Source: Pseudomonadota bacterium (GTDB lineage: Bacteria > Bdellovibrionota > Bdellovibrionia > Bdellovibrionales > JACTMU01). From it: a stretch of 64,000 nt of DNA. The position numbers and the translations under genes are program-made. Positions within the stretch are counted from its first letter, which is position 1. Every line of letters starts with the position of its first letter. The notes beneath the pieces were generated by a model. It was not told the DNA's origin and searched no databases. It saw only the letters and a list, made by a program, of their open reading frames with translations. The DNA is taken from positions 95,333-159,332 of the forward strand of contig JACTMU010000012.1 in the NCBI GenBank assembly GCA_014584465.1. Reading direction: 5' to 3'. This document shows positions 1 to 64,000 of this stretch, in pieces.

Positions 1-847
1 CCGAGACTCGGGTCTTAAGTACTTCTTGAAGACTTTGAGCAGGACATGTTTCAGGAGAAGTGACATCATCTTCATTGGCTGCGAGAATGTACACGTGGAA
101 GCTATCCGGATATCGCTCTTTGGAATCCTGAATGGCCCTATAGAGCGTACATAGACCCTGTTCTTGATCTGATCCATCGGTATCAAGTTGATCGATTGAG
201 TTCGCATAAGAGGCAGTAAAATCGTCAAACTCAGTGTCATTCATCGAGTCACGAAATACGAGTTCCGACGATGCTCCAAAAGGAGACGAAAGAGAGTAGC
301 TGGTAATGAGTTTGTAGGGAGTCTCTTCGGGGATCAAATAGAATTCGCTCGTGTCGATCAGGTACTCCAGCCCCAAAAAGTCCATATAAGAGATCTGATG
401 GTCCTTTTTAAAAGAGGGAAGAGATCCACTTTCGTCTTGAGTGGTCGTGTAGAGGCTCATGGAACCATTAAAGCCCTTGAATATCTTTGAGACATTTTGA
501 AAGGCACTCTTAACATCCTGCTGAATTGGCTTCATGCTGTAGGAGTTATCAAGAATGGTTGTGACGTGAACATCTGGGCGATATTCTGTTGTTTGAGGAT
601 TGAGTTTAAGATCAAATTCGATAAAGGATTCTTCGATAGATCCTGATCCGGGAGGTTCTTCAGTAGGGGTGTCGGTGGCCTGAGGTCCGTTTGGATCTTC
701 TGTGCGATCGGGTTCTCTAAATTCGAGGTTTGTGGCATCTATGGCGCCGAAGTCAAAGGTGCCGCCACAGTTTTGATAGGAGACGATCATGGTCAGAATG
801 CAAGCCCAAATCAGAAGTTGGTTTGATCGATAGTCATTTCGAATCAT
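1..847 (-). CDS. vWA-domain lipoprotein, partial (3' end lies beyond the window start)
   Basis: Own translation of the minus strand from ATG 847..845: MIRNDYRSNQLLIWACILTMIVSYQNCGG... (signal peptide followed by Cys). The frame stays open to position 1. 'VTTILDNSYSMKP' carries the DxSxS MIDAS motif of von Willebrand A domains. It is absent from the ORF track because no stop codon falls inside the window. Confidence 0.6.
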   Translation of the reverse strand, partial: MIRNDYRSNQLLIWACILTMIVSYQNCGGTFDFGAIDATNLEFREPDRTEDPNGPQATDTPTEEPPGSGSIEESFIEFDLKLNPQTTEYRPDVHVTTILDNSYSMKPIQQDVKSAFQNVSKIFKGFNGSMSLYTTTQDESGSLPSFKKDHQISYMDFLGLEYLIDTSEFYLIPEETPYKLITSYSLSSPFGASSELVFRDSMNDTEFDDFTASYANSIDQLDTDGSDQEQGLCTLYRAIQDSKERYPDSFHVYILAANEDDVTSPETCPAQSLQEVLKTRVS

Positions 848-1108
848 GGCGTCTCCCTTATTTCTTGTCTCAAATTAAAACAGTGTCGACGAACCATATG
901 ATTTGAAATCAGATTTTTCCTACCTAGAGCTTTGTACATTCACTTTATGGGCCAACTCACGGGCCCGTTTAAGAGGGGCTGCCCCCATTCTACGTGTCAA
1001 ACTTGCTCACACTTAGCACCGGGGTGTACATGAAATATCGCGTATTATCAAATACTTACATGTGAAACAGGGGTGAATTGACGATGTCAACAACAAGACG
1101 TCTCAAAA

Positions 1109-1229
1109 AGTGCCAGGTTCCGTTTGCTGGACGCAGCGCTATCCAAGGCGATCGAACCTGTTTATCCTGTGAAACGTTGAGGGCCATCCGGAATTGATGC
1201 ATCATGCCCAGCAAACGGAACCTGGCACT
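1109..1229. repeat. 121-bp palindromic unit: perfect 22-bp inverted repeat around a 77-bp spacer
   Basis: Read directly. AGTGCCAGGTTCCGTTTGCTGG at 1109..1130 is the exact reverse complement of 1208..1229. The unit ends 3 nt before the MITE-like element. Confidence 0.85.
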
Positions 1230-1232
1230 ATT

Positions 1233-1417
1233 TAGGGGCTGTCCGGTAATTCCATTTTTGCCGATTTCTATAAGTTTTCCTTATACCTTCGTTGAGCCTC
1301 CTCGAGTTAGCGCCTCTGGCTAGCCCTAGCGCCTCTGGCTAGCCCTTCGTCGGCCCGCCTCGGTATAAGAAAAACTTATAGAAATCGATCAAAAAGCGAA
1401 TTACCGGACAGCCCCTA
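1233..1417. mobile_element. MITE-like palindromic element, full-length copy A (185 bp, non-coding)
   Basis: TAGGGGCTGTCCGGTAATT...AATTACCGGACAGCCCCTA. The terminal arms are ~55 bp (1233..1287 and 1362..1417) and about 90% complementary. In the central core the 19-mer TAGCGCCTCTGGCTAGCCC is tandemly duplicated (1308..1326, 1327..1345). Related copies sit at 16611, 29078 and 32175. Confidence 0.8.
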
Positions 1418-2191
1418 TTTAGAATCGTCGGTGACGAGAAGGATCTCAACTCTCCGATTCTTGGAGCGACCCTCTTCGGTTGCATTTGTGGCGATGGGCC
1501 GTTGATCGGCGTAAGAAAGGACGACGAGTTGCGAAGGCTTAAGAGCTGTATACTTGATCAGATAACGAACGATCTTTGCCGATCTTGCACCAGCAAGCTC
1601 CCAATTGCTCGGGTAGTTTGGAGACGAGATAGGCTGGTTGTCAGTATGGCCCTCTACTATGATTTTATTGGGAGCTTGACTTAGAATCTTAGCTATCTTT
1701 TCAAGCTCTTCATGAGCAGTGGGTCTTAACTTTGCAGAGCCAATGTCAAAGAGTGCAGAGGCGGCAAGGGATATGCGGGCACCGATGGCATCGTGGCGAA
1801 CTGTGAGTGAGAGGCCTTCTCCCGTTTTGCGTGAATCTTGCGAAGCTCCACCAAGTTGTCGCTTAAGGTAGTCTGCCAACTCGCTTGGTCCCGTCCCTTT
1901 CTTCGGAAAGAGATCCAGATCGACCTTGAGAGAAGCTCCCAATTGAGCCCCTTCATTGGTTGAACCGGGGCCAGAATTGCCATGGTTCTGGCTCTCCGGC
2001 AATCCTCCAAACCCCATTAGTGCAAAGGATCTCTTGATAGACTCCTCAAACTCCTTGCTCTTTTCAAGGTCTTTGTTGGAGATGGCATAGAGAACTGTGA
2101 AGAAGGCAAACAGTAGGGTTATGAAGTCAGCATAAGATACGAGCCAGCGTTCATGATTTTCCTGTTCACCGTGATGACGTCTCTTTCGCAC
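1415..2191 (-). CDS. motB: flagellar motor stator protein MotB (OmpA-like C-terminal domain)
   Basis: 258 aa. 'RWLVSYADFITLLFAFFTVLYAIS' is the MotB-type TM/plug region. The C-terminus 'GHTDNQPI...NWELAGARSAKIVRYL...NRRVEILL' is an OmpA-like peptidoglycan-binding motif. The start overlaps the motA stop by 1 nt. Confidence 0.9.
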   Translation of the reverse strand: MRKRRHHGEQENHERWLVSYADFITLLFAFFTVLYAISNKDLEKSKEFEESIKRSFALMGFGGLPESQNHGNSGPGSTNEGAQLGASLKVDLDLFPKKGTGPSELADYLKRQLGGASQDSRKTGEGLSLTVRHDAIGARISLAASALFDIGSAKLRPTAHEELEKIAKILSQAPNKIIVEGHTDNQPISSPNYPSNWELAGARSAKIVRYLIKYTALKPSQLVVLSYADQRPIATNATEEGRSKNRRVEILLVTDDSK

Positions 2192-2952
2192 TACTCTTTT
2201 TCTCTTTGACTTGGTATGAGAAATGCTTTGAGTTTCTCTCGCACAACGTAGGGCGTTTTTCCTTCAAGAGAAGCTAAAGCTCCCTCAAGAACCATCTCTT
2301 TGATCAGGAGTTGGTTTTGAATGACGCTTTTGAGTTTATTACCCAAAGGGAGAAAAAAGAGGTTTGCAAAGGCAACTCCATAGATGGTGGCCACAAAGGC
2401 AACGGCAATTCCTTCGCCAAGTTTTGATGTATCAGAAAGATTTCCCATGACATGTATCAGGCCGAGGACGGCTCCAAGTATTCCAATGGTTGGGGCAAAC
2501 CCGCCAGCATCACTCCATATCTTTGCTCCAGCATTGAGTCGACTCTCCTCAAAAATGATTTGAGCTTCTACAATCTCGCGAAGTCCTTGAGCATCAACTC
2601 CGTCAGCAACCAATCGAAAGACATTGCGCACTTCAGGATGATGAAAAGTTGCAATCTTTTTTTCTAGATCCACAAGATTCCCGGAATTCATTGTTTGCAC
2701 TGCGGATAGAGTGTCCGAGATGACCTCATTGATTTTGTGATCCTTACAAAAAAAAGCACTCTTTGTCAGGGTAATGCCATTTTTCAAATCTTCAAGCGAG
2801 GTCGAAACTAGGACTGCCCCAAATGTGCCTCCTAAGACAATGAGGGCGGCTGTACCTTGGATCATGTCTGCTATGTGACCACCTTCGAAGAATTGACCTA
2901 GAAGAACGGCTCCAAAGCCAATCGTCAATCCGAAGAGCGTGGTTTTATCCAT
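2191..2952 (-). CDS. motA: flagellar motor stator protein MotA (MotA/TolQ/ExbB proton channel family)
   Basis: 253 aa with multiple TM segments. The C-terminal segment 'APTIGILGAVLGLIHVMGNL...AFVATIYGVAFANLFFLPLGNKL' is typical of the family. It lies directly upstream of motB. Confidence 0.9.
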   Translation of the reverse strand: MDKTTLFGLTIGFGAVLLGQFFEGGHIADMIQGTAALIVLGGTFGAVLVSTSLEDLKNGITLTKSAFFCKDHKINEVISDTLSAVQTMNSGNLVDLEKKIATFHHPEVRNVFRLVADGVDAQGLREIVEAQIIFEESRLNAGAKIWSDAGGFAPTIGILGAVLGLIHVMGNLSDTSKLGEGIAVAFVATIYGVAFANLFFLPLGNKLKSVIQNQLLIKEMVLEGALASLEGKTPYVVREKLKAFLIPSQREKE

Positions 2953-3044
2953 TAAAGACCTCTCTGGCTGCCATCTCGAAAATGCGTTTCGTATGACAAC
3001 GACAATTTGATTTTGACGAACTTCTCTATTCTGACATATTGTAG

Positions 3045-3665
3045 GTGAATGTCGAACAGCTCAGGAGTGAGGACTATTCAAAAGTTGTGGTGGAACTTGT
3101 GAGATGGATTCTTGATTTAGACCAATGGCTCTTTGAGAAGATCAATCAACACTGGACCAACAGCTTGTTGGATATTGTAATGCCAATAGTGACAGATCTT
3201 ACAAAGATTTTGTGGGTGACCTACGGGATCATCCCTCTTGGAATTGGATTTTGGATCTACAAGCAGCGGCGTAAAGCTGTGCGAGTTGTCCTAGAGGTGG
3301 CATTGGTTTTGGCAATTTCAGATATGGTGGCTTTCCGAATCTTTAAGCCCATCTTTGAACGAGCGAGACCCTATCATGATTTGACGAATGCAATTCTTCG
3401 GACCTCCGAGCACGTCGGTCCGAGTTTTCCTTCAAACCATGCGACCAATTCCTTTGCGGTTGCAACACTCATTGTGCTTTATTACCCCAGACTGGCCCTT
3501 CCACTTTTTCTTTTGGCGGCACTGATCAGTTACAGTCGAGTTTATGTGGGGGTCCACTATCCTCTTGATGTGTGCGCAGGGGCCGCTTTGGGGACAGCGA
3601 TTGCATTGATCTTTCGTAAGGTCTCTGATCGAGCCACATTGTTTCTAACCCGGATCCGAAATTAG
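3045..3665 (+). CDS. PAP2-family membrane phosphatase
   Basis: 206 aa with a GTG start. PAP2 motifs are present: 'KPIFERARP', 'PSNH' and 'SRVYVGVHYPLDV'. Confidence 0.85.
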   Translation: MNVEQLRSEDYSKVVVELVRWILDLDQWLFEKINQHWTNSLLDIVMPIVTDLTKILWVTYGIIPLGIGFWIYKQRRKAVRVVLEVALVLAISDMVAFRIFKPIFERARPYHDLTNAILRTSEHVGPSFPSNHATNSFAVATLIVLYYPRLALPLFLLAALISYSRVYVGVHYPLDVCAGAALGTAIALIFRKVSDRATLFLTRIRN

Positions 3666-3674
3666 AAATGGAGA

Positions 3675-4142
3675 TCAAAAGTGGCGAAGCAGCAACTTGT
3701 CTTTGACCTGGCTCATCGTCATGGTGGTATGGCGAAGCCTACCACAGAGGAACTGAGCAATGGATCGATAAAACGGTGCTGCAATCGTAGGATTCTTCTC
3801 TAAGAGAGAACTCAAACCTTCATAGTTGATCTCTAAAAGTTTGGTAGCTTCAACTGCTGTCGCAGAGGCAGATCGGCTTTCACCATCTAGAAATGCCATC
3901 TCTCCAAAATGAAGACCCGTACCTAAAATTGAGATTTCAATGGCATCCCCCTCTGAACCTTCAAGATGAATTTTAACGGAGCCCATCTTTACAATGAAAA
4001 GTGAAGAGGCCTTGTCTCCCTGTGCAAAGATGTCCTGACCCGGTGAATAGAGTCGTTCCTTTGTAATTTTTTCAATCAACTCGAGAGCCTGTGGGGGCAT
4101 CTCTTTGAAGAAATAGAGGTTTTTGAGTAAATCGGTTGCCAT
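3675..4142 (-). CDS. cyclic-nucleotide-binding domain protein
   Basis: 155 aa. 'FGEMAFLDGESRSASATA' matches the FGE...R[ST]A phosphate-binding cassette of cNMP-binding domains. Confidence 0.8.
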   Translation of the reverse strand: MATDLLKNLYFFKEMPPQALELIEKITKERLYSPGQDIFAQGDKASSLFIVKMGSVKIHLEGSEGDAIEISILGTGLHFGEMAFLDGESRSASATAVEATKLLEINYEGLSSLLEKNPTIAAPFYRSIAQFLCGRLRHTTMTMSQVKDKLLLRHF

Positions 4143-4230
4143 AGGAGCCTCCTCGAGTTCATTCCAGTAGACATTTCACGGATGATTCTATATCTAACAT
4201 GAAACCCTTTGAACAGGAACAGGATCTAGG

Positions 4231-5226
4231 ATGGGGAATTCAACAAAAGTACTTGTAACTGGCGCCAGTGGTTTTTTGGGGCACTGGATGACTCGTTATC
4301 TTTTGGACCAAGGTCTTGAGGTCAGGGTCCTTTGTCGCCACTCGAGCGATCTTTCTGAATTGGAAGGATTGAAATATGAAAAGGCTCATGGAGATGTGAC
4401 CGCACCCAGTTCGTTGTTAACAGCAATGGACGGTGTGGATTCCGTATTTCATCTTGCTGGGGTCATTGCCTATTCTCGACAGCAGAGGTTTGCTATGGAG
4501 CGAGTCAATGTTCTTGGCACTTCCTACGTTGTAGAGGCTTGCCTTCAGAAGAGGATTCGACGACTGGTTCATTTGAGTTCCGTGACTGCCATTGGAGCAA
4601 GTTTTGATGGTAGGGAGCCGCTCAACGAGGAGTCTTCCTACAATCTGACCCACCTCAATCTAGGATATTTTGAGACCAAACGCGAAGCTGAAGAGTTGGT
4701 GAGACGTGCGGTGAACAGTCGGGGTTTGAACGCGGTGATATTGAATCCTGCAACGATTTACGGAGCAGGAGACGCTAAGAAGGGGAGTCGGAGTGTTCAA
4801 CTTAAAGTAGCCCGTGGCAAGTTTCCATTTTACACGTCGGGGGGGGTGAACGTCATAGCTGTTGAAGATGTCGTTGCGGCCATTTTCACGGCTTGGAAAA
4901 GCGCTCCCAGCGGAGAAAGATATATATTGGGTGGTGAGAACCTTACCATTAAGGAGCTCTTTACGATGATTGCCGAGGAGGCGCAGGTGAATCCGCCACG
5001 AATTTATCTACCCAATGGAGTGGTTCACAGCCTAGGAGTCTTCGGAGATTTCATGGAGCGTTTCGGCAGAAAGGCTCCAGTAAATGGTGAGAGTGCTTGG
5101 ACCTCAATCCTGTTTCATTGGTTTGACAACTCAAAGGCTAAGCGCGAGTTAGGCTTAAATCCTAAACCTGCCAGAGACGCAATTCGCGCGAGTTTGGCGT
5201 GGTCCAAGAAGAAGGGTCTTATATGA
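4231..5226 (+). CDS. NAD-dependent epimerase/dehydratase (extended SDR)
   Basis: 331 aa. Rossmann motif 'VLVTGASGFLGHW' and catalytic YxxxK as 'YFETK'. Confidence 0.85.
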   Translation: MGNSTKVLVTGASGFLGHWMTRYLLDQGLEVRVLCRHSSDLSELEGLKYEKAHGDVTAPSSLLTAMDGVDSVFHLAGVIAYSRQQRFAMERVNVLGTSYVVEACLQKRIRRLVHLSSVTAIGASFDGREPLNEESSYNLTHLNLGYFETKREAEELVRRAVNSRGLNAVILNPATIYGAGDAKKGSRSVQLKVARGKFPFYTSGGVNVIAVEDVVAAIFTAWKSAPSGERYILGGENLTIKELFTMIAEEAQVNPPRIYLPNGVVHSLGVFGDFMERFGRKAPVNGESAWTSILFHWFDNSKAKRELGLNPKPARDAIRASLAWSKKKGLI

Positions 5227-6038
5227 AGAAGGGTCGCTTTAAAATGCTGATCATCTTTTGTGCTTTGTCGGTGGTGGGGGGCTATTTCTATTGGCAATAT
5301 AGAGAGTTGCCGAAGGTTCAAACACTTCGCTCATGCTTTAAAACCACACTTCATGGAGTTGATCTATGCTCAAAGAGCGGTTCGTATGTGAAGCTAAATA
5401 ATATTTCCGTGCATTTGAAACAGGCTGTGATTGTTTCCGAAGATTCCTCCTTTTACTACCATGAGGGTTTTGATTTTGAGGAGATCAAAAGCAGCTTGAG
5501 TACAAATTTTAAGGCAAGGAAGTGGCTCAGGGGGGCGTCCACCATCTCTCAGCAACTGGTAAAGAATGCCTTTTTGAATTCCGAGAAGAGTTTGCTTCGA
5601 AAGGCCAAAGAGGCTCTGCTTACCTATCATTTAGAAAAAAGCTTCACAAAAGATCAGATTCTTGAGCTTTATCTGAACGTTGTGGAATGGGGGCCTAAGA
5701 TATTTGGGATCAGACAGGCTGCACGCTACTATTTTAATAAAGTGCCAGATGATCTGGAAGTCCTTGAGTCTGCGTTTTTGGCGTTTCTGCTACCGAATCC
5801 GAAGAAATATCAGGTAAGTTTTCAAAAGGGGGCGTTGACTCGATTTGCACGAAAGCGTGTCAAAGATATTTGTCGAAAACTCTATCTCCATCAACGAATC
5901 AGTCGAGAGGTGTTCAATCAAACTCTTCGTGAAATCGATGATTTCCCTTGGAATGGAAAAGTTGATGAAGAGCTAGAGGAAAATGAAACTGAAGATGAAG
6001 ATACAGAAGAAGAATTCGAAGAAGGTCTTGTAATTTAG
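5223..6038 (+). CDS. mtgA: monofunctional peptidoglycan glycosyltransferase
   Basis: GT51 motifs 'EDSSFYYHEGFDFEEI' and 'GASTISQQLVKN'. ATG 5223 overlaps the upstream TGA (ATGA), so I chose it over the ORF-track start at 5199. The C-terminal tail is acidic. Confidence 0.85.
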   Translation: MKKGRFKMLIIFCALSVVGGYFYWQYRELPKVQTLRSCFKTTLHGVDLCSKSGSYVKLNNISVHLKQAVIVSEDSSFYYHEGFDFEEIKSSLSTNFKARKWLRGASTISQQLVKNAFLNSEKSLLRKAKEALLTYHLEKSFTKDQILELYLNVVEWGPKIFGIRQAARYYFNKVPDDLEVLESAFLAFLLPNPKKYQVSFQKGALTRFARKRVKDICRKLYLHQRISREVFNQTLREIDDFPWNGKVDEELEENETEDEDTEEEFEEGLVI

Positions 6039-6040
6039 TG

Positions 6041-6119
6041 CCTATCGCGAAACTTCATTTTGGCGGATTCACTTTTGACATTTTTGTCTCCATGTCTAAT
6101 TTCGGATCCAGGTTCTAAC
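6041..6119. repeat. ~80-bp repeat (family 2), left copy of an inverted pair flanking dus plus the tRNA
   Basis: The reverse complement of 6041..6119 aligns with 7407..7490 at roughly 85% identity by eye. The shared block is GTTAGAACC..GATCYGAAATTAG..ATGGAGACAAAAATGTCAAAAGTGAAT. It contains TTGACA (6075..6080), a 16-nt spacer, then TAATTT (6097..6102) on the + strand. Confidence 0.8.
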
Positions 6120-7173
6120 CATGACCAGAGACAAATGGAAGTTGAGGTTCCAGTTTCATTTGTTGAGATTTGTCTTCGAAGAAGTCGGAGATGAGGTCCT
6201 TGGCTGTTTCTATAGAGGTGGCTTTGAAAATCTTTTCTCGAAAAGAGCTAGAATGTGAAAAGCCGTGAGAGTACCAAGAGGAGAGTTTCTTGAGTTGAAT
6301 GAGCGCACGATGGGCCTGTACCTCTTGTTCAAGATAAAGATGGATCATCTGAAAGAGTTCTTTGTAGTTAAGATCAGGGCGTAAAGGTTGCCCCTGAAAC
6401 AGTGAGAGGGACTTTTGAAAAATCCATGGATCCTTTAGGGCCCCTCGGCCGATCATGATGCCCAAATAGGGGGCTCTTTTGAGATTGGAGACGGCTGTGG
6501 CAGGATCCACCACATCTCCATTCCCAATGATTGGGATGGGACTTTGATGGCATATCCAATCCAGGTAGTTCCAATCGACCATTCCGGAGTACCCTGCCGA
6601 ACGTGTTCGACCATGAATGCTGAGCCATAGAAGCCCACACTGATGTGCGATCTTGGCCACTTCGAGACTGTTCTTTGAGTGTTCGTCCCATCCGATTCGA
6701 ATCTTTGCCGTCACTGGGATGCGAGAGCGCTCCCTAACGGCCGAAAAGATCTTTTCAACCTGCAGGAGATCCTTAAGAATCGCAGCGCCTCCACCCTTTC
6801 GCACGACCTTGGGCACTGGGCAGCCAAAGTTGAGATCTACAAAATCAAATCCAAGATCAGAGACAATTTGAGAGGCCTCCGCAAGATCTTCTGCCCTTTC
6901 ACCGAAGAGCTGAGCTCCTATAGGACGCTCTATTTCAGAATACTCAAGAAGGTCGAACGAACGTTGATTTTGATAGAGTAGACTGCATGCGGACACGAGT
7001 TCTGTGGTCAATACACCCGCGCCCAACTCTTTCATAAAAGAACGAAAGATCCTCCCCGTAATTCCAGCCATGGGAGCTAAAAGAAAAGGATTTCTAGACA
7101 GGTAAGTCGTAATGGGCACAGAACGATCAAACTCATCGCCCCTAGCCTCTGGAGTCAAATTCAAGATTGTCAC
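6115..7173 (-). CDS. dus: tRNA-dihydrouridine synthase
   Basis: 352 aa. Dus-family segments 'LLAPMAGITGRIFR', 'VDLNFGCPVPKV' and 'LSIHGRT' are present. The stop codon (6115..6117) lies inside the family-2 repeat. Confidence 0.9.
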   Translation of the reverse strand: MTILNLTPEARGDEFDRSVPITTYLSRNPFLLAPMAGITGRIFRSFMKELGAGVLTTELVSACSLLYQNQRSFDLLEYSEIERPIGAQLFGERAEDLAEASQIVSDLGFDFVDLNFGCPVPKVVRKGGGAAILKDLLQVEKIFSAVRERSRIPVTAKIRIGWDEHSKNSLEVAKIAHQCGLLWLSIHGRTRSAGYSGMVDWNYLDWICHQSPIPIIGNGDVVDPATAVSNLKRAPYLGIMIGRGALKDPWIFQKSLSLFQGQPLRPDLNYKELFQMIHLYLEQEVQAHRALIQLKKLSSWYSHGFSHSSSFREKIFKATSIETAKDLISDFFEDKSQQMKLEPQLPFVSGHG

Positions 7174-7194
7174 TCAAAAAATACCATAAAGAAA

Positions 7195-7268
7195 TGGGCC
7201 CACCAGGACTTGAACCTGGGACCCACAGATTATGAGTCTGTTGCTCTAACCAACTGAGCTATAGGCCC
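7195..7268 (-). tRNA. tRNA with CAU anticodon (Met, or Ile2 read via lysidine); CCA not encoded
   Basis: Minus-strand sequence: GGGCCTATAGCTCAGTTGGTTAGAGCAACAGACTCATAATCTGTGGGTCCCAGGTTCAAGTCCTGGTGGGCCCA. The acceptor stem GGGCCTA/TGGGCCC has 7 bp including one G-U pair. It also has D-arm GCTC..GAGC, anticodon loop CTCATAA and T-arm CCAGGTTCAAGTCCTGG. Confidence 0.9.
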
Positions 7269-7406
7269 CCAAACGTCCACACAGACTACTCGATTCTTCT
7301 TGAATTGGCAATGAATCCGAGTTCCTCAGAGGGAGTCTCCAGTAGTGCAACTCCGCGTCGTTGATCTGTCCGCGGAACTCTTTGAGGGCATCGATCTGGA
7401 TAGGAA

Positions 7407-7490
7407 GTTAGAACCCCGATCTGAAATTAGCAATGGAGACAAAAATGTCAAAAGTGAATTCCCGAAATGAGGTTTCGCACCAGGCACTAA
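7407..7490. repeat. ~80-bp repeat (family 2), right copy of the inverted pair
   Basis: See 6041..6119; the orientation here is opposite. Confidence 0.8.
7424..7451 (-). promoter_or_regulatory. sigma70-like promoter candidate for tRNA-CAU and dus
   Basis: The minus strand reads TTGACA (7451..7446), a 16-nt spacer, then TAATTT (7429..7424). It lies about 150 nt upstream of the tRNA 5' end. This rests on sequence pattern only. Confidence 0.35.
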
Positions 7491-7560
7491 AATAGGGTGG
7501 CCGAACAACGGTGAAGCTGTATGATGAGAGGGGGCGATTCCACTAATAAGGGGGTGAGTC

Positions 7561-7917
7561 ATGAGCGGGAATAGTTTCTATGGTCGGTGGAGGTCTCGAC
7601 TGTGTTGGCAGGGGTTGAAGTGTGCGCTCTTTGTTTTTGGAAACCTTGCTTTGCTTTCTTGTACATGTCCTGAGAGGAGTGCAAAAGCTGGCATGGTTGA
7701 AAGCGAACCAGTGCGAGAGGTTGACGTGGAGCCCATCCAGTGCCGATGGGTCGAGAACTACAAGGATAGTGATGGAAAGGCAGGCGACAAGGATGTTTTG
7801 GTTATTCAGCGTGCTCGTGAAATTGGTGCAAATGTTATTTATCGAGGCAAGAATCCAAAGGATCCGCGAAAAATGTACAGCTGCCCAAAAATTCTTGAGG
7901 GGGCAGGGAAAAAATGA
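7561..7917 (+). CDS. hypothetical small lipoprotein/secreted protein
   Basis: 118 aa. The hydrophobic N-terminus 'ALFVFGNLALLSC' has a lipobox-like LLSC. I recognise no family. Confidence 0.45.
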   Translation: MSGNSFYGRWRSRLCWQGLKCALFVFGNLALLSCTCPERSAKAGMVESEPVREVDVEPIQCRWVENYKDSDGKAGDKDVLVIQRAREIGANVIYRGKNPKDPRKMYSCPKILEGAGKK

Positions 7918-7977
7918 TCCGCTCGAAATGGTGATGCGATTGAGTTATAGTCCATTCAGAATTTTCCGAATGGACGA

Positions 7978-9264
7978 CTATTTGCTTGGCGAAAGATAGT
8001 GGCTCTGAAGTTGATGTTGAACGTAGAGATTCATGAACGCCTCAGAATCTCGCGAATCGATGAAGAGAGTCTGGTTCGATTTAATGAGTTTTTCCTTCTG
8101 TGAAGTGGCCAAGACGCTTCCTGTCTTCAAATAGGGGATGTACCGCTTGTTCTCTTTGAGATAGAGATAGGTCGCAAAATGGAGGATTTGATCCGTTGGA
8201 AAATCATTGGTATCCAATGCCAGCTTGCCATCAGCGTTGGGGAGTGGTCGTTTTGGGAGTGGAGACAAATCCAATTGAACAATGCCAGATGCAACCTCGC
8301 TGCGATCTTTCACCTGGTGAGCCCAATGTGGGACTCTATTCTGAGACCATTGCAAAAAGTCAAATTCATCTGATTTGATGGTAAAATCTGGTCCAAAGAG
8401 AAGAGGAGCATCTGTTCCTGCGGCCTGCCTCATCAAAAGCCCTTTGTAGTTTGAAAATAGCGATTTATTGATGCCATTCAGGTAGTTGGTTGCAAAGATC
8501 AAGTATCCTTTAGTCACTTGGGAGATGACCGGAGAGACTTCGAAAGATAGGACCTTCTTGAGGGAACCATTGGGACTTTCTTCAGGAAAGACAAGTCCAT
8601 TCAAAGCCATGCCGAGTGTCTCGGTGAGTGGACGAGACTCAAACTTTGGAGGCAATGCAGAGGTCTTTGAGGTAGAAACACGAGTTTGGCGGCTGACGAT
8701 ACGGGCCCCAGAGTCCCTATTTTGAACAGAGAATGCATCACTTGAACCACCATTCTTTCGTTGAATTCGTGCAAGCGATTCAAGAAAATTGAGCGTTGCT
8801 TTCGTGGTGGATGGATTCGTATACCAATCATGAAGAATTTTTCGAAGTTTTAGTGAGAAGGTTGGTCCACTTGCATTTTTGAACATCTTATATTGAACAA
8901 ATGGGTTTTCATCAAGTTCCTTCTCGGATTCAAGACTGAGCTTCTCGCAAAACCCCACAAGTTTAATGTTGGCTTCGCGTGGTAACCATTGAATCGTTTC
9001 CATCAACAATGCATTATGAAAGTCTGTAGCGACAAATATGAAGTCGGGCATTCGTCTCGACAAGGCTCGAATCAGATCGTTGCTATCTCCACACAAAACG
9101 GTGAACCAATGGCGATCACTTAAAAACTCTGCGGCTGGTTCAAATCGAGATCGATCTTGTGCCACAATGATCACTCTTCCGCAATAGCGATCGAAATCAA
9201 ACGGAAGCAATTTCTGCACTTGGTTGGGTTCACTTGGCAATAATGGCCTTTTTGACAAACTCAT
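7978..9264 (-). CDS. hypothetical protein with a receiver-like N-terminal region
   Basis: The ORF-track entry is 442 aa. I start it at the internal 'MSLSKRPLL' (9264). 'RVIIVAQDRS...PDFIFVATDF' resembles a CheY-like beta1/beta3 pattern. The rest is unrecognised. Confidence 0.5.
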   Translation of the reverse strand: MSLSKRPLLPSEPNQVQKLLPFDFDRYCGRVIIVAQDRSRFEPAAEFLSDRHWFTVLCGDSNDLIRALSRRMPDFIFVATDFHNALLMETIQWLPREANIKLVGFCEKLSLESEKELDENPFVQYKMFKNASGPTFSLKLRKILHDWYTNPSTTKATLNFLESLARIQRKNGGSSDAFSVQNRDSGARIVSRQTRVSTSKTSALPPKFESRPLTETLGMALNGLVFPEESPNGSLKKVLSFEVSPVISQVTKGYLIFATNYLNGINKSLFSNYKGLLMRQAAGTDAPLLFGPDFTIKSDEFDFLQWSQNRVPHWAHQVKDRSEVASGIVQLDLSPLPKRPLPNADGKLALDTNDFPTDQILHFATYLYLKENKRYIPYLKTGSVLATSQKEKLIKSNQTLFIDSRDSEAFMNLYVQHQLQSHYLSPSK

Positions 9265-9351
9265 CGTGACTTCTCTTCGGTGAAAGTGCACTCGGACTTT
9301 AGTCAAATATTAAATAATATATATATTGTTATACTAAAATGTGACTCTGTT

Positions 9352-9774
9352 TCAAACTGAAGCAGCGACCGAGGCGAAAAAGTCACCGATCTTTTTTGGG
9401 ATAGGGCGCTTTGATCCTTCGACCCTGTCCACAAAGGAGTGGGTTGTAGTGACCTCCACACAAAGTGTAGAACCCTCTAAGATATGGTAGAGCAGGGTAA
9501 AGGAGGAGCCGCCTCTGTTTTTGAGCATGAGGACAATCTCGTAGTTTTTCCCGGGATAGAGGGGCCTCATGTACTTGGCATCACAATGAACAACAGGCAG
9601 TGCCCATGATGAATTGTGGAACCAAGTGGTCCATTCAAATTGGAGGATCTCAGTGACAAAACCCTCATAACATCTGTGAGCAACTTCCAGTGCGCGGGAG
9701 AAGAAAAGAACTCCGGCTGGATCGGCATCCAAGAATGAGGTAGTAAACTTTTGACGAAACAGCTCCTTTCCCAT
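9352..9774 (-). CDS. hotdog-fold acyl-CoA thioesterase (4HBT-like; possibly DHNA-CoA hydrolase)
   Basis: 140 aa. 'DADPAGVLFFSRALEVAHRCYEGF' is typical of 4HBT-type thioesterases. The gene is divergent from the polyprenyl synthase and menA pair. Confidence 0.6.
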   Translation of the reverse strand: MGKELFRQKFTTSFLDADPAGVLFFSRALEVAHRCYEGFVTEILQFEWTTWFHNSSWALPVVHCDAKYMRPLYPGKNYEIVLMLKNRGGSSFTLLYHILEGSTLCVEVTTTHSFVDRVEGSKRPIPKKIGDFFASVAASV

Positions 9775-9916
9775 GTTGTATTGACTAACGAAGAAATCGC
9801 TTCACGTCCAGCTTGATCCTTGACTTCCCCTCCCAATTTTCAATATGGTAGGCCGATTCACCAACAAGAAGGTAGGATTTGCGGGACGGCAAAGGGGTTA
9901 CGGGGTTGATTTTGGC

Positions 9917-10858
9917 ATGCGTATGAAGAATATCAAGATCTACAGCTTGGGTGACTTTCCTGCTTATTTGCCTAAACTCAACCTCTTGTACGATGATCTT
10001 TTTAGTGGAGGTAAGGGGCTACGTTCTCGTCTGGTTGCTTTGGTGGGAGACGCTCTCGATTTGAAGGAGAGCACAGTGATGCTCCTCTGCCAAACTATTG
10101 AATTCATTCACAATGCTTCACTGCTTCATGATGACTTAATTGATCGCTCCCCTCTTCGCAGAAATAGGACGACGGCATGGCTCAAATACACACCAGAGTA
10201 TGCAGTCCTTGCTGGGGATTACCTGTTGGCGCGAGTCATGGTCAATTTGGCGGCCTTTGGAAATCTGGAGTTGATTCAGCTTACAAGTCAGATGATCTCT
10301 GATCTTCTGGAGGGTGAGTGGATCCAAGACTCCTTGGTTCGTGATTGGGAGATCACACTTGAGGATTTGGATCGAGTTCACAATCTAAAGACGGGCTCTC
10401 TTTTTAAATGGTGTCTTCTGGCACCTTTTGTTGCCGTCGGAAGCGTCGATTCTGAAGTCAAGCGATCACTTGAAAATGCTGGGACCATTCTGGGACAACT
10501 CTTCCAACGAGGAGATGATCTTCTCGACTTTGATGTTCGTAATAGTGAAAAGAAGATGGTTTTGGGTGACCTAAAAGCAGGATACCTCAACTCTTTTGGA
10601 GTGTTTTTATCAGGTAGACTTTCTGGCGTACAGAAACAAGAATTTCTAAAGAGTCAGTCCATGAGTGATGTGTTTTCATCACTTGGCGAGTCATACTTTC
10701 AGGATCGTCTTTGTGAATTTGACAGGATGAACACAAGAATGATTGCACTCTATGGCCATCATGTGATGACCCTGAAAGGTCATCTGTGCGAAAGTGGGAT
10801 GTCTTTGATTGAGAATCTCTTAGAACTTCCCCAGAACCTTTATTGGAGAAAAAGATAG
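9917..10858 (+). CDS. polyprenyl diphosphate synthase
   Basis: First aspartate-rich motif 'LLHDDLIDRS' and second 'RGDDLLDF'. I chose ATG 9917 (MRMKNIK...) over the ORF-track start at 9845. Confidence 0.85.
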   Translation: MRMKNIKIYSLGDFPAYLPKLNLLYDDLFSGGKGLRSRLVALVGDALDLKESTVMLLCQTIEFIHNASLLHDDLIDRSPLRRNRTTAWLKYTPEYAVLAGDYLLARVMVNLAAFGNLELIQLTSQMISDLLEGEWIQDSLVRDWEITLEDLDRVHNLKTGSLFKWCLLAPFVAVGSVDSEVKRSLENAGTILGQLFQRGDDLLDFDVRNSEKKMVLGDLKAGYLNSFGVFLSGRLSGVQKQEFLKSQSMSDVFSSLGESYFQDRLCEFDRMNTRMIALYGHHVMTLKGHLCESGMSLIENLLELPQNLYWRKR

Positions 10859-10859
10859 C

Positions 10860-11939
10860 GTGGAAGAGATAAGGACGCTTTCTCCAAGAGACCCCAACTT
10901 TCATGCGTATCTTCTTGGTACCTTTTCTAAGACTCATCGTGCTTTACCAGTCAAGAGTCTTAATTTGATAGACGGAGACGAGCATGTCACTTTTCAGATT
11001 GCTCCCGTTTCTGAGCTCCGTCGTCCGTCTCCTTTAAAGATAGGCATGCAGCTCGTGCGTGTTCCAAGTTTGATGACGAGTTTGTTTCCGCTTTTAATCT
11101 CGTGGGTCTTTCTTGAGCAAAGGTCCATCGAGGTCCATAAGAATCTGGCGTTGATGGCCCTTGTAGGGGTGGGTTTTCTCCACATAGCGGTTCATCTTCT
11201 CAATGATTTTCGGGACCACATGAAGGGCTATGATGGCTTGAGTCCGTATCGTGGGAGCCGAGTTATACAAGAGGGGTGGATGACGGCACAACGGGTGCGC
11301 ATCATCGGTTGGAGTTTCTTTTCGTTGGCTCTATTGGTGGGACTTTATGCGATTTGGTCTAAGCCAACACTTGTTGTAATCCTTTTTGGAATTGGAAGCT
11401 TAGGAGGAGTCGCAAGTTATTCGGCCTCTTCGTTTGGTCTGAAGTATTGGGGCTTAGCAGAACCTGCTCTTTTTTTGTTGTTGGGCCCTGCCTTAACAAT
11501 TGGTTTTTCAAGTGTCGTTGCGGACGCCTGGGATCTTTCCTTGTTTTTGATTGGCTGTGGGCTCGGTGCCTTGGTTTCACTTAACCATTATCTAAAAAAT
11601 CTTATTGATATGATGGGACAGTGGAAACAGGGATTTAGATCGCTTCCGATTTTGTTAGGATTTGATCGTGCCAAACGAGCTCCACTCCTTTTTTTGGCGG
11701 TCATGATACTCTCATTTGCGTTGGCGGCGATCTCCACTGAGTTCTCCGAGACGCTTTCAAGTGCAGTTCTGATTTCTCTGATATTTGCCATCTCTATATT
11801 GAAGAGAGTGTTTCGAGCGCGTTCTTGTTTTTCGTCTCTGTTGCCACAGACACAAAGGGCCGGATTGCTCTTTTATCTTTCCATCTCTTTCACTCTTCTA
11901 GTGGGCTTTTTAATTCAAGGAACTCAGAGTGGAGGCTAA
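10860..11939 (+). CDS. menA: UbiA-family prenyltransferase, MenA-like (1,4-dihydroxy-2-naphthoate polyprenyltransferase)
   Basis: 359 aa and multi-TM. 'LNDFRDHMKGYD' is the NDxxDxxxD motif. The GTG start gives a ~60-aa N-terminal extension, so the true start may be an internal Met near 11046. Confidence 0.75.
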   Translation: MEEIRTLSPRDPNFHAYLLGTFSKTHRALPVKSLNLIDGDEHVTFQIAPVSELRRPSPLKIGMQLVRVPSLMTSLFPLLISWVFLEQRSIEVHKNLALMALVGVGFLHIAVHLLNDFRDHMKGYDGLSPYRGSRVIQEGWMTAQRVRIIGWSFFSLALLVGLYAIWSKPTLVVILFGIGSLGGVASYSASSFGLKYWGLAEPALFLLLGPALTIGFSSVVADAWDLSLFLIGCGLGALVSLNHYLKNLIDMMGQWKQGFRSLPILLGFDRAKRAPLLFLAVMILSFALAAISTEFSETLSSAVLISLIFAISILKRVFRARSCFSSLLPQTQRAGLLFYLSISFTLLVGFLIQGTQSGG

Positions 11940-12675
11940 GAGAATTTGTGTTTCCGCAGCCACTTCGGACTGCGAAGACCGAGCGTATTCTCTTTCCAAG
12001 GAGATGAAACTCGAATTTTCCAATTTGCCACAGACCTTTGAATTCTCCCTTGTGGTATCTAGTTCAGGCTTTAAGCTCTACTATTTTGGAGGGGAAACGT
12101 TAACGTTACACCTGGATTACTCTCAGGAGATGGTCCAAAATCGGTGGAAACGAGGCCGTATTGATCTTGCACGAGCCGTGGATACAAAGAAATACACCAA
12201 TGTGTTGGATGTGACGGGAGGACTGGGACGTGATGCCCTAACGCTTGCAGCTCAAGGATGTCGCGTTCTTGCCATAGAGCGATCGAAGGTTCTTTTCGAG
12301 TTGGCACAGGAAGCGATTGGTCGCGCAAGAGTTGAACGAGGTCCTTGGGATCTTGTTCAATTTGTTCATATGGATTCTGCGGATTACTTACGGCAGATTG
12401 ATGAAAGGCCTCAGGTTATTTATATGGACCCCATGTTTTCTCTATCCAAGAAAAACGCACTTCCCAAGAAAGAGCTGCAAGTTTTAAGGGCTCTGCTTGG
12501 CTCAAAAGATTTTGATGAGAAGTCTGATGTAGAATCATTGTGGGAACTCTCCCTTAAGGTGGCCTTGAATCGAGTCGTAGTCAAGCGACACGCGATGGAG
12601 CCCATTCTAGGAGGAAAGTGCAGTTTTTCTTTGACGGGGAAAGTGGTTCGTTACGACGTCTATGTCCCGTCTTAA
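11929..12675 (+). CDS. rsmJ: 16S rRNA (guanine1516-N2)-methyltransferase RsmJ-like
   Basis: 248 aa. 'DVTGGLGRDALTLAAQGCRVLAIERS', 'VIYMDPMF' and 'VVVKRH' parallel E. coli RsmJ/YhiQ as I recall it. Confidence 0.8.
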   Translation: MEAKRICVSAATSDCEDRAYSLSKEMKLEFSNLPQTFEFSLVVSSSGFKLYYFGGETLTLHLDYSQEMVQNRWKRGRIDLARAVDTKKYTNVLDVTGGLGRDALTLAAQGCRVLAIERSKVLFELAQEAIGRARVERGPWDLVQFVHMDSADYLRQIDERPQVIYMDPMFSLSKKNALPKKELQVLRALLGSKDFDEKSDVESLWELSLKVALNRVVVKRHAMEPILGGKCSFSLTGKVVRYDVYVPS

Positions 12676-12694
12676 GAATTCCTTCTTCGAATTG

Positions 12695-13570
12695 CTATTT
12701 GATGATGATTAGATCCCTAGATCTTCGAGTCCTTTCGTTGGCTCGAAGTTTTTTGAATGTCTTTACAACTTCACTAGGAGAGTACTCCATATCATGAAAA
12801 GAGAAATATCTTTTTAAATCGTTAAGAGCTTCTTTACGAAACCCCATTTTGGCTAGAAGCAAAGCACGTTCACCAAGCGCATGAACCTTTGCAATCTGTT
12901 CGTGGACAAGCAGGTCGAGTACAAGAAGGTGTTTTTCATACGAAGTGGCCTGAGAGTAGAGTTTTCTGAGCTTTTCAAGGATAAAAAAGACCAAATTGAG
13001 TGAGTGAAGGGGTTCCAAATAAGAGGCATTAAGCTCCTCGGACAATTGATTCATCCCATTGAGGCGGTGAAGCAGATCAATGCTTGACAACAAAGATCCC
13101 TCATTTTCGAGATCGACATAATAAAGATTTTCGGACGAAGCATATCTCAAAATTGAGGTGGTAGGAAGATCCAATAGATCCAGCGAGACTCCCAAGCTTT
13201 CCGCAAGAGCCTTGTAAATCAAGCCTACGATTCGAGCATTACCGCCTTTGTTTTTTATTACCTCTGAAAGCAAAAAATCAGATTCAGTTGAGGCTGAGGA
13301 GTCATCTGATATCTTGAACCTTTGCTCATTGAACAGGTGATAGCTTATGGATTCTAAGATTTCGGGAGGTCGAGAGTCGTTGGTGACATCTGAACTGATC
13401 TCATGACCCATAAAAAGAATCTTTTTTAGCGTTTTGGAGTCGTGACTATGTCGAGTGATGAGGGCGGAAAAGGAATCCAGCCAGCGCAAAAGGTCCATGG
13501 TGGAGCCTGTAGAAATTTTATTGAGTTCTTGGTTAAGAATTTGAACTTTTGAACGCAACTGGGTTAACAT
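12695..13570 (-). CDS. SirB1/transglutaminase-like N-domain plus TPR protein (tentative)
   Basis: I trimmed the 394-aa ORF to ATG 13570 (MLTQLRSK...), because the upstream part is antisense to the 13611 gene. 'YKALAESLGVSLDLLDLPTTSILRY...LYYVDLENEG' resembles the SirB1/UPF0162 family. Confidence 0.45.
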   Translation of the reverse strand: MLTQLRSKVQILNQELNKISTGSTMDLLRWLDSFSALITRHSHDSKTLKKILFMGHEISSDVTNDSRPPEILESISYHLFNEQRFKISDDSSASTESDFLLSEVIKNKGGNARIVGLIYKALAESLGVSLDLLDLPTTSILRYASSENLYYVDLENEGSLLSSIDLLHRLNGMNQLSEELNASYLEPLHSLNLVFFILEKLRKLYSQATSYEKHLLVLDLLVHEQIAKVHALGERALLLAKMGFRKEALNDLKRYFSFHDMEYSPSEVVKTFKKLRANERTRRSRDLIIIK

Positions 13571-13610
13571 AGCTAATGAGCAAAACACAGCTTGTTGACC
13601 ATTTGCAAGA

Positions 13611-14543
13611 ATGGATGCGTCGAAAGTCGAGGTTTTTGTTATGTCCAAAAGGGAACTGGATGAGTTACGCGAAGAGATTAGGGAGCTCAAATGTGAGCTT
13701 GCCGATCGTGAAAAGGATCTTGCGGTCTTTCGTGAAGAGTTGACCAAAGCGAACCAACGAATTGAGAAGATTGTAGGCCAGGTGACTCGCGAACTAAGTG
13801 TAGCACACGTGATACAAAAGATATTGATTCCAACGGAGTTGCCCCACATTTCGGGCTTTGAGTTTAGCACCAAGTTCATACCTAGCCCTATATCAGGGAG
13901 TGATTACTTCGACATCTTTGAACACGAAAACCGTCTGAGATTTGGGGTTGTTCTGGCCAATTCAACTGGCTACAGCCTTACAGCGTTGCTCTTAAGTGTC
14001 TTGCTGCGACTGACCGGGGCACTTGAGGCGCGGAAGGGGCTAAATCCCAATGCGATGCTTCATCAGATCGCAAAGGAACTTATCCCCAACATTCGGTCGA
14101 TGGAATCTGTGAGCCTCTTCTATGGCGTGGTGGATCGCGGGCGCTTTGAGATGGAGTACTCCAATGTCGGAAATCTTGTGGCTCTGTATCAAAAGAAGAA
14201 CGATCGACAACTTGGGCCATTAGTCTCCGATGGTCCACCACTTTCTGGTGAGTCTGAGGTGGAGTTTGTGAATCATCGGTTGAGTCTTGACTCAGGAGAT
14301 CGAATTCTTCTTGGGTCTGAGGGGCTTTGGATGGCCAAGAACCCAAAAGGTGAAATTTTTGGCAAAGAGCGTCTCTATAAGGCAATTTTTGAAGCCCCTC
14401 AAAAGGGGGTTCACGACTTTCGTAATGAGATCCTCTATCGATTAGAAAACTTTGCTCAAGGTGAACCGTTGCCGAAGGATGTAACGCTGATCGTGGTAGA
14501 GGCAAGCGAACGTGTATTGAAGCTTGCAGGAACTTCAGAGTAG
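13611..14543 (+). CDS. PP2C/SpoIIE-family serine phosphatase with N-terminal coiled coil
   Basis: 310 aa. 'AHVIQKILIPTELPHISGFEFSTKFIPSPISGSDYFDIF' follows the RsbU/SpoIIE entry motif (IQ..L.P...P......Y.P...VGGDFYD). Confidence 0.75.
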   Translation: MDASKVEVFVMSKRELDELREEIRELKCELADREKDLAVFREELTKANQRIEKIVGQVTRELSVAHVIQKILIPTELPHISGFEFSTKFIPSPISGSDYFDIFEHENRLRFGVVLANSTGYSLTALLLSVLLRLTGALEARKGLNPNAMLHQIAKELIPNIRSMESVSLFYGVVDRGRFEMEYSNVGNLVALYQKKNDRQLGPLVSDGPPLSGESEVEFVNHRLSLDSGDRILLGSEGLWMAKNPKGEIFGKERLYKAIFEAPQKGVHDFRNEILYRLENFAQGEPLPKDVTLIVVEASERVLKLAGTSE

Positions 14544-14701
14544 CCGCTCTTCTCCTGCGAAGTCTCATGGTCGTGACGAAATAGATGGTCGGATCTGGTT
14601 GTCAAAGAAGTCTCGCTGGGTTACATTAAGAGTGGTGCGTGGTGGTCTTCATGGTTTTTAGCCTATTTCTAATTTCAGATCCGAGTTGAAGGGGAAGAGT
14701 T

Positions 14702-15838
14702 ATGTCTGAGGTCTATAGCGGGGCTATTGATAAGGGTTTGGAGGGTGTTGTTGCCTGTACGACCGGCATTTCCTCGATTGTGGATGCGACACTATGCTAT
14801 TGCGGCTACACCATTGAAGATTTAGCTGCAAACTCAACTTTTGAGGAGGTCGTATTTCTTCTGTGGAATAAGAGACTTCCTAATCGTAATGAGCTTGAAA
14901 AGTTCACTTCGGAATTAAGAACACTGCAGTTCTTAGATCCGCAGTTTGTCGAGCTACTTAAAAAACTTCCTGCTGAGAATGTTCATCCGATGTCCTGGCT
15001 TCGAACGGCCACCTCAATGCTGTCGCTTTGGGATCGTAACACGCAGTTGGATACTCCAGAGGGCCGCAAAAACGTAGCGATCAATCTTGTTGCTAAGATG
15101 GGACTTTTGGTCACGGCGTTTTCTCGAATGAGGGAGAAGAAGGAGGTTGTGGCTCCTAAAAAGGATAGGAGCACAGCATGGAACTTTCTCTATACGTTGA
15201 CGGGAGAGGAGCCCAGCGAATCTCTTGTAAAAGACTTTGATGTGTGTCTTGTTCTGCATGCAGACCACGAACTCAACTGTTCCGCATTTGCGGCGAGGGT
15301 GACCGCTTCGTCACTAAGCGACATCTACTCCTCGGTTGTGAGTGCCATAGGTGCCCTTAAAGGACCACTTCATGGAGGCGCCAATGAGCAGGTTATGAGG
15401 ATGCTCAAGGATAAGGTCAAAGAGACTTCGCTTGCTCCGACATGGGTTCGTCGTGCTTTAGATAACAAAGAGAAGATTATGGGATTTGGCCATCGTGTTT
15501 ACAAGAATGGCGATCCTCGGGCTAAGATTTTACGAGATATGAGCAAAAGACTTTGTTCGCAAATTGGGCAACCCCAATGGTATGAAATGTCCGACATCAT
15601 TGATCAGACGGTGCGAAACGAAAAAGGATTGTTGCCCAACGTCGACTTCTACTCGGCCTCGGTGTATTACAGCATGAAGATCCCACTTGATCTCTATACC
15701 CCCATTTTTGCGGTTTCTCGCGTATCTGGTTGGTTGGCCCATGCCTTTGAGCAATATGCGAACAATCGAATCTACAGACCAAGGGGCGAATGGACTGGAG
15801 CCACTGGTTTGAAATGGAAGCCCCTCTCCGAACGCTAG
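14702..15838 (+). CDS. gltA: citrate synthase
   Basis: 378 aa. Contains the signature 'GFGHRVYKNGDPRA' and 'LHADHELNCS'. Confidence 0.92.
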   Translation: MSEVYSGAIDKGLEGVVACTTGISSIVDATLCYCGYTIEDLAANSTFEEVVFLLWNKRLPNRNELEKFTSELRTLQFLDPQFVELLKKLPAENVHPMSWLRTATSMLSLWDRNTQLDTPEGRKNVAINLVAKMGLLVTAFSRMREKKEVVAPKKDRSTAWNFLYTLTGEEPSESLVKDFDVCLVLHADHELNCSAFAARVTASSLSDIYSSVVSAIGALKGPLHGGANEQVMRMLKDKVKETSLAPTWVRRALDNKEKIMGFGHRVYKNGDPRAKILRDMSKRLCSQIGQPQWYEMSDIIDQTVRNEKGLLPNVDFYSASVYYSMKIPLDLYTPIFAVSRVSGWLAHAFEQYANNRIYRPRGEWTGATGLKWKPLSER

Positions 15839-15853
15839 TCTCAATTTGAAGCA

Positions 15854-15910
15854 AAGGTGCCAGGCGTATTTTTCGGATGCTGTGCATCCGAAAAATACGC
15901 CTGGCACCTT
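15854..15910. terminator. 27-bp perfect hairpin with a 3-nt loop followed by a T-run (gltA terminator / palindromic repeat)
   Basis: AAGGTGCCAGGCGTATTTTTCGGATGC-TGT-GCATCCGAAAAATACGCCTGGCACCTT, followed by ATGTTTTTGGGCTTTT. Confidence 0.7.
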
Positions 15911-15943
15911 ATGTTTTTGGGCTTTTGTCCGATAAGATTGAGT

Positions 15944-16609
15944 ATGGTGCAGACACTGATCGTGACCCCAGATCAGCATAGATTTCAGGAGATCGAAGAG
16001 CTTCTCTCTTCTTTGGATCTGCAATTTGATCCTTTGATTACCGTCGAGCACCCCCTTCGACTTCCCGAAGGATACTACCGATACATACTGATAGATCAAA
16101 TGCTCTTTTCCCTTGAAAACATGTCGGAACTCATGGCCTTTCGGAAGCGCAATGAAGAGGTTCCACTTCTGTTCTTGGTAGACAAAGTTGAAAGCGCGAA
16201 CTTCGATTTTGTTCGAAGACTTGGGAACGCATTGATGTTGCAAAACCCTCTAGATCGCCAAGAATTGATCACGCTGACACTAAAAATGCTTTCGCACGAC
16301 CGGGTCTTTCATCGATTTCATAAACGCTTTTCCGTTGATCTGACAACCAATCTTGAGAACTTTGGAGATGGCAAAAAATCAAAAGCATATCTGAAGAACC
16401 TTTCTCAGGGCGGTGCCTTTGCGGTTGCCGACCGCACCTTTCGAACGGGAGATGTTGTATTTCTAAATATTACCTTAGATCAAATCAATAAACATCATCG
16501 GATGAATGCAAAAGTCGTTTGGACCGGTCGAAACGACTCAGGCGACAGCTGTGTCGGCTTACGTTTTGTAAGTGCCGAAGAGGTCTATCGAAATCTCCTT
16601 AAAATGTAA
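15944..16609 (+). CDS. PilZ-domain protein with degenerate receiver-like N-terminus
   Basis: I start it at ATG 15944 (MVQTLIVTPDQ...), because the ORF-track start at 15857 lies inside the hairpin. The C-terminus 'RFSVDL...LKNLSQGGAFAV...GDVVFLNITL' follows the PilZ pattern. Confidence 0.65.
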   Translation: MVQTLIVTPDQHRFQEIEELLSSLDLQFDPLITVEHPLRLPEGYYRYILIDQMLFSLENMSELMAFRKRNEEVPLLFLVDKVESANFDFVRRLGNALMLQNPLDRQELITLTLKMLSHDRVFHRFHKRFSVDLTTNLENFGDGKKSKAYLKNLSQGGAFAVADRTFRTGDVVFLNITLDQINKHHRMNAKVVWTGRNDSGDSCVGLRFVSAEEVYRNLLKM

Positions 16610-16610
16610 C

Positions 16611-16737
16611 TAGGGGCTGTCCGGTAATTCGCTTTTTTATCGATTTTGATAAGTTTTTCTTATACCGAGGCGGGCCGACGAAGGGCTAGCCAGAGGCGCT
16701 AACTCGAGGAGGCTCAACGAAGGTATAAGGAAAACTT
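16611..16737. mobile_element. MITE-like element, copy B (truncated, opposite orientation to copy A)
   Basis: It matches the reverse complement of copy A from the TAGGGGCTGTCCGG terminus through the core, with a single 19-mer, to ...GGTATAAGGAAAACTT. There are about 3 mismatches. The last ~38 nt of the far arm are missing. Confidence 0.8.
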
Positions 16738-17145
16738 CTACTTTTGTTCGATGCTGATGGCAAACTTCTTAATTCCTGCACGCTTTACGGCATCGATGAC
16801 GGAGACAACCTGACCATGCGGGACCTCCTTATCGGCAGCGATGACAGCTTGCAGGTCGGGCTTTTCAGCCACTGCCTTCTCAGCATAGGATGCAAGCGAA
16901 TCTAGATCACTGGGAGCCCCATTGAGTTGGATGGTTCCATCGCGAGACATTGAGATTTGAAGTGAAGTCGGAAGGGTGGACTCTCCTGAAGAGGCCTCTG
17001 GGAGATTTACATTGATGCTCGGTTGCATAATCATCGGAGCCGTCACCATGAAAATGATCAGAACCACAAGAATGATGTCCACAAATGGAGTTACATTGAT
17101 TGTGGCTATTGGGTCATCAGCATCGCCACCTAAGGAAGCTGCCAT
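16738..17145 (-). CDS. exbD: ExbD/TolR biopolymer transport protein
   Basis: 'INVTPFVDIILVVLIIFMV' is the TM segment, followed by a periplasmic domain. ATG 17145 shares 1 nt with the exbB stop (TGATG). Confidence 0.85.
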   Translation of the reverse strand: MAASLGGDADDPIATINVTPFVDIILVVLIIFMVTAPMIMQPSINVNLPEASSGESTLPTSLQISMSRDGTIQLNGAPSDLDSLASYAEKAVAEKPDLQAVIAADKEVPHGQVVSVIDAVKRAGIKKFAISIEQK

Positions 17146-17774
17146 CACTTCCCCTTCTTTTTCGAGTATGCAAGGCAAAGCTCTCTCACGCTCTCAAGGC
17201 TTGTAAGGGACGATTTGACCTGTCTCTGAAAATAGTTGTAGGCGATGACTGCCGGGATAGCTACAAGAAGGCCCACTGCAGTGGCGACGAGGGCCTCTGC
17301 GATGCCGGCCATGACGACACGATTGTCCGCGGCTTGGCTGACGCTGAGATCGTTGAAGGCCTTCATGATTCCCAGAACCGTTCCCAAAAGCCCAATAAAC
17401 GGAGCATTTGATCCTACAGTTGCAAGAAAGTTGAGGTACCGTTCGAGGGGTGGTTTCTCTGTAAGAGCAAAGGAGGTAAGAAACTCTGAGAGTCCTTCAG
17501 AACCATTCTCCTCGATGTGCCGTAATCCGTACGCCAAAGCTTGACCCTCAAGTGAATCGCGATCTCGACTCAAATCTTCAATCTCTTTCAAGGAGTTGGA
17601 CCTGATGAGACTTTGGAGACGGACACGCATACTTTCACTCTGACGTTTTACGGTTCGAAGAGCAAAAAAGCGCTCAAGGATAATGCCAATGCTAAGGATA
17701 CTGAGAGCCAATAGAAACCAGAGGACAACCTCTGCGCCATTTTGGGCAACGGCAAAAATCTTCTCTGTCAACAT
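17145..17774 (-). CDS. exbB: ExbB/TolQ (MotA/TolQ/ExbB proton channel family)
   Basis: I trimmed it to ATG 17774 (MLTEKIF...). 'APFIGLLGTVLGIMKAF...IAEALVATAVGLLVAIPAVIAYNYF' is the family signature. Confidence 0.85.
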   Translation of the reverse strand: MLTEKIFAVAQNGAEVVLWFLLALSILSIGIILERFFALRTVKRQSESMRVRLQSLIRSNSLKEIEDLSRDRDSLEGQALAYGLRHIEENGSEGLSEFLTSFALTEKPPLERYLNFLATVGSNAPFIGLLGTVLGIMKAFNDLSVSQAADNRVVMAGIAEALVATAVGLLVAIPAVIAYNYFQRQVKSSLTSLESVRELCLAYSKKKGK

Positions 17775-17946
17775 GTCACACTCCTCAAGATCTCTCGGTT
17801 CAGTATGATTATCGCTATGATCCCACCCAATGGTCAACCCAGGAGTGGTGGTTTCACCATTCAGTCCCGAAGGTAATGAAATGACGCTTGGTCCAGGTCC
17901 GGTTGTTCTTGCATCGCGCAGGACTCCTTTGGCAAAATCATCTTTC

Positions 17947-19764
17947 ATGAAAAGAATTGTTACCTCGATTTTGTCGCTCATCCTTGTCTGTTGCAAAAGT
18001 GGACATGAGGAGCGCCCATCTGTTTTGGTGATCGCCGTTGATATGCTTCCTCTCTCTTCGATCGCGTGTGAAACTGAGTCACAGGGGCAAAACAAAAGAT
18101 CAGGATTTCAGGTCTTTTGTCAGGACTCAGTTCGATTCACTCATGCCTACACGACCTCAACGATGTCCCAATCTGCATTGACCTCCATACTTACGTCGAG
18201 ATATCCACATGAACATGGTGTGTGGCACAATGGGAATCAATTTCTACCGTCGCAGGTCGAAACCGTTACAGAGGTGGCAACAAAGAGCGGATATCGAACA
18301 CTCTTTTTTTCCGGAGGACCTCCTATTTGGCGCAAGTCCGGGCTAAGTCAGGGCTTTGAAACTTTTGACGATAACATTTCTGTGAGCACCGCACTCTACT
18401 ATCGTCCAGTTCTGGAGACATTTGATCTTTTCCTAGATAGCCTCCGCAAAGGTGTGTCCAAGGATGTTCCGTTTTTTTCTCTGATCACCGTTCCAGATCT
18501 TCAATTTTCTCATTTTCCGACGAAGGACAACTTTGGAATTCAACGCCCAAGATCTTACCAGGGGCAATTGGATGAACTCGATGAATCACTTTACTATCTG
18601 ATTGAGGAGCTCAAGCAGTCGGATTACTGGAACTCTTCGTATGTTATCTTGACGGGTTTAACAGGTCGACCAAGTCAGGACAGTCCTGGCGATCTGACGG
18701 GATACAATCTCTTTGCAGACAACACGCTCATCTCCTTGTACATTAAACCTCCGCGCAAAAAACGAGATCTGGGCTTACAGTGGAAGATCGATAAGAACGT
18801 GAGCTTGGTGGATCTTGGTGCAACACTGTTTGACATTGTGGAGGCTCCTGTTCCTAAGCCTCCATCAAGGAGCATTGCCGTCGTATCTCTGCTACCTTCT
18901 GTTCTAAAGATGGAAACGGATTGGGATGAGTCTCGTCTCATTGTCATTGAATCGGCATGGGCGCAATGGCACCAAATTGGAGGGAGTCGATTTGCCGTAA
19001 GAAAGAACAACCTCCTGTTTCTCTGTGATCAAGATATGAAAGCCTACAATACGCTCATAGATCGCCTCGAGCTCAACCCGCTTTCACTTCAGGATCCATA
19101 CATTCGCCAAAATCTAGATGAGGTTCAATTCTTTCTTGACGAGAAGGGGTTTATCAAGTGGAAAGCGATATCAGATGTCACAGTGGACAAAGTGGTTCTC
19201 GGAGCATCGCTTTTTGATGAGACGGATGGACATGCAGCCATCATCAAAGAGATCCGATTGCTTCTAAAGAAAATGCCGTGGGATTCAGACCTCCTGAACT
19301 GGTGGGCCTATTTGGCGATCAAAAACAGAGATTGGAAGTCCCTTCGAGAAGTTGGTGAAATGGCCGCAAGGCCGATATGGACCTATGTTGCTCGACGAAA
19401 CCTCGGTGAAGAGCATGCCAAAATGCCAATGGATGCCTGTCTCAAGCTTCTCAATCGTAAAGTGCCTCGTCTGTCGAACATAGAAACAAAACAGTGCTCA
19501 GATCGTCTATTTTTAGATTTTGTAACATGGATCAAGCAAGATCCAAATAGCGATCAGGAGGTTCGATATCAGGAGGATTTCATAAAGTCCTATTCTGATC
19601 ATCTTATCACAAAGAACCTATCGCTGCTCAATCTCTCCTTAAATTTAATGTGGGACATCCCACTGGATTCATTTTATCCTACACGAACAGAAATGGTCTT
19701 AAATCTTCCTCGTTTCAAAAAATATCGCCGAATTATAGACAAGAGGATACAAAGCACGTTCTGA
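17947..19764 (+). CDS. sulfatase/alkaline-phosphatase-superfamily lipoprotein
   Basis: I start it at ATG 17947 (MKRIVTSILSLILVCC...). 'VLVIAVDML' and 'YTTSTMSQSALTSILTSRYPHEHG' are sulfatase-like N-domain motifs. The C-terminal ~300 aa are unrecognised. Confidence 0.6.
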   Translation: MKRIVTSILSLILVCCKSGHEERPSVLVIAVDMLPLSSIACETESQGQNKRSGFQVFCQDSVRFTHAYTTSTMSQSALTSILTSRYPHEHGVWHNGNQFLPSQVETVTEVATKSGYRTLFFSGGPPIWRKSGLSQGFETFDDNISVSTALYYRPVLETFDLFLDSLRKGVSKDVPFFSLITVPDLQFSHFPTKDNFGIQRPRSYQGQLDELDESLYYLIEELKQSDYWNSSYVILTGLTGRPSQDSPGDLTGYNLFADNTLISLYIKPPRKKRDLGLQWKIDKNVSLVDLGATLFDIVEAPVPKPPSRSIAVVSLLPSVLKMETDWDESRLIVIESAWAQWHQIGGSRFAVRKNNLLFLCDQDMKAYNTLIDRLELNPLSLQDPYIRQNLDEVQFFLDEKGFIKWKAISDVTVDKVVLGASLFDETDGHAAIIKEIRLLLKKMPWDSDLLNWWAYLAIKNRDWKSLREVGEMAARPIWTYVARRNLGEEHAKMPMDACLKLLNRKVPRLSNIETKQCSDRLFLDFVTWIKQDPNSDQEVRYQEDFIKSYSDHLITKNLSLLNLSLNLMWDIPLDSFYPTRTEMVLNLPRFKKYRRIIDKRIQSTF

Positions 19765-19803
19765 TTGTATCTGCGGGTAGAATTGTACGGATGGGCGACA
19801 CTT

Positions 19804-20472
19804 CTAGAACTCGATAAGGCCGAGCCAAAATGGGAGATCTGCATCATCAGAAGAGAGCACTTGGCTTATGGAATCAAGGTTTCCTGGGCAGTTGAAAAAA
19901 GAGACGGGCACTGTGGAGCGGGAAAGTAGGGCAATCTTGTCGCTCTTGCGGGGGCGAAATGAGTTTAAGATAAGGTTTGCGGAGGTGTCGACGCCAATAA
20001 GATCGCGTGGAAGAGGTGGCAGGAGTTTCGTTTCAGAACTCAATTCAAGAGAGAAATCAATCGAGCTACCTAGAGGAACAGGCGTTGTGCAGTCTCGAAA
20101 CAAGAAAAGTTGCGGATGACCGACTTGAACCCACTGAAGTTCCTTCGAAACCAAGCTGCAGACAAAGAGTTCAAGACCCGAACGATACTCATGTGAGTTG
20201 ACTCTTTGATAGAGAGTTTCGTTTGCAAGCAGAACCGAAGTTCGAAGATTGTTGAGGGTTGTGTTAAGACAGGAGAGCTTCCCAAATGGTGAAGTAAGTT
20301 CTCCATCATCGTTGGCAGAAAGATAATAGTCAGCTATAATTTGGATTGCCTCGGTTGCGGTCTTTCTTAGACCCCAAGGTGTTGCGACAATGAGTAAGTT
20401 AGAGGAATCAAGAAAGATCTCCGGCCTCGGACGAAAAAAGACACCACCAAAAGATCGCTCTTGAATTTTCAT
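19804..20472 (-). CDS. degenerate PP2C/SpoIIE-like protein (tentative), last gene of the FHA operon
   Basis: 222 aa. 'LQWVQVGHPQLFLFRD' and 'LPPLPRDLIGVD...SDKIALLSRS' echo the SpoIIE-domain pattern, but I do not see the metal-binding Asp motifs. ATG 20472 overlaps the upstream TGA (ATGA). Confidence 0.35.
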   Translation of the reverse strand: MKIQERSFGGVFFRPRPEIFLDSSNLLIVATPWGLRKTATEAIQIIADYYLSANDDGELTSPFGKLSCLNTTLNNLRTSVLLANETLYQRVNSHEYRSGLELFVCSLVSKELQWVQVGHPQLFLFRDCTTPVPLGSSIDFSLELSSETKLLPPLPRDLIGVDTSANLILNSFRPRKSDKIALLSRSTVPVSFFNCPGNLDSISQVLSSDDADLPFWLGLIEF

Positions 20473-22406
20473 TTCACACCATAGAGGGAAAGTTTCTTCT
20501 TTGCCTTGTTGTAGTAGTCGCCAGTCTCTAGATCGAGGTCTTTGATTTTCTTCCAGATCGTCTTTGCTTCATCCACATTCCCGATGCTCTCCTGTAGAAT
20601 GCTGTCTTCGTAAAACTCCTTTAGAATAATATTGAGTTTTGATGAGGACTGACTTCGAATCTCGAGGGCCTTTTTTTGGTTAGAGTCAACTTTTAGAACG
20701 TCATCTGCTGCAATGATTGCTTCCTTAAGCTGTCCCTTCTCGAAATAGGATTGTGCAGAACTTAGACCTTCAGAAATGCGATTTTCCAAGAGAGAATCTA
20801 TTGAGGCAATATGGCGTTTAGCTCTTGCTTTGTATCCGCCTGCATCGGGAATCTGAGATCGAATGTATTTTGAAAATGCAGAGCGGGCCTCATGATACTT
20901 TTGTGCTTCGAGAAGATTCTCTGCTGATTGAAATTCACGTTTAGATTGAATGAGTTGTTCTTGGCGATTGCGTTCATTCATCTCTGCCAATCGAATCTTT
21001 TCAAGATTCATCTCAACCGTTTCTAGAATGTGGCTGGCTTCGATGTTTCCTGGATCTTTCTCAAGAACTAAAGAGAGACAGGATTCAATCTCCTCGAGGG
21101 ATCTAGTTGAGGAGGCCATTGACTTGCACTTGCTTAGGACTTCATTCATTTCGATACGCAACCGTTCCTGTTCTTCTTTAGCTCGAAGATTTTGTGTCTG
21201 GAGCTGTCGTATCTCAATGGCTCGATTGCAATGTCCTTCGATTTCCCTAGAATCCTTATAGGACGCAATCAGCTGATGTATTTTGTCAATTTCTGACTTT
21301 GCAAGTTCAAATTTGCCCTGGGTGAAAAGCTTCTTAGCAAGCGCATGTGTATCCATTACAATCAACTGATCTTTTGCACTGAGGCGATCAAATGGATCTT
21401 TACTATCTTTGGCGATTTCTTTCTTTGGATTGGGTTCATTGAAAATTTGGTAGACAATGACACCAATAATCAAAACAATGACCAATGTGAGAACTCTGTC
21501 TTTTGCCCCTTTCTTTGTCTTTCGATGGCGAGGAGATGGGTAAGGAGCAATGGAATCATGTCTTACATTGGGGTATTCAATCCCCATGTTTGATGCTGAG
21601 TAAAAATCTTGTTGAGATTGGGCCAGCTGGTTGGATTGAGGGATGATCAACTGGTTGGCTGGAAGTTCAACTCGAGAATCAAAATTTAGATCTTTGATCT
21701 CAAATGAAAAAACATTGTCCAGTGTGGAGATCGTATCACCACTGGACATTCGAATGAGCTCATTAGGTTCGATCTTTGTTCCATTGAGATTTGTTCCATT
21801 GGAGCTTTCAAGGTCTTTTATATAATATTCTTCATTGACCTTGGATATTTCAAATTGCCGACGACTGATGCGATTGTCAGGGACTACAAGATCACAGTTT
21901 TTGTCACGTCCTACGGTCCATTGAGTTCCCTCAAGACGAATCGATCGTGAGGAAGATAGTTGAGGTGACGAGAGAGTCAATGTTGCCTGAAAAGCACGTG
22001 TTTGAATCGCAGTAAATTGATCAAGATCTTCAGCTGAGATGGGTTCTTGCTTGTTTTGAAAAGATTCTTGGTCTAAGGGAACAATTCCCACACTCTGGTG
22101 TGACACAGAAGGTTCCTCCTGAAAGAATTGAAACGAATAGGGAGGAATCGAGAAAATAAGTTCATGATCCAGATTTATGGACTCGATCCTTTCATTCTTA
22201 TGTTCGAGCGTGCCCAACTTTGAGGTCAATTCTGCAACCCAAAATGGATGGACAAAGTGAAGCTTTAAGTGTTGTCGTGAAATTCCAGGATAGTCCTTTA
22301 ATACGACATCACAGGCTTGACTTCGGCCAAAGAGATACTCCTTGTTTGGGTCGAGATCAATTTTGTGAACTGTCTCGCCATTGAGTAAGATGACAAGCGC
22401 GGCCAC
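20469..22406 (-). CDS. double-FHA-domain membrane protein with TPR/coiled-coil C-terminal region
   Basis: 645 aa with a GTG start. FHA1 is 'YLFGRSQACDVVLKDYPGISRQHLKL'. FHA2 is 'WTVGRDKNCDLVVPDNRISRRQFEI...SSNGTNLNGTKI'. The TM segment is 'VLTLVIVLIIGVIVYQIF'. Confidence 0.8.
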   Translation of the reverse strand: MAALVILLNGETVHKIDLDPNKEYLFGRSQACDVVLKDYPGISRQHLKLHFVHPFWVAELTSKLGTLEHKNERIESINLDHELIFSIPPYSFQFFQEEPSVSHQSVGIVPLDQESFQNKQEPISAEDLDQFTAIQTRAFQATLTLSSPQLSSSRSIRLEGTQWTVGRDKNCDLVVPDNRISRRQFEISKVNEEYYIKDLESSNGTNLNGTKIEPNELIRMSSGDTISTLDNVFSFEIKDLNFDSRVELPANQLIIPQSNQLAQSQQDFYSASNMGIEYPNVRHDSIAPYPSPRHRKTKKGAKDRVLTLVIVLIIGVIVYQIFNEPNPKKEIAKDSKDPFDRLSAKDQLIVMDTHALAKKLFTQGKFELAKSEIDKIHQLIASYKDSREIEGHCNRAIEIRQLQTQNLRAKEEQERLRIEMNEVLSKCKSMASSTRSLEEIESCLSLVLEKDPGNIEASHILETVEMNLEKIRLAEMNERNRQEQLIQSKREFQSAENLLEAQKYHEARSAFSKYIRSQIPDAGGYKARAKRHIASIDSLLENRISEGLSSAQSYFEKGQLKEAIIAADDVLKVDSNQKKALEIRSQSSSKLNIILKEFYEDSILQESIGNVDEAKTIWKKIKDLDLETGDYYNKAKKKLSLYGVK

Positions 22407-23425
22407 TAGTATCCTCCTTCAAGTCGAAGTTCGCACTCAATCTTCATTTGATGCGCTTCTTGAAAGATGGCACTTTGTTGATCATGAACCATAACGAGAA
22501 CATTTCGTAAATATGAGATACAGAAGTCAAATTTGTTTTGGTCGTGATACTGTCGACCTCGAATCATGTAGTATTGTATGAGTTCGTCACGTTTTTGCTT
22601 TGCCTTTTTTCGATAGACCTCTGCCATCTGGTGCTGAGGATAAAGATTGAGACATGCAGTAAAGAGCTCAATGGACTCATCATAGGCTCCATTTTGATAG
22701 GCCCTAAACCCTTGAGTATAGAGTGCATTGGCATCAAAATATTGGCGTGTATTTTTTCCTGTGTGAGCACGCTGCTGTTTGATGAGATCGATTTGAGAGC
22801 GAGTTGCCTCAGTCTCCCCTTCTTGCTGCTGCAGTGTTCGAATTGGAACTTCAGTTTTTGGATTTGGATGAGATGTAAAGAGCCATCCGGCCAAAGCAAC
22901 AATTCCGAGCAGAAGGAAGTAAAAGGTCGCTGAACTCTTCTTTTTTCTGACACGGACTTTTGGTGGATTCTGTGAATGAAGATCCATGCCGGGCGTTGCT
23001 GAGAAGACTTGTGGAGGGGGCATTGGCGCAAAACCGGTTTCAGGAAGAGGACTGGGAGGAGTGTGAACCTGTGCCGATGGAAATGGAGCAGGAACTTGAG
23101 GAGAAGATTCAAGTCCAAACCGAAGTTCAGTATCGCCTATTTGAATGATGGAGCCTTCATTGAGAAGGGTCTTCTTCACTCTCTTTCCGTCCACAACAAG
23201 TGGTACCTTTTCACTTAAGTTTGAGATTGTAATTCGATTTTGCTCAAAGTTGATGCGCGCTTGGTTGCGACTGCATTTCTTATCATTAAGAACGATCTCG
23301 CACTCTTTGGCTCGACCAATCACGAGGGGCCGATCATTTGGAAGCATGAGTTTCGTTCCTCGATCAGGTCCATTGACAATGATGATGTTGGGTTGAAGTT
23401 GAGCAAGGGTGAGGGCGTGACTCAT
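22406..23425 (-). CDS. FHA-domain membrane protein with Pro-rich linker and TPR-like C-terminus
   Basis: 339 aa. FHA is 'LVIGRAKECEIVLNDKKCSRNQARINF'. The TM segment is 'FYFLLLGIVALAGWLF'. Confidence 0.8.
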   Translation of the reverse strand: MSHALTLAQLQPNIIIVNGPDRGTKLMLPNDRPLVIGRAKECEIVLNDKKCSRNQARINFEQNRITISNLSEKVPLVVDGKRVKKTLLNEGSIIQIGDTELRFGLESSPQVPAPFPSAQVHTPPSPLPETGFAPMPPPQVFSATPGMDLHSQNPPKVRVRKKKSSATFYFLLLGIVALAGWLFTSHPNPKTEVPIRTLQQQEGETEATRSQIDLIKQQRAHTGKNTRQYFDANALYTQGFRAYQNGAYDESIELFTACLNLYPQHQMAEVYRKKAKQKRDELIQYYMIRGRQYHDQNKFDFCISYLRNVLVMVHDQQSAIFQEAHQMKIECELRLEGGY

Positions 23426-25014
23426 GAATACCCTCCAGCGACATCTTCAGCTGGATGAATCGTGATGATATAGTATGCAACACTGTGGTCACCAAATATG
23501 GCGTGAGCAAATATTTCATAGTTTGAGCCACTAAAATCTATAGAGTCAGAGGCTATCCCAGATGATTGTGACTCCAGGTAGAGGAGAAGATCAGAAACAT
23601 TTTGTTGCAAAGCCTGATCTGGCAAATCTTGGATGGTCATATTCACGAGCGATTGGGCGTTGATTCCCGTTATGGCCTCAAAGAGACTGTTGGCCCCAAT
23701 GATGGTTTGATCATTTGGAGAGATGGCAAGGGCGGCAGCTCCTAGAATTTGGAGAAGATTTTGGGCTTCAGCTCGCCGGTCATGGACCGCTGTAAGTGGC
23801 ATCTCATCTTGAGTTGGGCCTTGAGCCATTCGAGAAAGCGCTGTATTGATGTTGGAAATCAGGTTTTGAAGAGGAGCAAATTGAAACTTCATGGTGATCG
23901 TTTCTGTTTTATTTTTGAGCGCAGAATCCACATGACGATTGAGGCGAACGAAGGGATATTCAATCAATCGATAGAGAAAGTAGTGGGCCAAAAGCGCAAC
24001 GAGAACTGCCATGAACAAGGTTTGAAAAAAGAGACTCATCGTTCGCCCATCATCGATGGCAAGCGAACCCATGTCGTAGATGACAATCGCATAGGCAGCC
24101 ACCTCCTGAGTCTGACGCTCAGGACTGTAATAGGTGATGGGAACTGAGGCCCCGATGGTCGAATCATCAATTTGATCGACATAAACAACATCTTTTCGTC
24201 GTGCTTGAGCAATAAAGGGTTCGCTTGGAAAGGTTCCAGCAAGACGTGACGGAGCCAGCACACTTCCGTCTGCATTGGAAAGAATATAGAGGGATTTTAC
24301 TCCCTCTTCCATCTGTGCTTCTTGAGTGGTTAATGAGGAATCCAACTTTTGGAGTACAGCCCGTTCATTTCTTTCCGCCAGATTGGTCGCTATGGTGAGA
24401 GATCGTCTGCGGCTTTCAACTTCAATGCTGTTCTTTGAAATTCGAATCATTGGAATGACCGAGAGAGTTGAGACGCATACAACTAGAGCGAGTATGATGC
24501 CAAGAACCACATATTTGAGTTCCACAAGATCTGCAAGTTTGTAGACCCCTGGGAGCATAACACGCTCTACGTAGTATCTGAAAAACTTTGGAAGATCATG
24601 GATGGCCTGAATGCGAGGAGCTACATTTGGATTTTCAGAAGGCGAGGATGATGTCATCGATGTAGAAGGATGCGCATGAAGTTGATGAACAGAAGCAAGT
24701 GGTGGCGGTGTCTGAAGTGTTGCAATTGAGTGACGAATAAGGTCGAACATCTTGTCTCCGAGAGAGAAGCGATCTCCCTCCTTGAGAAGTTTGGAACGAA
24801 TCTTGGTTCCATTGACAAAAGTTCCATTGGTTGAGTTTCGATCGACAAGCACAACGCCTTTGGGTGAAGTTTCGATTTGGGCATGCGTCTTGGAGATTCC
24901 TGTTTCGTTGAAATGAAGGGTGCAGTTTTGGGCTCTGCCAATTGTGAGAGTGCCTGGTTTGAGCGGAATGATCTGTCCTCGTTGTTCACCTGAAAGGATT
25001 CTAATGGCCCACAT
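23422..25014 (-). CDS. FHA-domain transmembrane sensor with C-terminal PAS-like domain
   Basis: I start it at ATG 25014 (MWAIRILSGEQRGQ...). FHA is 'TIGRAQNCTLHFNETGISKTHAQI...STNGTFVNGTKI'. It has two hydrophobic segments flanking ~150 aa, and a PAS-like C-terminus. I see no enzymatic output domain. Confidence 0.7.
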   Translation of the reverse strand: MWAIRILSGEQRGQIIPLKPGTLTIGRAQNCTLHFNETGISKTHAQIETSPKGVVLVDRNSTNGTFVNGTKIRSKLLKEGDRFSLGDKMFDLIRHSIATLQTPPPLASVHQLHAHPSTSMTSSSPSENPNVAPRIQAIHDLPKFFRYYVERVMLPGVYKLADLVELKYVVLGIILALVVCVSTLSVIPMIRISKNSIEVESRRRSLTIATNLAERNERAVLQKLDSSLTTQEAQMEEGVKSLYILSNADGSVLAPSRLAGTFPSEPFIAQARRKDVVYVDQIDDSTIGASVPITYYSPERQTQEVAAYAIVIYDMGSLAIDDGRTMSLFFQTLFMAVLVALLAHYFLYRLIEYPFVRLNRHVDSALKNKTETITMKFQFAPLQNLISNINTALSRMAQGPTQDEMPLTAVHDRRAEAQNLLQILGAAALAISPNDQTIIGANSLFEAITGINAQSLVNMTIQDLPDQALQQNVSDLLLYLESQSSGIASDSIDFSGSNYEIFAHAIFGDHSVAYYIITIHPAEDVAGGYS

Positions 25015-25345
25015 AGAGCTGATCTCCTTTGCAGGTAGGAACACGCTTAAGAGTGCCACCAGGAAGTTCGAAGACAGACCTGGCTCTGAACAAAATGCGA
25101 GTCATGCGCCATGGCCTGATGTTTTCATAGGCTCGAACCACGATGAGATTTTCGTCAACAAATAGGGCATCAATTGCAAATTTCATAAAGCATGTATGGA
25201 TGCTGTTGCACTGAGAAATCCAAAGAGCGCTTTGGTCTCTCATATTTGACGTGCCAAGGAGCCCTTTCAGCCTGGAGTAGAAGGTCGAGGCCATGGTCAC
25301 GTTTTCTGCAAGAACTCTGTTTGTTGAGACGTTTGTAAGTTTCAT
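25001..25345 (-). CDS. DUF192 (COG1430) protein
   Basis: 114 aa. 'RLKGLLG...IHTCFMKFAIDALFVD...VFELPGGT' matches the DUF192 pattern as I recall it. Confidence 0.65.
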   Translation of the reverse strand: MKLTNVSTNRVLAENVTMASTFYSRLKGLLGTSNMRDQSALWISQCNSIHTCFMKFAIDALFVDENLIVVRAYENIRPWRMTRILFRARSVFELPGGTLKRVPTCKGDQLYVGH

Positions 25346-26268
25346 TATGGAGTTTTACCTCCGTAAAAGAATTGCAGAATCACAGGACCAAAGACCATGA
25401 TGAACACGGCGGGTATAATGAAAATCATGAGAGGAATTAGAATCATTTGCGAAGCTCGAGCCCCTGCTTTTTCTGCTCGTACAAATCGGTTCAGACGCAT
25501 TTGGATGCTTTGATCTTTAAGGACACCGGCAATGCCTGCTCCGGTGGCGTCGGCATCAATGAGCATTGTGACAAAACTTTGAATTTCTGTCATATCAAGG
25601 CGATGGGCAAGGGCAAGAAGGGCATCTTTTCGAGAGCTACCGAGCTTGAGATCCTTGAGGACCACGCTGAATTCATCTGCGAGTACACTCTCTTCGGCCT
25701 TATCGACGATCCTTTGAATGGAGCCAATGAAATCCAGTCCAGCCTCAGTTGATAAGGCAAGAAGGTCAATGAAAAATGGGAGGTCGATCTGCACCGAAAG
25801 CATTCTCTTTTTGCGTTGGGCTTTTGCATGCCATTTAGGCAACTGAAAACCAAGGAGTCCAACGACAAAGACAAGGGGCCAGGGATAGCCAAGCTCGAGG
25901 GCAAAATTGAGGATGAGCAGTACGATAGGAAAGATCACGCCCCAAAGGATCTGTAACCCTATGAACTCATCAACGTTGAGCTCACTGCCCAGTCCTGAAG
26001 TTAAGATCAGATGGTTGAGGCGTTCACGGTATTTGGGATTTTTGATGCGTGCTGCATGTTGAATTGTAAAGTTGTGAACAAGGGGACGGGAGAGCTCAAT
26101 GAGTTTGGATTTCGAGCGCACCGGTTCATTGCCGCTCGCCCAAGAGAGTGCTTTCACCTCTTGGTTTTCACGAAAGACGGTCGAGATGAAGATGTAGATC
26201 GCAAAACCCGCAAGCAGCAGTCCTGCAATAAGTAAGAAAAAGTCACTTCCCATTTGGATAGACTCCAT
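25345..26268 (-). CDS. tadC: type II secretion system F-family protein (TadB/TadC-like pilus platform protein)
   Basis: 307 aa. The T2SSF domain is 'LPFFIDLLALSTEAGLDFIGSIQRIV...LGSSRKDALLALAHRL...GVLKDQS...R...AEKAGARASQMILIPLMIFIIPAVF'. Confidence 0.8.
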   Translation of the reverse strand: MESIQMGSDFFLLIAGLLLAGFAIYIFISTVFRENQEVKALSWASGNEPVRSKSKLIELSRPLVHNFTIQHAARIKNPKYRERLNHLILTSGLGSELNVDEFIGLQILWGVIFPIVLLILNFALELGYPWPLVFVVGLLGFQLPKWHAKAQRKKRMLSVQIDLPFFIDLLALSTEAGLDFIGSIQRIVDKAEESVLADEFSVVLKDLKLGSSRKDALLALAHRLDMTEIQSFVTMLIDADATGAGIAGVLKDQSIQMRLNRFVRAEKAGARASQMILIPLMIFIIPAVFIMVFGPVILQFFYGGKTP

Positions 26269-26282
26269 GGTTTATTACATCT

Positions 26283-26879
26283 ATGAGTCGTCTCATTTTG
26301 GCCTCAAAGTCACCGCGTCGAAAGGAGATTCTTGAAAAAGCAGGAATCTCCTTTCAGGTTTCCTACGTAGAAGTATCGGAAATTCCTAATGAAAACCTGA
26401 GTTTAATTGAACAGATCAGAGAAATCGCAGGACGTAAGGCGAGGGCTCTCGTGGACCAGGGTAAAGTGCTGAAAGGACAAGGGAATTGGGTTCTTTCAGC
26501 AGACACTTTGGTGATCGTTGAGGGTTGCGTTCTGGGTAAGCCTCGGTCTCAAAATGAGGCAGTGGCGTTTTTGCGAAGACTCTCCGGGAAAACCCACCAG
26601 GTCATCACGGCCCTTTGTCTGTGGGACGTTGATCAAGGAGAGCCAATGTTGACGGAAGAGACTGCAACTGTGACTTTTCGGCAGCTCTCAGAAGATGAGA
26701 TCACTGAGTATGTGACAACAGGTGATCCTATGGACAAAGCCGGGGCCTACGGGATTCAAGGGAAAGCTGCCCAATTTGTAAGCTCCATTGAGGGATCTGT
26801 TGAAAACGTGATGGGATTACCGATTGAATTGGTCAAGAGACTTCTGAGGGAACATGGTTGGCAAGGATCAGATAGATAA
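26283..26879 (+). CDS. maf: Maf-like nucleoside triphosphate pyrophosphatase
   Basis: 198 aa. 'LILASKSPRRKEILE' and 'DKAGAYGIQG' are Maf signatures. Confidence 0.9.
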   Translation: MSRLILASKSPRRKEILEKAGISFQVSYVEVSEIPNENLSLIEQIREIAGRKARALVDQGKVLKGQGNWVLSADTLVIVEGCVLGKPRSQNEAVAFLRRLSGKTHQVITALCLWDVDQGEPMLTEETATVTFRQLSEDEITEYVTTGDPMDKAGAYGIQGKAAQFVSSIEGSVENVMGLPIELVKRLLREHGWQGSDR

Positions 26880-27555
26880 ACAACTTTCATTTGTGAAAGA
26901 TGAAATCAGTCATGCTTGCAGACGTGTGTCTCGTTTACCTCAGGAGATTCGGCTTGTGGCCATTTCCAAGATGCAGGCATCATCGGCGATTCAAGCTGCC
27001 TTTGAGTGCGGTCAAGTTGAATTTGGGGAGAACTATGTTCAAGAGGCACAAAAAAAGATGTTGGATCTTTCCGCACTTGCAATCCAATGGCACTTTGTAG
27101 GGCACATTCAAACCAACAAGGTTAAGCAGATCGTTGGAAAATTTACCCTGATTCACTCGGTGGATCGCATTGAGGTCGCGCGGGAGATTTCAAAGTGCGC
27201 GGGCAAGCTCGGTACATCACAAGATATTTTGATCGAGGTGAACCTTGGTGGTGAACTTTCAAAATCGGGAGTCTTGCCAGATCAGGGTGAGGATTTGATC
27301 AGGGAGATCCTGCAACTGTCGCAGATTCGCATTTGTGGCCTCATGGCGCTTCCGCCGATCTCTGAAAGGGCCGAAGATTCTCGACTCTATTTTTCTCGAT
27401 TGAGAACTTTAAGGGAGACTTGGGGGCACTCTCTTGGTATCCTAGAAGAGTTGTCCGAGCTTTCCATGGGAACGAGTGACGACTACGTGGTGGCCATTGA
27501 AGAGGGTGCCACGATCGTTCGCGTTGGGACTAAGATTTTTGGGTCTCGAAGATGA
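26854..27555 (+). CDS. yggS: YggS-family pyridoxal-phosphate homeostasis protein
   Basis: 233 aa. 'LVAISKMQ', 'FGENYVQE', 'WHFVGHIQTNKVK' and 'LSMGTSDD' are present. Confidence 0.9.
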   Translation: MVGKDQIDKQLSFVKDEISHACRRVSRLPQEIRLVAISKMQASSAIQAAFECGQVEFGENYVQEAQKKMLDLSALAIQWHFVGHIQTNKVKQIVGKFTLIHSVDRIEVAREISKCAGKLGTSQDILIEVNLGGELSKSGVLPDQGEDLIREILQLSQIRICGLMALPPISERAEDSRLYFSRLRTLRETWGHSLGILEELSELSMGTSDDYVVAIEEGATIVRVGTKIFGSRR

Positions 27556-27573
27556 ACAACAGAAGGAGTCGTT

Positions 27574-28416
27574 ATGGTTTCAAGCAATCAAGAGATAGGA
27601 TTCATCGGCACGGGTCATCTTGCTCAAGCGATCATCAAGGGTCTTATTGATTCAAGTATTGTTCCCCCAGAGAAGATCATTGGGAGCAACCGGTCTCCAG
27701 GAAAGTTGCAAAAGGTTGTGGATCTCTATGGAATTCGATCTGCGCCAAATAATGAAAAGTTGGTTGAGGAGGCTCAAGTTGTCTTTGTTGCGGTTAAACC
27801 TCAGGATCTTGCCGAAGCCCTTGAGCCGATCAGCAGTCTTTTTGACAAATCTCACATCGTAGTGAGTCTGGCGGCCGGCATATCGTTAAAACAGCTGAAA
27901 CGTTACTTTCCAAATGGTTCGGCCGTTGTGAGGGTGATGACCAATACGCCGATCCTTATTCGGCGCTCGGTGATTGGATATTGTGTCTCTGAGGGGGCGG
28001 AGTATTCCAGGAACATTATCGAGAGACTACTTACGCCGTTAGGTTATCTGGTCCCTGTTGAGGAGGGAGACCTCTTTGAAGCATTGACGGTCGCCTGCAG
28101 CAGTGGAACAGGATTTGTTTTCGAACTCATGCAGTACTGGATCGAATGGCTCGAGGAGCATGGCTTTAATGAATCCGTTGCTCGTAAGATGACCGTCGAA
28201 ACCTTTTTAGGTGCGGCCTTGTTGGCCGATGGAGAAAGTCAAACAACCATAATTGAGCTTCAAAAGAGGATTGTTTCTAAAAAGGGGGTGACCGCCGCGG
28301 GTCTTGATTCTCTTCGAGAGCTCGAGGTCGAGCGTGCACTCAGGATCAGCTTTGAGAAGGCGGCTTTGCGAGATCGTGAATTAGGTAGTGGCCGGAGCGA
28401 AACCTCATTTCGGTGA
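27574..28416 (+). CDS. proC: pyrroline-5-carboxylate reductase
   Basis: 280 aa. 'IGFIGTGHLAQAI', 'VAVKPQD' and 'KKGVTAAGL' are present. Confidence 0.9.
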   Translation: MVSSNQEIGFIGTGHLAQAIIKGLIDSSIVPPEKIIGSNRSPGKLQKVVDLYGIRSAPNNEKLVEEAQVVFVAVKPQDLAEALEPISSLFDKSHIVVSLAAGISLKQLKRYFPNGSAVVRVMTNTPILIRRSVIGYCVSEGAEYSRNIIERLLTPLGYLVPVEEGDLFEALTVACSSGTGFVFELMQYWIEWLEEHGFNESVARKMTVETFLGAALLADGESQTTIIELQKRIVSKKGVTAAGLDSLRELEVERALRISFEKAALRDRELGSGRSETSFR

Positions 28417-28529
28417 ATTTGTCATAAGTTTTCCCACTAGGTAGTGCTAAGGTCTAGGTTCACGGGGGTGCAGCTTGAAGGTGGGCTCATTTCTTTCTAT
28501 TCTAGGAGAAAGTCTACCAGGAGATAGAA

Positions 28530-29033
28530 ATGAAGATAGCGCCCATTGACATTGCACACAAGGAGTTCGATCGGAAGTTCATGGGATTTGATCCTACTCA
28601 GGTCGCTCATTTTTTGACATCTATCTCATCTGAGCTTGAAGATCTCATTAAAGAGAGAAACTCTCTTAAAGAAAATTTGCGTGAAAAAGAGCTTACGGTC
28701 TTAGATTTCAAAGAACGCGAGCAGGCACTGAAAAAGACCCTTGAAACAGCCACCCAAATGGCTGAGCGAATTCGCACCGATGCGGAACGAGAGGCTAAGT
28801 TGATCGTCAATGATGCTAACTACAAGGCCGAAACCATCGTTCGAGATGCGCGTGACTCACTCAAGAGAATCTATCAGGAGATCAGTGAGTTGAAGAAGAT
28901 TCGAGTTCAATTTGAAAGCAATCTTAGGGCTCTGGCTCAAGCCCATCTGGCCATCTTGGATGAGGGCGCAAAGTACATGCCCACAACCACAAAGGGCATC
29001 CTCCCGCAGGCCGAACCGCCTCAATCGAACTAA
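28530..29033 (+). CDS. divIVA: DivIVA-domain protein
   Basis: 167 aa. The N-terminus 'IDIAHKEFDRKFMGFDPTQVAHFL' is followed by coiled coil. The yggS-proC-divIVA context fits. Confidence 0.85.
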   Translation: MKIAPIDIAHKEFDRKFMGFDPTQVAHFLTSISSELEDLIKERNSLKENLREKELTVLDFKEREQALKKTLETATQMAERIRTDAEREAKLIVNDANYKAETIVRDARDSLKRIYQEISELKKIRVQFESNLRALAQAHLAILDEGAKYMPTTTKGILPQAEPPQSN

Positions 29034-29053
29034 GACTCGCACCAGGTACTATC

Positions 29054-29075
29054 TAGTGCTTGGCGCCAAGCACTA
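29054..29075. repeat. perfect 22-bp palindrome TAGTGCTTGGC|GCCAAGCACTA abutting MITE copy C
   Basis: Read directly. It lies 20 nt after the divIVA stop and 2 nt before copy C. The junction GCACTATCTAGGGGC mirrors GCACTATTTAGGGGC at 1225..1239. Confidence 0.8.
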
Positions 29076-29077
29076 TC

Positions 29078-29176
29078 TAGGGGCAGTCCGGTAATTCCAT
29101 TTTTGCCGATTTCTATAAGTTTTCCTTATACCTTCGTTGAGCCTCCTCGAGTTAGCGCCTCTGGCTAGCCCTTCGT
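29078..29176. mobile_element. MITE-like element, copy C (left half only)
   Basis: It matches copy A 1233..1326 with 1 mismatch and continues through CTTCGT as A does after its second 19-mer (1346..1351), so C carries one 19-mer. The match ends abruptly at 29176. The kinase stop codon (29165..29167) lies inside it. Confidence 0.85.
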
Positions 29177-31105
29177 AATCATTCGGACTTGGAGTTTTTC
29201 AGATTCTTTCTTGATGGCGTCATCTTCGTATTGGCTTGAGACTAATATAGATGAGTGCGAGATGTCCATTTTTTGGATCAGCTCCAAGCCATTTTCTGAT
29301 TGTCCTAATAACTCAAAGTCAACTAAGAAAAGGACATGGTCCTTGGCGTGAGTCTGGCACCAGATTTTGAAATCCGAACCAGAGGTAAAACTCAAAATAG
29401 GTACGCCTTGAATACGGTTTTTCCAAACTTGGTGGATCGATAGATCATCGTCTAATACGACCACAAGACTGTACTTTGACATATCTAACTGTTCTACGAA
29501 CCACGATGGAGAGTCCGCTCTTGGAAGATGAAGGTCAACAATGGTCCCCTGACCGGGTACGCTTTGAATGTTCAGTGTTCCTCCAATGTTCTCGATGGTT
29601 CTTCGCGCATGAAGAACTCCGATCCCAGATCCGCTTTGACTCTCTTTTTTTCCGAAAGATACAGGCATCTCTCCGAGTCTATCTAGAACATCTTTCTGAA
29701 TTCCAACACCGTTGTCTTGAACTCTAATGTGCACTTGATTCTTTGTGCCATTTACACGAACAACAATCTTTCCATGCCTATCTATAATTGCTTCAACCGA
29801 ATTGTTTATGAGATTGGACAGTGCTCGTTTAAATTCAACCTGATCAATCCTAGCAAAGCAACCATAGGATTGATTCAGATCAGAAGATATTTCAATGTCC
29901 ATTCGGTTTCGATATTGGACTCGTTTTTCAGAAATCAGCATGTCCACAAGAACGGGGATGAGTTCTGTTGTGGCAGTTGATTTTACAGATGCCGAAGTTT
30001 CCTTGTCACCTTGTTGAGTCAATTTTGCTTTACTCAAAAGTGTATTTGCTATGTCGTTGATTCGATTAGCTGCATTACGCAGGAGCAATCTTTTTTCTTC
30101 GGGGACCTGGTCAAGAGTATTGACAACCAAGGTAAGTGCAGAAAGTGGTGATCTTATGTCATGGGAAACCTGTCTTGCAGTTTGTTCCAAGAGCAAAACT
30201 TTCTCGGATTTTAGTTTTTGCAAATGAAGTTCGTGAAGATTTCTCTCTAATGTGTCAACGGCATTTTCAAGAATTCTAATTTCATTTTTTTCACCCTCCA
30301 AAGGCGAACTTTGAGCCTTATGCAGCACCTTGTTGGATAGATCCTCAATAGGTTTGACAACGAGATCTTTGAGTCTGTGAATTCCATAAACAACTGAAAG
30401 AGTCGTAACCAAGAAGATGCCGCCCAGCATTCCAAAAAAAGAGATATAACCGTTTTCCGAATCCTTAATGGTAATTTGAATCGAATCCACCTGTTCGTGA
30501 TTTTCAAACGAGCCGACAAAGATTTTGTTCTCAAATTGACTTTCCAAATCAGAAGTGGAAATTGCAACAAAAAGAACACCTACTGTTCTAGCATTAGGGC
30601 CCGACTGCTGTTGATCATCGAGACGCACAATCTTTTTGAGAATGAGAAATCCATTTACAGAGGAATAAGGAGCTCGCTCAGTGTCTCTTAACAAAACTTG
30701 TTCTAGGTCAACTGTGGAAACGTTTCCCAAATTTCCAGTTCGAATCAACTCTTGGTAATCCTTCGATACGAGCATCCAATACGTTTGTAATGATTGTTTC
30801 TGTACAAATTCTGTAATTCTGCCATAGACACGGTTTTCAAGAAATGGACGCATGACATCGGGTGCCAATAAAAAATCCGTGACTTCAGAAGATCGCAAAA
30901 AAAGCTCTGCATCGTTTTCTAAAAAAGTGAGCTGTCTCTGAATATCAGAAACAATTTGTCGGTTTTGAAATTCAACCATATTTTTGCGACGAGTTTCAAC
31001 ATTATAAATTAAATATCCAAAGACCAACGACGCCAAACTGATGGGAAGAATGCCAACAAAAAATTGAATGGATATAAATTCTTGTTTCAAAGTTCGTCTA
31101 TTCAT
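29165..31105 (-). CDS. hybrid sensor histidine kinase (2 TM, HisKA, HATPase, C-terminal receiver cut short)
   Basis: 646 aa. H-box 'QVSHDIRSPLSAL', N-box 'NLINNSVEAI' and G-boxes 'DNGVGI' and 'GSGIGV'. The receiver is 'LVVVLDDD...FLVDFEL...SILVSS...VRMITKG*'. Confidence 0.85.
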   Translation of the reverse strand: MNRRTLKQEFISIQFFVGILPISLASLVFGYLIYNVETRRKNMVEFQNRQIVSDIQRQLTFLENDAELFLRSSEVTDFLLAPDVMRPFLENRVYGRITEFVQKQSLQTYWMLVSKDYQELIRTGNLGNVSTVDLEQVLLRDTERAPYSSVNGFLILKKIVRLDDQQQSGPNARTVGVLFVAISTSDLESQFENKIFVGSFENHEQVDSIQITIKDSENGYISFFGMLGGIFLVTTLSVVYGIHRLKDLVVKPIEDLSNKVLHKAQSSPLEGEKNEIRILENAVDTLERNLHELHLQKLKSEKVLLLEQTARQVSHDIRSPLSALTLVVNTLDQVPEEKRLLLRNAANRINDIANTLLSKAKLTQQGDKETSASVKSTATTELIPVLVDMLISEKRVQYRNRMDIEISSDLNQSYGCFARIDQVEFKRALSNLINNSVEAIIDRHGKIVVRVNGTKNQVHIRVQDNGVGIQKDVLDRLGEMPVSFGKKESQSGSGIGVLHARRTIENIGGTLNIQSVPGQGTIVDLHLPRADSPSWFVEQLDMSKYSLVVVLDDDLSIHQVWKNRIQGVPILSFTSGSDFKIWCQTHAKDHVLFLVDFELLGQSENGLELIQKMDISHSSILVSSQYEDDAIKKESEKLQVRMITKG

Positions 31106-32102
31106 AGCGCAAAGACTGCCACCATTTATTAAGCACCTTAAGCTCTTCGTTGCCAGGTGGACGAATTTCTACTGCAGATGAATCTTGAACACTCTTGAGA
31201 ATTTCCCTGTAAAGCTTGATCACCTTTGGGTGAAGGCCTTTGGTATGGTTCAGATAGGGGGAAAAATATTGTGTTTTTTCCATATTCCATTCAATGCTCT
31301 CACGATCTGTAATGGCCTCTACGATTCGGATGAGACGAGATTTCTTTTGTTTTGTATTGGAAGTGATGCAAACGTAGTCAATTCCTACAACCGGATGATG
31401 TTTTGCAGCAGCAAAAGTCAGCCACGGAACAGATACATTGCCTGATGCCGAGGCTCCTTGCCAACCGTATGTCGCAAAGTTGCCTTTTTTAATGATGTTT
31501 TCGATGCTAGATGCGAAATCCTCTTTTTTTAAAAAATTCCTATTATGTGATAGCAGAGAGACACAGTTCTTAAGTGGGTTCGTCTTTCCACAACTTTTGA
31601 CATTGTCAAGCAATAAACGCGTTGCCACTTCAAGTTGATCATCAATAACACCGATTCGTATTCCATTTTCTTTGAGTTTCACGAGGTGGAATAAGGACGC
31701 CGGTGTTTCTTTTACAAATCTTGAATCGTAACTGTATACGGTAGAAGACCAAAGATACGGTATGCAGTTGTTTTTGACGACGATATCGGTGTGGTAGTTA
31801 TCCACTCGTTTCATTTGTAATTTTCGTAACGAAACATCGTCGATTAGCTTAGATTGAAACAGAACTGGTAATATTGAATTTGAAACCACGATTATATCAA
31901 ACCCATGTGTTTTTATCGCCAACTTACTTAATGCAACTTCGTTAGATCGATATTCTACAACTTGAATCTTCTCGCCTAATTTTTCAAGCTTGAGCAAGAT
32001 TCTCTTATCAAGATAGTCCCACCAATTAAGAACCCTAACAGTTTCGGCAGAAACGCTTGTTTGCCACAAGAACATCAGTAAAATGTAGATTCGCCCGGTC
32101 AT
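31098..32102 (-). CDS. periplasmic solute-binding protein (PotD/PotF-like)
   Basis: 334 aa. The signal peptide is 'IYILLMFLWQTSVSA', and 'VRVLNWWDYL' is typical of polyamine-type SBPs. The gene overlaps the kinase start by 8 nt. Confidence 0.65.
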   Translation of the reverse strand: MTGRIYILLMFLWQTSVSAETVRVLNWWDYLDKRILLKLEKLGEKIQVVEYRSNEVALSKLAIKTHGFDIIVVSNSILPVLFQSKLIDDVSLRKLQMKRVDNYHTDIVVKNNCIPYLWSSTVYSYDSRFVKETPASLFHLVKLKENGIRIGVIDDQLEVATRLLLDNVKSCGKTNPLKNCVSLLSHNRNFLKKEDFASSIENIIKKGNFATYGWQGASASGNVSVPWLTFAAAKHHPVVGIDYVCITSNTKQKKSRLIRIVEAITDRESIEWNMEKTQYFSPYLNHTKGLHPKVIKLYREILKSVQDSSAVEIRPPGNEELKVLNKWWQSLRYE

Positions 32103-32174
32103 TTCAATTCCATTGTGTAGAAAATTATTTCGATGAATTCTAGCAACGAATTAGGGCACATATCAAATCAATTG

Positions 32175-32337
32175 TAGTCTGTTCGGAAAATTCTGCGATG
32201 CAAATTGCGAAGGTGTTTTTTATCAGATTGAATAAAAATCGACGAAGGACTAGCCAGAAGCTAATCCGAGGAGATCTTTGTTCAATCTGGTGAAAAAGAA
32301 CGAGGAAGTTGTGTCGTAGAATTTTCCGAACGGACTA
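32175..32337. mobile_element. MITE-like element, copy D (divergent subfamily, 163 bp)
   Basis: Termini are TAGTCTGTTCGGAAAATTC...GAATTTTCCGAACGGACTA. Its core CGACGAAGGACTAGCCAGAAGCTAATCCGAGGAG matches CGACGAAGGGCTAGCCAGAGGCGCTAACTCGAGGAG of copies A and B. The arms differ in sequence from A but remain self-complementary. Confidence 0.7.
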
Positions 32338-33132
32338 TATGTAGTTTTTTTTCTGCCGTATTTGAATCAAAACTTTGGAGAGCTCCTCAAAGCCCTCGCC
32401 ACCTGGTTTTTGTGTTACAAATTGAGGCTTGTGATGCATTTGGTGAACAAAGTTTTGAACATTTGCAACGCCAACTGAAAACGGAAAATATCCAAACATA
32501 GGTTCATCGTTTGGCGAGTCGCCGCAGAAGATCACCCGATCTTTGCATTCGTCCAAATTGAGTTGATGCTCATTTTGAAAATAGATCTTACAGGTCGAAA
32601 GTTTGTCGTACTCGCCGAACCATCCATTGACATGAATGGAACTTACTTTGGCTTGAGCGCCATGTTTTTGAAAGATCGAAACAATTTGATTCACGCTTTT
32701 GGGATCCAGTGGGGGGACATCTTCACAAAAATCAATGGCAAGATCCATTTGTCGACAAAACTGATCAGAAGCCACTTGAGCTCCTGGAATGTTGTTAAGC
32801 ACCTCTCCCTCGATCTTCTTAAGAAGTTGGCGGTTCTTCTTTCGCAACTCTTCCTGAACTAGATAAACGCGTTTCATCTGACCCTTGAGTTGACGAAAAT
32901 AGAGCCCTCCATTTTCACCAACAACTCCATCCACAGGCCAAAAACGAGCTATCATTTCACACCACCCCGCGGGGCGACCGGTGATGGGCACAATCTGAAA
33001 TCCGTGATCATTGAGTTTCCAAAGGGCATCGTAGGCTGGACTTTTCAATTTGCCATGATCGGTGAGGGTGTCATCGATATCGGTAAGTACCCATCGTATG
33101 GAGCTTGCATCCAGCTCCTTCAGTGACTTCAT
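32335..33132 (-). CDS. HAD-IIB family hydrolase (sugar-phosphate phosphatase-like)
   Basis: I start it at ATG 33132 (MKSLKELD...). HAD motif I is 'VLTDIDDTLTD', and 'ITGRP' and 'CGDSPNDEPMF' are also present. The stop codon is the terminal TAG of copy D. Confidence 0.8.
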   Translation of the reverse strand: MKSLKELDASSIRWVLTDIDDTLTDHGKLKSPAYDALWKLNDHGFQIVPITGRPAGWCEMIARFWPVDGVVGENGGLYFRQLKGQMKRVYLVQEELRKKNRQLLKKIEGEVLNNIPGAQVASDQFCRQMDLAIDFCEDVPPLDPKSVNQIVSIFQKHGAQAKVSSIHVNGWFGEYDKLSTCKIYFQNEHQLNLDECKDRVIFCGDSPNDEPMFGYFPFSVGVANVQNFVHQMHHKPQFVTQKPGGEGFEELSKVLIQIRQKKNYI

Positions 33133-33283
33133 GTGCCCCTCCCTCTGTTTCTCGAGTCTCAATCTTATGGAACAGACCCTAAGTCCTAACGGCATGCGTT
33201 GATTGGAATTTCCTCTTGCTTGCCCTATCTATCCAAACCATCTTATAAGCCTACCTTCTATTTACAATTTCGAAATTGGGATT

Positions 33284-36019
33284 ATGGCAAAGAGAGCGCA
33301 AACAGGAAATAAGAAGTTGGTTATTGTGGAGTCACCGGTCAAGGCGAGGACGATCAAACGTTTCTTGGGCGGGGATTATGTGGTGGAATCGTGCATGGGC
33401 CATGTGCGGGACTTGCCGCAGTCGGCTAAGGATTTGCCAGAAAGATATAAGAAGGAGTCTTGGGCTTCGTTGGGTGTCGATGTCGACCACGGTTTTGAAC
33501 CCTACTACTGTGTGCCAAAATCAAAACTCAAAGTTGTAAAGAGCCTTAAGGAGCACCTTGAAGGGGCGAATGAGCTGATTCTCGCAACCGACGAAGACCG
33601 TGAAGGAGAGAGCATCAGTTGGCACTTGGTTGAAGTTCTCAAGCCAAAAGTTCCAGTGAAACGGATGGTGTTTCACGAGATCACAAAGGAGGCCATCTCA
33701 GACGCGCTTAAGAGCTTTCGTACCATTGATCAGAATTTGGTGCGAGCTCAAGAGGCAAGAAGGATCTTGGACCGATTGGTTGGCTATACACTTTCTCCGC
33801 TCATTTGGAAAAAGGTCGCTTATGGTTTGTCCGGCGGTCGAGTTCAATCTGTTGCCGTACGCCTTTTGGTTGAGAGAGAGCTTGAGCGAATCACCTTTGA
33901 ATCATCGAAGTATTGGGGTGTTTTGGCCAATTGCAAAAAAGAGGGGGATCTCTTTGAAGCTCGTTTGGTGAGTTTGGATGGCCGTCGCATTGTGACCAGC
34001 CGCGATTTTGATCGCACCACGGGTAAGTTGAACGATAAGGGCGATCTCTTAAGTCTGGGTGAGGAAAAGGCTCAGGAGTTGGCAAAGACTCTTCTTAAAG
34101 AGAAGTGGGTTGTCTCAGACATTGAGGAAAAGCCCATCACTCGTAAACCACCACCACCTTTTATCACCTCAACTCTTCAACAAGAGGCCAACAGAAAGTA
34201 TGGATTTGCGGCACGTAAAACCATGCAGGTCGCTCAAAAACTTTATGAACGTGGTTTTATTACCTACATGAGAACTGATTCAACGGCCCTTTCACAACAG
34301 GCCATCACGGCAGCCCGTGAGTGTGTGATGGAGCTTTATGGATCTGAGTACCTTCCCAAAGAGGCTCGGATCTATTCAGGGAAGAAGGTAAAGGGTGCTC
34401 AAGAGGCCCATGAAGCGATTCGACCTGCAGGGACACGATTTGCCACACCCAGTGAGTTGGGACTTGCTGATGAGGAGTTCAAACTTTATGACCTGATTTG
34501 GAAGCGAACCGTTGCAAGCCAAATGGAAAACTGCCAACAAAAGCAGCAAAAGGTTGTGCTTCAGGTCGACAAGGCGGTCTTTCATGCTCATGGGATGGTC
34601 ATTGTATTTCCTGGTTTTCTGCGCGCCTACGTTGAGGGAACAGATGATCCAGAGGCAGCTTTGGAGGAGCGCGAAACCTATTTGCCACTTTTAAAGGTTA
34701 AAGAAGAGGTCAAGTGCGATTCACTCAAGGCCACCGATCACGAAACCAAACCGCCGCCGCGATTCACAGAGGCATCCTTGGTGCAGACCATGGAAAAAGA
34801 GGGGATTGGGCGACCATCAACTTATGCCACTGTGATCGGCACCATCATTGATCGCGGATATGCACGAAAAAATGGAAATGCGCTTGTCCCAACCTTTACA
34901 GCCATGGTGGTCTCGAAGCTTTTGAGCCAGCATCTACCTCAATATGTTGATCTTGGCTTTACTTCCCAGATGGAGAGTAACCTGGATGAAATTGCCCAGG
35001 GAGAACTTGAGTGGACTGGATACTTGAAGGGGGTCTATTTCGGAAAGGATGGGCTAAAGAATCAGGTCGAGGTGCAACAAAAGAAGATTGATCCTGATGA
35101 GGCGAGACTTTTGAAGTTGCCAGGTCTAGAGGAGTTGAACTTCCGCGTGGGTCGCTACGGAGCCTACGTTTGCAAGTCGGCTCAGAGAGGGGACAAGGAG
35201 ATTTGTGCTTCGCTCCCTGATGCTGTTGCGCCAGCAGATTTGACTTCGGAGATTGCCAATAAGTTGATTGATCAAAAGATCAATGGAGCTGACGCAATTG
35301 GAAAGGATCCTGAGAGTGGTCTGCCGGTCTATGTTTTGACCGGTCGATATGGGCCCTATGTTCAATTGGGGGACTCCGATGGCGAGAAGCAAAAGATCAA
35401 ACGTGCCACGATTCCTCCTGACAGGAAGCCCGAAGAGATCACTTTAGAAGAGGCCTGCATGCTTTTAAAACTTCCCCTTACTTTGGGCGATCATCCTGAA
35501 GTCAAGGAGCCTGTTAAGGTCGGGTTCGGCCGATTTGGCCCCTATGTGGTTTGCAAAGGGGAGTACCGATCGATCCCAAAGGGACAGTCTCTTTTTGAGG
35601 TCACTTTAGATCAGGCGCTCCATCTGTTGCGACAGCCCAAAGGACGACGTGGCCAAAAGAAGGTGATTCAGGAACTTGGAGTTCATCCATCCAATGGTGA
35701 GAAGGTCTTGGTGATGGATGGCAAGTACGGACCCTACATCAACTGTGGAAAGACAAATGCCTCTTTGAATAAAGAGAGTGATCCCACAAAAGTAACCCTC
35801 GAAGAGGCTTTGGCACTTCTTGGTGGCAAAGAAGAGAGTGGTCAAGCAACTAAAAAAAGTGGAAAATCTTCAAAAAAAGCCTCTGGGGAAAAGTCCGGGG
35901 AAAAAACGGTCGAGAGATCCGGTAAAAAGGTTGGGCGGACCACCAAGACAAGTAAGAAGGGTAAGAAGAGCTCCAAAGCGACGACAGCACGATCATCAAA
36001 AGATCGACAATTATCATAA
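33284..36019 (+). CDS. topA: DNA topoisomerase I
   Basis: I start it at ATG 33284 (MAKRAQTGNKKLVIVESPVKARTIKRFLG). Toprim 'LATDEDREGE' and active-site region 'ITYMRTDS' are present. It has four Cys-poor C-terminal repeats (GRYGAYV, GRYGPYV, GRFGPYV, GKYGPYI) and a Lys-rich tail. Confidence 0.95.
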   Translation: MAKRAQTGNKKLVIVESPVKARTIKRFLGGDYVVESCMGHVRDLPQSAKDLPERYKKESWASLGVDVDHGFEPYYCVPKSKLKVVKSLKEHLEGANELILATDEDREGESISWHLVEVLKPKVPVKRMVFHEITKEAISDALKSFRTIDQNLVRAQEARRILDRLVGYTLSPLIWKKVAYGLSGGRVQSVAVRLLVERELERITFESSKYWGVLANCKKEGDLFEARLVSLDGRRIVTSRDFDRTTGKLNDKGDLLSLGEEKAQELAKTLLKEKWVVSDIEEKPITRKPPPPFITSTLQQEANRKYGFAARKTMQVAQKLYERGFITYMRTDSTALSQQAITAARECVMELYGSEYLPKEARIYSGKKVKGAQEAHEAIRPAGTRFATPSELGLADEEFKLYDLIWKRTVASQMENCQQKQQKVVLQVDKAVFHAHGMVIVFPGFLRAYVEGTDDPEAALEERETYLPLLKVKEEVKCDSLKATDHETKPPPRFTEASLVQTMEKEGIGRPSTYATVIGTIIDRGYARKNGNALVPTFTAMVVSKLLSQHLPQYVDLGFTSQMESNLDEIAQGELEWTGYLKGVYFGKDGLKNQVEVQQKKIDPDEARLLKLPGLEELNFRVGRYGAYVCKSAQRGDKEICASLPDAVAPADLTSEIANKLIDQKINGADAIGKDPESGLPVYVLTGRYGPYVQLGDSDGEKQKIKRATIPPDRKPEEITLEEACMLLKLPLTLGDHPEVKEPVKVGFGRFGPYVVCKGEYRSIPKGQSLFEVTLDQALHLLRQPKGRRGQKKVIQELGVHPSNGEKVLVMDGKYGPYINCGKTNASLNKESDPTKVTLEEALALLGGKEESGQATKKSGKSSKKASGEKSGEKTVERSGKKVGRTTKTSKKGKKSSKATTARSSKDRQLS

Positions 36020-36106
36020 AATTGAAGGTTTCCTCGAGTCTAACCGAAAGTATTAGGGATGTTTCATTAAGACCATTTCGTTTTTGCAGTGTAGGAAAGG
36101 TAATTT

Positions 36107-38221
36107 ATGTATAAGAGCGATTTCATAAGTTTCATAAGAAAGTGGACATTTGGAGTTCTTCAATCGATTTTGTTCATCGGTCTTGTTGGCACGGCGGTTA
36201 CAGTACCGGCCGCAGAGGGCAAAAAGGAAGATGATGAGGGGCTTCAGTGTGAACATCTCCACCTTATTGCTCAAGGATATCTTGCTCAGCATGTGACCTA
36301 CAGTCAGTTCGACTCCAATCTGGAGCGACGGACCATTGATCAGTTCATTAAACGTCTGGACTCTTCCAAGATTTACCTTTTGAAGCCCGACATCGATCTG
36401 ATCACTCAGTGGCTTACCAAATATTTTCGATCCAACAAGAGGTCGGATTGTCAAGCGTTGGTTGAGATTCAAAAGCTCTATTTGAAGAGGGTGACGGACC
36501 GGGCGGAATTTGCAAAGAAAGTCTTAGATAAGAATTTCAAATTTGATAAGAACGTTTCGCTGGTTTTGAACTCAAAAAAGCGAGACTATTTTGCTTCACA
36601 AAGTGAATTGGAAAACTATCAGAGAAAATACATTCACTTTCAGGTCTCAAGCTATCTCAACACAGACATGGAGCTCAAAGAGGCCAAAGAGCACGTCATT
36701 CGTGCCTATGAGAGGACTGTAAGGCGCATCAGTGAGTGGAAGCAGGAAGATCTCTACTCATCCTATCTTGACTCCTTTGCAAGGTCATTGGATCCACACT
36801 CGACCTTCTTTTCCTATGATGCTCTAGAAGATTTTCAGATCTCCATGAGCCTGAGTCTTGAAGGGATCGGGGCAACTTTGAGCCAACAAGATGGTTTTAC
36901 GGTTGTGGAGCAATTGGTACCTGGAGGTGCGGCCGATCGCCAAGGAAGTCTTGAAACCAAGGATAAGATCATTGCAGTTGGGCAAGGGGAGCATGGTAAG
37001 TTTGAAAATGTGATCGAGATGGATCTTCGTGACGTCGTCAGAAAGATACGGGGGCGTAAGGGTACGAAGGTTCGGTTACGAGTATTAAGAAAAAAGGAAA
37101 AGGCTCAGGAAAAGCTCGACATCGTATTGGTTCGTGACGAGATTAAGCTTGAAGACGAGGCTGCTGCCATCTCCTACATTGATCGCAAGATTGGCGAGAG
37201 GTCCTTCAAAATTGGAATCCTCAATCTGCCATCGTTTTACTCGGATTCTAAGAGTGGAGGTCGAACAAGTGCTTCTGACATGAAGAAGCTTTTAGCTGAA
37301 GCTAAGAAGAACAAAGTGGACGGGATCGTGCTTGACCTGTCGAAAAATGGCGGGGGAAGTCTTGATGACGCTGTTGCAATCTCAGGACTCTTTTTCAAAA
37401 CGGGAGCTGTGGTAAAGCAGTCTGGTAAGAATCCCAAAAAGAGTGAAAAGGTGCTCGCCGACACAGATGAGTCCGTCGATTACAACGGACCTCTCGTGGT
37501 TCTTACAAGTCGTGTCACTGCGAGTGCCTCAGAGATCGTATCGGGAACCTTGCAAGATTACAGGCGTGCGGTCATTGTGGGCGCTGATCACACTTTTGGC
37601 AAGGGGAGCATTCAGTCGGTGATCCCACTACCTCAAAAATTGGGCGCATTCAAAGTGACGATAGGTTACTTTTTTGTGCCTGGTGGAAATTCAACACAGC
37701 ATCGTGGAGTCTCTTCTGATGTGATCTTTCCTTCGGCACTGGATTCCGATGAGATTGGGGAGAAGAGCTTAGACTACTCATTGCCGCCAAAGAAGCTAAA
37801 GCCCTTTTTGTCCGAAGAGGCTTACGTAAGCAATGGCGACGGAATGTGGAGAAAGATTGATGAGCATCAAGTTGCCATTCTTAAAGAAAAGTCAAGACTT
37901 CGTGTCTCTCAGAATGAAGAGTTTAAGAAAATTCAAGAAAGTCTCGTAAAGGCAGAAAAGAAGAAGGACGAGATTGTAAAGGTTGGCGAGTTGCTCAAAG
38001 AGCGAGAAGAGGAAGAGAAAAAAGAGAAGGAAGAGGGGAAGGTCAAGAGCAAAGAGGAGCGACTTGCCCTATATTTGAAACGTCCTGAGATTCAAGAGTC
38101 CATGAATGTGATCAGTGATTTGATTGAGATTCAGTCCAAAGACGACTCTCTCCTTGTTCGAACCCATGGAGAGAAAAAAGGTCTTTCGTCGGATCAAAAT
38201 GATACAGCAAACCATGATTGA
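36107..38221 (+). CDS. prc: tail-specific (C-terminal processing) protease, S41 family
   Basis: 704 aa. PDZ region 'GIGATLSQQDGFTVVEQLVPGGAADRQG' and S41 core 'TASASEIVSGTLQDY...GADHTFGKGSIQ' are present. Confidence 0.9.
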   Translation: MYKSDFISFIRKWTFGVLQSILFIGLVGTAVTVPAAEGKKEDDEGLQCEHLHLIAQGYLAQHVTYSQFDSNLERRTIDQFIKRLDSSKIYLLKPDIDLITQWLTKYFRSNKRSDCQALVEIQKLYLKRVTDRAEFAKKVLDKNFKFDKNVSLVLNSKKRDYFASQSELENYQRKYIHFQVSSYLNTDMELKEAKEHVIRAYERTVRRISEWKQEDLYSSYLDSFARSLDPHSTFFSYDALEDFQISMSLSLEGIGATLSQQDGFTVVEQLVPGGAADRQGSLETKDKIIAVGQGEHGKFENVIEMDLRDVVRKIRGRKGTKVRLRVLRKKEKAQEKLDIVLVRDEIKLEDEAAAISYIDRKIGERSFKIGILNLPSFYSDSKSGGRTSASDMKKLLAEAKKNKVDGIVLDLSKNGGGSLDDAVAISGLFFKTGAVVKQSGKNPKKSEKVLADTDESVDYNGPLVVLTSRVTASASEIVSGTLQDYRRAVIVGADHTFGKGSIQSVIPLPQKLGAFKVTIGYFFVPGGNSTQHRGVSSDVIFPSALDSDEIGEKSLDYSLPPKKLKPFLSEEAYVSNGDGMWRKIDEHQVAILKEKSRLRVSQNEEFKKIQESLVKAEKKKDEIVKVGELLKEREEEEKKEKEEGKVKSKEERLALYLKRPEIQESMNVISDLIEIQSKDDSLLVRTHGEKKGLSSDQNDTANHD

Positions 38222-38249
38222 GTAACCACTATTGAGCTGGAGCAAAAAG

Positions 38250-39062
38250 ATGAGCGGAGCGTATTCGAAGAAGATAAAGCTAAAACCTTTTGATAAGTAT
38301 GACTACTATCAGAAATCAGTTCAGTCCCCTGATGTGGATGTGGAGTTCTTAAGAGATGTATATCAGGAGATCCGTGGCAAGAAGCCCATATCAATGAGAG
38401 AGGATTTTTGTGGGACGCACCTTCTTTGTTGTGAATGGGTGAAGCTCCATAGGTCTTTTGAAGCATACGGTGTGGACCTTGACCCAGAGCCGATCGAATA
38501 TGGAATGATGCACTCCCAATCACAGCTAAGCAATCATCAAAGGTCACGAGTTCACATTGTTCAAAACAATGTTCTCAGTAAAAAACTTCCTCGAGCCGAC
38601 ATCATCGTGGCTCAGAACTTTTCCTATTTTATTTTTAAAACACGTAAGCTTCTACTGAAGTATCTGAAACGAGTGCACAGCACATTAGAGAATCAGGGCA
38701 TTGCCGTTTTGGACTGTTTTGGCGGATCCCAATGCATGGGCGCCATTGAAGAGGAGACAGCTCATAAGGATTTTAGTTATTTTTGGGATCAAGAATTCTT
38801 TGATCCCATCACCAATCATGGCCTCTTCTACATTCACTTTAAGCGAAAAGGGGAGAAGAAACGCGAACGAGTCTTCACCTATGATTGGCGCATGTGGTCC
38901 ATACCAGAGATCCGAGAGATGATGGACGAAGCGGGCTTTTCAAAGACCTATGTCTATTGGGAAGGCACGGACCGCAACGGCGATGGTGATGGCAAGTTCG
39001 TCCAAGTTGAAACAGGTGAAGAGTGTGAATCCTGGGTCGCCTACGTCGTGGGCGAACGGTGA
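38250..39062 (+). CDS. class I SAM-dependent methyltransferase
   Basis: I prefer ATG 38250 over the TTG at 38232. 'DFCGTHLLCCEWVKL...AYGVDLDPEPI' is a motif I-like region, followed by 'DIIVAQNFSYF'. Confidence 0.65.
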   Translation: MSGAYSKKIKLKPFDKYDYYQKSVQSPDVDVEFLRDVYQEIRGKKPISMREDFCGTHLLCCEWVKLHRSFEAYGVDLDPEPIEYGMMHSQSQLSNHQRSRVHIVQNNVLSKKLPRADIIVAQNFSYFIFKTRKLLLKYLKRVHSTLENQGIAVLDCFGGSQCMGAIEEETAHKDFSYFWDQEFFDPITNHGLFYIHFKRKGEKKRERVFTYDWRMWSIPEIREMMDEAGFSKTYVYWEGTDRNGDGDGKFVQVETGEECESWVAYVVGER

Positions 39063-39116
39063 GTCTATCTCACAATTTGTATTGCTCGCGGTTAAATTGT
39101 ATGTAAAAATAACCAC

Positions 39117-40262
39117 ATGTACACCAGATTATTGGGTAAGAGCCTCCAATCCTCCCCTAAGAGCATCTTGCTATTAGGGCCCCGGCAAGTTGGCAAGTCT
39201 ACACTGATCAAACAATTAAAACCTGACATGATCATCAACCTTGCAAGCGAGAAGGAGTACTTTGATTTTCAAAGCCATGTTGGAGAGCTTGAAAATCGCC
39301 TTGAAGGTCGAACCCCCAAAACCGTGTTCATTGACGAGATTCAACGAATTCCAAGGTTATTGAACACAGTTCAGGCTCTTCTAGACGAAGGACGAGAAAT
39401 TAAGTTTTTTCTAACTGGTTCGAGTGCACGTAAGCTTCGAAAGGGTAGGGCTAATTTGCTTCCGGGACGTCTGTTCTCTTACGAAATGGCGCCTCTTTGT
39501 GTTGAAGAGATGGCAACGGACTGGAACGTAAATAATGCTCTCCAGTTTGGAAGTCTGCCGGGAGTTCTTAATCTGAAGAATTCAAGAGAGAAGAAGAAGC
39601 TCCTCCTAAGCTATGCCAACACCTATCTCAAAGAGGAGATCTTGGCGGAATCTTTAGTCAGGGGGATTGATGGATTTGTTCGATTTTTGCGAGAAGCCGC
39701 AGTTATGGCGGGTGATTTTTTGGATTATTCGAAACTTTCAAGAAGAGCGAAAGTTCCACGACAATCTGTCGTCAGGCATTTTGAGGTCCTTGAAGATACG
39801 CTGATTGTGAAGGCGATCGAAAATGATCCCGACTTGGATTCAGCTGAGAATGATCTCATTAAACACCCTCGGTATTTCCTTTTTGATGTTGGTGTGTGCA
39901 ATGCGCTTAAGGGGAGCTTTGACATATCAGGGGATCGAATCGGCTCTTTGTGGGAACATCTCGTCTTCAATCAATTGGTTAATACAGGTTGCGCCAAAGA
40001 CATTCCAATCCGAATTAATAATTTCAGGACTCGAGGTGGCCTCGAAGTTGATTTTATTGTACAGATTGATGGAGTCAAGTTTGCTATAGAGTGCAAGGCG
40101 ACCCAAATGGTCACAGAGGTTGATACGAAGAATCTGGGCAAGATAAAGTCTTACTATCGGAAAATTGAGAAACTATTGATCTACTTCGGTCCACACCCCA
40201 AAAAAATCAATGGCGTTTGGGCGTTGCCTTTGCCAAAGGCACTTAAACATTTAGGGTTATGA
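39117..40262 (+). CDS. AAA+ ATPase with DUF4143-type C-terminal domain
   Basis: 381 aa. Walker A is 'LLGPRQVGKSTL' and Walker B-like is 'VFIDEIQ'. The C-terminal 'LWEHLVFNQL...GGLEVDFIV' is typical of the AAA_14/DUF4143 family. Confidence 0.75.
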   Translation: MYTRLLGKSLQSSPKSILLLGPRQVGKSTLIKQLKPDMIINLASEKEYFDFQSHVGELENRLEGRTPKTVFIDEIQRIPRLLNTVQALLDEGREIKFFLTGSSARKLRKGRANLLPGRLFSYEMAPLCVEEMATDWNVNNALQFGSLPGVLNLKNSREKKKLLLSYANTYLKEEILAESLVRGIDGFVRFLREAAVMAGDFLDYSKLSRRAKVPRQSVVRHFEVLEDTLIVKAIENDPDLDSAENDLIKHPRYFLFDVGVCNALKGSFDISGDRIGSLWEHLVFNQLVNTGCAKDIPIRINNFRTRGGLEVDFIVQIDGVKFAIECKATQMVTEVDTKNLGKIKSYYRKIEKLLIYFGPHPKKINGVWALPLPKALKHLGL

Positions 40263-40362
40263 GCATTTCTAAAAAGCACTCAAACGTTCTGCGGGAATTT
40301 AGGGAGTACTTTGGGTTATAGATCCTAGACTTTTCCAAAAAAATTATAGAATTTTACTTTGA

Positions 40363-40629
40363 TTAATTTGCAGATTTTCTGGTTATGAAACATGCGACGA
40401 CATTGTATCTTACGTTGTCACTGCTATCTACATATCTATCCGTTGTAAACGACATGGAGTCTATTTTCCCATACGATCTGGCGATCGTATTTCCCCTGTC
40501 ACGAATTTCATCGTTGATATCGCTGAACGAGAGCTTATCCCACTTGTCACAATGGACCCCTGATGCTCCGGCCATTGAAATTGAGGTCATCAGTGTTACG
40601 GCTGCGATTGTTGATAAAATTGCTTTCAT
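40363..40629 (-). CDS. small secreted hypothetical protein
   Basis: 88 aa. The signal peptide is 'MKAILSTIAAVTLMTSISMAGA'. A strong SD (AAAGGAGGACAAAATG) is read on the minus strand. I recognise no family. Confidence 0.6.
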   Translation of the reverse strand: MKAILSTIAAVTLMTSISMAGASGVHCDKWDKLSFSDINDEIRDRGNTIARSYGKIDSMSFTTDRYVDSSDNVRYNVVACFITRKSAN

Positions 40630-40803
40630 TTTGTCCTCCTTTCATTTGTTAATGGACAAAAACATGAAAAAGCAATCTTGATGCCAAACCGATGGAGGTT
40701 AGAATCCTTATATTTGAGCTCATTTCAAAATAGAACGAAGTGCTCAACCAGAGCTCCTCTTGTGACAATTGTTGTTGACAGATATCAGATGTCTAGACGT
40801 TCG

Positions 40804-42339
40804 CTATGATAAAATCCTGGGGAAGAGTGGGTCCCCCTTTTCAATGGGGGTCCCTTCCTTAAGAAGGTCGCTTTGGAGAGCGTCCGAATAGGAGACATCC
40901 TTTGACCAGCCAATCCGACGAAGAAGCTCGGTGATCTTCTGAGGCATCACAGGATAGAGCAAGATGGAGGCAATCCGCAGCACCTCAAGGGAGGCGCGCA
41001 GGGACTCGCCAGCAAGGGCCAGATTGGTCTTTGCCTCTTTCCAGGGTGCGAGCTCCTCAAGGTAGCGATTGGCTTCATTGAGTAAGGCAATCACCTTCTC
41101 AATGGCCATGTTGGGTGCCATCTGTTCGATCTCCTTTTTCACATGCAGAGGTGTCGCAATTGCAAGATCTAAAAGAGGCTTTGTCTTTTCGTGGTTCAGG
41201 GTGAGTGGTGGAATCTTGCCTTCAAAATACTTGGCAATGAGTTGGGTGGTGCGACTTAAGAGGTTTCCAAGATTGTTGGCAAGCTCCGCATTGACTCGGG
41301 CAATGACAAGATCGACGGAGAACTGAGCATCATTTCCAAGATAGATATCTCGGCAGAGAAAGTACCGTAGAGCATCCACACCCACAATGTCTTTTACATC
41401 AAGAGGACTTACGCCTGTTCCACGAGATTTGGCCATCTTCTCATTGTCGGGAGTGAGCCACCAACCATGTGCAAATATCTGCTTTGGCAGAGGCGCCCCA
41501 AGGGCCATGAGCATTGTGGGCCAATAGACCGCATGGGTCATCAAAATATCTTTGCCGATCAGATGAATGGCACCGCCTTGAGGTGGGCACCACCACTTCT
41601 TAAACTCTTCGTCTCGTTCGGGCTGCAAAAACCCCACCCCCGTTGCATAGTTAAGGAGAGCGTCAAACCAAACGTAGGTGACATATTCAGAATCAAATGG
41701 GATCTCAACTCCCCAGGTGAGACGACTTTTGGGACGACTGATGCAGAGATCTTCAAGGGGCTGTTTGAGAAATCCCAAGACCTCTCTCTTCTTGGATTCA
41801 GGTTGAATGAACTCGGGATGGGTCTCGATCCATTCAATAAGTCGCTTTTGGTATTTGGACATTTTAAAAAAATAGTTCTTTTCTGTGATGCGTACGACTT
41901 CGTTGTCGTTAGGACTCTTGCCATCCACCAGATCCTTCTCTTGATAGAAGATTTCCTCACTGACGCAGTACCAGCCCTCATACTCATCGTCGTAGATATC
42001 TCCTTTCTCACGCAACAGAGAAAGGGCTCTTTGGACCGCCTTTTTATGAAATGGGTCTGTTGTGCGAAAAAAGATGTCGTAATTGATCTCAAGCTCTTTC
42101 CAGATCTCTTTGAAGCGTGGGACAAGTTCATCGCAATGTTCCTGAGGGGTCTTGCCTCGTTTGTCTGCCGCATTTTGCGCCTTTTGTCCGTGTTCGTCGG
42201 TCCCGGTCAACAATCGCGTTTGGTCACCAAAGAGCCTGTGGTATCGAGTCAGCACATCAGCGACCACGGTGGTGTAGGCGTGGCCAATGTGAGGTGTATC
42301 ATTGACGTAATAGAGCGGAGTCGTAAGGTAAAAGTTCAT
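40804..42339 (-). CDS. metG: methionine--tRNA ligase
   Basis: 511 aa. It has the HIGH motif 'PHIGHAYT' and a KMSKS variant 'KMAKSRG'. Confidence 0.95.
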   Translation of the reverse strand: MNFYLTTPLYYVNDTPHIGHAYTTVVADVLTRYHRLFGDQTRLLTGTDEHGQKAQNAADKRGKTPQEHCDELVPRFKEIWKELEINYDIFFRTTDPFHKKAVQRALSLLREKGDIYDDEYEGWYCVSEEIFYQEKDLVDGKSPNDNEVVRITEKNYFFKMSKYQKRLIEWIETHPEFIQPESKKREVLGFLKQPLEDLCISRPKSRLTWGVEIPFDSEYVTYVWFDALLNYATGVGFLQPERDEEFKKWWCPPQGGAIHLIGKDILMTHAVYWPTMLMALGAPLPKQIFAHGWWLTPDNEKMAKSRGTGVSPLDVKDIVGVDALRYFLCRDIYLGNDAQFSVDLVIARVNAELANNLGNLLSRTTQLIAKYFEGKIPPLTLNHEKTKPLLDLAIATPLHVKKEIEQMAPNMAIEKVIALLNEANRYLEELAPWKEAKTNLALAGESLRASLEVLRIASILLYPVMPQKITELLRRIGWSKDVSYSDALQSDLLKEGTPIEKGDPLFPRILS

Positions 42340-43454
42340 GATTCATCCTCGGAGTTGTCATTTTTTATATTAAAAACCTTGAAGAACTCTTTTCGCATTT
42401 GAGTTAAGTGGGTCAAGGAGGCCAGGGTACGTAAATAATCCTTTACAGGTTCAAGTGGATGTCCTCCGTAGGCCCCTGGTTTGGTTACGGACTGATGAAT
42501 GGCCGATCGACCAGCAATCTGTACATGGTCTGTAACCGTGATGTGTCCGTTGACGGTTGAATGTCCTCCGCAGGCAAAATGGTCCCCTATACGAGTTGAT
42601 CCAGCGGTTACAAAACCGGCGGTGACCAAACCGTGTTTTCCAATTTCAAAATTGTGGGCAAAGTGGCAAATGTTGTCAATTTTGGTGCCATCGCCAATTC
42701 GGGTGGGCTCGATCGTTCCACTGTCCACCGCAGAGTGGGCTCCGATTTCAACATCATCGCCAATGACAACGCCACCAGTTTGAGGAATTCGATAGTGTTT
42801 ACCTTGAGAATCATGAGCAAAACCGTAACCTTCTGTGCCAATGGAGACATGGGACTGGAGAAAGCACCGGTTCCCAATCTTCGTGTTTCGGCCTAAAAAG
42901 CAGAGTGGTTGAATCGTACAATCATCGCCGATCACCACCCCCTCTTCAATCACGGTGCTTGCACCAATGAAGCAATTTTTTCCAATGATTGCATCTTCAT
43001 AGATGGTTGCATGTGGCCCGATCACCACCCCCTCTCCTAAGGTTGCTGAGGCGGCAATGGTGGCCGAAGGGTGGATTGCATATCCCTCAAACTTGCTTGA
43101 GCGAGGATCAATCCAAAAGAATCGTTTAGCAACAAGAGCCATGGTCAATGAGACATTTTTTGAAATGAGAAGGGTCAATGAGTCCGATCGATCTGAAAAT
43201 CTTTCCAGCCATCTCGGATGAAGTAGGAGAGCTCGTATCTTGTGATTTGCACAGGCAGATCGACAGGACTTTTCATTGTCGACAAAGACGAGGGAGTCGC
43301 CGGAAGCTCTATCGGGTGTGCTTCGGTGAGAAACGGTGACCGTGAGATCGCCGCGTGTTTCCTGGATCAAAGAAGAGAATTCTCGAGCGATCTGTCCACA
43401 TTCAACCGGTTGACATTGATCTCGATGATCACCAAGGTCTTCATTTTCCCTCAT
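42336..43454 (-). CDS. lpxD: UDP-3-O-acylglucosamine N-acyltransferase
   Basis: 372 aa. A long run of hexapeptide repeats (left-handed beta-helix) follows an LpxD-type N-domain ('SLVFVDNEK'). The exact start is uncertain. Confidence 0.8.
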   Translation of the reverse strand: MRENEDLGDHRDQCQPVECGQIAREFSSLIQETRGDLTVTVSHRSTPDRASGDSLVFVDNEKSCRSACANHKIRALLLHPRWLERFSDRSDSLTLLISKNVSLTMALVAKRFFWIDPRSSKFEGYAIHPSATIAASATLGEGVVIGPHATIYEDAIIGKNCFIGASTVIEEGVVIGDDCTIQPLCFLGRNTKIGNRCFLQSHVSIGTEGYGFAHDSQGKHYRIPQTGGVVIGDDVEIGAHSAVDSGTIEPTRIGDGTKIDNICHFAHNFEIGKHGLVTAGFVTAGSTRIGDHFACGGHSTVNGHITVTDHVQIAGRSAIHQSVTKPGAYGGHPLEPVKDYLRTLASLTHLTQMRKEFFKVFNIKNDNSEDES

Positions 43455-43731
43455 GAGGGCCCTCCAAAAAGATGCAGCGCATAAACTTACCTTTGATCAT
43501 CTATGATCTTCTGCACTCATTTCGAATGCAGCTCCTACCGTCGAGTGATCCCGACTTCCCCGACCGCTGTGTTGCTGCTCTAAAAGTACATTTTCGTGCT
43601 TAGATTACACTACATTGTCGAGGGTTTCACCTAACTTTTGCTTGTCTTTGGCGGGGCTTTAAGAATAATAAGAGAGAACAGTGGACGAGGCTCTTAGGCA
43701 AAAGTAGAATGCGATTGGAAAAAGATGGTTT

Positions 43732-43950
43732 ATGGCAAAAGATGATTTAGCGCAGATTGACGGCAAGATTGTGGATGTGGGTGCCGGAGGCCTCTACAAA
43801 GTTAAGCTTGATAACGAATTAGAAATTCAAGCTAAGTTGTGTGGAAAGATGCGACGGTTTAATATTCGAGTGGTGGTAGGAGATAAGGTGACCGTTGGGG
43901 TTTCACCCTATGACCCCACCCATGGACTTATTTTGTATCGCCACAAGTAG
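43732..43950 (+). CDS. infA: translation initiation factor IF-1
   Basis: 72 aa. 'MAKDD...GKMRRFNIRVVVGDKVTVGVSPYD...GLILYRHK' is present. Confidence 0.95.
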   Translation: MAKDDLAQIDGKIVDVGAGGLYKVKLDNELEIQAKLCGKMRRFNIRVVVGDKVTVGVSPYDPTHGLILYRHK

Positions 43951-43966
43951 GTGGCTCTCAGGGAGA

Positions 43967-46438
43967 ATGGAAACTACATTTCAAACTTTCTTGACCACGT
44001 TTCTTCCAGGAATTCCTCTTAACTCCGCAGCCGCAGTGATCGAGCTGACCAAGGAGGGGGGCACGGTGCCCTTCATTGCTCGTTATCGCAAAGAGAAGAC
44101 GGGAAATCTTGATGAGGTGCAGATCCGAGAAGTTTTGGATCTGCATGAAACCTTTGAAGAGATTGTAAAACGAAAGCAGTTTCTGATTAAGGAGATTCAT
44201 TCCCAGGGCAACTTGACCGATGAGCTTAAGGCGCGGATTGAGGCCTCCATGAATCTCGAAGAGCTGAATGAGATCTATCGTCCCTTCAAAAGAAAGAAGA
44301 AGACGAAAGCGACCCTTGCTCGTGATGCCGGTTTGGAGCCCCTTTCACAGTGGATTTGGGATCTTGGTCATGGGCTGATTCAAGATTCGACGGCGATGGA
44401 AGTTCGCGCCAAAGAGTACATCAACCCCAAGGCTCAGTTTGTGACCTATGACATGGCCCTCAAGGGGGCTATGGACATCCTTGTGGAAAGGGTGGCAAAC
44501 ACTCCACACCTACGTGAAGAGGTCCGAAAGGAGCTCTTCGAAAATGGAAAGATTCATTCCAAAAAGACTAAGAAATTTAAAGAGCACTCCAAATATGAGA
44601 TGTACGCTGAGCATGAAGAGGGCGTCAGTGGCCTGATGGACAAAAAGGCCAGCCACAGGTACTTGGCTATGCGTCGAGCTTGGCAAGAGGAGGAGGTGAC
44701 TCTCTCCATCCACGGAGACGAAGAGAGGCTTCTGAGAAGTTTTGAACACTTTTCTTGCACTCAACAAAATCAGGCAACCGACTTTTTAAAGCAGTGCGCC
44801 AAACAGGCACTGAATGTTCATGTACTGCCATCCATCTCCACAGAGGTGCACAGCGCTTTGAAAGAGAAGGCCGATGACCATGCCATTACGGTTTTCTCTG
44901 AAAATGTGCGAAGAGTTTTGCTGGGGAGTCCGTTTGGAGCTCGGTGCATTTTGGGGGTCGATCCCGGCTTGCGAACGGGATGTAAGGTTGCCCTTGTAGA
45001 TAAAGCCGGAAGATATGTTTCTCACACCGTCTTTCAAATCAAGGGTGATGATGCTGAGGAAAAGGCAAAGAAGCTCTTTGGAGAGGTCTTTAAGCAGATC
45101 AAGATTGACGCCATTGCCGTGGGTAATGGGACTGCTGGGCGAGAGACAGAGGCCTTTGTTCGTAAGATCGTTAAAGATTTGGGTGAGAGTACACCGGTTG
45201 TAATGGTGAACGAATCCGGTGCAAGTGTCTATTCAGCCTCGGACATAGCAAGGGAGGAGTTTCCCGATTTGGACATAACGGTTCGTGGAGCAATATCCAT
45301 TGCTCGACGTCTTCAAGATCCACTTGCAGAGCTCGTGAAAATCGACCCCAAGAGCATTGGAGTTGGTCAATATCAACACGATGTATCGGCCACACGTCTT
45401 AAGAAGAGTCTTCACGGAGTGGTGGAGTCGTGTGTAAACAATGTGGGGGTTGATCTCAATACGGCTTCAGAGAGTCTTCTAAGCTATGTTTCAGGTATTG
45501 GTGAGGGGTTGGCCAAGAGAATCACAGATCATCGAAAGCAGCATGGGCTCTACAAGGAGCGTGAGGATCTTCTTAAAATACCTCACTTTTCTACAAAGGT
45601 GTTTGAACAATCTGCAGGGTTTCTTCGAATTCTCGGTGGAAGTGTGGTTTTAGATCAGACGGGAGTTCATCCCGAGCGTTATTCAGCTGTTCGTGACATG
45701 GCTCATGAGTTGGGAGTCACGGTGTCTCAGCTTGTGGGCTCAGGTGCTGCATCGTTAAATCAACTTCGTGAGAAGTGGAGCAAGCTCATTGGTCCCTTCA
45801 CTTTTGAGGACATTGTGAAGGAGCTTGAGAGCCCTGGTCGCGATCCGAGAGACCCATTTAAGGCATTTGCATTTAGGGACGACATCTTTGAGGTTAAAGA
45901 TCTTAAGGAGGGCATGATCTGCCCCGGTATAGTGACCAACGTCACAAACTTTGGAGCCTTCGTCGACATCGGTGTTCACCAAGACGGTTTGGTTCATATT
46001 TCAGCATTGGCCCAAAAATTTGTCGATGATCCTCGAAAGGTCGTAAATCCAGGTGATCAAGTGACGGTCAAAGTTCTAGGAGTGGATTTGGACAAAAACC
46101 AGATCTCGCTCTCGATGAATTGGGATAAGCCGGTTGCACAGCGTGAAGCTCGAGAGAGGACTCCTCAAAGTGATCGACCACGTCGTGACGACCGTCCACG
46201 CCGCGAGGACCGACCTCGCAGAGAGGCTGGAGCTGGATCTGGAGCTGATCAAAAGGCTCGAGGTGACCGTCGCCCTCGTGGCGAAGGACAGGTCACCTCG
46301 GATCGACCTCGTAGAGCCAAAGAGAAGCATTCGGCGGCCAAAGGAAAGTCCGATTCTCCTAACAAGCTTCATATACGAAAAGGGAGTCCATTTAACAATC
46401 CCTTTGCGGCGCTGAACAACATCAAGCCTAAACCCTAA
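43967..46438 (+). CDS. tex: Tex-like transcription accessory protein (YqgF/HhH/S1 domains)
   Basis: I start it at ATG 43967 (METTFQTF...). 'TVPFIARYRKE', 'GVDPGLRTGCK' and the S1 domain 'GIVTNVTNFGAFVDIGVHQDGLVHIS' are present. The C-terminal tail is Arg/Asp-rich. Confidence 0.9.
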   Translation: METTFQTFLTTFLPGIPLNSAAAVIELTKEGGTVPFIARYRKEKTGNLDEVQIREVLDLHETFEEIVKRKQFLIKEIHSQGNLTDELKARIEASMNLEELNEIYRPFKRKKKTKATLARDAGLEPLSQWIWDLGHGLIQDSTAMEVRAKEYINPKAQFVTYDMALKGAMDILVERVANTPHLREEVRKELFENGKIHSKKTKKFKEHSKYEMYAEHEEGVSGLMDKKASHRYLAMRRAWQEEEVTLSIHGDEERLLRSFEHFSCTQQNQATDFLKQCAKQALNVHVLPSISTEVHSALKEKADDHAITVFSENVRRVLLGSPFGARCILGVDPGLRTGCKVALVDKAGRYVSHTVFQIKGDDAEEKAKKLFGEVFKQIKIDAIAVGNGTAGRETEAFVRKIVKDLGESTPVVMVNESGASVYSASDIAREEFPDLDITVRGAISIARRLQDPLAELVKIDPKSIGVGQYQHDVSATRLKKSLHGVVESCVNNVGVDLNTASESLLSYVSGIGEGLAKRITDHRKQHGLYKEREDLLKIPHFSTKVFEQSAGFLRILGGSVVLDQTGVHPERYSAVRDMAHELGVTVSQLVGSGAASLNQLREKWSKLIGPFTFEDIVKELESPGRDPRDPFKAFAFRDDIFEVKDLKEGMICPGIVTNVTNFGAFVDIGVHQDGLVHISALAQKFVDDPRKVVNPGDQVTVKVLGVDLDKNQISLSMNWDKPVAQREARERTPQSDRPRRDDRPRREDRPRREAGAGSGADQKARGDRRPRGEGQVTSDRPRRAKEKHSAAKGKSDSPNKLHIRKGSPFNNPFAALNNIKPKP

Positions 46439-46577
46439 ATTCAAAGGAGAGCTTTTCGCCCAGCTCAGCGCATTGATGCGATGTGATTGCTTTGCCACCA
46501 ATGGATCAGCTACGATATTGCGTTTTACAATTTTTGATTAGAGGTCACCCATTTTAGAAAAAACAATTCACAAATTT

Positions 46578-47600
46578 TTGTGGACTTTTTCTCTTTGGAT
46601 CATTCTGGTTCCGCAAGCTCAATGCGAAACTCTGAAGCTTGATCAATATTTGGAAGAGGTTAGAAATCAGAACACCGGTTACAAAGGGGCCATAGAAAGT
46701 GCCGAAGGAGCAGAAAGGCGAATCGTAGAGGCTGAGCTCATCACGTCGCCCAATCTCTTTGTTCACAGTCAGTGGTACCACAGTGAACTTCAGAACACTC
46801 AACCAGCTTTTCTGGGCACTTGAAACGAAAAGCAAGAGTATTCACTGGGTGTTGCTCAACAGACCTCCTTTGGACTCCAGGCCAAGCTCTATTATTTACT
46901 CAGTCACACTGCACTTGAGGGGGTGAGTCCCACGATCAACCCCGTTCCAAACTATTGGGATGGCCGGCCCATCTTGGAACTCTCTCTGCCACTTTGGAGA
47001 AATGCTTTTGGACGAGAGGTTCGTGCCAACCAAGAGGCTCTCGAAGCTCAAGCAAGGGCCACTCAACACTCAGAGAGGTTTGGTGGGAAGGTGACTCTCG
47101 TTGAGGCAGAGGCTGCTTATTGGCGTCTTTCCATGGCGCGAGAGATGCTTCAACTTCAAAAGGAGAGTTATGCTCGTGGGGCCAAGCTTCGAGAGTGGAG
47201 TTTAAAACGCAGCACCCTTCAGTTGGCGGATCGCTTCGATCTGTTGCAGGCTGAAAGTGGACTTCGAATACGGTCGTTAGATAAACAGACAGCTCTCGAA
47301 GAGGTTCAAAATGCTGAGAGGCAGTTCAACTCATTAAGGGGAGTCTCACGTGAAGAGGTTGTTGAAGAGCTAGAGCCCTTTGGCATCAACACACGATTGG
47401 AGATCGACATTTCCTCCACGCGAGATGATGTTTTGGCAGCCGAAGAGGCATTGAAGGCCTCAGAAGCTATGGCAAAAGTGGGCCAGGAAAAGAACAGAGC
47501 ATCTTTGGAGCTCTATGGGCAGCTTTCTAAAAACGCAGCGCAAGTCGAACAGGGTGAGGCAACCTCAAAATCCCTATCGGAAAATCATATGGCCACCGTG
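46578..47600 (+). pseudogene. TolC-family outer-membrane efflux protein, disrupted (in-frame TGA at 46821..46823; C-terminus missing)
   Basis: ORFs 46578..46823 and 46923..47774 share one frame and read through as ...FLGT*NEKQEYSLGVAQQTSFG.... The OEP-type heptad pattern is present ('AEAAYWRLSMAREMLQLQKESY', 'DLLQAESGLR'). The similarity fades near 47590, and that end coordinate is approximate. Confidence 0.6.
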
Positions 47601-47611
47601 GTGGGTGTTCG

Positions 47612-48061
47612 ATGGGGCAGAACATCCCTGCAGGAAAGATCAGCCGCTTCAAATCTGAGACGGTTTACCGAACCTTGGGAGAGTATCAAAGTCTTAAGGA
47701 TTTGGAACAGACCAGCGTCAATTTCATTGGCAATGATGTTTCTGTTCGAGTTTCTGATTTGGGACAAGTGGTAGATACCCTAAAGGATGAGCGAATGAAG
47801 GCCTTTCACAATGGGGAAGAGGCCATCTTTTTGAGGGTTTTTCGACAAAGTGGCTCCAACACCATCGCTGTGGCCGATGCGATCATTGAGAAAGTCCAAC
47901 GCCTTAACGAAAGTTTTCTTACGAAAAAGGGCAAACCCAAATTGAGCGTGGTGTTGGATCTCTCTAAGTTCATTCGCTTTAATGTGGAAGATGTTCAAGA
48001 GTCGATCTTTTTTGGAATTACTCTTCCATCCGATGGATATCGCTTGCATTTTCCTAAATAG
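47612..48061 (+). pseudogene. internal fragment of an RND (AcrB-like) efflux pump
   Basis: 'VRVSDLGQVVDTLKDERMKAFHNGEEAIFLRVFRQSGSNTIAVADAIIEKVQRLNE...LDLSKFIRFNVEDVQESIFFGI' matches the periplasmic porter region at roughly residues 230-340 of AcrB-type pumps. No N-terminal or C-terminal TM bundles are present. Confidence 0.6.
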
Positions 48062-48081
48062 TGTGAGACACTATTTAAGGA

Positions 48082-48420
48082 GTGGCGAAGTTTGAATTTG
48101 TCTTTTGGTTAGTGAAATGGATTTTAGAACAAGAGATATTTGAATTCGAGTGGGATGAAGGCAATTTAACTAAGAATCTAAAAAAGCATAGGATTACCTC
48201 TGAAAGTGCCGAACAAGTTTTCTTAAACAAAGACCTGATTGTTCCACTAGGTATTCAAGTTGCACCGGTGACCAATGAGCCAAGGTTTGGATTGCTTGGT
48301 TCGGACTTCTCGGGAAAAAGGCTGTCTCTTTGTTTTACGATCCGGGAAGGACGAATTCGGATCATTTCGGCACGGCCTATGAGTAAATTGGAGAGAAAGA
48401 ACTATGAAACGATTCGTTAA
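48082..48420 (+). CDS. brnT: BrnT-family toxin (DUF497)
   Basis: 'FEFEWDEGNLTKNLKKHRITSESAEQVF...RIISARPMSKLERKNYE' is present. There is no ATG. The start is GTG at 48082 or 48112. Confidence 0.75.
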   Translation: MAKFEFVFWLVKWILEQEIFEFEWDEGNLTKNLKKHRITSESAEQVFLNKDLIVPLGIQVAPVTNEPRFGLLGSDFSGKRLSLCFTIREGRIRIISARPMSKLERKNYETIR

Positions 48421-48658
48421 GAGTGAGAAGGGATATGAGAAGTCGTTTGATGCAGACTGGAAGGCAGTCAAGAAGGGTCTTAAGAAGGTTAGGGCTGAAG
48501 TTGGAGAGCCGAAAAAGGTTCCTACTTCTGTTGCTCTGGATCCACGCTTCATTTCTGAATTGAAAAAGGAGGCCAAGGCTCGTGGGATCCCATATCAGGT
48601 CCTCATGAGAATGTTTATTATCGAGGGGTTTCAAAGATTGAAGAAACAAACGGCGTAA
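48404..48658 (+). CDS. brnA: BrnA-family antitoxin
   Basis: 84 aa and overlaps brnT by 17 nt. The C-terminal 'GIPYQVLMRMFIIEGFQRLKK' is the typical BrnA ending. Confidence 0.7.
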   Translation: MKRFVKSEKGYEKSFDADWKAVKKGLKKVRAEVGEPKKVPTSVALDPRFISELKKEAKARGIPYQVLMRMFIIEGFQRLKKQTA

Positions 48659-48890
48659 TTAACAGATTTCTCGCCAGGCATTGAATCGATTTTTCTCTTA
48701 ATCGTTTTGTCAGAGGAGTGTTCCATATAAAAGAGAATAGGGGCATTGCCAAAAAGTCAATGGAACACAGAATTCTTGATGTCGAAAGAGGGCTCTTTCT
48801 TGAATAATTTACTATTGCAGACTTCCCTATTGAGATTTTCTCGTAATCTCGAATATACTGCCGTCCAACTCTTGGTAGGAGTGAGACGTC

Positions 48891-50030
48891 ATGATCAAAT
48901 GGATTTGTATTATTTCTATTGTATTTTCTTTAAAGTCACTGGCCTTTGAACCACTTCGTGATCCTTCGCTGCTTTGGGAAGCCAAACCAGAAAACGTGGT
49001 GCGCGTCACCACGGGGAAGGTGGTAATTGCTGATTATGAGTTGATACGACGAGATTTTCCTGAGACACGCAATTGGTCAACCGAAGCTATTGACCAATGG
49101 TTGGTTCGCAACACCTCATTTGTATCGAAGGAACAGGCAGCTCAGACTGAAGTGAACACTCCGATTGAGATTTCATCTGAAGAGCGGGAGGCTTATCGAC
49201 CTCGTGAGTATCGACGTGCACATGTTTTTGCAGTGGATACGGGAGGCCTTATTGATGCCAAAGGCACTGGGGCTGCAGATCCTCAGGGTGGTTCTCACGA
49301 CAATGGTCTTGCAACTTTGGGAGATATGATTCGTGAATTTGCATTTGAAAAACTGATCCATGCTTTGTTCGTAAAGGATGGTCGCTTTGATACAGTGGGA
49401 AGTTATGCAGTCATAGATTTTGGTTTTTCTATAAAACATCCAAAAGGCGGAACATCTCGCGCCGGTGTGATACTTCGTCAGGCTCATGTTCGACACCATA
49501 GTGAACCCATCGGAAATCGGACCAGAGGACAGTCTGTCATGCTACCTAGGAGTTTGCAGGTTTCGATTGAAAAATTTCTACGTCGGTTTGGAATCACCTC
49601 CTCGGTTAAATTTGGAGGAATTGATTTCGTGAATCTCCAAGGTGCTGAAAATGGGGCGGTCATAGACTTTGGATCTTTTTTAGTGGAAGAGAGGTTTACC
49701 CGTGAGGTCTCATTTTTCTATAACAAGAAGGGTGAGGTGAGTAGTGGAGAGGAGAAGATCATGTCGCCCGGAGAACGTGATTTTGTTCAACCCGAACGAG
49801 ATCTTCAAATGCCCTTTGAAACTTGGGGTTACTCTGAAAAAGGAATATCAGACCCTAAATACGATAATCCATATATATGGTCTCATCGCTTGGCTGAGGA
49901 TTTGGCATCAGGAAAGGCAGGTCGTGGAGATGCTGAGCAACATTTGCGAAATCTTTTTGACAAACCCAGGGTGCAAAACATCTTCAGGTCCATTCCCCGA
50001 TTTCGGCCTCGAAGAGCATCCGTACGTTAA
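48891..50030 (+). CDS. secreted SelO-like / atypical protein-kinase-fold protein (tentative)
   Basis: 379 aa. The signal peptide is 'MIKWICIISIVFSLKSLA'. 'IDAKGTGAADPQGGSHDNGLATLGDMIREFAFEKL' parallels SelO/YdiU '[33 protein letters not shown]'. 'RAGVILRQAHVRH' parallels 'GAMLMRVAPSHLRFG'. 'VNLQGAENGAVIDFGSF' parallels 'MNTDNMSLLGLTLDYGPF'. Confidence 0.4.
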   Translation: MIKWICIISIVFSLKSLAFEPLRDPSLLWEAKPENVVRVTTGKVVIADYELIRRDFPETRNWSTEAIDQWLVRNTSFVSKEQAAQTEVNTPIEISSEEREAYRPREYRRAHVFAVDTGGLIDAKGTGAADPQGGSHDNGLATLGDMIREFAFEKLIHALFVKDGRFDTVGSYAVIDFGFSIKHPKGGTSRAGVILRQAHVRHHSEPIGNRTRGQSVMLPRSLQVSIEKFLRRFGITSSVKFGGIDFVNLQGAENGAVIDFGSFLVEERFTREVSFFYNKKGEVSSGEEKIMSPGERDFVQPERDLQMPFETWGYSEKGISDPKYDNPYIWSHRLAEDLASGKAGRGDAEQHLRNLFDKPRVQNIFRSIPRFRPRRASVR

Positions 50031-50048
50031 GCTGATTTTCGCAAAATT

Positions 50049-50798
50049 TCATTTTATGGAGAGTCGTCGCAAATTGAAAATAGAGTATCCGATGAGGGCA
50101 AAGCTGATCCAAGTGGAGATGGAGAGTTGAAACCACATCGCTCCACGAGGGTCGTCGCGAAAGGTCTCCATAAGAATGCGACCAACGGCATGACTAAGGA
50201 GCCATACGAAGAAAATTGAACCGGGACGAGTTGAGAAAAACTTCTTACGTTCAAGCAACAAAATGGCAACGCAAAGAAGGCTCTCCCAAAAAAAGGCATA
50301 GAGCTGTGTGGGATGGCGGACCAACGAATCTACAGCAGGAATGGCAAAAGCCCAAGGAACCTCAGTGGCTTTACCGTAACAGCATCCGGCACTGAAGCAG
50401 CCGAGGCGCCCCACGCTGTAACCAGCGGCAAGAATAGGAGCAAATAGATCGTACCATACTGCAGGGGCCTCTTTTCTTCTCCAAAGATAGATGCGTCCAC
50501 ACATCCAGGCAGCTAAAAATCCCCCGTAGAAGGTAAAACCACCCTGCCAAACCTTAAAGATCATCATGGGGGATCGTGCGTAGTAGGACCAATTTTCATA
50601 GAAGATATGGAAAAGCCGAGCGCCAAAGAAGCCAGAAATCATCAAGATCAGAATAAGATCGAGAGCCACTCGTGGATCGAGGGATCGTTGGTCCGCACGC
50701 CTCATCAACCAAAAGATGGCGGCAGTAAAATAGAGACTGATCATTAAGAGGTAGACAGGAACGATAAAATAGGGGCCGATTTGAATCGTGGGGAGCAA
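50049..50798 (-). CDS. lgt: prolipoprotein diacylglyceryl transferase
   Basis: 249 aa. 'WQGGFTFYGGFL' and 'GRLGCFSAGCCYGK' are present. Confidence 0.92.
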   Translation of the reverse strand: MLPTIQIGPYFIVPVYLLMISLYFTAAIFWLMRRADQRSLDPRVALDLILILMISGFFGARLFHIFYENWSYYARSPMMIFKVWQGGFTFYGGFLAAWMCGRIYLWRRKEAPAVWYDLFAPILAAGYSVGRLGCFSAGCCYGKATEVPWAFAIPAVDSLVRHPTQLYAFFWESLLCVAILLLERKKFFSTRPGSIFFVWLLSHAVGRILMETFRDDPRGAMWFQLSISTWISFALIGYSIFNLRRLSIK

Positions 50799-50805
50799 TC
50801 TTTTC

Positions 50806-51306
50806 CTAACTCGCGTTTGCTTGTGGCACAGGCTCCTTTTGTCTTAAGACAAGTAGAGCAAGCAGCGATACCCCAAGCACAATGGCCATATCCGCAACAT
50901 TGAACGCAGGCCAATGGTAGTTTTGAACGTAAAAATCCAAGAAATCAATAACCCAACCAAACCGCAGTCGATCGATGTAGTTGCCAATCGCGCCACCAAA
51001 GATGCTCGAAAGAGCCACGATTTGAATGCGATCTTTGTCATCAACACCCCTGAGAATGGCCAAAATCAAAATCAGAGCCGCAGGAGGAGTCAACAGAAAC
51101 AGAACCTCACGAAACGTTGGGTGGCTTGTGGAAAAGATTCCAAAGGCAGCCCCTTGGTTTCTCACGTAGGTGATGTCAAAGAATCCTCCGATGACCTCAA
51201 GAGACTCATGAAGTTGAAAGTGAGTATGGATGTACATCTTAGTGACCTGATCCAGGCAAATAAGAAACCCAGTGATTGCGATGAGAAAGAGATACTTTTG
51301 TTTCAT
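50806..51306 (-). CDS. lspA: lipoprotein signal peptidase (signal peptidase II)
   Basis: 166 aa. 'NQGAAFG', 'GGAIGNYIDR' and 'FNVADMAI' are present. The gene overlaps the ileS stop. Confidence 0.92.
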   Translation of the reverse strand: MKQKYLFLIAITGFLICLDQVTKMYIHTHFQLHESLEVIGGFFDITYVRNQGAAFGIFSTSHPTFREVLFLLTPPAALILILAILRGVDDKDRIQIVALSSIFGGAIGNYIDRLRFGWVIDFLDFYVQNYHWPAFNVADMAIVLGVSLLALLVLRQKEPVPQANAS

Positions 51307-54065
51307 GTTAAAGCCTCAATGCAACGTGGACAGATGCCTGGCCACGATTTGTCTGTGCCTGTCTTTTCTGAATAGTTCCAGCAGCGCTGGCACTTTTCGC
51401 CGAGAGCCTTTTCAGCTCGAATCTGAATTGGGCCGCTTTCAATGCTCACTTGAGAGACAATGAAGAGTTCAGGAAGATCCGCCTCATATTTTCTTAAAAG
51501 TTCAAACTGCTTGCCGTTTGCTGTGATCTTCACAAATGCCTCTAAGCCAGAGCCGATGATCTTTTCGGCTCTCAGCCCCTCAAGCACCTTATTGACCTCT
51601 GCACGAAGCTCAAAGAGTTGATCCATTTCGGTCAAGAGCTCTTCGTCGATCCACTCACGGGTTGGCTTTGGAAAGCTTGCCAGGAAGACACTCTCTTCTT
51701 TAAGGCCAGGGAGAAATCCATAGACCTCTTCAGAGAGAAACGAAAGAATCGGAGCCATAACGGGTGTCAACGTGGACACAAGCTCAAACAAAACGGTCTG
51801 AGCTGAGCGTCGTCGAGCTCCATCGCGCCGGTGGGTGTAGAGTCGATCCTTGATGATGTCCAAGTAGGTGGCCGAAAGATCCACAGTGAAAAAGAGTGAG
51901 AGAAGGTGGTAGACCCTATTGAACTGATACTGGCTGTAGGCCTCTTCACTCTTTTCTACAAGTTTTTGAAGGCGCACCAGAGTCCATCGATCAAGACTCG
52001 AAAGAGTCTGAAAAGATTGGTAGTCGGTTTGTGGATCAAAATCATAGAGATTTCCGAGCAAAAATCGAAAGGTGTTTCGAAATCGACGGTAGGTTTCGAT
52101 CACCTGTTTGAAGCTGTCCTTTCCGCAATTGAGATCTTGTCGATAGTCTTCAAAGACACACCAGAGGCGAAGAATCTCAGCCCCCGAATCTTTGATCACG
52201 CTCAAGGGGTCGATCACGTTTCCGAGGCTCTTGCTCATCTTTCGGCCTTGGCCATCGAGAACAAAACCATGAGTGACAAGACATTTGAAGGGAGCTTTGC
52301 CATGAGCGGCAATGGACGAGAGTAGACTTGTTTGAAACCATCCTCGATGTTGGTCACTTCCCTCAAGGTAAAGATCGGCAGGAAATCCAAGCCCCTCTTT
52401 TTTTCGTTGAACAGCAGCATGACATACTCCGCTGTCAAACCAAACATCAAGAATGTCTCGACCTCTTACAAACTCCTTGGCCCCACACTTCTTACATTGA
52501 TGGCCTTTTGTAAAATGGGAGATCTCGGTTTGCCAGTAAGATTCAATGCCATTTCCCTTTTCCATGACCGATGCAATTTTTTCCATGAGATCGGTCGTGA
52601 TCAATTCGGTCTCGCACTTTTCACAATAGAAGACGGGGATGGGGACACCCCAGAGTCGTTGGCGACTCAACGTCCAATCGGGGCGAAGTTCAACCATCGA
52701 GCGCAGGCGAGACTCTCCCCACTTGGGAACAAACTCAATTTGGCTTAACGATTCAAGGGCCTCATTGCGAATCGATCGCTTGGGGTCGTCCATCTTCAAA
52801 AACCACTGTGGAGTTGCCCGAAAAATCAGCGGACTCTTGGACCTCCAACAATGTGGATAACTGTGTTGAATCTCTCGATATCCTAAGAGATGTCCTGTCG
52901 ACTTGAGTTTTTCCACAACCAGGGGATTTGCTTTAAAGACATTGATCCCTGCCCATTCAGGAACCTCATCTGTGAACTCACCGGCAGCGTTGACGGGACT
53001 GAGTATGGGGAGTTGGTAGCGCAGCCCCACGTGGTAGTCGTCTTGTCCGTGCCCTGGTGCCGTGTGAACACAACCCGTACCAGCCTCTAGGGTGACATGT
53101 TCACCGAGGACCACCTTGGAGGTTCGATTCATAAAGGGGTGCTGAGCCTCTAGGCCTTCGAGATCTTTACCCTTAAAAATTCTGCCTGTGGACTTAAGCT
53201 GAATGGAAGCGTCCGATTCAACCGATTCGCGTAATTTTTGTGCAAGAAGGAGGTAGGCTCCTTCATGTTCATAGATTTCATAATCAAACTCAGGGTGGAG
53301 CGCGATGGCCACGTTGGCAGGCAAAGTCCAAGGTGTTGTGGTCCAGATCACAATCGAAAGCGGTCGATCCAGCTTTCCTAAGGGTGCCGCTTGTCCCGGA
53401 TCGACTTGAAACTTCACATAGATGGCAGGGCTCTTGTGATCGGCATACTCCACTTCAGCTTCGGCAAGGGCAGTTTGAAGGGGAATGCACCAGTAGACCG
53501 GCATGGTTCCACGGTAGATCTGTCCACGCTGAAAGATTCGTGAAAATTCACGAATCTCTTCGGCTTCATACTCTTTGTCGAGAGTTAAGTAGGGTTGATC
53601 CCAATCGGCCATCACGCCGAGGCGTTCAAATTGCCCTCTTTGTGTCTGAACCCATTTGAGGGCTTCTTTACGACACTCTCCGCGAATCTCTTCGTCACCT
53701 TTGCCTCGAGCTTTCGAGCCTAAATTGCTTAAAACCTTTTGTTCTATGGGAAGACCATGGCAATCCCAGCCAGGTATGAAGGGGGCGCGCTTTCCATTCA
53801 TGTTCTGAAATTTGATGACAATATCTTTGAGAACTTTGTTGAGTACATGTCCTATGTGGATGTCGCCGTTGGCGTAGGGGGGGCCATCGGGCATCACAAA
53901 GCTCTCTTTGTCTACATTCTTTTGCAATAGCGATTGATAGGTCTTTTGGGTTTGCCAGCGCTGAATCATAAGAGGCTCTCGACGAGGAAGGTCGGCCTTC
54001 ATCGGAAACTCTGTTTCAGGAAGATTCAAAGTCTGTTTGTAACTTGGGACATCCGCATCAGCCAC
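51303..54065 (-). CDS. ileS: isoleucine--tRNA ligase
   Basis: 920 aa. HIGH motif 'GDIHIGHVLNK', 'KMSKSLGN', and a C-terminal zinc-finger-like 'CQRCWNY...CPRC'. Confidence 0.95.
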   Translation of the reverse strand: MADADVPSYKQTLNLPETEFPMKADLPRREPLMIQRWQTQKTYQSLLQKNVDKESFVMPDGPPYANGDIHIGHVLNKVLKDIVIKFQNMNGKRAPFIPGWDCHGLPIEQKVLSNLGSKARGKGDEEIRGECRKEALKWVQTQRGQFERLGVMADWDQPYLTLDKEYEAEEIREFSRIFQRGQIYRGTMPVYWCIPLQTALAEAEVEYADHKSPAIYVKFQVDPGQAAPLGKLDRPLSIVIWTTTPWTLPANVAIALHPEFDYEIYEHEGAYLLLAQKLRESVESDASIQLKSTGRIFKGKDLEGLEAQHPFMNRTSKVVLGEHVTLEAGTGCVHTAPGHGQDDYHVGLRYQLPILSPVNAAGEFTDEVPEWAGINVFKANPLVVEKLKSTGHLLGYREIQHSYPHCWRSKSPLIFRATPQWFLKMDDPKRSIRNEALESLSQIEFVPKWGESRLRSMVELRPDWTLSRQRLWGVPIPVFYCEKCETELITTDLMEKIASVMEKGNGIESYWQTEISHFTKGHQCKKCGAKEFVRGRDILDVWFDSGVCHAAVQRKKEGLGFPADLYLEGSDQHRGWFQTSLLSSIAAHGKAPFKCLVTHGFVLDGQGRKMSKSLGNVIDPLSVIKDSGAEILRLWCVFEDYRQDLNCGKDSFKQVIETYRRFRNTFRFLLGNLYDFDPQTDYQSFQTLSSLDRWTLVRLQKLVEKSEEAYSQYQFNRVYHLLSLFFTVDLSATYLDIIKDRLYTHRRDGARRRSAQTVLFELVSTLTPVMAPILSFLSEEVYGFLPGLKEESVFLASFPKPTREWIDEELLTEMDQLFELRAEVNKVLEGLRAEKIIGSGLEAFVKITANGKQFELLRKYEADLPELFIVSQVSIESGPIQIRAEKALGEKCQRCWNYSEKTGTDKSWPGICPRCIEALT

Positions 54066-54083
54066 GCCAGCTCCTCTTTTTAT

Positions 54084-54653
54084 CTACGATCTTGATGGTA
54101 AGATGGTCTTTGCCTTTTCATAACCCAAGGTTGTTAAGAGTCTTAAAACCTCGATGTCGGACTCCATGTTGAGAGAGGATTTCACATGTTGAATCAACTC
54201 ATAGCAAGAGGGACCTAGCACTCTTGCAAGCTGATTCTCCCGAGATGGTGGGGGTGGTTCACGGTGAGGCGCTCCTTCATGAGAATGAGTTTGCAACGGA
54301 GGCGTCTGTGGCGATGCCACCGGAGAGGCCATTGGCGTTGACTGCAAAGCCCCCTGTGGAGGCATCTGAGGCGCTGCAGCCTGTGGGTCTCGCAGAAGTT
54401 CACGAAGGTGTGCCTGGGTGTCAAAGTTCTCTCTTGAACGAGAATCGGTGAAACGCTGAAGCTCCTGAGCTCCAAGTTCACCAGAGAGATCCCCAACCTT
54501 AAAACCCTTTTTGGAGCGTAAAAAAATGGCGACCAATCGATCCGGATTGGTTGCATAACGAGCAACCTCCTCAGGTTGATCCTTAAGCCAATTGTAGGCC
54601 TGAGCTAGAGTCTCTTTGGTGTATGCTTGTGGTGGGATTGTTCCAAGTGCCAT
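54084..54653 (-). CDS. hypothetical Pro/Gln-rich protein
   Basis: 189 aa. A low-complexity middle segment (PQMPPQGALQSTPMASPVASPQTPP) lies between two structured ends. I recognise no family. Confidence 0.5.
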   Translation of the reverse strand: MALGTIPPQAYTKETLAQAYNWLKDQPEEVARYATNPDRLVAIFLRSKKGFKVGDLSGELGAQELQRFTDSRSRENFDTQAHLRELLRDPQAAAPQMPPQGALQSTPMASPVASPQTPPLQTHSHEGAPHREPPPPSRENQLARVLGPSCYELIQHVKSSLNMESDIEVLRLLTTLGYEKAKTILPSRS

Positions 54654-54739
54654 AGAAAAACCCTACAGCGAGTTGCTTTTGACTTCAACTTCAAACCCAA
54701 ACGTCATCGTTCCTGCACTACCTTGATGCAACGCACCCT

Positions 54740-56278
54740 TTAACCCTTAGAGTACTCCTTGGCAATGATCCCGAACTTCTCCATCTTTCTTAGGAGAGTC
54801 TTTTTGGAGATGTTGGCATGTATGGCCGTTTGGTTGATGCGACCTTTAAAGGTCTTAAGAGCCTTAATGATGAACTCTTTTTCAAAGGCCTCCTTCTGTC
54901 GGTAGTAGTCGAGCTTTCCACCAGGCAGATAAGAGACGTTGGCACCAAGAGCTCCTTCGACCTCGGTGTCACCTTCACCCATCGAGATCTCCTCGTCGTC
55001 AGAATCTGAGAGGTCCATCGAAGCCACTTCATCACTTGCGTCGATGTCGCCGTCATCGGGCTCAATGAGAGTCTTACCTTTTAAGATATGGTGAGAGACG
55101 GAGACACCCGTTGCAGCCAAAAGTTTCTCTGGCATTGAAGCGAGGGTGAGTTTGTTGGAAGTTTCAAGAATGAAAGCATGCTCGATCACATTTTCAAGTT
55201 CTCGAATGTTGCCTGGCCACTCATAGCGTTTAAGAAGAGCTAGGGCATCAGGTGTGATCCCGATGATTTTTTTACTTTGAGAGGTGTTGAACTTCTTAAT
55301 GAAGTTGGCGACCATCTGATCGATGTCATTTTTTCGTTCTGCAAGCGAAGGAAGAAAGATCGGGATGACATTGAGTCGGTAAAAAAGATCTTCTCTAAAG
55401 CTATTTTCTTCGATCATCTTTTCAAGAGGTCGGTTTGTGGCGGCAATGATGCGCACATCGGACTGGATTTCTCGGTTCGCTCCGACAGGAGTAAAGACCT
55501 TCTCCTGCAACACACGAAGAAGTTTTGCTTGAAGTAAGAGAGGAAGATCTCCAACTTCATCCAAAAATAGTGTACCACCTTCAGCAAATTGAAATTTCCC
55601 GATCTTTCGTTGATCCGCTCCTGTAAAAGAGCCCTTTTCGTGACCAAAGAGTTCACTTTCAAAGAGATTTTCTGGAATGGCAGAACAGTTGATGGCAACA
55701 AATTTTCCGCCCTTTCGAGCAGAGTTGAAATGTATGGCTCGCGCGACAAGCTCTTTACCCGTGCCCGAGGCTCCACGAATCAACACAGGTGTGTCGACCT
55801 TTGAGAGACGATTGATGATGTTAAAGACCTTTTGCATTTCTGCGGAGTTGCCAATGATGCGTCTTCCGGCCTCCATGAGAACAGGTGATGAAGCTGCAAG
55901 TTGGGCGATCATGCTCTTGGCACTCACGGCACGGTTGACCATGTCCACGAGAGTGGGGGCCTCAACGGGTTTTGAAATGTAATCGTAAGCACCCTCTTTG
56001 ACAGAGCGTACGGCATCGTCAATGTTGGCGTAGGCGGTGACAATCAAGACTGTGATGCTAGGATCGTGTTGTTTGATCTGTCGAAGGGCCTCAAGACCAT
56101 CAAGGTGAGGCATATCCACATCTAAAATCACAAGGTCATAGTGGCTGCTCCTTGTCTTTTCCACGGCACTGAGACCGTCCACAGCCTCATCGACTTCGAA
56201 GCGTCCGGTCGCCTCTAGGGTTGATCGAACGATGAGTCTTAGACCTTGATCATCATCTGCAACGAGTACACGCAACAT
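54740..56278 (-). CDS. sigma54-dependent response regulator (NtrC family)
   Basis: 512 aa. Receiver 'VLVADDD...LVILDVDMP', AAA+ 'GASGTGKELVARAIH' and 'GSFTGA', an acidic insertion, and a C-terminal HTH. Confidence 0.9.
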   Translation of the reverse strand: MLRVLVADDDQGLRLIVRSTLEATGRFEVDEAVDGLSAVEKTRSSHYDLVILDVDMPHLDGLEALRQIKQHDPSITVLIVTAYANIDDAVRSVKEGAYDYISKPVEAPTLVDMVNRAVSAKSMIAQLAASSPVLMEAGRRIIGNSAEMQKVFNIINRLSKVDTPVLIRGASGTGKELVARAIHFNSARKGGKFVAINCSAIPENLFESELFGHEKGSFTGADQRKIGKFQFAEGGTLFLDEVGDLPLLLQAKLLRVLQEKVFTPVGANREIQSDVRIIAATNRPLEKMIEENSFREDLFYRLNVIPIFLPSLAERKNDIDQMVANFIKKFNTSQSKKIIGITPDALALLKRYEWPGNIRELENVIEHAFILETSNKLTLASMPEKLLAATGVSVSHHILKGKTLIEPDDGDIDASDEVASMDLSDSDDEEISMGEGDTEVEGALGANVSYLPGGKLDYYRQKEAFEKEFIIKALKTFKGRINQTAIHANISKKTLLRKMEKFGIIAKEYSKG

Positions 56279-56368
56279 CCTTCCTACTCCTTTTTTGAAG
56301 TCCGGGAGGCTCAGTGCCCACTTTTGACCAGCGTTGAACCCCCGCGGAAACCAGTAACCCCAAAATTT

Positions 56369-58225
56369 TTACAGCCCTGTTGGCAATTCTACAATGAAGC
56401 TTGATCCCATTTTGACACCACTTTCAACACTTATGGTGCCTTGATGCAGCTCAACGAAATACTTAGCAAGATACAAGCCAAGCCCAGAGCCTTTGATCTT
56501 TGAAGTTTTTACATCCTTGCTTCGGTAGAACTTAAGAAAGATGTTATTGAGTTCATCACGCGGTATGCCGAGGCCGTCATCTTGGACCTCCACAACAACA
56601 AATCCATCTCGTTCATTGGTTGAGACGGTGATGTGGCTCTTTTCAGGGCTGTACTTGATCGCATTTTCAATCAAATTGGAAAAGACCTGTCCCATGAGCT
56701 CCACATCGATGCGGATACTAAAGAGCGGCTCAAAGTTGGTCGCAATGGAGATCTCTTTAGTAGATGCCAAATATTCGAATTTTTTAATGATTTCAGAAAG
56801 CAATGCATTGATATCTTTACTTGTAAGATGAAGTTTGATCTCTTTGCTTTCAACCCTTCCCAAATCCAAAATGGAGCTGATGAATCGGGTCAGCTCCTGC
56901 CCCGACTGGCGTATGGTCATGATTGCATCGCGTTGTCGATCGCTCAGAGTCTTTGGATCTCCGAGAATGATTTCTGTCATCCCCTGAATTCGAGCAAGTG
57001 GGGTCTTAAGGTCATGGGACATCATGCTGATGAAGTTGGTCTTTAGCTCTTCAACTTGAGTGAGAAGTTTGTTCTTTTGAAAATACTCCCAGCTGCGACG
57101 ATTCTCCATAATCAATCGATAGGGGATCAAGAGATAGTAGCAGAGGAAGCTTGCCAGCAGCGGATGGATCATCACCAAAATGACGCCAAACAGTGAAAAA
57201 AGAGCATAAGATAATAGACAAAATGTCACCACCACTAGGGTCAATGTGGCAAGGCCAATGGCGGGCTTGAGAGCCAAGACTGCATAGGTGATGACCAAGA
57301 CCACAAGTGAGGTCAAAACGAAGTTGACCCAATCCGGAGGACTTACCGGCGATGAATCAAGCAAAATCGTATCAAGCATATTGGCATGCATCTCAAGCAG
57401 GCTCATCCCAATGACCTCTCTTGAGTAGGGCGTTTGAATGTAGTCATCAGCATCCGTCTCAGAGTCGATGCCTAAAAAGACAAATCGATCGGTAAAGGTC
57501 CCTTGCGGAAAGTTCCCCTTGATCACATCGAGAAACGACGTTTGCGGATAGGACTTTGCGGGTCGATAATCTATTAAAAGTTGATCGGAATCATTAAAGT
57601 CAAAGACTCCTCTATACTTCTTGCTATCAGCTTCAGGATGGACCAACTGAGCCAATTGAAAGTGAAGGGTCTTTTCGCCGCCCCAATAGGTCAGAACAAC
57701 CCTTCTTGTCACCCCATCATTGGCCAATCGTCCACTGTCTCGAGTCCGTGGTCCCACCACCACACTGAGATGCTCAAGCGGTGGAGGCATAAGAAGCTCC
57801 TTCTCTTGCCCCTTGGCCACAGGATCTTGAGTCTGCACATAAAAGTGCTCAAACGACATCGCGACTCGAGCAAACTCCTCACGATCTTCCCGAACCCCCT
57901 CAAGACGCATCGGTGACACCAAATAGATCACCGCTTTAGGTCGATCCTTATGAATCTGATCCAAGAACTGAACATGATCTCGAAGACTCGGGGTGCGAGC
58001 GAGCTCCTTGATCGTTGGTCGATCAATGGCCACGGTTTGAATCTGCCCAGAGACCTCGTGAGCGGGCCGAGCCCTCACCCGCATATCATAAAGATAGCTT
58101 TCAAAATAGTAGAGCGGAAACTGATTCAAGATCGCGCCCGCCACAATCGCAAACCCAATTCTCAATCCATGAAAAAACCACTTATGTTTGATCACCTTAC
58201 GAATATTCAACGATGCCTCCATCAC
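56369..58225 (-). CDS. CHASE2-domain sensor histidine kinase
   Basis: 618 aa. It has a long extracytoplasmic N-domain, then 3 TM segments, then H-box 'MSHDLKTPLARI' and G-box 'GSGLGLYLAKYFVELHQG'. Confidence 0.8.
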   Translation of the reverse strand: MMEASLNIRKVIKHKWFFHGLRIGFAIVAGAILNQFPLYYFESYLYDMRVRARPAHEVSGQIQTVAIDRPTIKELARTPSLRDHVQFLDQIHKDRPKAVIYLVSPMRLEGVREDREEFARVAMSFEHFYVQTQDPVAKGQEKELLMPPPLEHLSVVVGPRTRDSGRLANDGVTRRVVLTYWGGEKTLHFQLAQLVHPEADSKKYRGVFDFNDSDQLLIDYRPAKSYPQTSFLDVIKGNFPQGTFTDRFVFLGIDSETDADDYIQTPYSREVIGMSLLEMHANMLDTILLDSSPVSPPDWVNFVLTSLVVLVITYAVLALKPAIGLATLTLVVVTFCLLSYALFSLFGVILVMIHPLLASFLCYYLLIPYRLIMENRRSWEYFQKNKLLTQVEELKTNFISMMSHDLKTPLARIQGMTEIILGDPKTLSDRQRDAIMTIRQSGQELTRFISSILDLGRVESKEIKLHLTSKDINALLSEIIKKFEYLASTKEISIATNFEPLFSIRIDVELMGQVFSNLIENAIKYSPEKSHITVSTNERDGFVVVEVQDDGLGIPRDELNNIFLKFYRSKDVKTSKIKGSGLGLYLAKYFVELHQGTISVESGVKMGSSFIVELPTGL

Positions 58226-58383
58226 ACCCCCGCCACCTTACCATAGAGAGTGTGATTTCAGCAATCAGAGAACGCCCTGTAAATTCTACATATTGAGCAT
58301 CGAGTTAACTGCGTATATAAGAGTTCGAATCATCTTTTCTTCGGAAGTCGAAACAGATGACCAAAACGTGTAGAGGGGTAAGT

Positions 58384-59241
58384 ATGAATCGGGATTTCAG
58401 TTTTGGATATTACTTCAACGTACTGGCTCAAATGGTATTCTTCCCAAACCTTAAGATTAAACCCAAGCAAAAGTGGGTCAAAGCAATTGAAGATATAGGG
58501 CAAGTTCATAGGCTTCGTGTTCAACGTGATGGCAAGGTCGTCTCCGCAGTCAAAATATCTCGCACGAGTGAGCCTCAAGGCGTTGTGGTATTGGGGCATC
58601 CCATTTCAAAGAAAGCTAAATTCTTCTTTGGTGAAAAATCGCGAATTTCTTTCTATCTCGAGCGTGGTTTTGACGTTGTTGCATTTGACTTCAATGGCTT
58701 TGGTGAATCAGATCGGATCGATCTTCGATATTGGAAAGATGCCCAGGCCGTAGTACAACACCTTCGACAAGAATACAATAATCATCGATTTGTCCTCCAT
58801 GGTGTAAGTTTTGGGTCGTTTCATGTGCTAAGAGCCTACAAAGATTTGCCGAAAAATTCGGTTGTAGTCTTAGAAAATATGAGTCGATCACTCTATGATT
58901 ATTGGAAACGATGGCTTCATACAAGATTGATCATTAGATTTCTCGAAAAACTACCAATTCAAGCATTCCAGGAGATGGAAGTGATTGAGCAGTTTAAAAC
59001 TTGGGATCGACCGGATATCACCATTATGGCCATTGCGAGCGAAAAGGACATTTATACGCCTGCAGATGAAATGAAGGACGCCATCTCCTACCTAAGACAA
59101 AGGAATCACTTTGTACTTCTACCTAATGCGACTCACTTGCAAGGTCCTTATGAACAGTCGGATCTCTATCGACTGTCACTGAATCGTGCGCTCAACCCAT
59201 CTCAAAACAAAATAATGTTTTATGAGTCCGCGCAACCATAG
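58384..59241 (+). CDS. alpha/beta hydrolase
   Basis: I chose ATG 58384 (AGAGGGG SD upstream). The nucleophile elbow is 'HGVSFGS', with candidate Asp ('SEKDIYTP') and His ('NATHLQG'). Confidence 0.75.
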   Translation: MNRDFSFGYYFNVLAQMVFFPNLKIKPKQKWVKAIEDIGQVHRLRVQRDGKVVSAVKISRTSEPQGVVVLGHPISKKAKFFFGEKSRISFYLERGFDVVAFDFNGFGESDRIDLRYWKDAQAVVQHLRQEYNNHRFVLHGVSFGSFHVLRAYKDLPKNSVVVLENMSRSLYDYWKRWLHTRLIIRFLEKLPIQAFQEMEVIEQFKTWDRPDITIMAIASEKDIYTPADEMKDAISYLRQRNHFVLLPNATHLQGPYEQSDLYRLSLNRALNPSQNKIMFYESAQP

Positions 59242-59293
59242 GTGGAAGTGATTATTGGTACAAGTTTAGGATAGACTTAAAAGGAATCTGAAT

Positions 59294-59401
59294 ATGCTGG
59301 ATGGTCGAGCCAAGAGACAGGAGCTTTGGATTAATAATGCAACCTTCAATAACGGAATTCCATTTGAGGTTGAGACTCATTTTGGTTTCCCAAGAAAATG
59401 A
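59294..59401 (+). CDS. unannotated 35-codon ORF: candidate precursor peptide
   Basis: Own translation: MLDGRAKRQELWINNATFNNGIPFEVETHFGFPRK*. AAGGA sits at 59281..59285 with an 8-nt spacer to the ATG. The TGA overlaps ATG 59398 (ATGA). Coding status is unproven. Confidence 0.3.
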   Translation: MLDGRAKRQELWINNATFNNGIPFEVETHFGFPRK

Positions 59402-59421
59402 TAAATTTGGAGGATATATTA

Positions 59422-59715
59422 ATGGGGGTAAATATGAAGTGGACTTCGATTCTATTGACCGTTCTTTCTCAAGCCGGCTTCTGTCAGTCCGACAGTATAA
59501 ACCAAAAGACATTTGATGCAGATACTGCCAAACAAGTTTTGGTAGCTCTTACCTCGGTGACACCACAGGAAGGAAAGCCCTATCCTTTATTATCTGAGCT
59601 TTTAGCTGGTCGCCTTACGATTGAGACACTTTCGGACAATGAAAAGATAGACCTTGAAGTTGAGATTAGACTGCTTGCAGCCAGCTTAGCCGAAAAACAA
59701 GGTTCAATTATCTAA
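59422..59715 (+). CDS. small protein with signal-peptide-like N-terminus (function unknown)
   Basis: There are three in-frame ATGs (59398, 59422, 59434). ATG 59422 has the best SD (GGAGGA at 59409..59414). The sequence reads MGVNMKWTSILLTVLSQAGFCQSD.... Confidence 0.55.
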   Translation: MGVNMKWTSILLTVLSQAGFCQSDSINQKTFDADTAKQVLVALTSVTPQEGKPYPLLSELLAGRLTIETLSDNEKIDLEVEIRLLAASLAEKQGSII

Positions 59716-59738
59716 ATCACAGTGAGAACCGAGACAAT

Positions 59739-61238
59739 ATGGGCGATGAATCTGAACTCTTTATAGTTTTATCGAATACATGTAATTTCAAATGTTCCCA
59801 TTGCGTCAGCATGTCTGCCCCAATCCCAGAAAATAAGTTTAGTATCTCTTTATCCGAGATAACAGATTTGGTTGAATGGATTAAGAATGAGGCTAGGATT
59901 AAGCGAATTCACTTTTCCGGTGGCGAGCCTACGTTACATCTTGATCTAATTCAGTTGATTCAAGTTCAATTGCCAAATCTGTCGTATGCCATGACCACAA
60001 ATGGTTGGTTCGGGAAGAATCCGGATAAGATCTTAGGAAAAATGAGGCTAGATCTCGTATTTTTTTCATATGATCAATTCCACAAGCCATTCATAGATAC
60101 GGAACCTCTTAGAAATGCAATGGGAGCGACTGTTAGAAAGGGAATCAGAACATTTCTAAAGTTTACTGTAAACTGTGCCGAAGATTTTGCCTTAATTCCG
60201 GAAATAATGGTCCCGGGGGTCAAAATTGTTTCTAACAGCACTGTTCTTGCCGGACGCGCGAGAAAGAAGAATATTGGGATAAGTCGGCCGTCTAAACCCG
60301 AAATGGTGGCACTTGAAGGTTGTCCTTCATTGCGAGAAGACCGAATCGATTCACTGGAGAGAATTGTCTTTCACCCAGGTAAAGGTTTGAGTCCTTGTTG
60401 TGGGCCATTAGTTGATCCATTACTTGGGGATCCTGATCTTTTGTTCACTAAAACTGGTGAAGACTACTTTCGAGGAAACAGAATGCGTAATTTTCTGATG
60501 AGAGGTAATTTTTTGGCGCAGGTTCCTAACCTAAACGTACCTGTTGAGCATTGCAAATCGCAATGTTCAGTATGTGAATATATTTATGGTAGATTCAAAA
60601 CGCCTGGATTGAGATCTGACATTATGAAAGCAATGGAGCCATCTTGTATACCACTAAACACCTATTTGGATTCAGATGATCAAGACCGATTGAAATCCAA
60701 ATTTAGACTTGCATATTTTTTAAGCTCAAGTGCCTCGTCGTTGGCAATCGCAAAGTCAGAGATCGTAGCTGTTGAGGCACACGGGATTAGAACTGAACTC
60801 ATAACTGAAGCAAATCAGTCGAGGGCCTTAGACCTTTTTATCAGAGCTTTCGAACGAAAGTGCCCAAACCGGGCGTCGGCCGAAGAATTGGCAGACATTC
60901 GCACTAAACTAGGAGGCTTCTTAGTAAATTCAGGCAGTTCACTCCTCTACTATTCCAATAACCAAGCTGTTGGTTTATTCGGAATTTGGAGAGGAATGTT
61001 TCACTATTTCTTTCAGAAGAAGGTGAATCATGTTGGCGTCTATGGCTACGATTCTAATTTAGTTAACAAAACTCAAGCTCAAGCAATGAAGCAACATTGG
61101 TATCAGGAAATGATAGGTTTAGTTGATAAAAATAACAAGCTTGATACAACTGTGAGAATTGATACATTTAACCTACCATCCTTAAAACTTGCTCACAAGT
61201 TTGGTTTTATGGTAACTGGATTAGAAATTTCACCATGA
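59739..61238 (+). CDS. radical SAM protein with Cys-rich auxiliary region fused to a GNAT-like C-terminal domain
   Basis: 499 aa. 'SNTCNFKCSHCV' is the CxxxCxxC motif, and 'FSGGEPTL' is the SAM-binding GGE motif. Later Cys motifs are 'EGCPS...GLSPCCGP' and 'CKSQCSVCEY'. The last ~170 aa end in 'NLPSLKLAHKFGFMVTG', which is GNAT-like and tentative. Confidence 0.7.
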   Translation: MGDESELFIVLSNTCNFKCSHCVSMSAPIPENKFSISLSEITDLVEWIKNEARIKRIHFSGGEPTLHLDLIQLIQVQLPNLSYAMTTNGWFGKNPDKILGKMRLDLVFFSYDQFHKPFIDTEPLRNAMGATVRKGIRTFLKFTVNCAEDFALIPEIMVPGVKIVSNSTVLAGRARKKNIGISRPSKPEMVALEGCPSLREDRIDSLERIVFHPGKGLSPCCGPLVDPLLGDPDLLFTKTGEDYFRGNRMRNFLMRGNFLAQVPNLNVPVEHCKSQCSVCEYIYGRFKTPGLRSDIMKAMEPSCIPLNTYLDSDDQDRLKSKFRLAYFLSSSASSLAIAKSEIVAVEAHGIRTELITEANQSRALDLFIRAFERKCPNRASAEELADIRTKLGGFLVNSGSSLLYYSNNQAVGLFGIWRGMFHYFFQKKVNHVGVYGYDSNLVNKTQAQAMKQHWYQEMIGLVDKNNKLDTTVRIDTFNLPSLKLAHKFGFMVTGLEISP

Positions 61239-62701
61239 AAAAAATGAATATAATCAATCAAAAATTGGCTATTGCTCTTGTCTTGAGTGTAAGTATCTGT
61301 GTTAAATGTACTAAGAAAGTCGAAAATAGGACATTTAGAGTTGGGCTTCGGGCAATTCCAGAACGTCTTGATCCGAGAAATAATGACGTAAACATCTTCC
61401 ACTACATTAATAGCAACCTGTATTATCCTTTGTTTGACAAAACCAGCTATGGCAAACTTCAGAGCGATTTCTTAGATATGGACACGACAGAAGCACGAGA
61501 CCAAATTTTTAGTACTTTTAGAATGTGTCTTAAGGAAGGAATTAGTTTTTCTGACGGGACTTCAATAAGAAGCTCACACCTAGAGAATTCGATTAGATTT
61601 GTTCACCAAAAGGACATGGAATTGCCGGTCTTGGAATCTTTGAGAGCAGAAGGGTTTTGTGTAGACGTCAAGTTACAACGAGGTGAGCCGAAATATTTTG
61701 ATAAGCTTTCAACGTTGGAATCTACTTTGCTTAAGGAGGAGCCATCATTTGAAAATCCAGCACCAATAGGTCTTGGTCCATTTCATATCATTGTTATGAA
61801 TAATGAAAAGATTATCTTGAAAAGATCTTCTGCTCAGTCGACTAAGCGAGGCATAGATGTTTTAGAATTCCTTAAAATTGCTACCCCAGAAGACGGTGAA
61901 CGTTTGCAAATTCATGACTGGAACAATCTCTGGCCACACCTTGGGGCAAACGCACCCTTGCCATCGTACATCATAAATGATTGGCGGCGATTTGAACAAA
62001 GTTTAGTGCGTAGCTTAATGATAGTGACTCACATCAAAAATGCGAATTTGAGTAAGAAACTCGCGTATTGTTTTGATCGCCTGACCTATAAAAAGCGACT
62101 TGGTATGGATCTTACGAATATTCCGGGCTTTTTACCAAAGGGGCTCACTGGTTCACGCGTTTCGTTTGAGGAAATAAAGGGCACTTGGGGATTCACTAAA
62201 GAGGACTGTCGAGCGGCTTCAAAAAATACGAAAATCGTGCCATTTATCTTGTTCTATCCAACACTTGAGGCTCATTTAAGACTATTTCTAGAAGACGTCC
62301 AAGATTCATTGCCCATACGGATAGGAGTATCTACAGTATCGGTCAACGAGGCGATAGCTAAACTGTATAGTGGAGAAGAGCTACTTATTGCCACCCTCGC
62401 TGATACGATCAAAGGGCGAGCAGCTGGGTTTTTCGTACCTTTTTTAGGCGATAAGAGGGTTATAATTCAAAATTTAATTGGACTTGATGCGCTATTGAGA
62501 AAGGGTGCCACATCTAATGACGTGGACGAGTCTGAAAAATATTTTGAAATTGTCCATAGAAAGCTTCTCGAAACAGGAGCAATAATACCTCTAGGACAAG
62601 TGCATTCGACATTCTACTATCCAAAATTTGTCAAAGCAATTCCAGCCGTTGATCTTGCAAATGGATTTCCGAGAATTGATCAAATTGAGGTGGCAGAGTG
62701 A
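61235..62701 (+). CDS. periplasmic solute-binding protein, family 5 (OppA/DppA/NikA-like)
   Basis: 488 aa with an N-terminal signal/lipobox-like 'LVLSVSICVKC'. 'FRVGLRAIPERLDPR' is typical of the family-5 SBP N-terminus. The ATG overlaps the rSAM TGA (ATGA). Confidence 0.65.
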   Translation: MKKMNIINQKLAIALVLSVSICVKCTKKVENRTFRVGLRAIPERLDPRNNDVNIFHYINSNLYYPLFDKTSYGKLQSDFLDMDTTEARDQIFSTFRMCLKEGISFSDGTSIRSSHLENSIRFVHQKDMELPVLESLRAEGFCVDVKLQRGEPKYFDKLSTLESTLLKEEPSFENPAPIGLGPFHIIVMNNEKIILKRSSAQSTKRGIDVLEFLKIATPEDGERLQIHDWNNLWPHLGANAPLPSYIINDWRRFEQSLVRSLMIVTHIKNANLSKKLAYCFDRLTYKKRLGMDLTNIPGFLPKGLTGSRVSFEEIKGTWGFTKEDCRAASKNTKIVPFILFYPTLEAHLRLFLEDVQDSLPIRIGVSTVSVNEAIAKLYSGEELLIATLADTIKGRAAGFFVPFLGDKRVIIQNLIGLDALLRKGATSNDVDESEKYFEIVHRKLLETGAIIPLGQVHSTFYYPKFVKAIPAVDLANGFPRIDQIEVAE

Positions 62702-64000
62702 ATCGGATATTCCTGTTTCTTTTTTTGGGAGGTGCTATCGCGACGCCGTCAGCCATGATAGCAGAGAACTTCGAGCAGGATCGCTTAGTCAAGCGATCTC
62801 TTGAAGTTTGGGAACAGGAACTCGCATCTTCTATCGTTTCAGAACAAATGTTTATGGTGGATCGAATTGTAAATAGCCTTAAAACGGAGGTCATCGAGCG
62901 AATCAGTATTACAAAAGATGATAAGAATTTTTTTTCGATACCGTCAATGGCTGAAATCGGAACTTGCAAATTTAGTTCAGGGAAGGATATCTATCGTTAT
63001 AATCGAAGGGTTGCCCGTCTAGAATATTGTAAGTCCGTAAGAAATCTTTTTGTTCTTGCCATCGAGTCGACCTTCTTTTGGTTCTTACTTTCAGGATTTA
63101 TTGCATTGAGTTTGGTTGTTCAGATCCTATCTCTTAGGGGATATCGTTCATCGTTGTTGAACGTACTTGATTATTTGAGAAATTGGGCGGAGTCAGATTT
63201 GTCAAGAAAGCAGCTTGAAACAGAACTTTTGGGACAGAAAGACGATCCTTTGGCCCAACAGTTGATAGGTTTAGTGAGCGAAGGCACTGCGGTACGACTG
63301 GAGTTATTGAAGGTGAAAGGTGACCTGGAAAAGAATGAACTTATGGCCATAGTTGCAAGTCAAGTGGCCCATGACATTCGTTCACCATTATCAGCTCTAG
63401 ATATGGTATTGAAAGATCTAGGCAACATGCCTGAAGATAAAAGAATCTTAGTTCGTACTGCCACACAGAGAATTAAAGACATAGCAAACAATTTAATTGA
63501 AAAGAATAGATCAAGAAAGTTGGGACTTTGTACAATCGATGGATCAAATTTGAACCAAGTACCCACTGTCCACTTGATTTCAAATGTACTTGACTCGATC
63601 GTGTCTGAAAAACGAACTCAGTTTAGAAATAGACCAAGTGTAGAGATTGACCTTTTAGTAGACGAACAGAGCTACGGTCTGTTTGCCATTGTGAATTTAT
63701 GTGAGCTAAAACGAATCATTTCAAACCTCATAAATAACTCGGTGGAGGCCTTAGGCGATAGTGGGTTTGTGCGAGTGCAAATCATTTCTCCAGATAGTAG
63801 ATGTTTGAAGATTCAGGTGAGAGATAACGGCAAAGGCGTGCCATCGCATATACTCGCGCAATTTGGTGAGCGCGGCGTGAGCCATAAGAAAGCCGATACT
63901 GAGTCAGGTAGTGGGCTTGGTATTCCTCACGCAAAGTCTACTATAGAAGGATGGGGTGGTAAATTTGAGGCTGAGAGTACAGTTGGCAAGGGGACAACGG
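62698..64000 (+). CDS. sensor histidine kinase, partial (3' end beyond the window)
   Basis: Own translation from GTG 62698, which overlaps the SBP TGA. It has two hydrophobic segments, H-box 'QVAHDIRSPLSAL', N-box 'NLINNSVEAL' and G-boxes 'DNGKGVP' and 'GSGLGIPHAK'. It is absent from the ORF track because it is open-ended. Confidence 0.8.
   Translation, partial: MNRIFLFLFLGGAIATPSAMIAENFEQDRLVKRSLEVWEQELASSIVSEQMFMVDRIVNSLKTEVIERISITKDDKNFFSIPSMAEIGTCKFSSGKDIYRYNRRVARLEYCKSVRNLFVLAIESTFFWFLLSGFIALSLVVQILSLRGYRSSLLNVLDYLRNWAESDLSRKQLETELLGQKDDPLAQQLIGLVSEGTAVRLELLKVKGDLEKNELMAIVASQVAHDIRSPLSALDMVLKDLGNMPEDKRILVRTATQRIKDIANNLIEKNRSRKLGLCTIDGSNLNQVPTVHLISNVLDSIVSEKRTQFRNRPSVEIDLLVDEQSYGLFAIVNLCELKRIISNLINNSVEALGDSGFVRVQIISPDSRCLKIQVRDNGKGVPSHILAQFGERGVSHKKADTESGSGLGIPHAKSTIEGWGGKFEAESTVGKGTT

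Follow-up and report, generated by a model that had tools for sequence, protein, structure and literature searches.

A conserved bacterial gene cassette joins an EpeE-like radical SAM enzyme to an orphan periplasmic binding protein and a histidine kinase

The 64,000-nucleotide stretch of DNA analysed here (the window), from a predatory-type bacterium of the Bdellovibrionota, carries a conserved unit of four genes encoding a small protein, a radical SAM fusion enzyme, a periplasmic binding protein and a histidine kinase. The same order recurs in 13 other distinct loci, all from Bdellovibrionota and Elusimicrobiota MAGs, at protein identities of 25–45%, and at most junctions across the loci start and stop codons overlap or lie a few bases apart. 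The preliminary description of this DNA had treated the enzyme, binding protein and kinase as one coupled unit, and their recurrence with short overlaps in related genomes of two phyla bears this out. In an HMM census every fusion locus with downstream DNA carries a cassette-type binding protein, and wherever the DNA extends past that gene a kinase follows whose sensor domain is of the cassette type. Both are missing from about 90 loci that encode radical SAM proteins of other families. No published description of the combination was found in the literature, in agreement with the earlier impression that it is not a described system. We tentatively propose, at slightly less than an even chance, that the small protein is epimerised, perhaps acylated, exported by Sec and then read, whole or as its C-terminal tail, by a binding protein docked on the kinase.

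The cassette lies at the end of the window in a stretch of lower GC content (58,226–64,000; 40.7% against 46.0% in the remaining window). This had been called an AT-rich island, a term too strong for a drop that is genuine yet modest, at about 2–3 standard deviations of 2-kb windows elsewhere in the window (average 0.460, s.d. 0.022), and that is equalled by one other patch at 30,001–32,000 (GC 0.388). Third-codon-position GC is 0.36–0.40 in the five forward-strand genes against 0.49–0.52 in the two genes immediately upstream. The overlaps previously read as ATGA at 61,235, between enzyme and binding-protein genes, and GTGA at 62,698, between binding-protein and kinase genes, were both found by direct reading of the sequence, and no terminator-like sites were found between the cassette genes on the forward strand. 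Cassettes frequently adjoin mobile or defence genes. The six same-strand ORFs reported at first are all present, two of them outside the conserved unit. One encodes a 285-residue alpha/beta hydrolase (58,384..59,241, + strand; Pfam Abhydrolase_1, E 8e-9), whose start at 58,384 agrees with that of a protein on record. It has no homologues in the related loci, where the genes upstream of the cassette vary, and is a neighbour within the low-GC stretch. The other is a 35-codon open frame (59,294..59,401, + strand) with no family match in Pfam or NCBIfam and no similar frame in any related locus; in locus L005 only 22 bases separate a regulator gene from the small-protein gene. This frame is probably not a gene. 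With no homologue of either in related loci, both were rejected as members of the system.

The gene for the small exported protein most likely spans 59,422..59,715 (+ strand, 97 residues), with a GGAGGA ribosome-binding site 7 nt 5' of its ATG. The protein has an N-terminal Sec-type signal peptide (MGVNMKWTSILLTVLSQAGFCQS) followed by a mature part of about 70 residues, acidic and helical, that ends in ...EKQGSII. In 11 other loci, 10 with the fusion and the split locus L009, the enzyme gene is immediately preceded by an ORF of the same architecture. The small protein completes the conserved unit as its fourth member; of the small ORFs first assigned to the cassette, it is the one that has homologues. 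Significant BLAST similarity is confined to loci L001/L002 (E 5e-12), and a profile–profile comparison of two clades with hhalign gives E 1.4e-4 at a probability of 53%. The proteins are thus scarcely alignable between clades, which counts against the proposed reading. Their tails share a pattern in which a small residue or proline is followed by a hydrophobic residue, and this in turn by alanine or a hydrophobic residue (GSII, GGII, APLA, APIA, HPWA, KPYA, NFV, PLL, PLF and PIFP). Mature proteins comprise 65–75 residues with a net charge of −1 to −5 across the last 60. Such a length is long for a peptide signal, a further point against the proposed signalling role. The small protein is a candidate precursor and the likely substrate of the enzyme.

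The radical SAM protein (59,739–61,238, 499 residues) has two parts. The first (residues 1 to about 295; 59,739..60,623, + strand) matches Pfam Radical_SAM significantly (E 9.7e-12) and is clearly homologous to EpeE/YydG, a peptide epimerase of Bacillus. The family profile finds EpeE/YydG in the PDB at E 1.6e-25 across query residues 9–286, and Foldseek with the fusion model returns EpeE structures (8ai1 and related entries) at 20–22% identity across 176–180 columns. The best NCBIfam match of the fusion is the YydG epimerase, at 51 bits against a cut-off of 300, and the protein belongs to no housekeeping or cofactor family, which supports the earlier reading. A CX3CX2C motif (C15, C19 and C22) is accompanied by one auxiliary-cluster set (C195, C220, C276 and C279), in a region that AlphaFold2 models poorly (residues 165–284, pLDDT <50), a point against the proposal. 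The key cysteines are kept in 45–48 of 48 family representatives, and the extra cysteine clusters noticed earlier are conserved across the family. One family member has no radical SAM cysteines. In the profile alignment EpeE C223 corresponds to C221 within a PCCGP motif, a candidate H-atom donor, and the acidic catalytic position of EpeE, D210, aligns with E207; both matches favour the proposal. The exchange of Asp for Glu, in a column that varies among distant family members, counts against it. Epimerisation is the predicted chemistry. Given homology to an epimerase of ribosomal peptides, the compound made or modified is most likely a ribosomal protein or peptide in modified form rather than a small-molecule autoinducer.

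The second part of the enzyme (residues about 296–499; 60,624..61,238, + strand) is predicted to adopt a GNAT fold, with its core at about residues 350–499. AlphaFold2 models residues 300–499 at pLDDT 85–94 with the strand and helix order of GNAT, and Foldseek returns GNAT and tandem-GNAT structures for this domain at a probability of 1.00 and E values down to 6.8e-9. The GNAT-like tail of the preliminary description is upheld only by this confident fold prediction and by weak Acetyltransf_1 matches in three of seven relatives (best E 0.0023), while the tail of the window protein itself has no Pfam match for GNAT. The domain ends in the motif FNxxSxxLAxxxGF and lacks the usual Q/RxxGxG/A acetyl-CoA loop, an absence that weighs against the make-and-sense proposal, as does the near-total lack of sequence matches to GNAT. 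In locus L009 the GNAT-fold domain is encoded by its own 235-residue gene adjoining a 304-residue radical SAM gene, which shows that the two parts are partners.

The binding protein (61,235..62,701, + strand, 488 residues) begins with a signal or anchor helix and belongs to family 5, of the OppA/DppA/NikA/MppA type. Its AlphaFold2 model (mean pLDDT 81.9) matches NikA, OppA, DppE and MppA in Foldseek at E of about 1e-24 and TM scores of 0.63–0.75, and PrgZ (4faj) and Bacillus OppA with a PhrE-derived peptide (8are) are also among its structural matches. SBP_bac_5 scores 13.3 bits in the window protein, below the Pfam cut-off of 32.4, yet the predicted fold and relatives that exceed the threshold confirm the family first assigned. 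A word-index homologue search found only three relatives, every one within the same cassette. In L110 the binding-protein gene is broken into two ORFs. No permease or ATPase genes lie beside the binding protein in any locus with flanking DNA, which fits a LuxP/LuxQ-like receptor role.

The kinase gene (62,698..64,000, + strand, 434 codons up to the end of the window) starts at the GTG of its junction. The encoded protein runs from a first transmembrane helix through a periplasmic domain of about 100 residues with two invariant cysteines, a second transmembrane helix and a coiled coil to an H-box (VAHDIRSPL) and an ATPase domain. Its earlier assignment as a membrane histidine kinase agrees with a significant HATPase_c match (E 3.2e-16) and a weak HisKA match, and the family alignment shows conservation of the sensor domain, the H-box and the N, G1 and G2 boxes. 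Full-length relatives of 537–744 residues end in a diverged receiver-like domain, whose profile finds receiver domains in the PDB at E 0.0015; the 447-residue kinase of L109 is without it. Elsewhere in the window a second binding-protein-like gene overlaps the gene of a paralogous kinase, 44% identical to the cassette kinase across the catalytic core, and this pair suggests that the lineage of the cassette kinase works with binding proteins.

A sigma-54 response regulator gene immediately precedes the cassette in four lineages (L004, L005, L024 and L110), which favours the proposal; the regulators of L004 and L005, which are distinct loci, share 62% identity. The window's only sigma-54 response regulator (54,740..56,278, − strand), which lies outside the low-GC stretch, is a possible output partner of the cassette. 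It is 31–35% identical to the same-strand, cassette-upstream regulators of L005, L024 and L110, themselves mutually 30–35% identical, and because such similarity is common across the NtrC family it is no proof of a link. It shares its orientation with the CHASE2 kinase (56,369–58,225, − strand). Its pairing with another kinase speaks against the proposed circuit, as does the failure to find a sigma-54 promoter ahead of the window's small gene.

In the mechanism that we propose, the 97-residue protein would be made with its Sec signal peptide and modified by the cytoplasmic fusion enzyme ahead of export. The EpeE-like half would take the C-alpha hydrogen from one or more residues and Cys221 would return a hydrogen on the opposite face, converting L- to D-residues, with the hydrophobic positions in the conserved C-terminal tail as the most plausible targets; the fused GNAT-fold half may add an acyl group or hold the substrate. 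Once exported and cleaved by signal peptidase, the modified protein or a C-terminal fragment would be bound by the membrane-anchored OppA-type protein, which has no transporter and would dock on the kinase's small periplasmic domain. Ligand binding would alter kinase activity, and phosphate would pass by way of the kinase's own receiver-like domain to a response regulator, which in several lineages is a sigma-54 activator. We infer both that the product is the ligand of the binding protein and that the binding protein communicates with the kinase. The produce-and-sense circuit originally envisaged is partly supported: it keeps its coupled LuxP/LuxQ-like architecture and most likely loses a small-molecule autoinducer. 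We know of no precedent in this enzyme class for a Sec substrate that needs modification before export, which counts against the proposal.

Alternatively, the product may be an exported weapon or envelope-active factor, with a sensor that reads prey-derived or cell-wall peptides, or damage by the product, and controls production or protection. EPE, the only characterised relative, acts on membranes as a toxin and sets off a stress response through a two-component system (PMC7026026, PMC13012085). The binding protein has the murein-tripeptide binder MppA among its best structural matches, sensing of prey peptides would be sensible in a Bdellovibrionota host and the mobile or defence genes often beside cassettes would be in keeping. 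However, with their acidic, helical mature parts of 65–75 residues the small proteins do not resemble cationic membrane peptides, the cassette has no conserved gene for an immunity transporter or a protease, and the strict 1:1 linkage of enzyme, binding protein and kinase, with translational coupling, is simpler to explain if the product is the ligand. We regard this alternative as unlikely.

More doubtful still is that the fusion enzyme targets a small molecule, an acyl-CoA-derived compound, the binding protein or the kinase, the small protein being a periplasmic sensor accessory. The small proteins are weakly conserved and their signal peptide places their working site outside the cytoplasm; acyl-CoA is the usual ligand of the GNAT fold, and in Elp3 radical SAM and GNAT domains can cooperate on an acetyl-CoA-derived radical. 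Against this, the alignment of the radical SAM half with a peptide epimerase covers its full length and includes the H-donor cysteine, Elp3 is missing among the 50 Foldseek matches listed and there is no Elp3-type Radical_SAM_C domain, and no peptide-like gene other than the small ORF is conserved; this ORF always stands just ahead of the enzyme gene, in the style of a RiPP precursor. A chance neighbourhood or decaying island cargo without joint function, to which the lower GC with its possible horizontal acquisition, the split gene of L110 and the member lacking radical SAM cysteines might point, deserves hardly any credence, given that 13 other loci from two phyla keep four intact ORFs in the same order at identities as low as 25%.

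The proposed signalling cassette combines features of several known systems. With epeXEPAB (yydFGHIJ) of B. subtilis it shares a small ORF directly upstream of the enzyme gene, a conserved PCC motif that holds the H-atom donor cysteine, and homology to EpeE over the radical SAM domain and the region of the single auxiliary [4Fe-4S] cluster. EpeE targets hydrophobic residues (Val and Ile; PMC13012085), and the cassette tails likewise end hydrophobic. In contrast to YydG, the enzyme falls far below the equivalog cut-off and bears a fused GNAT-fold domain, and in contrast to the epe operon the cassette encodes neither an EpeP protease nor an EpeAB transporter, adds a binding protein and a kinase, and has a small protein that combines a Sec signal peptide with a long, acidic mature part. 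The hosts are Bdellovibrionota and Elusimicrobiota, whereas epipeptide systems have been described as limited to Bacillota (PMC13012085). The cassette fusion has the two-domain composition and order of Elp3, with no relationship detectable past the superfamily level, its radical SAM half being EpeE-like with an auxiliary cluster and its gene context wholly different. Elp3 itself is a radical SAM and GNAT fusion that modifies tRNA. In the nisin (NisK/NisR) and subtilin (SpaK/SpaR) systems a modified ribosomal peptide is exported and sensed by a kinase of the same cluster, the logic proposed here. Those Gram-positive systems use direct kinase sensing, a dedicated ABC transporter and leader protease, and lanthionine chemistry, whereas the cassette would sense through an OppA-type receptor and export through Sec. 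PrgZ, and OppA with Phr peptides, share the binding-protein fold and bind short ribosomal peptides in Gram-positive bacteria, but pass them to a permease for intracellular sensing; the cassette has no permease, and a kinase gene follows the binding protein.

Kinases that depend on binding proteins have precedent in CBP-ChiS, with a family-5 protein like that of the cassette, LuxP-LuxQ, TorT-TorS and AioX-AioS (reviewed in PMC8050422), which counts for the make-and-sense proposal. As in the cassette, the binding-protein gene lies beside that of a membrane kinase with no transporter in the locus, whereas the cassette kinase is distinguished by its short, family-specific sensor domain. AioXSR also ends in a sigma-54 regulator. 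The ligands sensed by these known systems are small molecules, environmental or diffusible, that originate elsewhere. In Bdellovibrionota and Elusimicrobiota, by contrast, the receptor genes are translationally coupled to a putative peptide-modifying enzyme and its likely substrate, and the cassette looks like a self-made signal together with its detector.

Our results firmly support a conserved functional unit in which genes for a small exported protein and for a radical SAM enzyme, EpeE-like and joined to a partner domain of GNAT fold, are followed by those for an orphan binding protein of the OppA type and a membrane kinase. In the window the four genes lie on the + strand and encode a small protein of 97 aa (59422-59715, its start most likely at 59422 with a GGAGGA site ahead), a 499-aa fusion enzyme (59739-61238), a binding protein of 488 aa (61235-62701) and a histidine kinase, whose ORF begins at 62698 and leaves the window end after 434 codons. 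The preliminary description had placed six same-strand ORFs in an AT-rich signalling island. All six exist, and the ATGA and GTGA junctions that it reported at 61235 and 62698 are confirmed by direct reading of the sequence. A scan of the + strand found no terminator-like site between the cassette genes, and no structured RNA or riboswitch rises above noise within or ahead of the cassette; the sole RNA gene of the window is a tRNA-Met at 7195-7268. The binding-protein and kinase genes overlap by four bases (GTGA) in the window and are neighbours in all loci with enough DNA, and we infer that they are co-transcribed. Two of the six ORFs do not belong to the system. The alpha/beta hydrolase (58384-59241, + strand, identified by Pfam) and the 35-codon open frame (59294-59401, + strand, without a family match in Pfam or NCBIfam) are excluded, since no related locus contains an equivalent of either. 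The drop in base composition is real, with a GC content of 40.7% at 58226-64000 compared with 46.0% in the rest of the window (2-kb windows elsewhere: mean 0.460, sd 0.022) and a third-position GC of 0.36-0.40 in the five + strand genes compared with 0.49-0.52 in the two genes upstream. However, it is modest in size and is matched by a second, equally low patch at 30001-32000 (GC 0.388).

The proposed gene neighbourhood recurs in other genomes. A word-index search returned only four full-length relatives of the fusion enzyme, while an exhaustive profile search yielded 114 proteins at E <1e-30. About 55-60 of these, at 470-530 aa, are complete fusions, many others, at ~290 aa, comprise the radical SAM half only and some, at ~200-260 aa, the tail only. 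Clustered at 50% identity, the fusion proteins form at least about 55 clusters, with split forms besides. When the retrieved loci were searched with HMMs built from the four cassette components, the enzyme was followed by a cassette-type binding protein in 13 further distinct loci, 12 fused (L001/L002, L003, L004, L005/L006, L008, L024, L025, L104, L105/L106, L107, L109 and L110, paired labels denoting one locus) and one, L009, split. The kinase comes next wherever the DNA extends past the binding-protein gene, and across the loci neighbouring genes mostly overlap by 1-4 bases. About 90 loci with other radical SAM families contain neither a binding protein nor a kinase of the cassette type. 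Among loci with a taxonomic label, L007 belongs to Pseudobdellovibrionaceae, L008 to Bacteriovoracaceae, and L110 and L009 to Elusimicrobia/Elusimicrobiales. The L009 cassette (2350-7335) has split enzyme genes, a family-5 binding protein and a kinase with a different sensor domain, the only locus in which this domain is not of the cassette type.

Mobile or defence-type genes often lie beside the cassettes, consistent with the low GC of the window copy. Conjugative transfer genes (TrwB/TraG, TrbI and relaxase-like) occupy L005/L006 1-7800, and a Mu-type transposase, a group II intron reverse transcriptase and BrnT/BrnA occupy L110 1-3600. Two long ORFs at L024 12220-16831 appear to encode a TIR-domain protein and a Lon-like protein. 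Three loci unrelated to one another (L001 10044-15205, L105 7390-7920 and L109 6183-8714) have an AAA_14/DUF4143 ATPase gene, or part of one, next to the cassette. Elsewhere in the window, the Tex-family protein at 43895-46438 has named best matches that are all Bdellovibrionota/Bdellovibrionaceae MAGs, at 64-69% identity, which assigns the window to an uncultured member of this phylum. Individual family members also show irregularities. In L110 the binding-protein gene occupies two ORFs (252 and 169 aa, 10520-11873), and a frameshift, faulty assembly or pseudogene formation could account for this. For the L005 enzyme, the publicly annotated protein P0005 is truncated (459 aa, Leu start), and an upstream frame at 9653-10001 holds the radical SAM motif CNFSCSHC.

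The first half of the fusion enzyme has a significant Pfam match to Radical_SAM and carries the CX3CX2C motif as C15-x3-C19-x2-C22, which is kept in 47 of 48 family representatives. The family member P0091 lacks this motif (N-terminus LGLNYNFIFNDGLNDS) and keeps the remainder, and from its sequence may be an inactive paralogue. The extra cysteine clusters noted in the preliminary description are conserved in every one of the 48 representatives: C195 (CPS), C220 (PCC) and C276/C279 (CxxC) align with the auxiliary-cluster region of EpeE. In EpeE the extended twitch (T-SPASM) domain houses one auxiliary [4Fe-4S] cluster (PMC13012085), and a single such cluster is likewise predicted from the sequence of the fusion enzyme. 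EpeE Cys223, for which a role as H-atom donor is described (PMC13012085), is the second Cys of the EpeE PCC, as located from a C223A mutant chain in the PDB output. It aligns with C221 in an invariant PCCGP motif of the window protein, a position that is Cys in 45 of the 48 representatives and Ser in three. EpeE Asp210 aligns with E207, a Glu invariant among five close relatives; over the 48 representatives this column, in a poorly aligned stretch, holds Glu in 24 and Asp in five.

Searched against all PDB sequences, a five-member family profile matched EpeE/YydG at E 1.6e-25 over query residues 9-286, which is the entire radical SAM and auxiliary-cluster region. Foldseek likewise aligned the head of the AlphaFold2 model with EpeE structures in the PDB at 20-22% identity over ~180 columns; the mean pLDDT of this model is 65.7 and falls below 50 over residues 165-284, which include the auxiliary-cluster region. 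Among curated families the YydG peptide epimerases (TIGR04078) give the best match, but the score of 51.3 bits lies below the 300-bit equivalog cut-off, and the enzyme is thus, judged by its sequence, a YydG/EpeE homologue outside the YydG equivalog family. [quoted passage not shown] A housekeeping role is rejected, as the NCBIfam models for MoaA, NrdG, QueE and NirJ match the first ~115 residues only, at 25-50 bits against cut-offs of 130-650. An Elp3-type identity is rejected by comparison with Pfam and by the 50 Foldseek matches listed. Membership of a known defence system is also rejected: PADLOC gave only generic viperin-like matches, confined to the N-terminal ~115 residues of the radical SAM domain, and PHROGs matches are similarly generic. 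No RiPP recognition element domain was detected in the fusion enzyme with Pfam or NCBIfam.

The tail is predicted to have a GNAT fold. Residues 300-499 are modelled with a pLDDT of 85-94 and follow the GNAT order of elements (beta1-alpha1-alpha2-beta2-4-alpha3-beta5-alpha4-beta6), and Foldseek retrieves GNAT and tandem-GNAT structures, many at a probability of 1.00 and with E down to 6.8e-9. The assignment of a GNAT-like tail therefore stands at the level of predicted fold but not of Pfam, whose GNAT models do not match the window protein even at E 10. Acetyltransf_1 gives weak matches in three of seven relatives (best E 0.0023), and a sequence search of the tail against the PDB returned nothing meaningful. 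After beta4 the window protein reads HVGVYGYDSNLV and its relatives HIGYWGYDRN; the motif of the acetyl-CoA pyrophosphate-binding loop, Q/R-x-x-G-x-G/A, is absent here from both. The alpha4 motif FNxxSxxLAxxxGF, typical of the last GNAT helix, is present. In the Elusimicrobiales MAG locus L009, two adjoining genes of the same cassette encode the radical SAM (304 aa) and GNAT-like (235 aa) portions, an arrangement that argues for joint action of the two.

In all ten fusion loci with upstream DNA, the enzyme gene is immediately preceded by a small ORF that begins with a hydrophobic segment near its N-terminus, and L009 has a 65-aa ORF of the same kind ~100 bases upstream. The window protein comprises a basic N-terminus, a hydrophobic stretch, a signal-peptidase-type site and an acidic mature part ending in GSII. 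These proteins are poorly conserved, such that BLAST detects only the L001/L002 counterpart and the two clades, compared profile to profile, match at E 1.4e-4 with a probability of 53%. Nevertheless, they share an architecture: a signal peptide, in many cases cleavable at A-N-A, precedes an acidic helical region built around an L(S/T)xxEQxxL core, and a short tail comes some nine residues later. The N-terminal region is a Sec signal, unlike a classical RiPP leader. The tails (GSII, GSII, GGII, APLA, APIA, HPWA, KPYA, TNFV, KPLL, QPLF and DPIFP) follow a pattern of a small residue or Pro, then a hydrophobic residue, then a hydrophobic residue or Ala. Since the known targets of EpeE are Val and Ile (PMC13012085), the hydrophobic tail is by analogy a reasonable candidate for the site of modification.

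The binding protein is predicted to have an OppA/DppA/NikA-class fold. Its AlphaFold2 model (pLDDT 81.9, pTM 0.73) resembles NikA, OppA, DppE, MppA and PrgZ in Foldseek, with E about 1e-24 and TM 0.63-0.75. The family-5 assignment of the preliminary description is thus upheld by predicted fold and by relatives, although the window protein itself scores 13.3 bits against SBP_bac_5, below the gathering cut-off of 32.4. Among the relatives scanned L003 alone passes this threshold, at 35 bits, and precomputed PF00496 matches exist for the homologues in L104, L109 and L110. Partner ABC permease or ATPase genes are absent in every locus with flanking DNA, and the relatives detectable by homologue search all lie inside such cassettes.

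The last gene encodes a histidine kinase, as first described, with a significant HATPase_c match (E 3.2e-16) and the H-box and ATPase boxes. The family alignment holds an invariant H (VAHDIRSPL), NNxxE/A, DxGxG and GxGxG, corresponding to the H-box and the N, G1 and G2 boxes. Two membrane helices flank a periplasmic domain of ~100 aa with two invariant Cys. Most full-length relatives carry a diverged, receiver-like domain at the C-terminus, the profile of which matches receiver domains at E 0.0015. A second sensor pair is encoded on the - strand of the window, where the gene of a 646-aa paralogous kinase (29165-31105) overlaps by eight bases that of a 334-aa signal-peptide protein (31098-32102) within the other low-GC patch (0.388). 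Over the DHp-ATPase core this paralogue shares 44% identity with the cassette kinase, and it carries the same receiver-like tail (PxWF...VVLDDD). Its partner has no Pfam match but appears to be a PotD-type binding protein. As this pair (29165-32102) combines a paralogous kinase with a binding-protein-like gene, it hints that the lineage of the cassette kinase is habitually paired with binding proteins.

A sigma-54-dependent response regulator is found directly upstream of the cassette on the same strand in L004, L005/L006, L024 and L110; L004 and L005 are related lineages, with regulators 62% identical. The sole sigma-54 regulator of the window (54740-56278, - strand) lies 2.1 kb upstream of the cassette, beside a co-oriented CHASE2 kinase and outside the low-GC stretch. 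It was not accepted as an orthologue of the cassette-linked regulators, the 31-35% identity being uninformative, and the genes upstream of L001 are rejected as orthologues of the window CHASE2 kinase and regulator. A weighted GG-N10-GC scan for a sigma-54 promoter ahead of the small gene gave nothing convincing in the window and only a weak site in L001. Between the sigma-54 regulator and the small-protein genes lie further small ORFs of 76-96 aa, one in L024 (7089-7319) and two in L110 (7802-8092 and 8095-8328), the latter paralogues at 49% identity. They bear an H-box-like motif (FHDIRGD, THDVRSKC) and may be histidine phosphotransfer proteins relaying from the receiver-like domain of the kinase; such an ORF was not observed in the window.

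The most economical mechanism is a scheme of modification, export and sensing. In the cytoplasm, the fusion enzyme would epimerise residues of the small protein from L to D and perhaps also acylate it, the Sec pathway would export the modified protein, and the binding protein, docked on the kinase, would detect the protein or its tail. Modified peptides that induce their own synthesis are known, nisin being an example. The production half has a precedent in epipeptide biosynthesis (PMC13012085, PMC7026026) and the sensing half in binding-protein-dependent kinases, including the family-5 pair CBP-ChiS (PMC8050422). Our reading, put forward tentatively and at rather less than even confidence, is that the Sec-exported small protein, bearing D-amino acids introduced by the enzyme and perhaps acylated as well, acts as a self-produced extracellular signal. 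The orphan OppA-type receptor would read this signal and drive the hybrid kinase, together with a sigma-54 activator in several lineages. The main alternative is that the product is an exported effector and that the sensor reads something else. The Bacillus epipeptide acts as a toxin, the host is predatory and the fold of the binding protein is MppA-like, all of which suit an effector, but the mature small protein is acidic and long, there are no conserved immunity genes and the genes are strictly coupled. A second alternative, that the fusion enzyme acts on another substrate, would accommodate the otherwise unexplained GNAT domain but has to disregard that the enzyme resembles a peptide epimerase from end to end and that the small ORF is placed as a precursor gene would be.

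The preliminary description could not match the gene combination to a described system, and full-text literature searches found no description of it within the limits of the literature covered. No model dedicated to the fusion, the small protein or the cassette exists in NCBIfam, Pfam, PADLOC or PHROGs, and the fusion family has no curated name, nor did these searches find literature on it. The parts are of known kinds; the combination and the host range are what appear to be new. Compared with EpeE of Bacillus, the fused or adjoining GNAT domain represents a new enzyme architecture. A single example of EpeE-type radical SAM epimerisation has been characterised, and the chemistry is reported to be restricted to Bacillota (PMC13012085). 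If our reading of a self-produced signal is correct, this would be the first epipeptide-type chemistry outside Bacillota, moved into Gram-negative lineages. Should the product be the ligand, the cassette would also represent a new design of signalling loop, in which general Sec export replaces a dedicated transporter and detection relies on an OppA-type receptor that has no transporter and is coupled instead to a kinase. To our knowledge, cell-cell signalling in Bdellovibrionota is little characterised, and the cassette offers a concrete four-gene system open to test in this phylum. It would, if the signalling scheme holds, constitute a ribosomal-peptide circuit for cell-cell or self-sensing in predatory Bdellovibrionota and in Elusimicrobiota.

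Follow-up and report, generated by a model that had tools for sequence, protein, structure and literature searches.

Radical SAM enzymes that epimerize ribosomal peptides, as the EpeE/YydG enzymes do in turning Val/Ile from L to D, are the closest described counterparts of the protein considered here. EpeE is a peptide epimerase with a single auxiliary [4Fe-4S] cluster and a cysteine, Cys223, that serves as its H-donor (PMC8326336; PMC13012085). It lacks an RRE; EpeE-type enzymes act on ribosomal peptides, and the product of EpeE itself is a membrane-active toxin (PMC8326336). In the proteusin epimerases PoyD and OspD, radical SAM C-alpha epimerization of ribosomal peptides likewise involves a protein cysteine as H-donor (PMC8326336). 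The protein described below is likened to PoyD and OspD for its putative C-alpha epimerization, but its GNAT domain is absent from both. A well-known precedent for combining these two kinds of domain, and the one such enzyme that is well studied, is Elp3, the catalytic subunit of Elongator, in which a radical SAM domain is followed by a KAT/GNAT domain within ~500 aa. As for receptors, the CBP–ChiS and LuxP–LuxQ systems pair a periplasmic solute-binding protein with a histidine kinase of the membrane; the two are encoded side by side and lack a cognate ABC permease or ATPase.

The window, by which we mean the whole stretch of DNA that was analyzed (64,000 nucleotides), comes from an uncultured Bdellovibrio-like bacterium of the Bdellovibrionota. 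The gene at its center of interest (59739..61238, forward strand) was confirmed as a real ORF encoding 499 aa. The first-pass annotation of this DNA had proposed that a single polypeptide combines a GNAT-like domain with a radical SAM core and auxiliary cysteine motifs, and that architecture is borne out. The motifs it listed are all present in the translation: CNFKCSHC at residues 15–22, SGGEPTL at residues 60–66, a C-x24-CC arrangement formed by C195, C220, and C221, and CKSQCSVC at residues 272–279. The AlphaFold2 (AF2) model of the full-length protein has a pLDDT of 85, with a whole-protein pTM of 0.61 that leaves the orientation of the modules relative to each other uncertain.

Residues 1–290 (59739..60608, forward strand) comprise the radical SAM core and a T-SPASM-like auxiliary-cluster domain, as supported by Pfam, NCBIfam, profile, and Foldseek comparisons. 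The window protein matches Pfam Radical_SAM with an E-value of 9.7e-12. Its best NCBIfam model is TIGR04078 (rSAM_yydG), with 51.3 bits against an equivalog cutoff of 300; the protein is therefore not an EpeE orthologue. The relationship to EpeE of Bacillus subtilis (PDB 8ai1–8ai6; TIGR04078) is nevertheless collinear along the whole of that enzyme, in spite of an identity of only ~21%. A profile of the family aligns end to end with PDB entry 8ai1 (E 1.6e-34), whereas the runner-up among PDB matches reaches 1.7e-8, and Foldseek matches the full-length model to EpeE with an E-value of 1e-14 and a TMt of 0.65–0.68, covering EpeE entirely. Other SPASM/twitch families—GDGT-MAS, SkfB, viperin, and MoaA—were considered and set aside, as they match at E ~1e-8 with coverage of the core only. 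The homology of this module to EpeE/YydG, a peptide epimerase of solved structure, is thus remote and takes in the T-SPASM (extended twitch) domain of that enzyme and its H-donor cysteine.

The cysteines that had appeared odd in the initial reading follow from this relationship. Among the 43 fused relatives that were aligned for all conservation figures given here, C15/C19/C22 and G61-G62-E63 are invariant, as are C195, C220, C221, C276, and C279. The latter form a conserved pattern, C195-P … C220-C221 … C276-x2-C279, and in the profile alignment to 8ai1 they pair with the only five C-terminal cysteines of EpeE. They represent the single-cluster T-SPASM pattern of EpeE, C…CC…CxxC, and, judging from sequence, would ligate the corresponding cluster here; the CxxxCxxC and GGE motifs are shared as well. 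C221 aligns to the H-donor Cys223 of EpeE and is invariant also in stand-alone radical SAM relatives, while the position of EpeE D210 is partly conserved, with E or D in 25 of the 43 relatives. That the spacing is not that of the usual SPASM domain was correctly noted at the outset: the seven-cysteine form (Cx2Cx5Cx3C; Pfam PF13186) is unmatched, and the conserved C-terminal cysteines number five. The proposal that CKSQCSVC constitutes a second CxxxCxxC motif, by contrast, does not survive comparison. Because its first cysteine, C272, occurs in just one of the 43 relatives, the window protein itself, while C276 and C279 are invariant, the motif at 272–279 is a chance feature, and we rejected it as a third cluster site.

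What sets the protein apart from EpeE, beyond a host in the Bdellovibrionota rather than a Firmicute, is a C-terminal extension of ~200 aa. This region (60636..61235, forward strand; residues 300–499) comprises a small N-terminal lobe (300–350) and a GNAT-fold domain (350–499). Its separate AF2 model has a pLDDT of 86 and a pTM of 0.82, and the predicted order of secondary-structure elements over residues 350–499 (beta1-alpha1-alpha2-beta2-beta3-beta4-alpha3-beta5-alpha4-beta6) is that of the GNAT fold. The best 50 PDB matches found by Foldseek are all GNATs (E 2e-9 to 4e-5; TMq 0.41–0.61). The placement of a GNAT domain in the last third of the protein is thereby upheld by predicted structure and fold search but not by sequence models: Pfam and NCBIfam give no match over the C-terminal domain of the window protein, a PDB profile search with that domain reaches only E ~0.6, and Pfam GNAT models yield sub-threshold matches in three of the 43 relatives and fail on the other 40. 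A weak Acetyltransf_3 (RimJ/RimL-type) signal is present in two relatives, P0004 and L028. Taken as structural prediction, these results support a divergent GNAT fold for residues ~300–499.

The nearest folds are GNATs of the RiPP-tailoring or two-lobed type (MshD, WecD, VipF, MAB_4324, 3frm), which match over ~205–220 columns and share the extra N-terminal lobe. Identity to them, however, is 9–14%, and unlike them the window domain has neither motif A nor a match to a curated model. Motif A (Q/RxxGxG/A), which binds the CoA pyrophosphate at the beta4–alpha3 junction, is absent from the fused clade, where the consensus at that site is H-I-G-Y-W-G-Y-D-[KR]-[SN]-x-x-[ST]-[KR]. H431, G433, G436, K451, and N478 are nearly invariant. 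That one protein might perform both radical chemistry and N-acylation, as the first-pass annotation had suggested, is no more than plausible, the clade lacking the canonical motif A. The same annotation could place the combination in no named family, which remains accurate for the fusion as a whole, as it maps to no described family; it does not hold for residues 1–290, which can be placed as an EpeE/YydG homologue. We found no description of either the fusion or its gene cassette in the literature, and both appear to be undescribed.

A profile of the C-terminal domain, searched against 1.84 billion proteins, recovers only 100 representatives, fused and stand-alone in roughly equal shares. In all, the domain occurs in 102 representative proteins: 46 full fusions, seven fusion fragments, and 49 in which the domain stands alone. 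This clade is seen only fused to an EpeE-like radical SAM protein or, in the loci examined, encoded beside one. Using the 43-member profile in a word-indexed search of proteins produced no further fused members, and an exact-sequence search with the window protein gave no public contig. Scanning the contigs of species representatives yielded generic radical SAM cores and no full-length relatives, and contributed one split-type locus (L008); a metagenome scan, which used only a generic GGEP pattern and returned 80 mostly irrelevant radical SAM genes, added two fused loci (L031 and L032).

Gene neighborhoods were compared across 13 loci, seven fused and six split. The radical SAM gene, a family-5 binding protein gene, and a histidine kinase gene occur in all 13, and a GNAT, fused or separate, in 12. 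In split loci a separate gene occupies the GNAT position, while the cassette of L008 is without any GNAT. The separate genes of L028 and L029 are matched by the C-domain profile; the proteins of L007, L111, and L112 are not, and BLASTP of the C-domain against the 220-aa protein of L007 found nothing. The separate GNAT of L111 is canonical, scoring above Pfam cutoffs with an intact motif A (QNRGIG), and the binding-protein gene of that locus sits between the radical SAM and GNAT genes.

In the window, the fused gene and the binding-protein gene (61235..62701, forward strand) share an ATGA in which the stop of the former overlaps the start of the latter. The second gene encodes a 488-aa homologue of family-5 (Opp/Dpp/Nik-type) solute-binding proteins that begins with a signal or lipoprotein sequence, and it adjoins the radical SAM gene in 13 of 13 loci. 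A profile of 11 orthologues matches YliB, NikA, OppA, DppE, and MppA in the PDB (E 5e-15 to 1e-8), and seven of the 11 match Pfam SBP_bac_5. The sensor histidine kinase (62698..64000, forward strand; cut by the end of the window) begins with a GTG that overlaps the preceding stop (GTGA), has GAGGTGG upstream, and encodes two transmembrane segments, TM1 and TM2, with ~110 aa in the periplasm between them, followed by HisKA and HATPase domains. A histidine kinase lies 3′ of the binding protein wherever the sequence of a locus reaches far enough. In the window, these overlaps of stop with start codons point to a single operon. The binding-protein gene has no neighboring gene for an ABC permease or ATPase, an arrangement like that of CBP–ChiS and LuxP–LuxQ; the putative interaction here would differ from theirs in having as its ligand an enzyme-modified ribosomal peptide or protein of the same operon. 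Nor do the loci compared contain a conserved protease or immunity ABC transporter: where epeXEPAB has the protease EpeP and the transporter EpeAB, the cassette has a binding protein and a kinase.

Upstream of the cassette, on the reverse strand, Pfam identifies two regulators: the ORF at 54740..56278 encodes a sigma54-dependent response regulator, and that at 56369..58225 a CHASE2 histidine kinase. The pair is syntenic in L001. Loci L003, L005/L006, and L031 have a sigma54 response regulator immediately upstream, in the same orientation. On the basis of neighborhood, the two genes are possibly linked to the cassette. Ahead of the small ORF described below, the window shows no sigma54 −24/−12 promoter (GG-N10-GC), and L001 has one candidate; a scan of 59150–59800 for sigma70 promoters and terminators gave nothing above chance.

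A small ORF (59422..59715, forward strand) ends 23 nt upstream of the fused gene, which parallels the small ORF just upstream of EpeE. Counted from its ATG at 59422, which has GGAGG 8 nt upstream (the ORF as listed starts at 59398), it encodes 97 aa. The protein opens with a Sec-type signal peptide (MGVNMKWTSILLTVLSQA, then GF), continues with a helical region, and has the C-terminus …KQGSII. A signal-peptide small ORF adjoins the radical SAM gene in all 12 loci with enough upstream sequence (the window plus 11); in L032 this sequence is too short to show one. It mostly lies 14–60 nt upstream of that gene, and L111 carries it on the other strand. C-terminal tails read GSII, GSII, and GGII in the window, L001, and L004, respectively, and are not conserved across the family. 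This candidate substrate differs from that of EpeE in being Sec-signaled and ~70 aa in length once cleaved. Radical SAM enzymes of the cytoplasm seldom act on Sec-signaled substrates, and it would take export to expose the N-terminal amine.

Epimerization and acyl transfer are inferred from these comparisons, as are the signaling role and the choice of substrate. The fused protein would be a two-module peptide maturase, an epimerase joined to an acyltransferase, and its product, a modified peptide that is secreted, would be sensed through the binding protein and kinase; we assign this reading a probability of roughly 0.45. The cluster at CxxxCxxC would cleave SAM to a 5′-deoxyadenosyl radical, which would take the C-alpha hydrogen from an aliphatic substrate residue. 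C221 would then give a hydrogen atom back to the opposite face, converting an L-residue to a D-residue, while C195, C220, C276, and C279 would hold the lone auxiliary [4Fe-4S] cluster. The GNAT-fold module would most likely transfer an acyl group from acyl-CoA to an amine on the same substrate, and may also aid docking. The small signal-peptide protein is the most likely substrate, modified in the cytoplasm and then exported by Sec. In the periplasm, the family-5 solute-binding protein of the same operon would bind the modified product and signal via the operon's histidine kinase; a sigma54 response regulator would probably be the recipient.

Each module of this proposal can be read differently. 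It is conceivable, if rather unlikely, that the GNAT-fold domain is catalytically dead and serves in substrate docking, like the RRE of RiPP radical SAM enzymes, so that the enzyme only epimerizes. Motif A is replaced throughout the clade by D-[KR]-[SN]-x-x-[ST]-[KR], most members escape Pfam GNAT models, and the L008 cassette has no GNAT gene; EpeE itself, moreover, lacks an RRE (PMC8326336). Yet H431, G433, G436, and N478 remain near-invariant at positions typical of catalysis (beta4 and the beta5–alpha4 junction), and the equivalent gene in L111 is canonical with an intact CoA motif, which argues that acyl transfer belongs to the pathway. Were the two modules instead to cooperate as in Elp3, a GNAT-bound acyl-CoA would partner the radical reaction in forming a C–C bond, in place of two independent modifications. 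The domain order recalls Elp3, and repeated fusion (46 full instances) suggests one substrate and one site. We nonetheless regard such cooperation as very improbable: Elp3 structures are absent from the PDB phmmer search up to E 10 and from the best 50 Foldseek matches of either model, the H-donor cysteine that defines the epimerase mechanism is invariant here, and the modules also exist as separate genes, split in L111 by the binding-protein gene. Elp3 acts on tRNA U34, lacks a T-SPASM domain, and has a different gene context.

The maturase reading must further be weighed against a different chemistry or a different purpose. With so low an identity to EpeE and a YydG score far below cutoff, the radical SAM module could install a crosslink, a thioether, a C-methyl group, or a similar modification; alternatively, since the product of EpeE is a membrane-active toxin, the product here could be an antimicrobial toxin like the Bacillus epipeptide, with the binding protein and kinase acting in autoinduction or immunity instead of cell–cell signaling. 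The gene context, which is unlike epeXEPAB, may be cited for either. We consider these options improbable on the whole. Collinearity with EpeE extends over its full length and includes the CC pair with the H-donor in second place, the cassette has no conserved immunity ABC transporter or dedicated protease, and its sole invariant partners, the binding protein and the kinase, are of receptor type. It is highly unlikely, lastly, that the enzyme modifies some other peptide or a small molecule and that the small protein serves the binding protein and kinase as an accessory in the periplasm. Its atypical Sec signal peptide, variable C-terminal tails, and opposite orientation in L111 would fit an accessory, but it adjoins the radical SAM gene in every locus that could show it, mostly in the classic position of a precursor, and EpeE-type enzymes modify ribosomal peptides (PMC8326336).

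What is known of EpeE-type peptide epimerases comes mainly from a single toxin pathway in Bacillus, and the family now reaches uncultured Gram-negative lineages. There, EpeE-like radical SAM proteins are recurrently fused or adjacent to a dedicated, highly divergent clade of GNATs, and tied to a receptor-like pair. Even if the signaling role fails, ~100 diverse sequences become available for the study of T-SPASM domains and H-donor cysteine use outside Bacillus. If the two-module reading is true, the fused protein would offer peptide engineering a compact maturase with two activities, and the system would provide a testable example of an enzyme-modified ribosomal signal containing D-amino acids in diderms, where peptide signaling is poorly documented. 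More tentatively, and with considerable doubt, the cassette, often accompanied by a sigma54 regulator, may constitute a hitherto unrecognized kind of peptide signaling system of diderms (Bdellovibrionota, Elusimicrobia, and others), marked by D-residues and an acyl group added in the cytoplasm, Sec export, and a dedicated receptor formed by the binding protein and kinase.

The fused gene (59739..61238, forward strand) is an unbroken ORF with a 499 aa product, and all of the motifs quoted in the first-pass annotation are found in it: CNFKCSHC at residues 15-22, SGGEPTL at 60-66, C195-x24-C220-C221, and CKSQCSVC at 272-279. The sole Pfam matches are to the radical SAM core (residues 9-110, E 9.7e-12) and Fer4_12; Pfam recognizes no acetyltransferase domain and no SPASM domain, the latter in agreement with the non-SPASM cysteine arrangement that had been described. 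Among NCBIfam models, TIGR04078 (YydG-family peptide epimerases) fits best, over residues 7-223, but its score of 51 bits falls well short of the cutoff, 300. A PDB sequence search with the single sequence recovers solved structures of EpeE (YydG), the Bacillus subtilis peptide epimerase, at E 8.6e-10, and a profile of 16 relatives matches the entire EpeE chain at E 1.6e-34 (next-best match, 1.7e-8). The full-length AlphaFold2 model (mean pLDDT 85) likewise has EpeE as all nine of its best Foldseek matches (E ~1e-14, ~315 columns, EpeE-normalized TM 0.65-0.68).

EpeE has a single auxiliary [4Fe-4S] cluster, bound in its extended twitch domain (T-SPASM), and its Cys223 gives a hydrogen atom back to the C-alpha radical (PMC8326336; PMC13012085). 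In the profile alignment, the only five C-terminal cysteines of EpeE (H-C-P, C-C, C-x2-C) pair with C195-P196, C220-C221, and C276-x2-C279, all invariant across 43 fused relatives; the counterpart of Cys223 is C221. Stand-alone radical SAM relatives of ~285 aa also keep all cysteines. C272, which opens the second CxxxCxxC read in CKSQCSVC, occurs in only 1 of the 43, and this motif is therefore a coincidence. The N-terminal ~290 residues resemble EpeE in structure and predicted mechanism, but score below the curated equivalog cutoff and also fail on operon context; they are therefore best described as a remote homolog of EpeE, outside that family proper.

The proposal that the last third is GNAT-like holds for the predicted fold, but sequence models do not recognize the domain. 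Modeled on their own, residues 292-499 (pLDDT 86, pTM 0.82) have GNAT acyltransferases as their best 50 PDB matches (E 2e-9 to 4e-5), led by two-lobed GNATs such as 3frm, MAB_4324, VipF, MshD, and WecD. In both this and the full-length model, the secondary-structure elements follow the GNAT order after a small lobe at 300-350. Neither Pfam nor NCBIfam matches the C-terminal domain of the window protein, sub-threshold GNAT matches appear in 3 of 43 relatives, and the domain profile reaches only E ~0.6 against PDB, limited to the beta5-alpha4 "N..S..l..k.GF" stretch. H431, G433, G436, K451, and N478 are near-invariant in the clade, and D-[KR]-[SN]-x-x-[ST]-[KR] replaces the pyrophosphate loop Q/RxxGxG/A throughout. 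A GNAT fold for the C-terminal ~200 residues is therefore well supported by the models, but acyl-CoA use is not. In P0003, a database relative (locus L004, 206-1729), a low-complexity THTHTHTHTHT insert occupies the alpha3-beta5 loop of the GNAT domain (residues ~465-475).

Among 1.84 billion representative proteins, the domain profile has only 100 matches, none of them generic GNATs. The 102 family sequences comprise 46 full fusions, 7 fusion fragments, and 49 domain-alone members, mostly of 195-260 aa; none is informatively named (one is labeled RimJ/RimL, another MoaA/NifB/PqqE). The relative P0005 (459 aa, no radical SAM motif) is a truncated gene call at L005 9837-11380, whose ORF, once extended to the upstream ATG at 9837, also takes in CNFSCSHC. 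No paper on the fusion or the cassette was found, and the GNAT clade, the small protein, and the binding-protein subgroup each lack a curated model. Elp3 is a known radical SAM-GNAT fusion; kinship with it was rejected, the fused protein being unrelated in the PDB sequence search and, among the matches listed, in Foldseek searches with both models.

The gene neighborhood is the most informative result. Across 13 distinct loci, seven fused (window, L001/L002, L003, L004, L005/L006, L031, L032) and six split (L007, L008, L028, L029/L030, L111, L112), a homolog of the window's next gene always accompanies the radical SAM gene (13/13), as does a histidine kinase gene on every contig that extends far enough. 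That next gene (61235..62701) encodes a family-5 solute-binding protein by profile and Pfam: the family profile matches YliB, NikA, OppA, DppE, and MppA in PDB (E 5e-15 to 1e-8), and Pfam SBP_bac_5 is found in 7 of 11 orthologs. It is not accompanied by ABC permease or ATPase genes. At split loci, a 220-248 aa gene sits between the radical SAM and binding-protein genes (after the latter in L111); it matches the C-domain profile in L028 and L029, and in L111 its product passes the Pfam cutoffs as a canonical GNAT and has a QNRGIG motif. The Elusimicrobia MAG locus L008 (7699-12000) has the small ORF, radical SAM, binding protein, and kinase genes and no GNAT gene, and carries two unrelated SPASM-type radical SAM genes downstream (12696-15366). 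Wherever upstream sequence suffices, a small ORF neighbors the radical SAM gene; its product has a Sec-type signal peptide and a short helix conserved between loci (small-protein alignment A6). In the window this ORF (59422..59715) has GGAGG ahead of its start, and its product ends in GSII, as in L001 (GGII in L004). Overlaps at 61235 (ATGA) and 62698 (GTGA) indicate that the window's cassette genes form one operon.

In L003, L005, and L031, the gene immediately upstream encodes a sigma54-dependent response regulator; in L001 and the window, such a gene lies within 3.5 kb, beside a CHASE2 histidine kinase gene (54740-58225 in the window, reverse strand, just upstream of the cassette and syntenic in L001). 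Upstream of the small ORF, L001 has a GG-N10-GC element at 4291-4305 (aGGTACaatttgTGCA) like a sigma54 -24/-12 promoter, with no equivalent in the window. Between kinase and small ORF, the window encodes an alpha/beta hydrolase (58357-59241, forward strand) that bears a very weak likeness to the model for UilS, a quorum-quenching lactonase (26 bits; model cutoff 400); it is not conserved at other loci, and L001 has a trypsin-like gene in its place.

The presence of IleRS, topoisomerase I, and Tex genes shows the window to be chromosomal. Its source is an uncultured Bdellovibrionota: among named relatives, the best matches to its IleRS come from MAGs of Bdellovibrionales, Bdellovibrionaceae, and Oligoflexia (~57% identity). 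G+C is 37-43% across the cassette region (58000-64000) against 46-50% at 50-58 kb and 45.5% overall, which may reflect horizontal acquisition. In L005 and L006 (1-7800), the cassette directly adjoins conjugative type IV secretion genes (TraG/VirD4-like, TrbI, relaxase-like), suggesting that it is able to travel on a mobile element. Two large FHA-domain proteins resembling YscD-type inner-membrane components (cytoplasmic domain; 20469-25059, reverse strand) have no relation to the fused gene.

The simplest model is that the fused protein would be a bifunctional maturase, in which the EpeE-type module would put a D-residue into the small protein and the GNAT module would acylate, or at least dock, the same substrate. 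The CoA motif missing from the GNAT domain is a main weakness of this model, as is the GNAT-free cassette of L008; the domain could instead serve docking only. In another rival reading, the protein would perform Elp3-like radical acyl chemistry. Modification of a Sec substrate by a cytoplasmic radical SAM enzyme would also be unusual, and the C-terminal ends of the small proteins have no conserved core sequence; the substrate could be something other than the small protein. A further rival reading is that the EpeE-like module could perform radical SAM chemistry other than epimerization, or that the system could have a toxin role. The window, further, has no recognizable sigma54 promoter upstream of the small ORF. 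Under the maturase model, the modified product would be exported by Sec and read by the binding protein and kinase, and the cassette may tentatively, with a probability of roughly 0.3, represent a modified-peptide signaling system in diderm bacteria.
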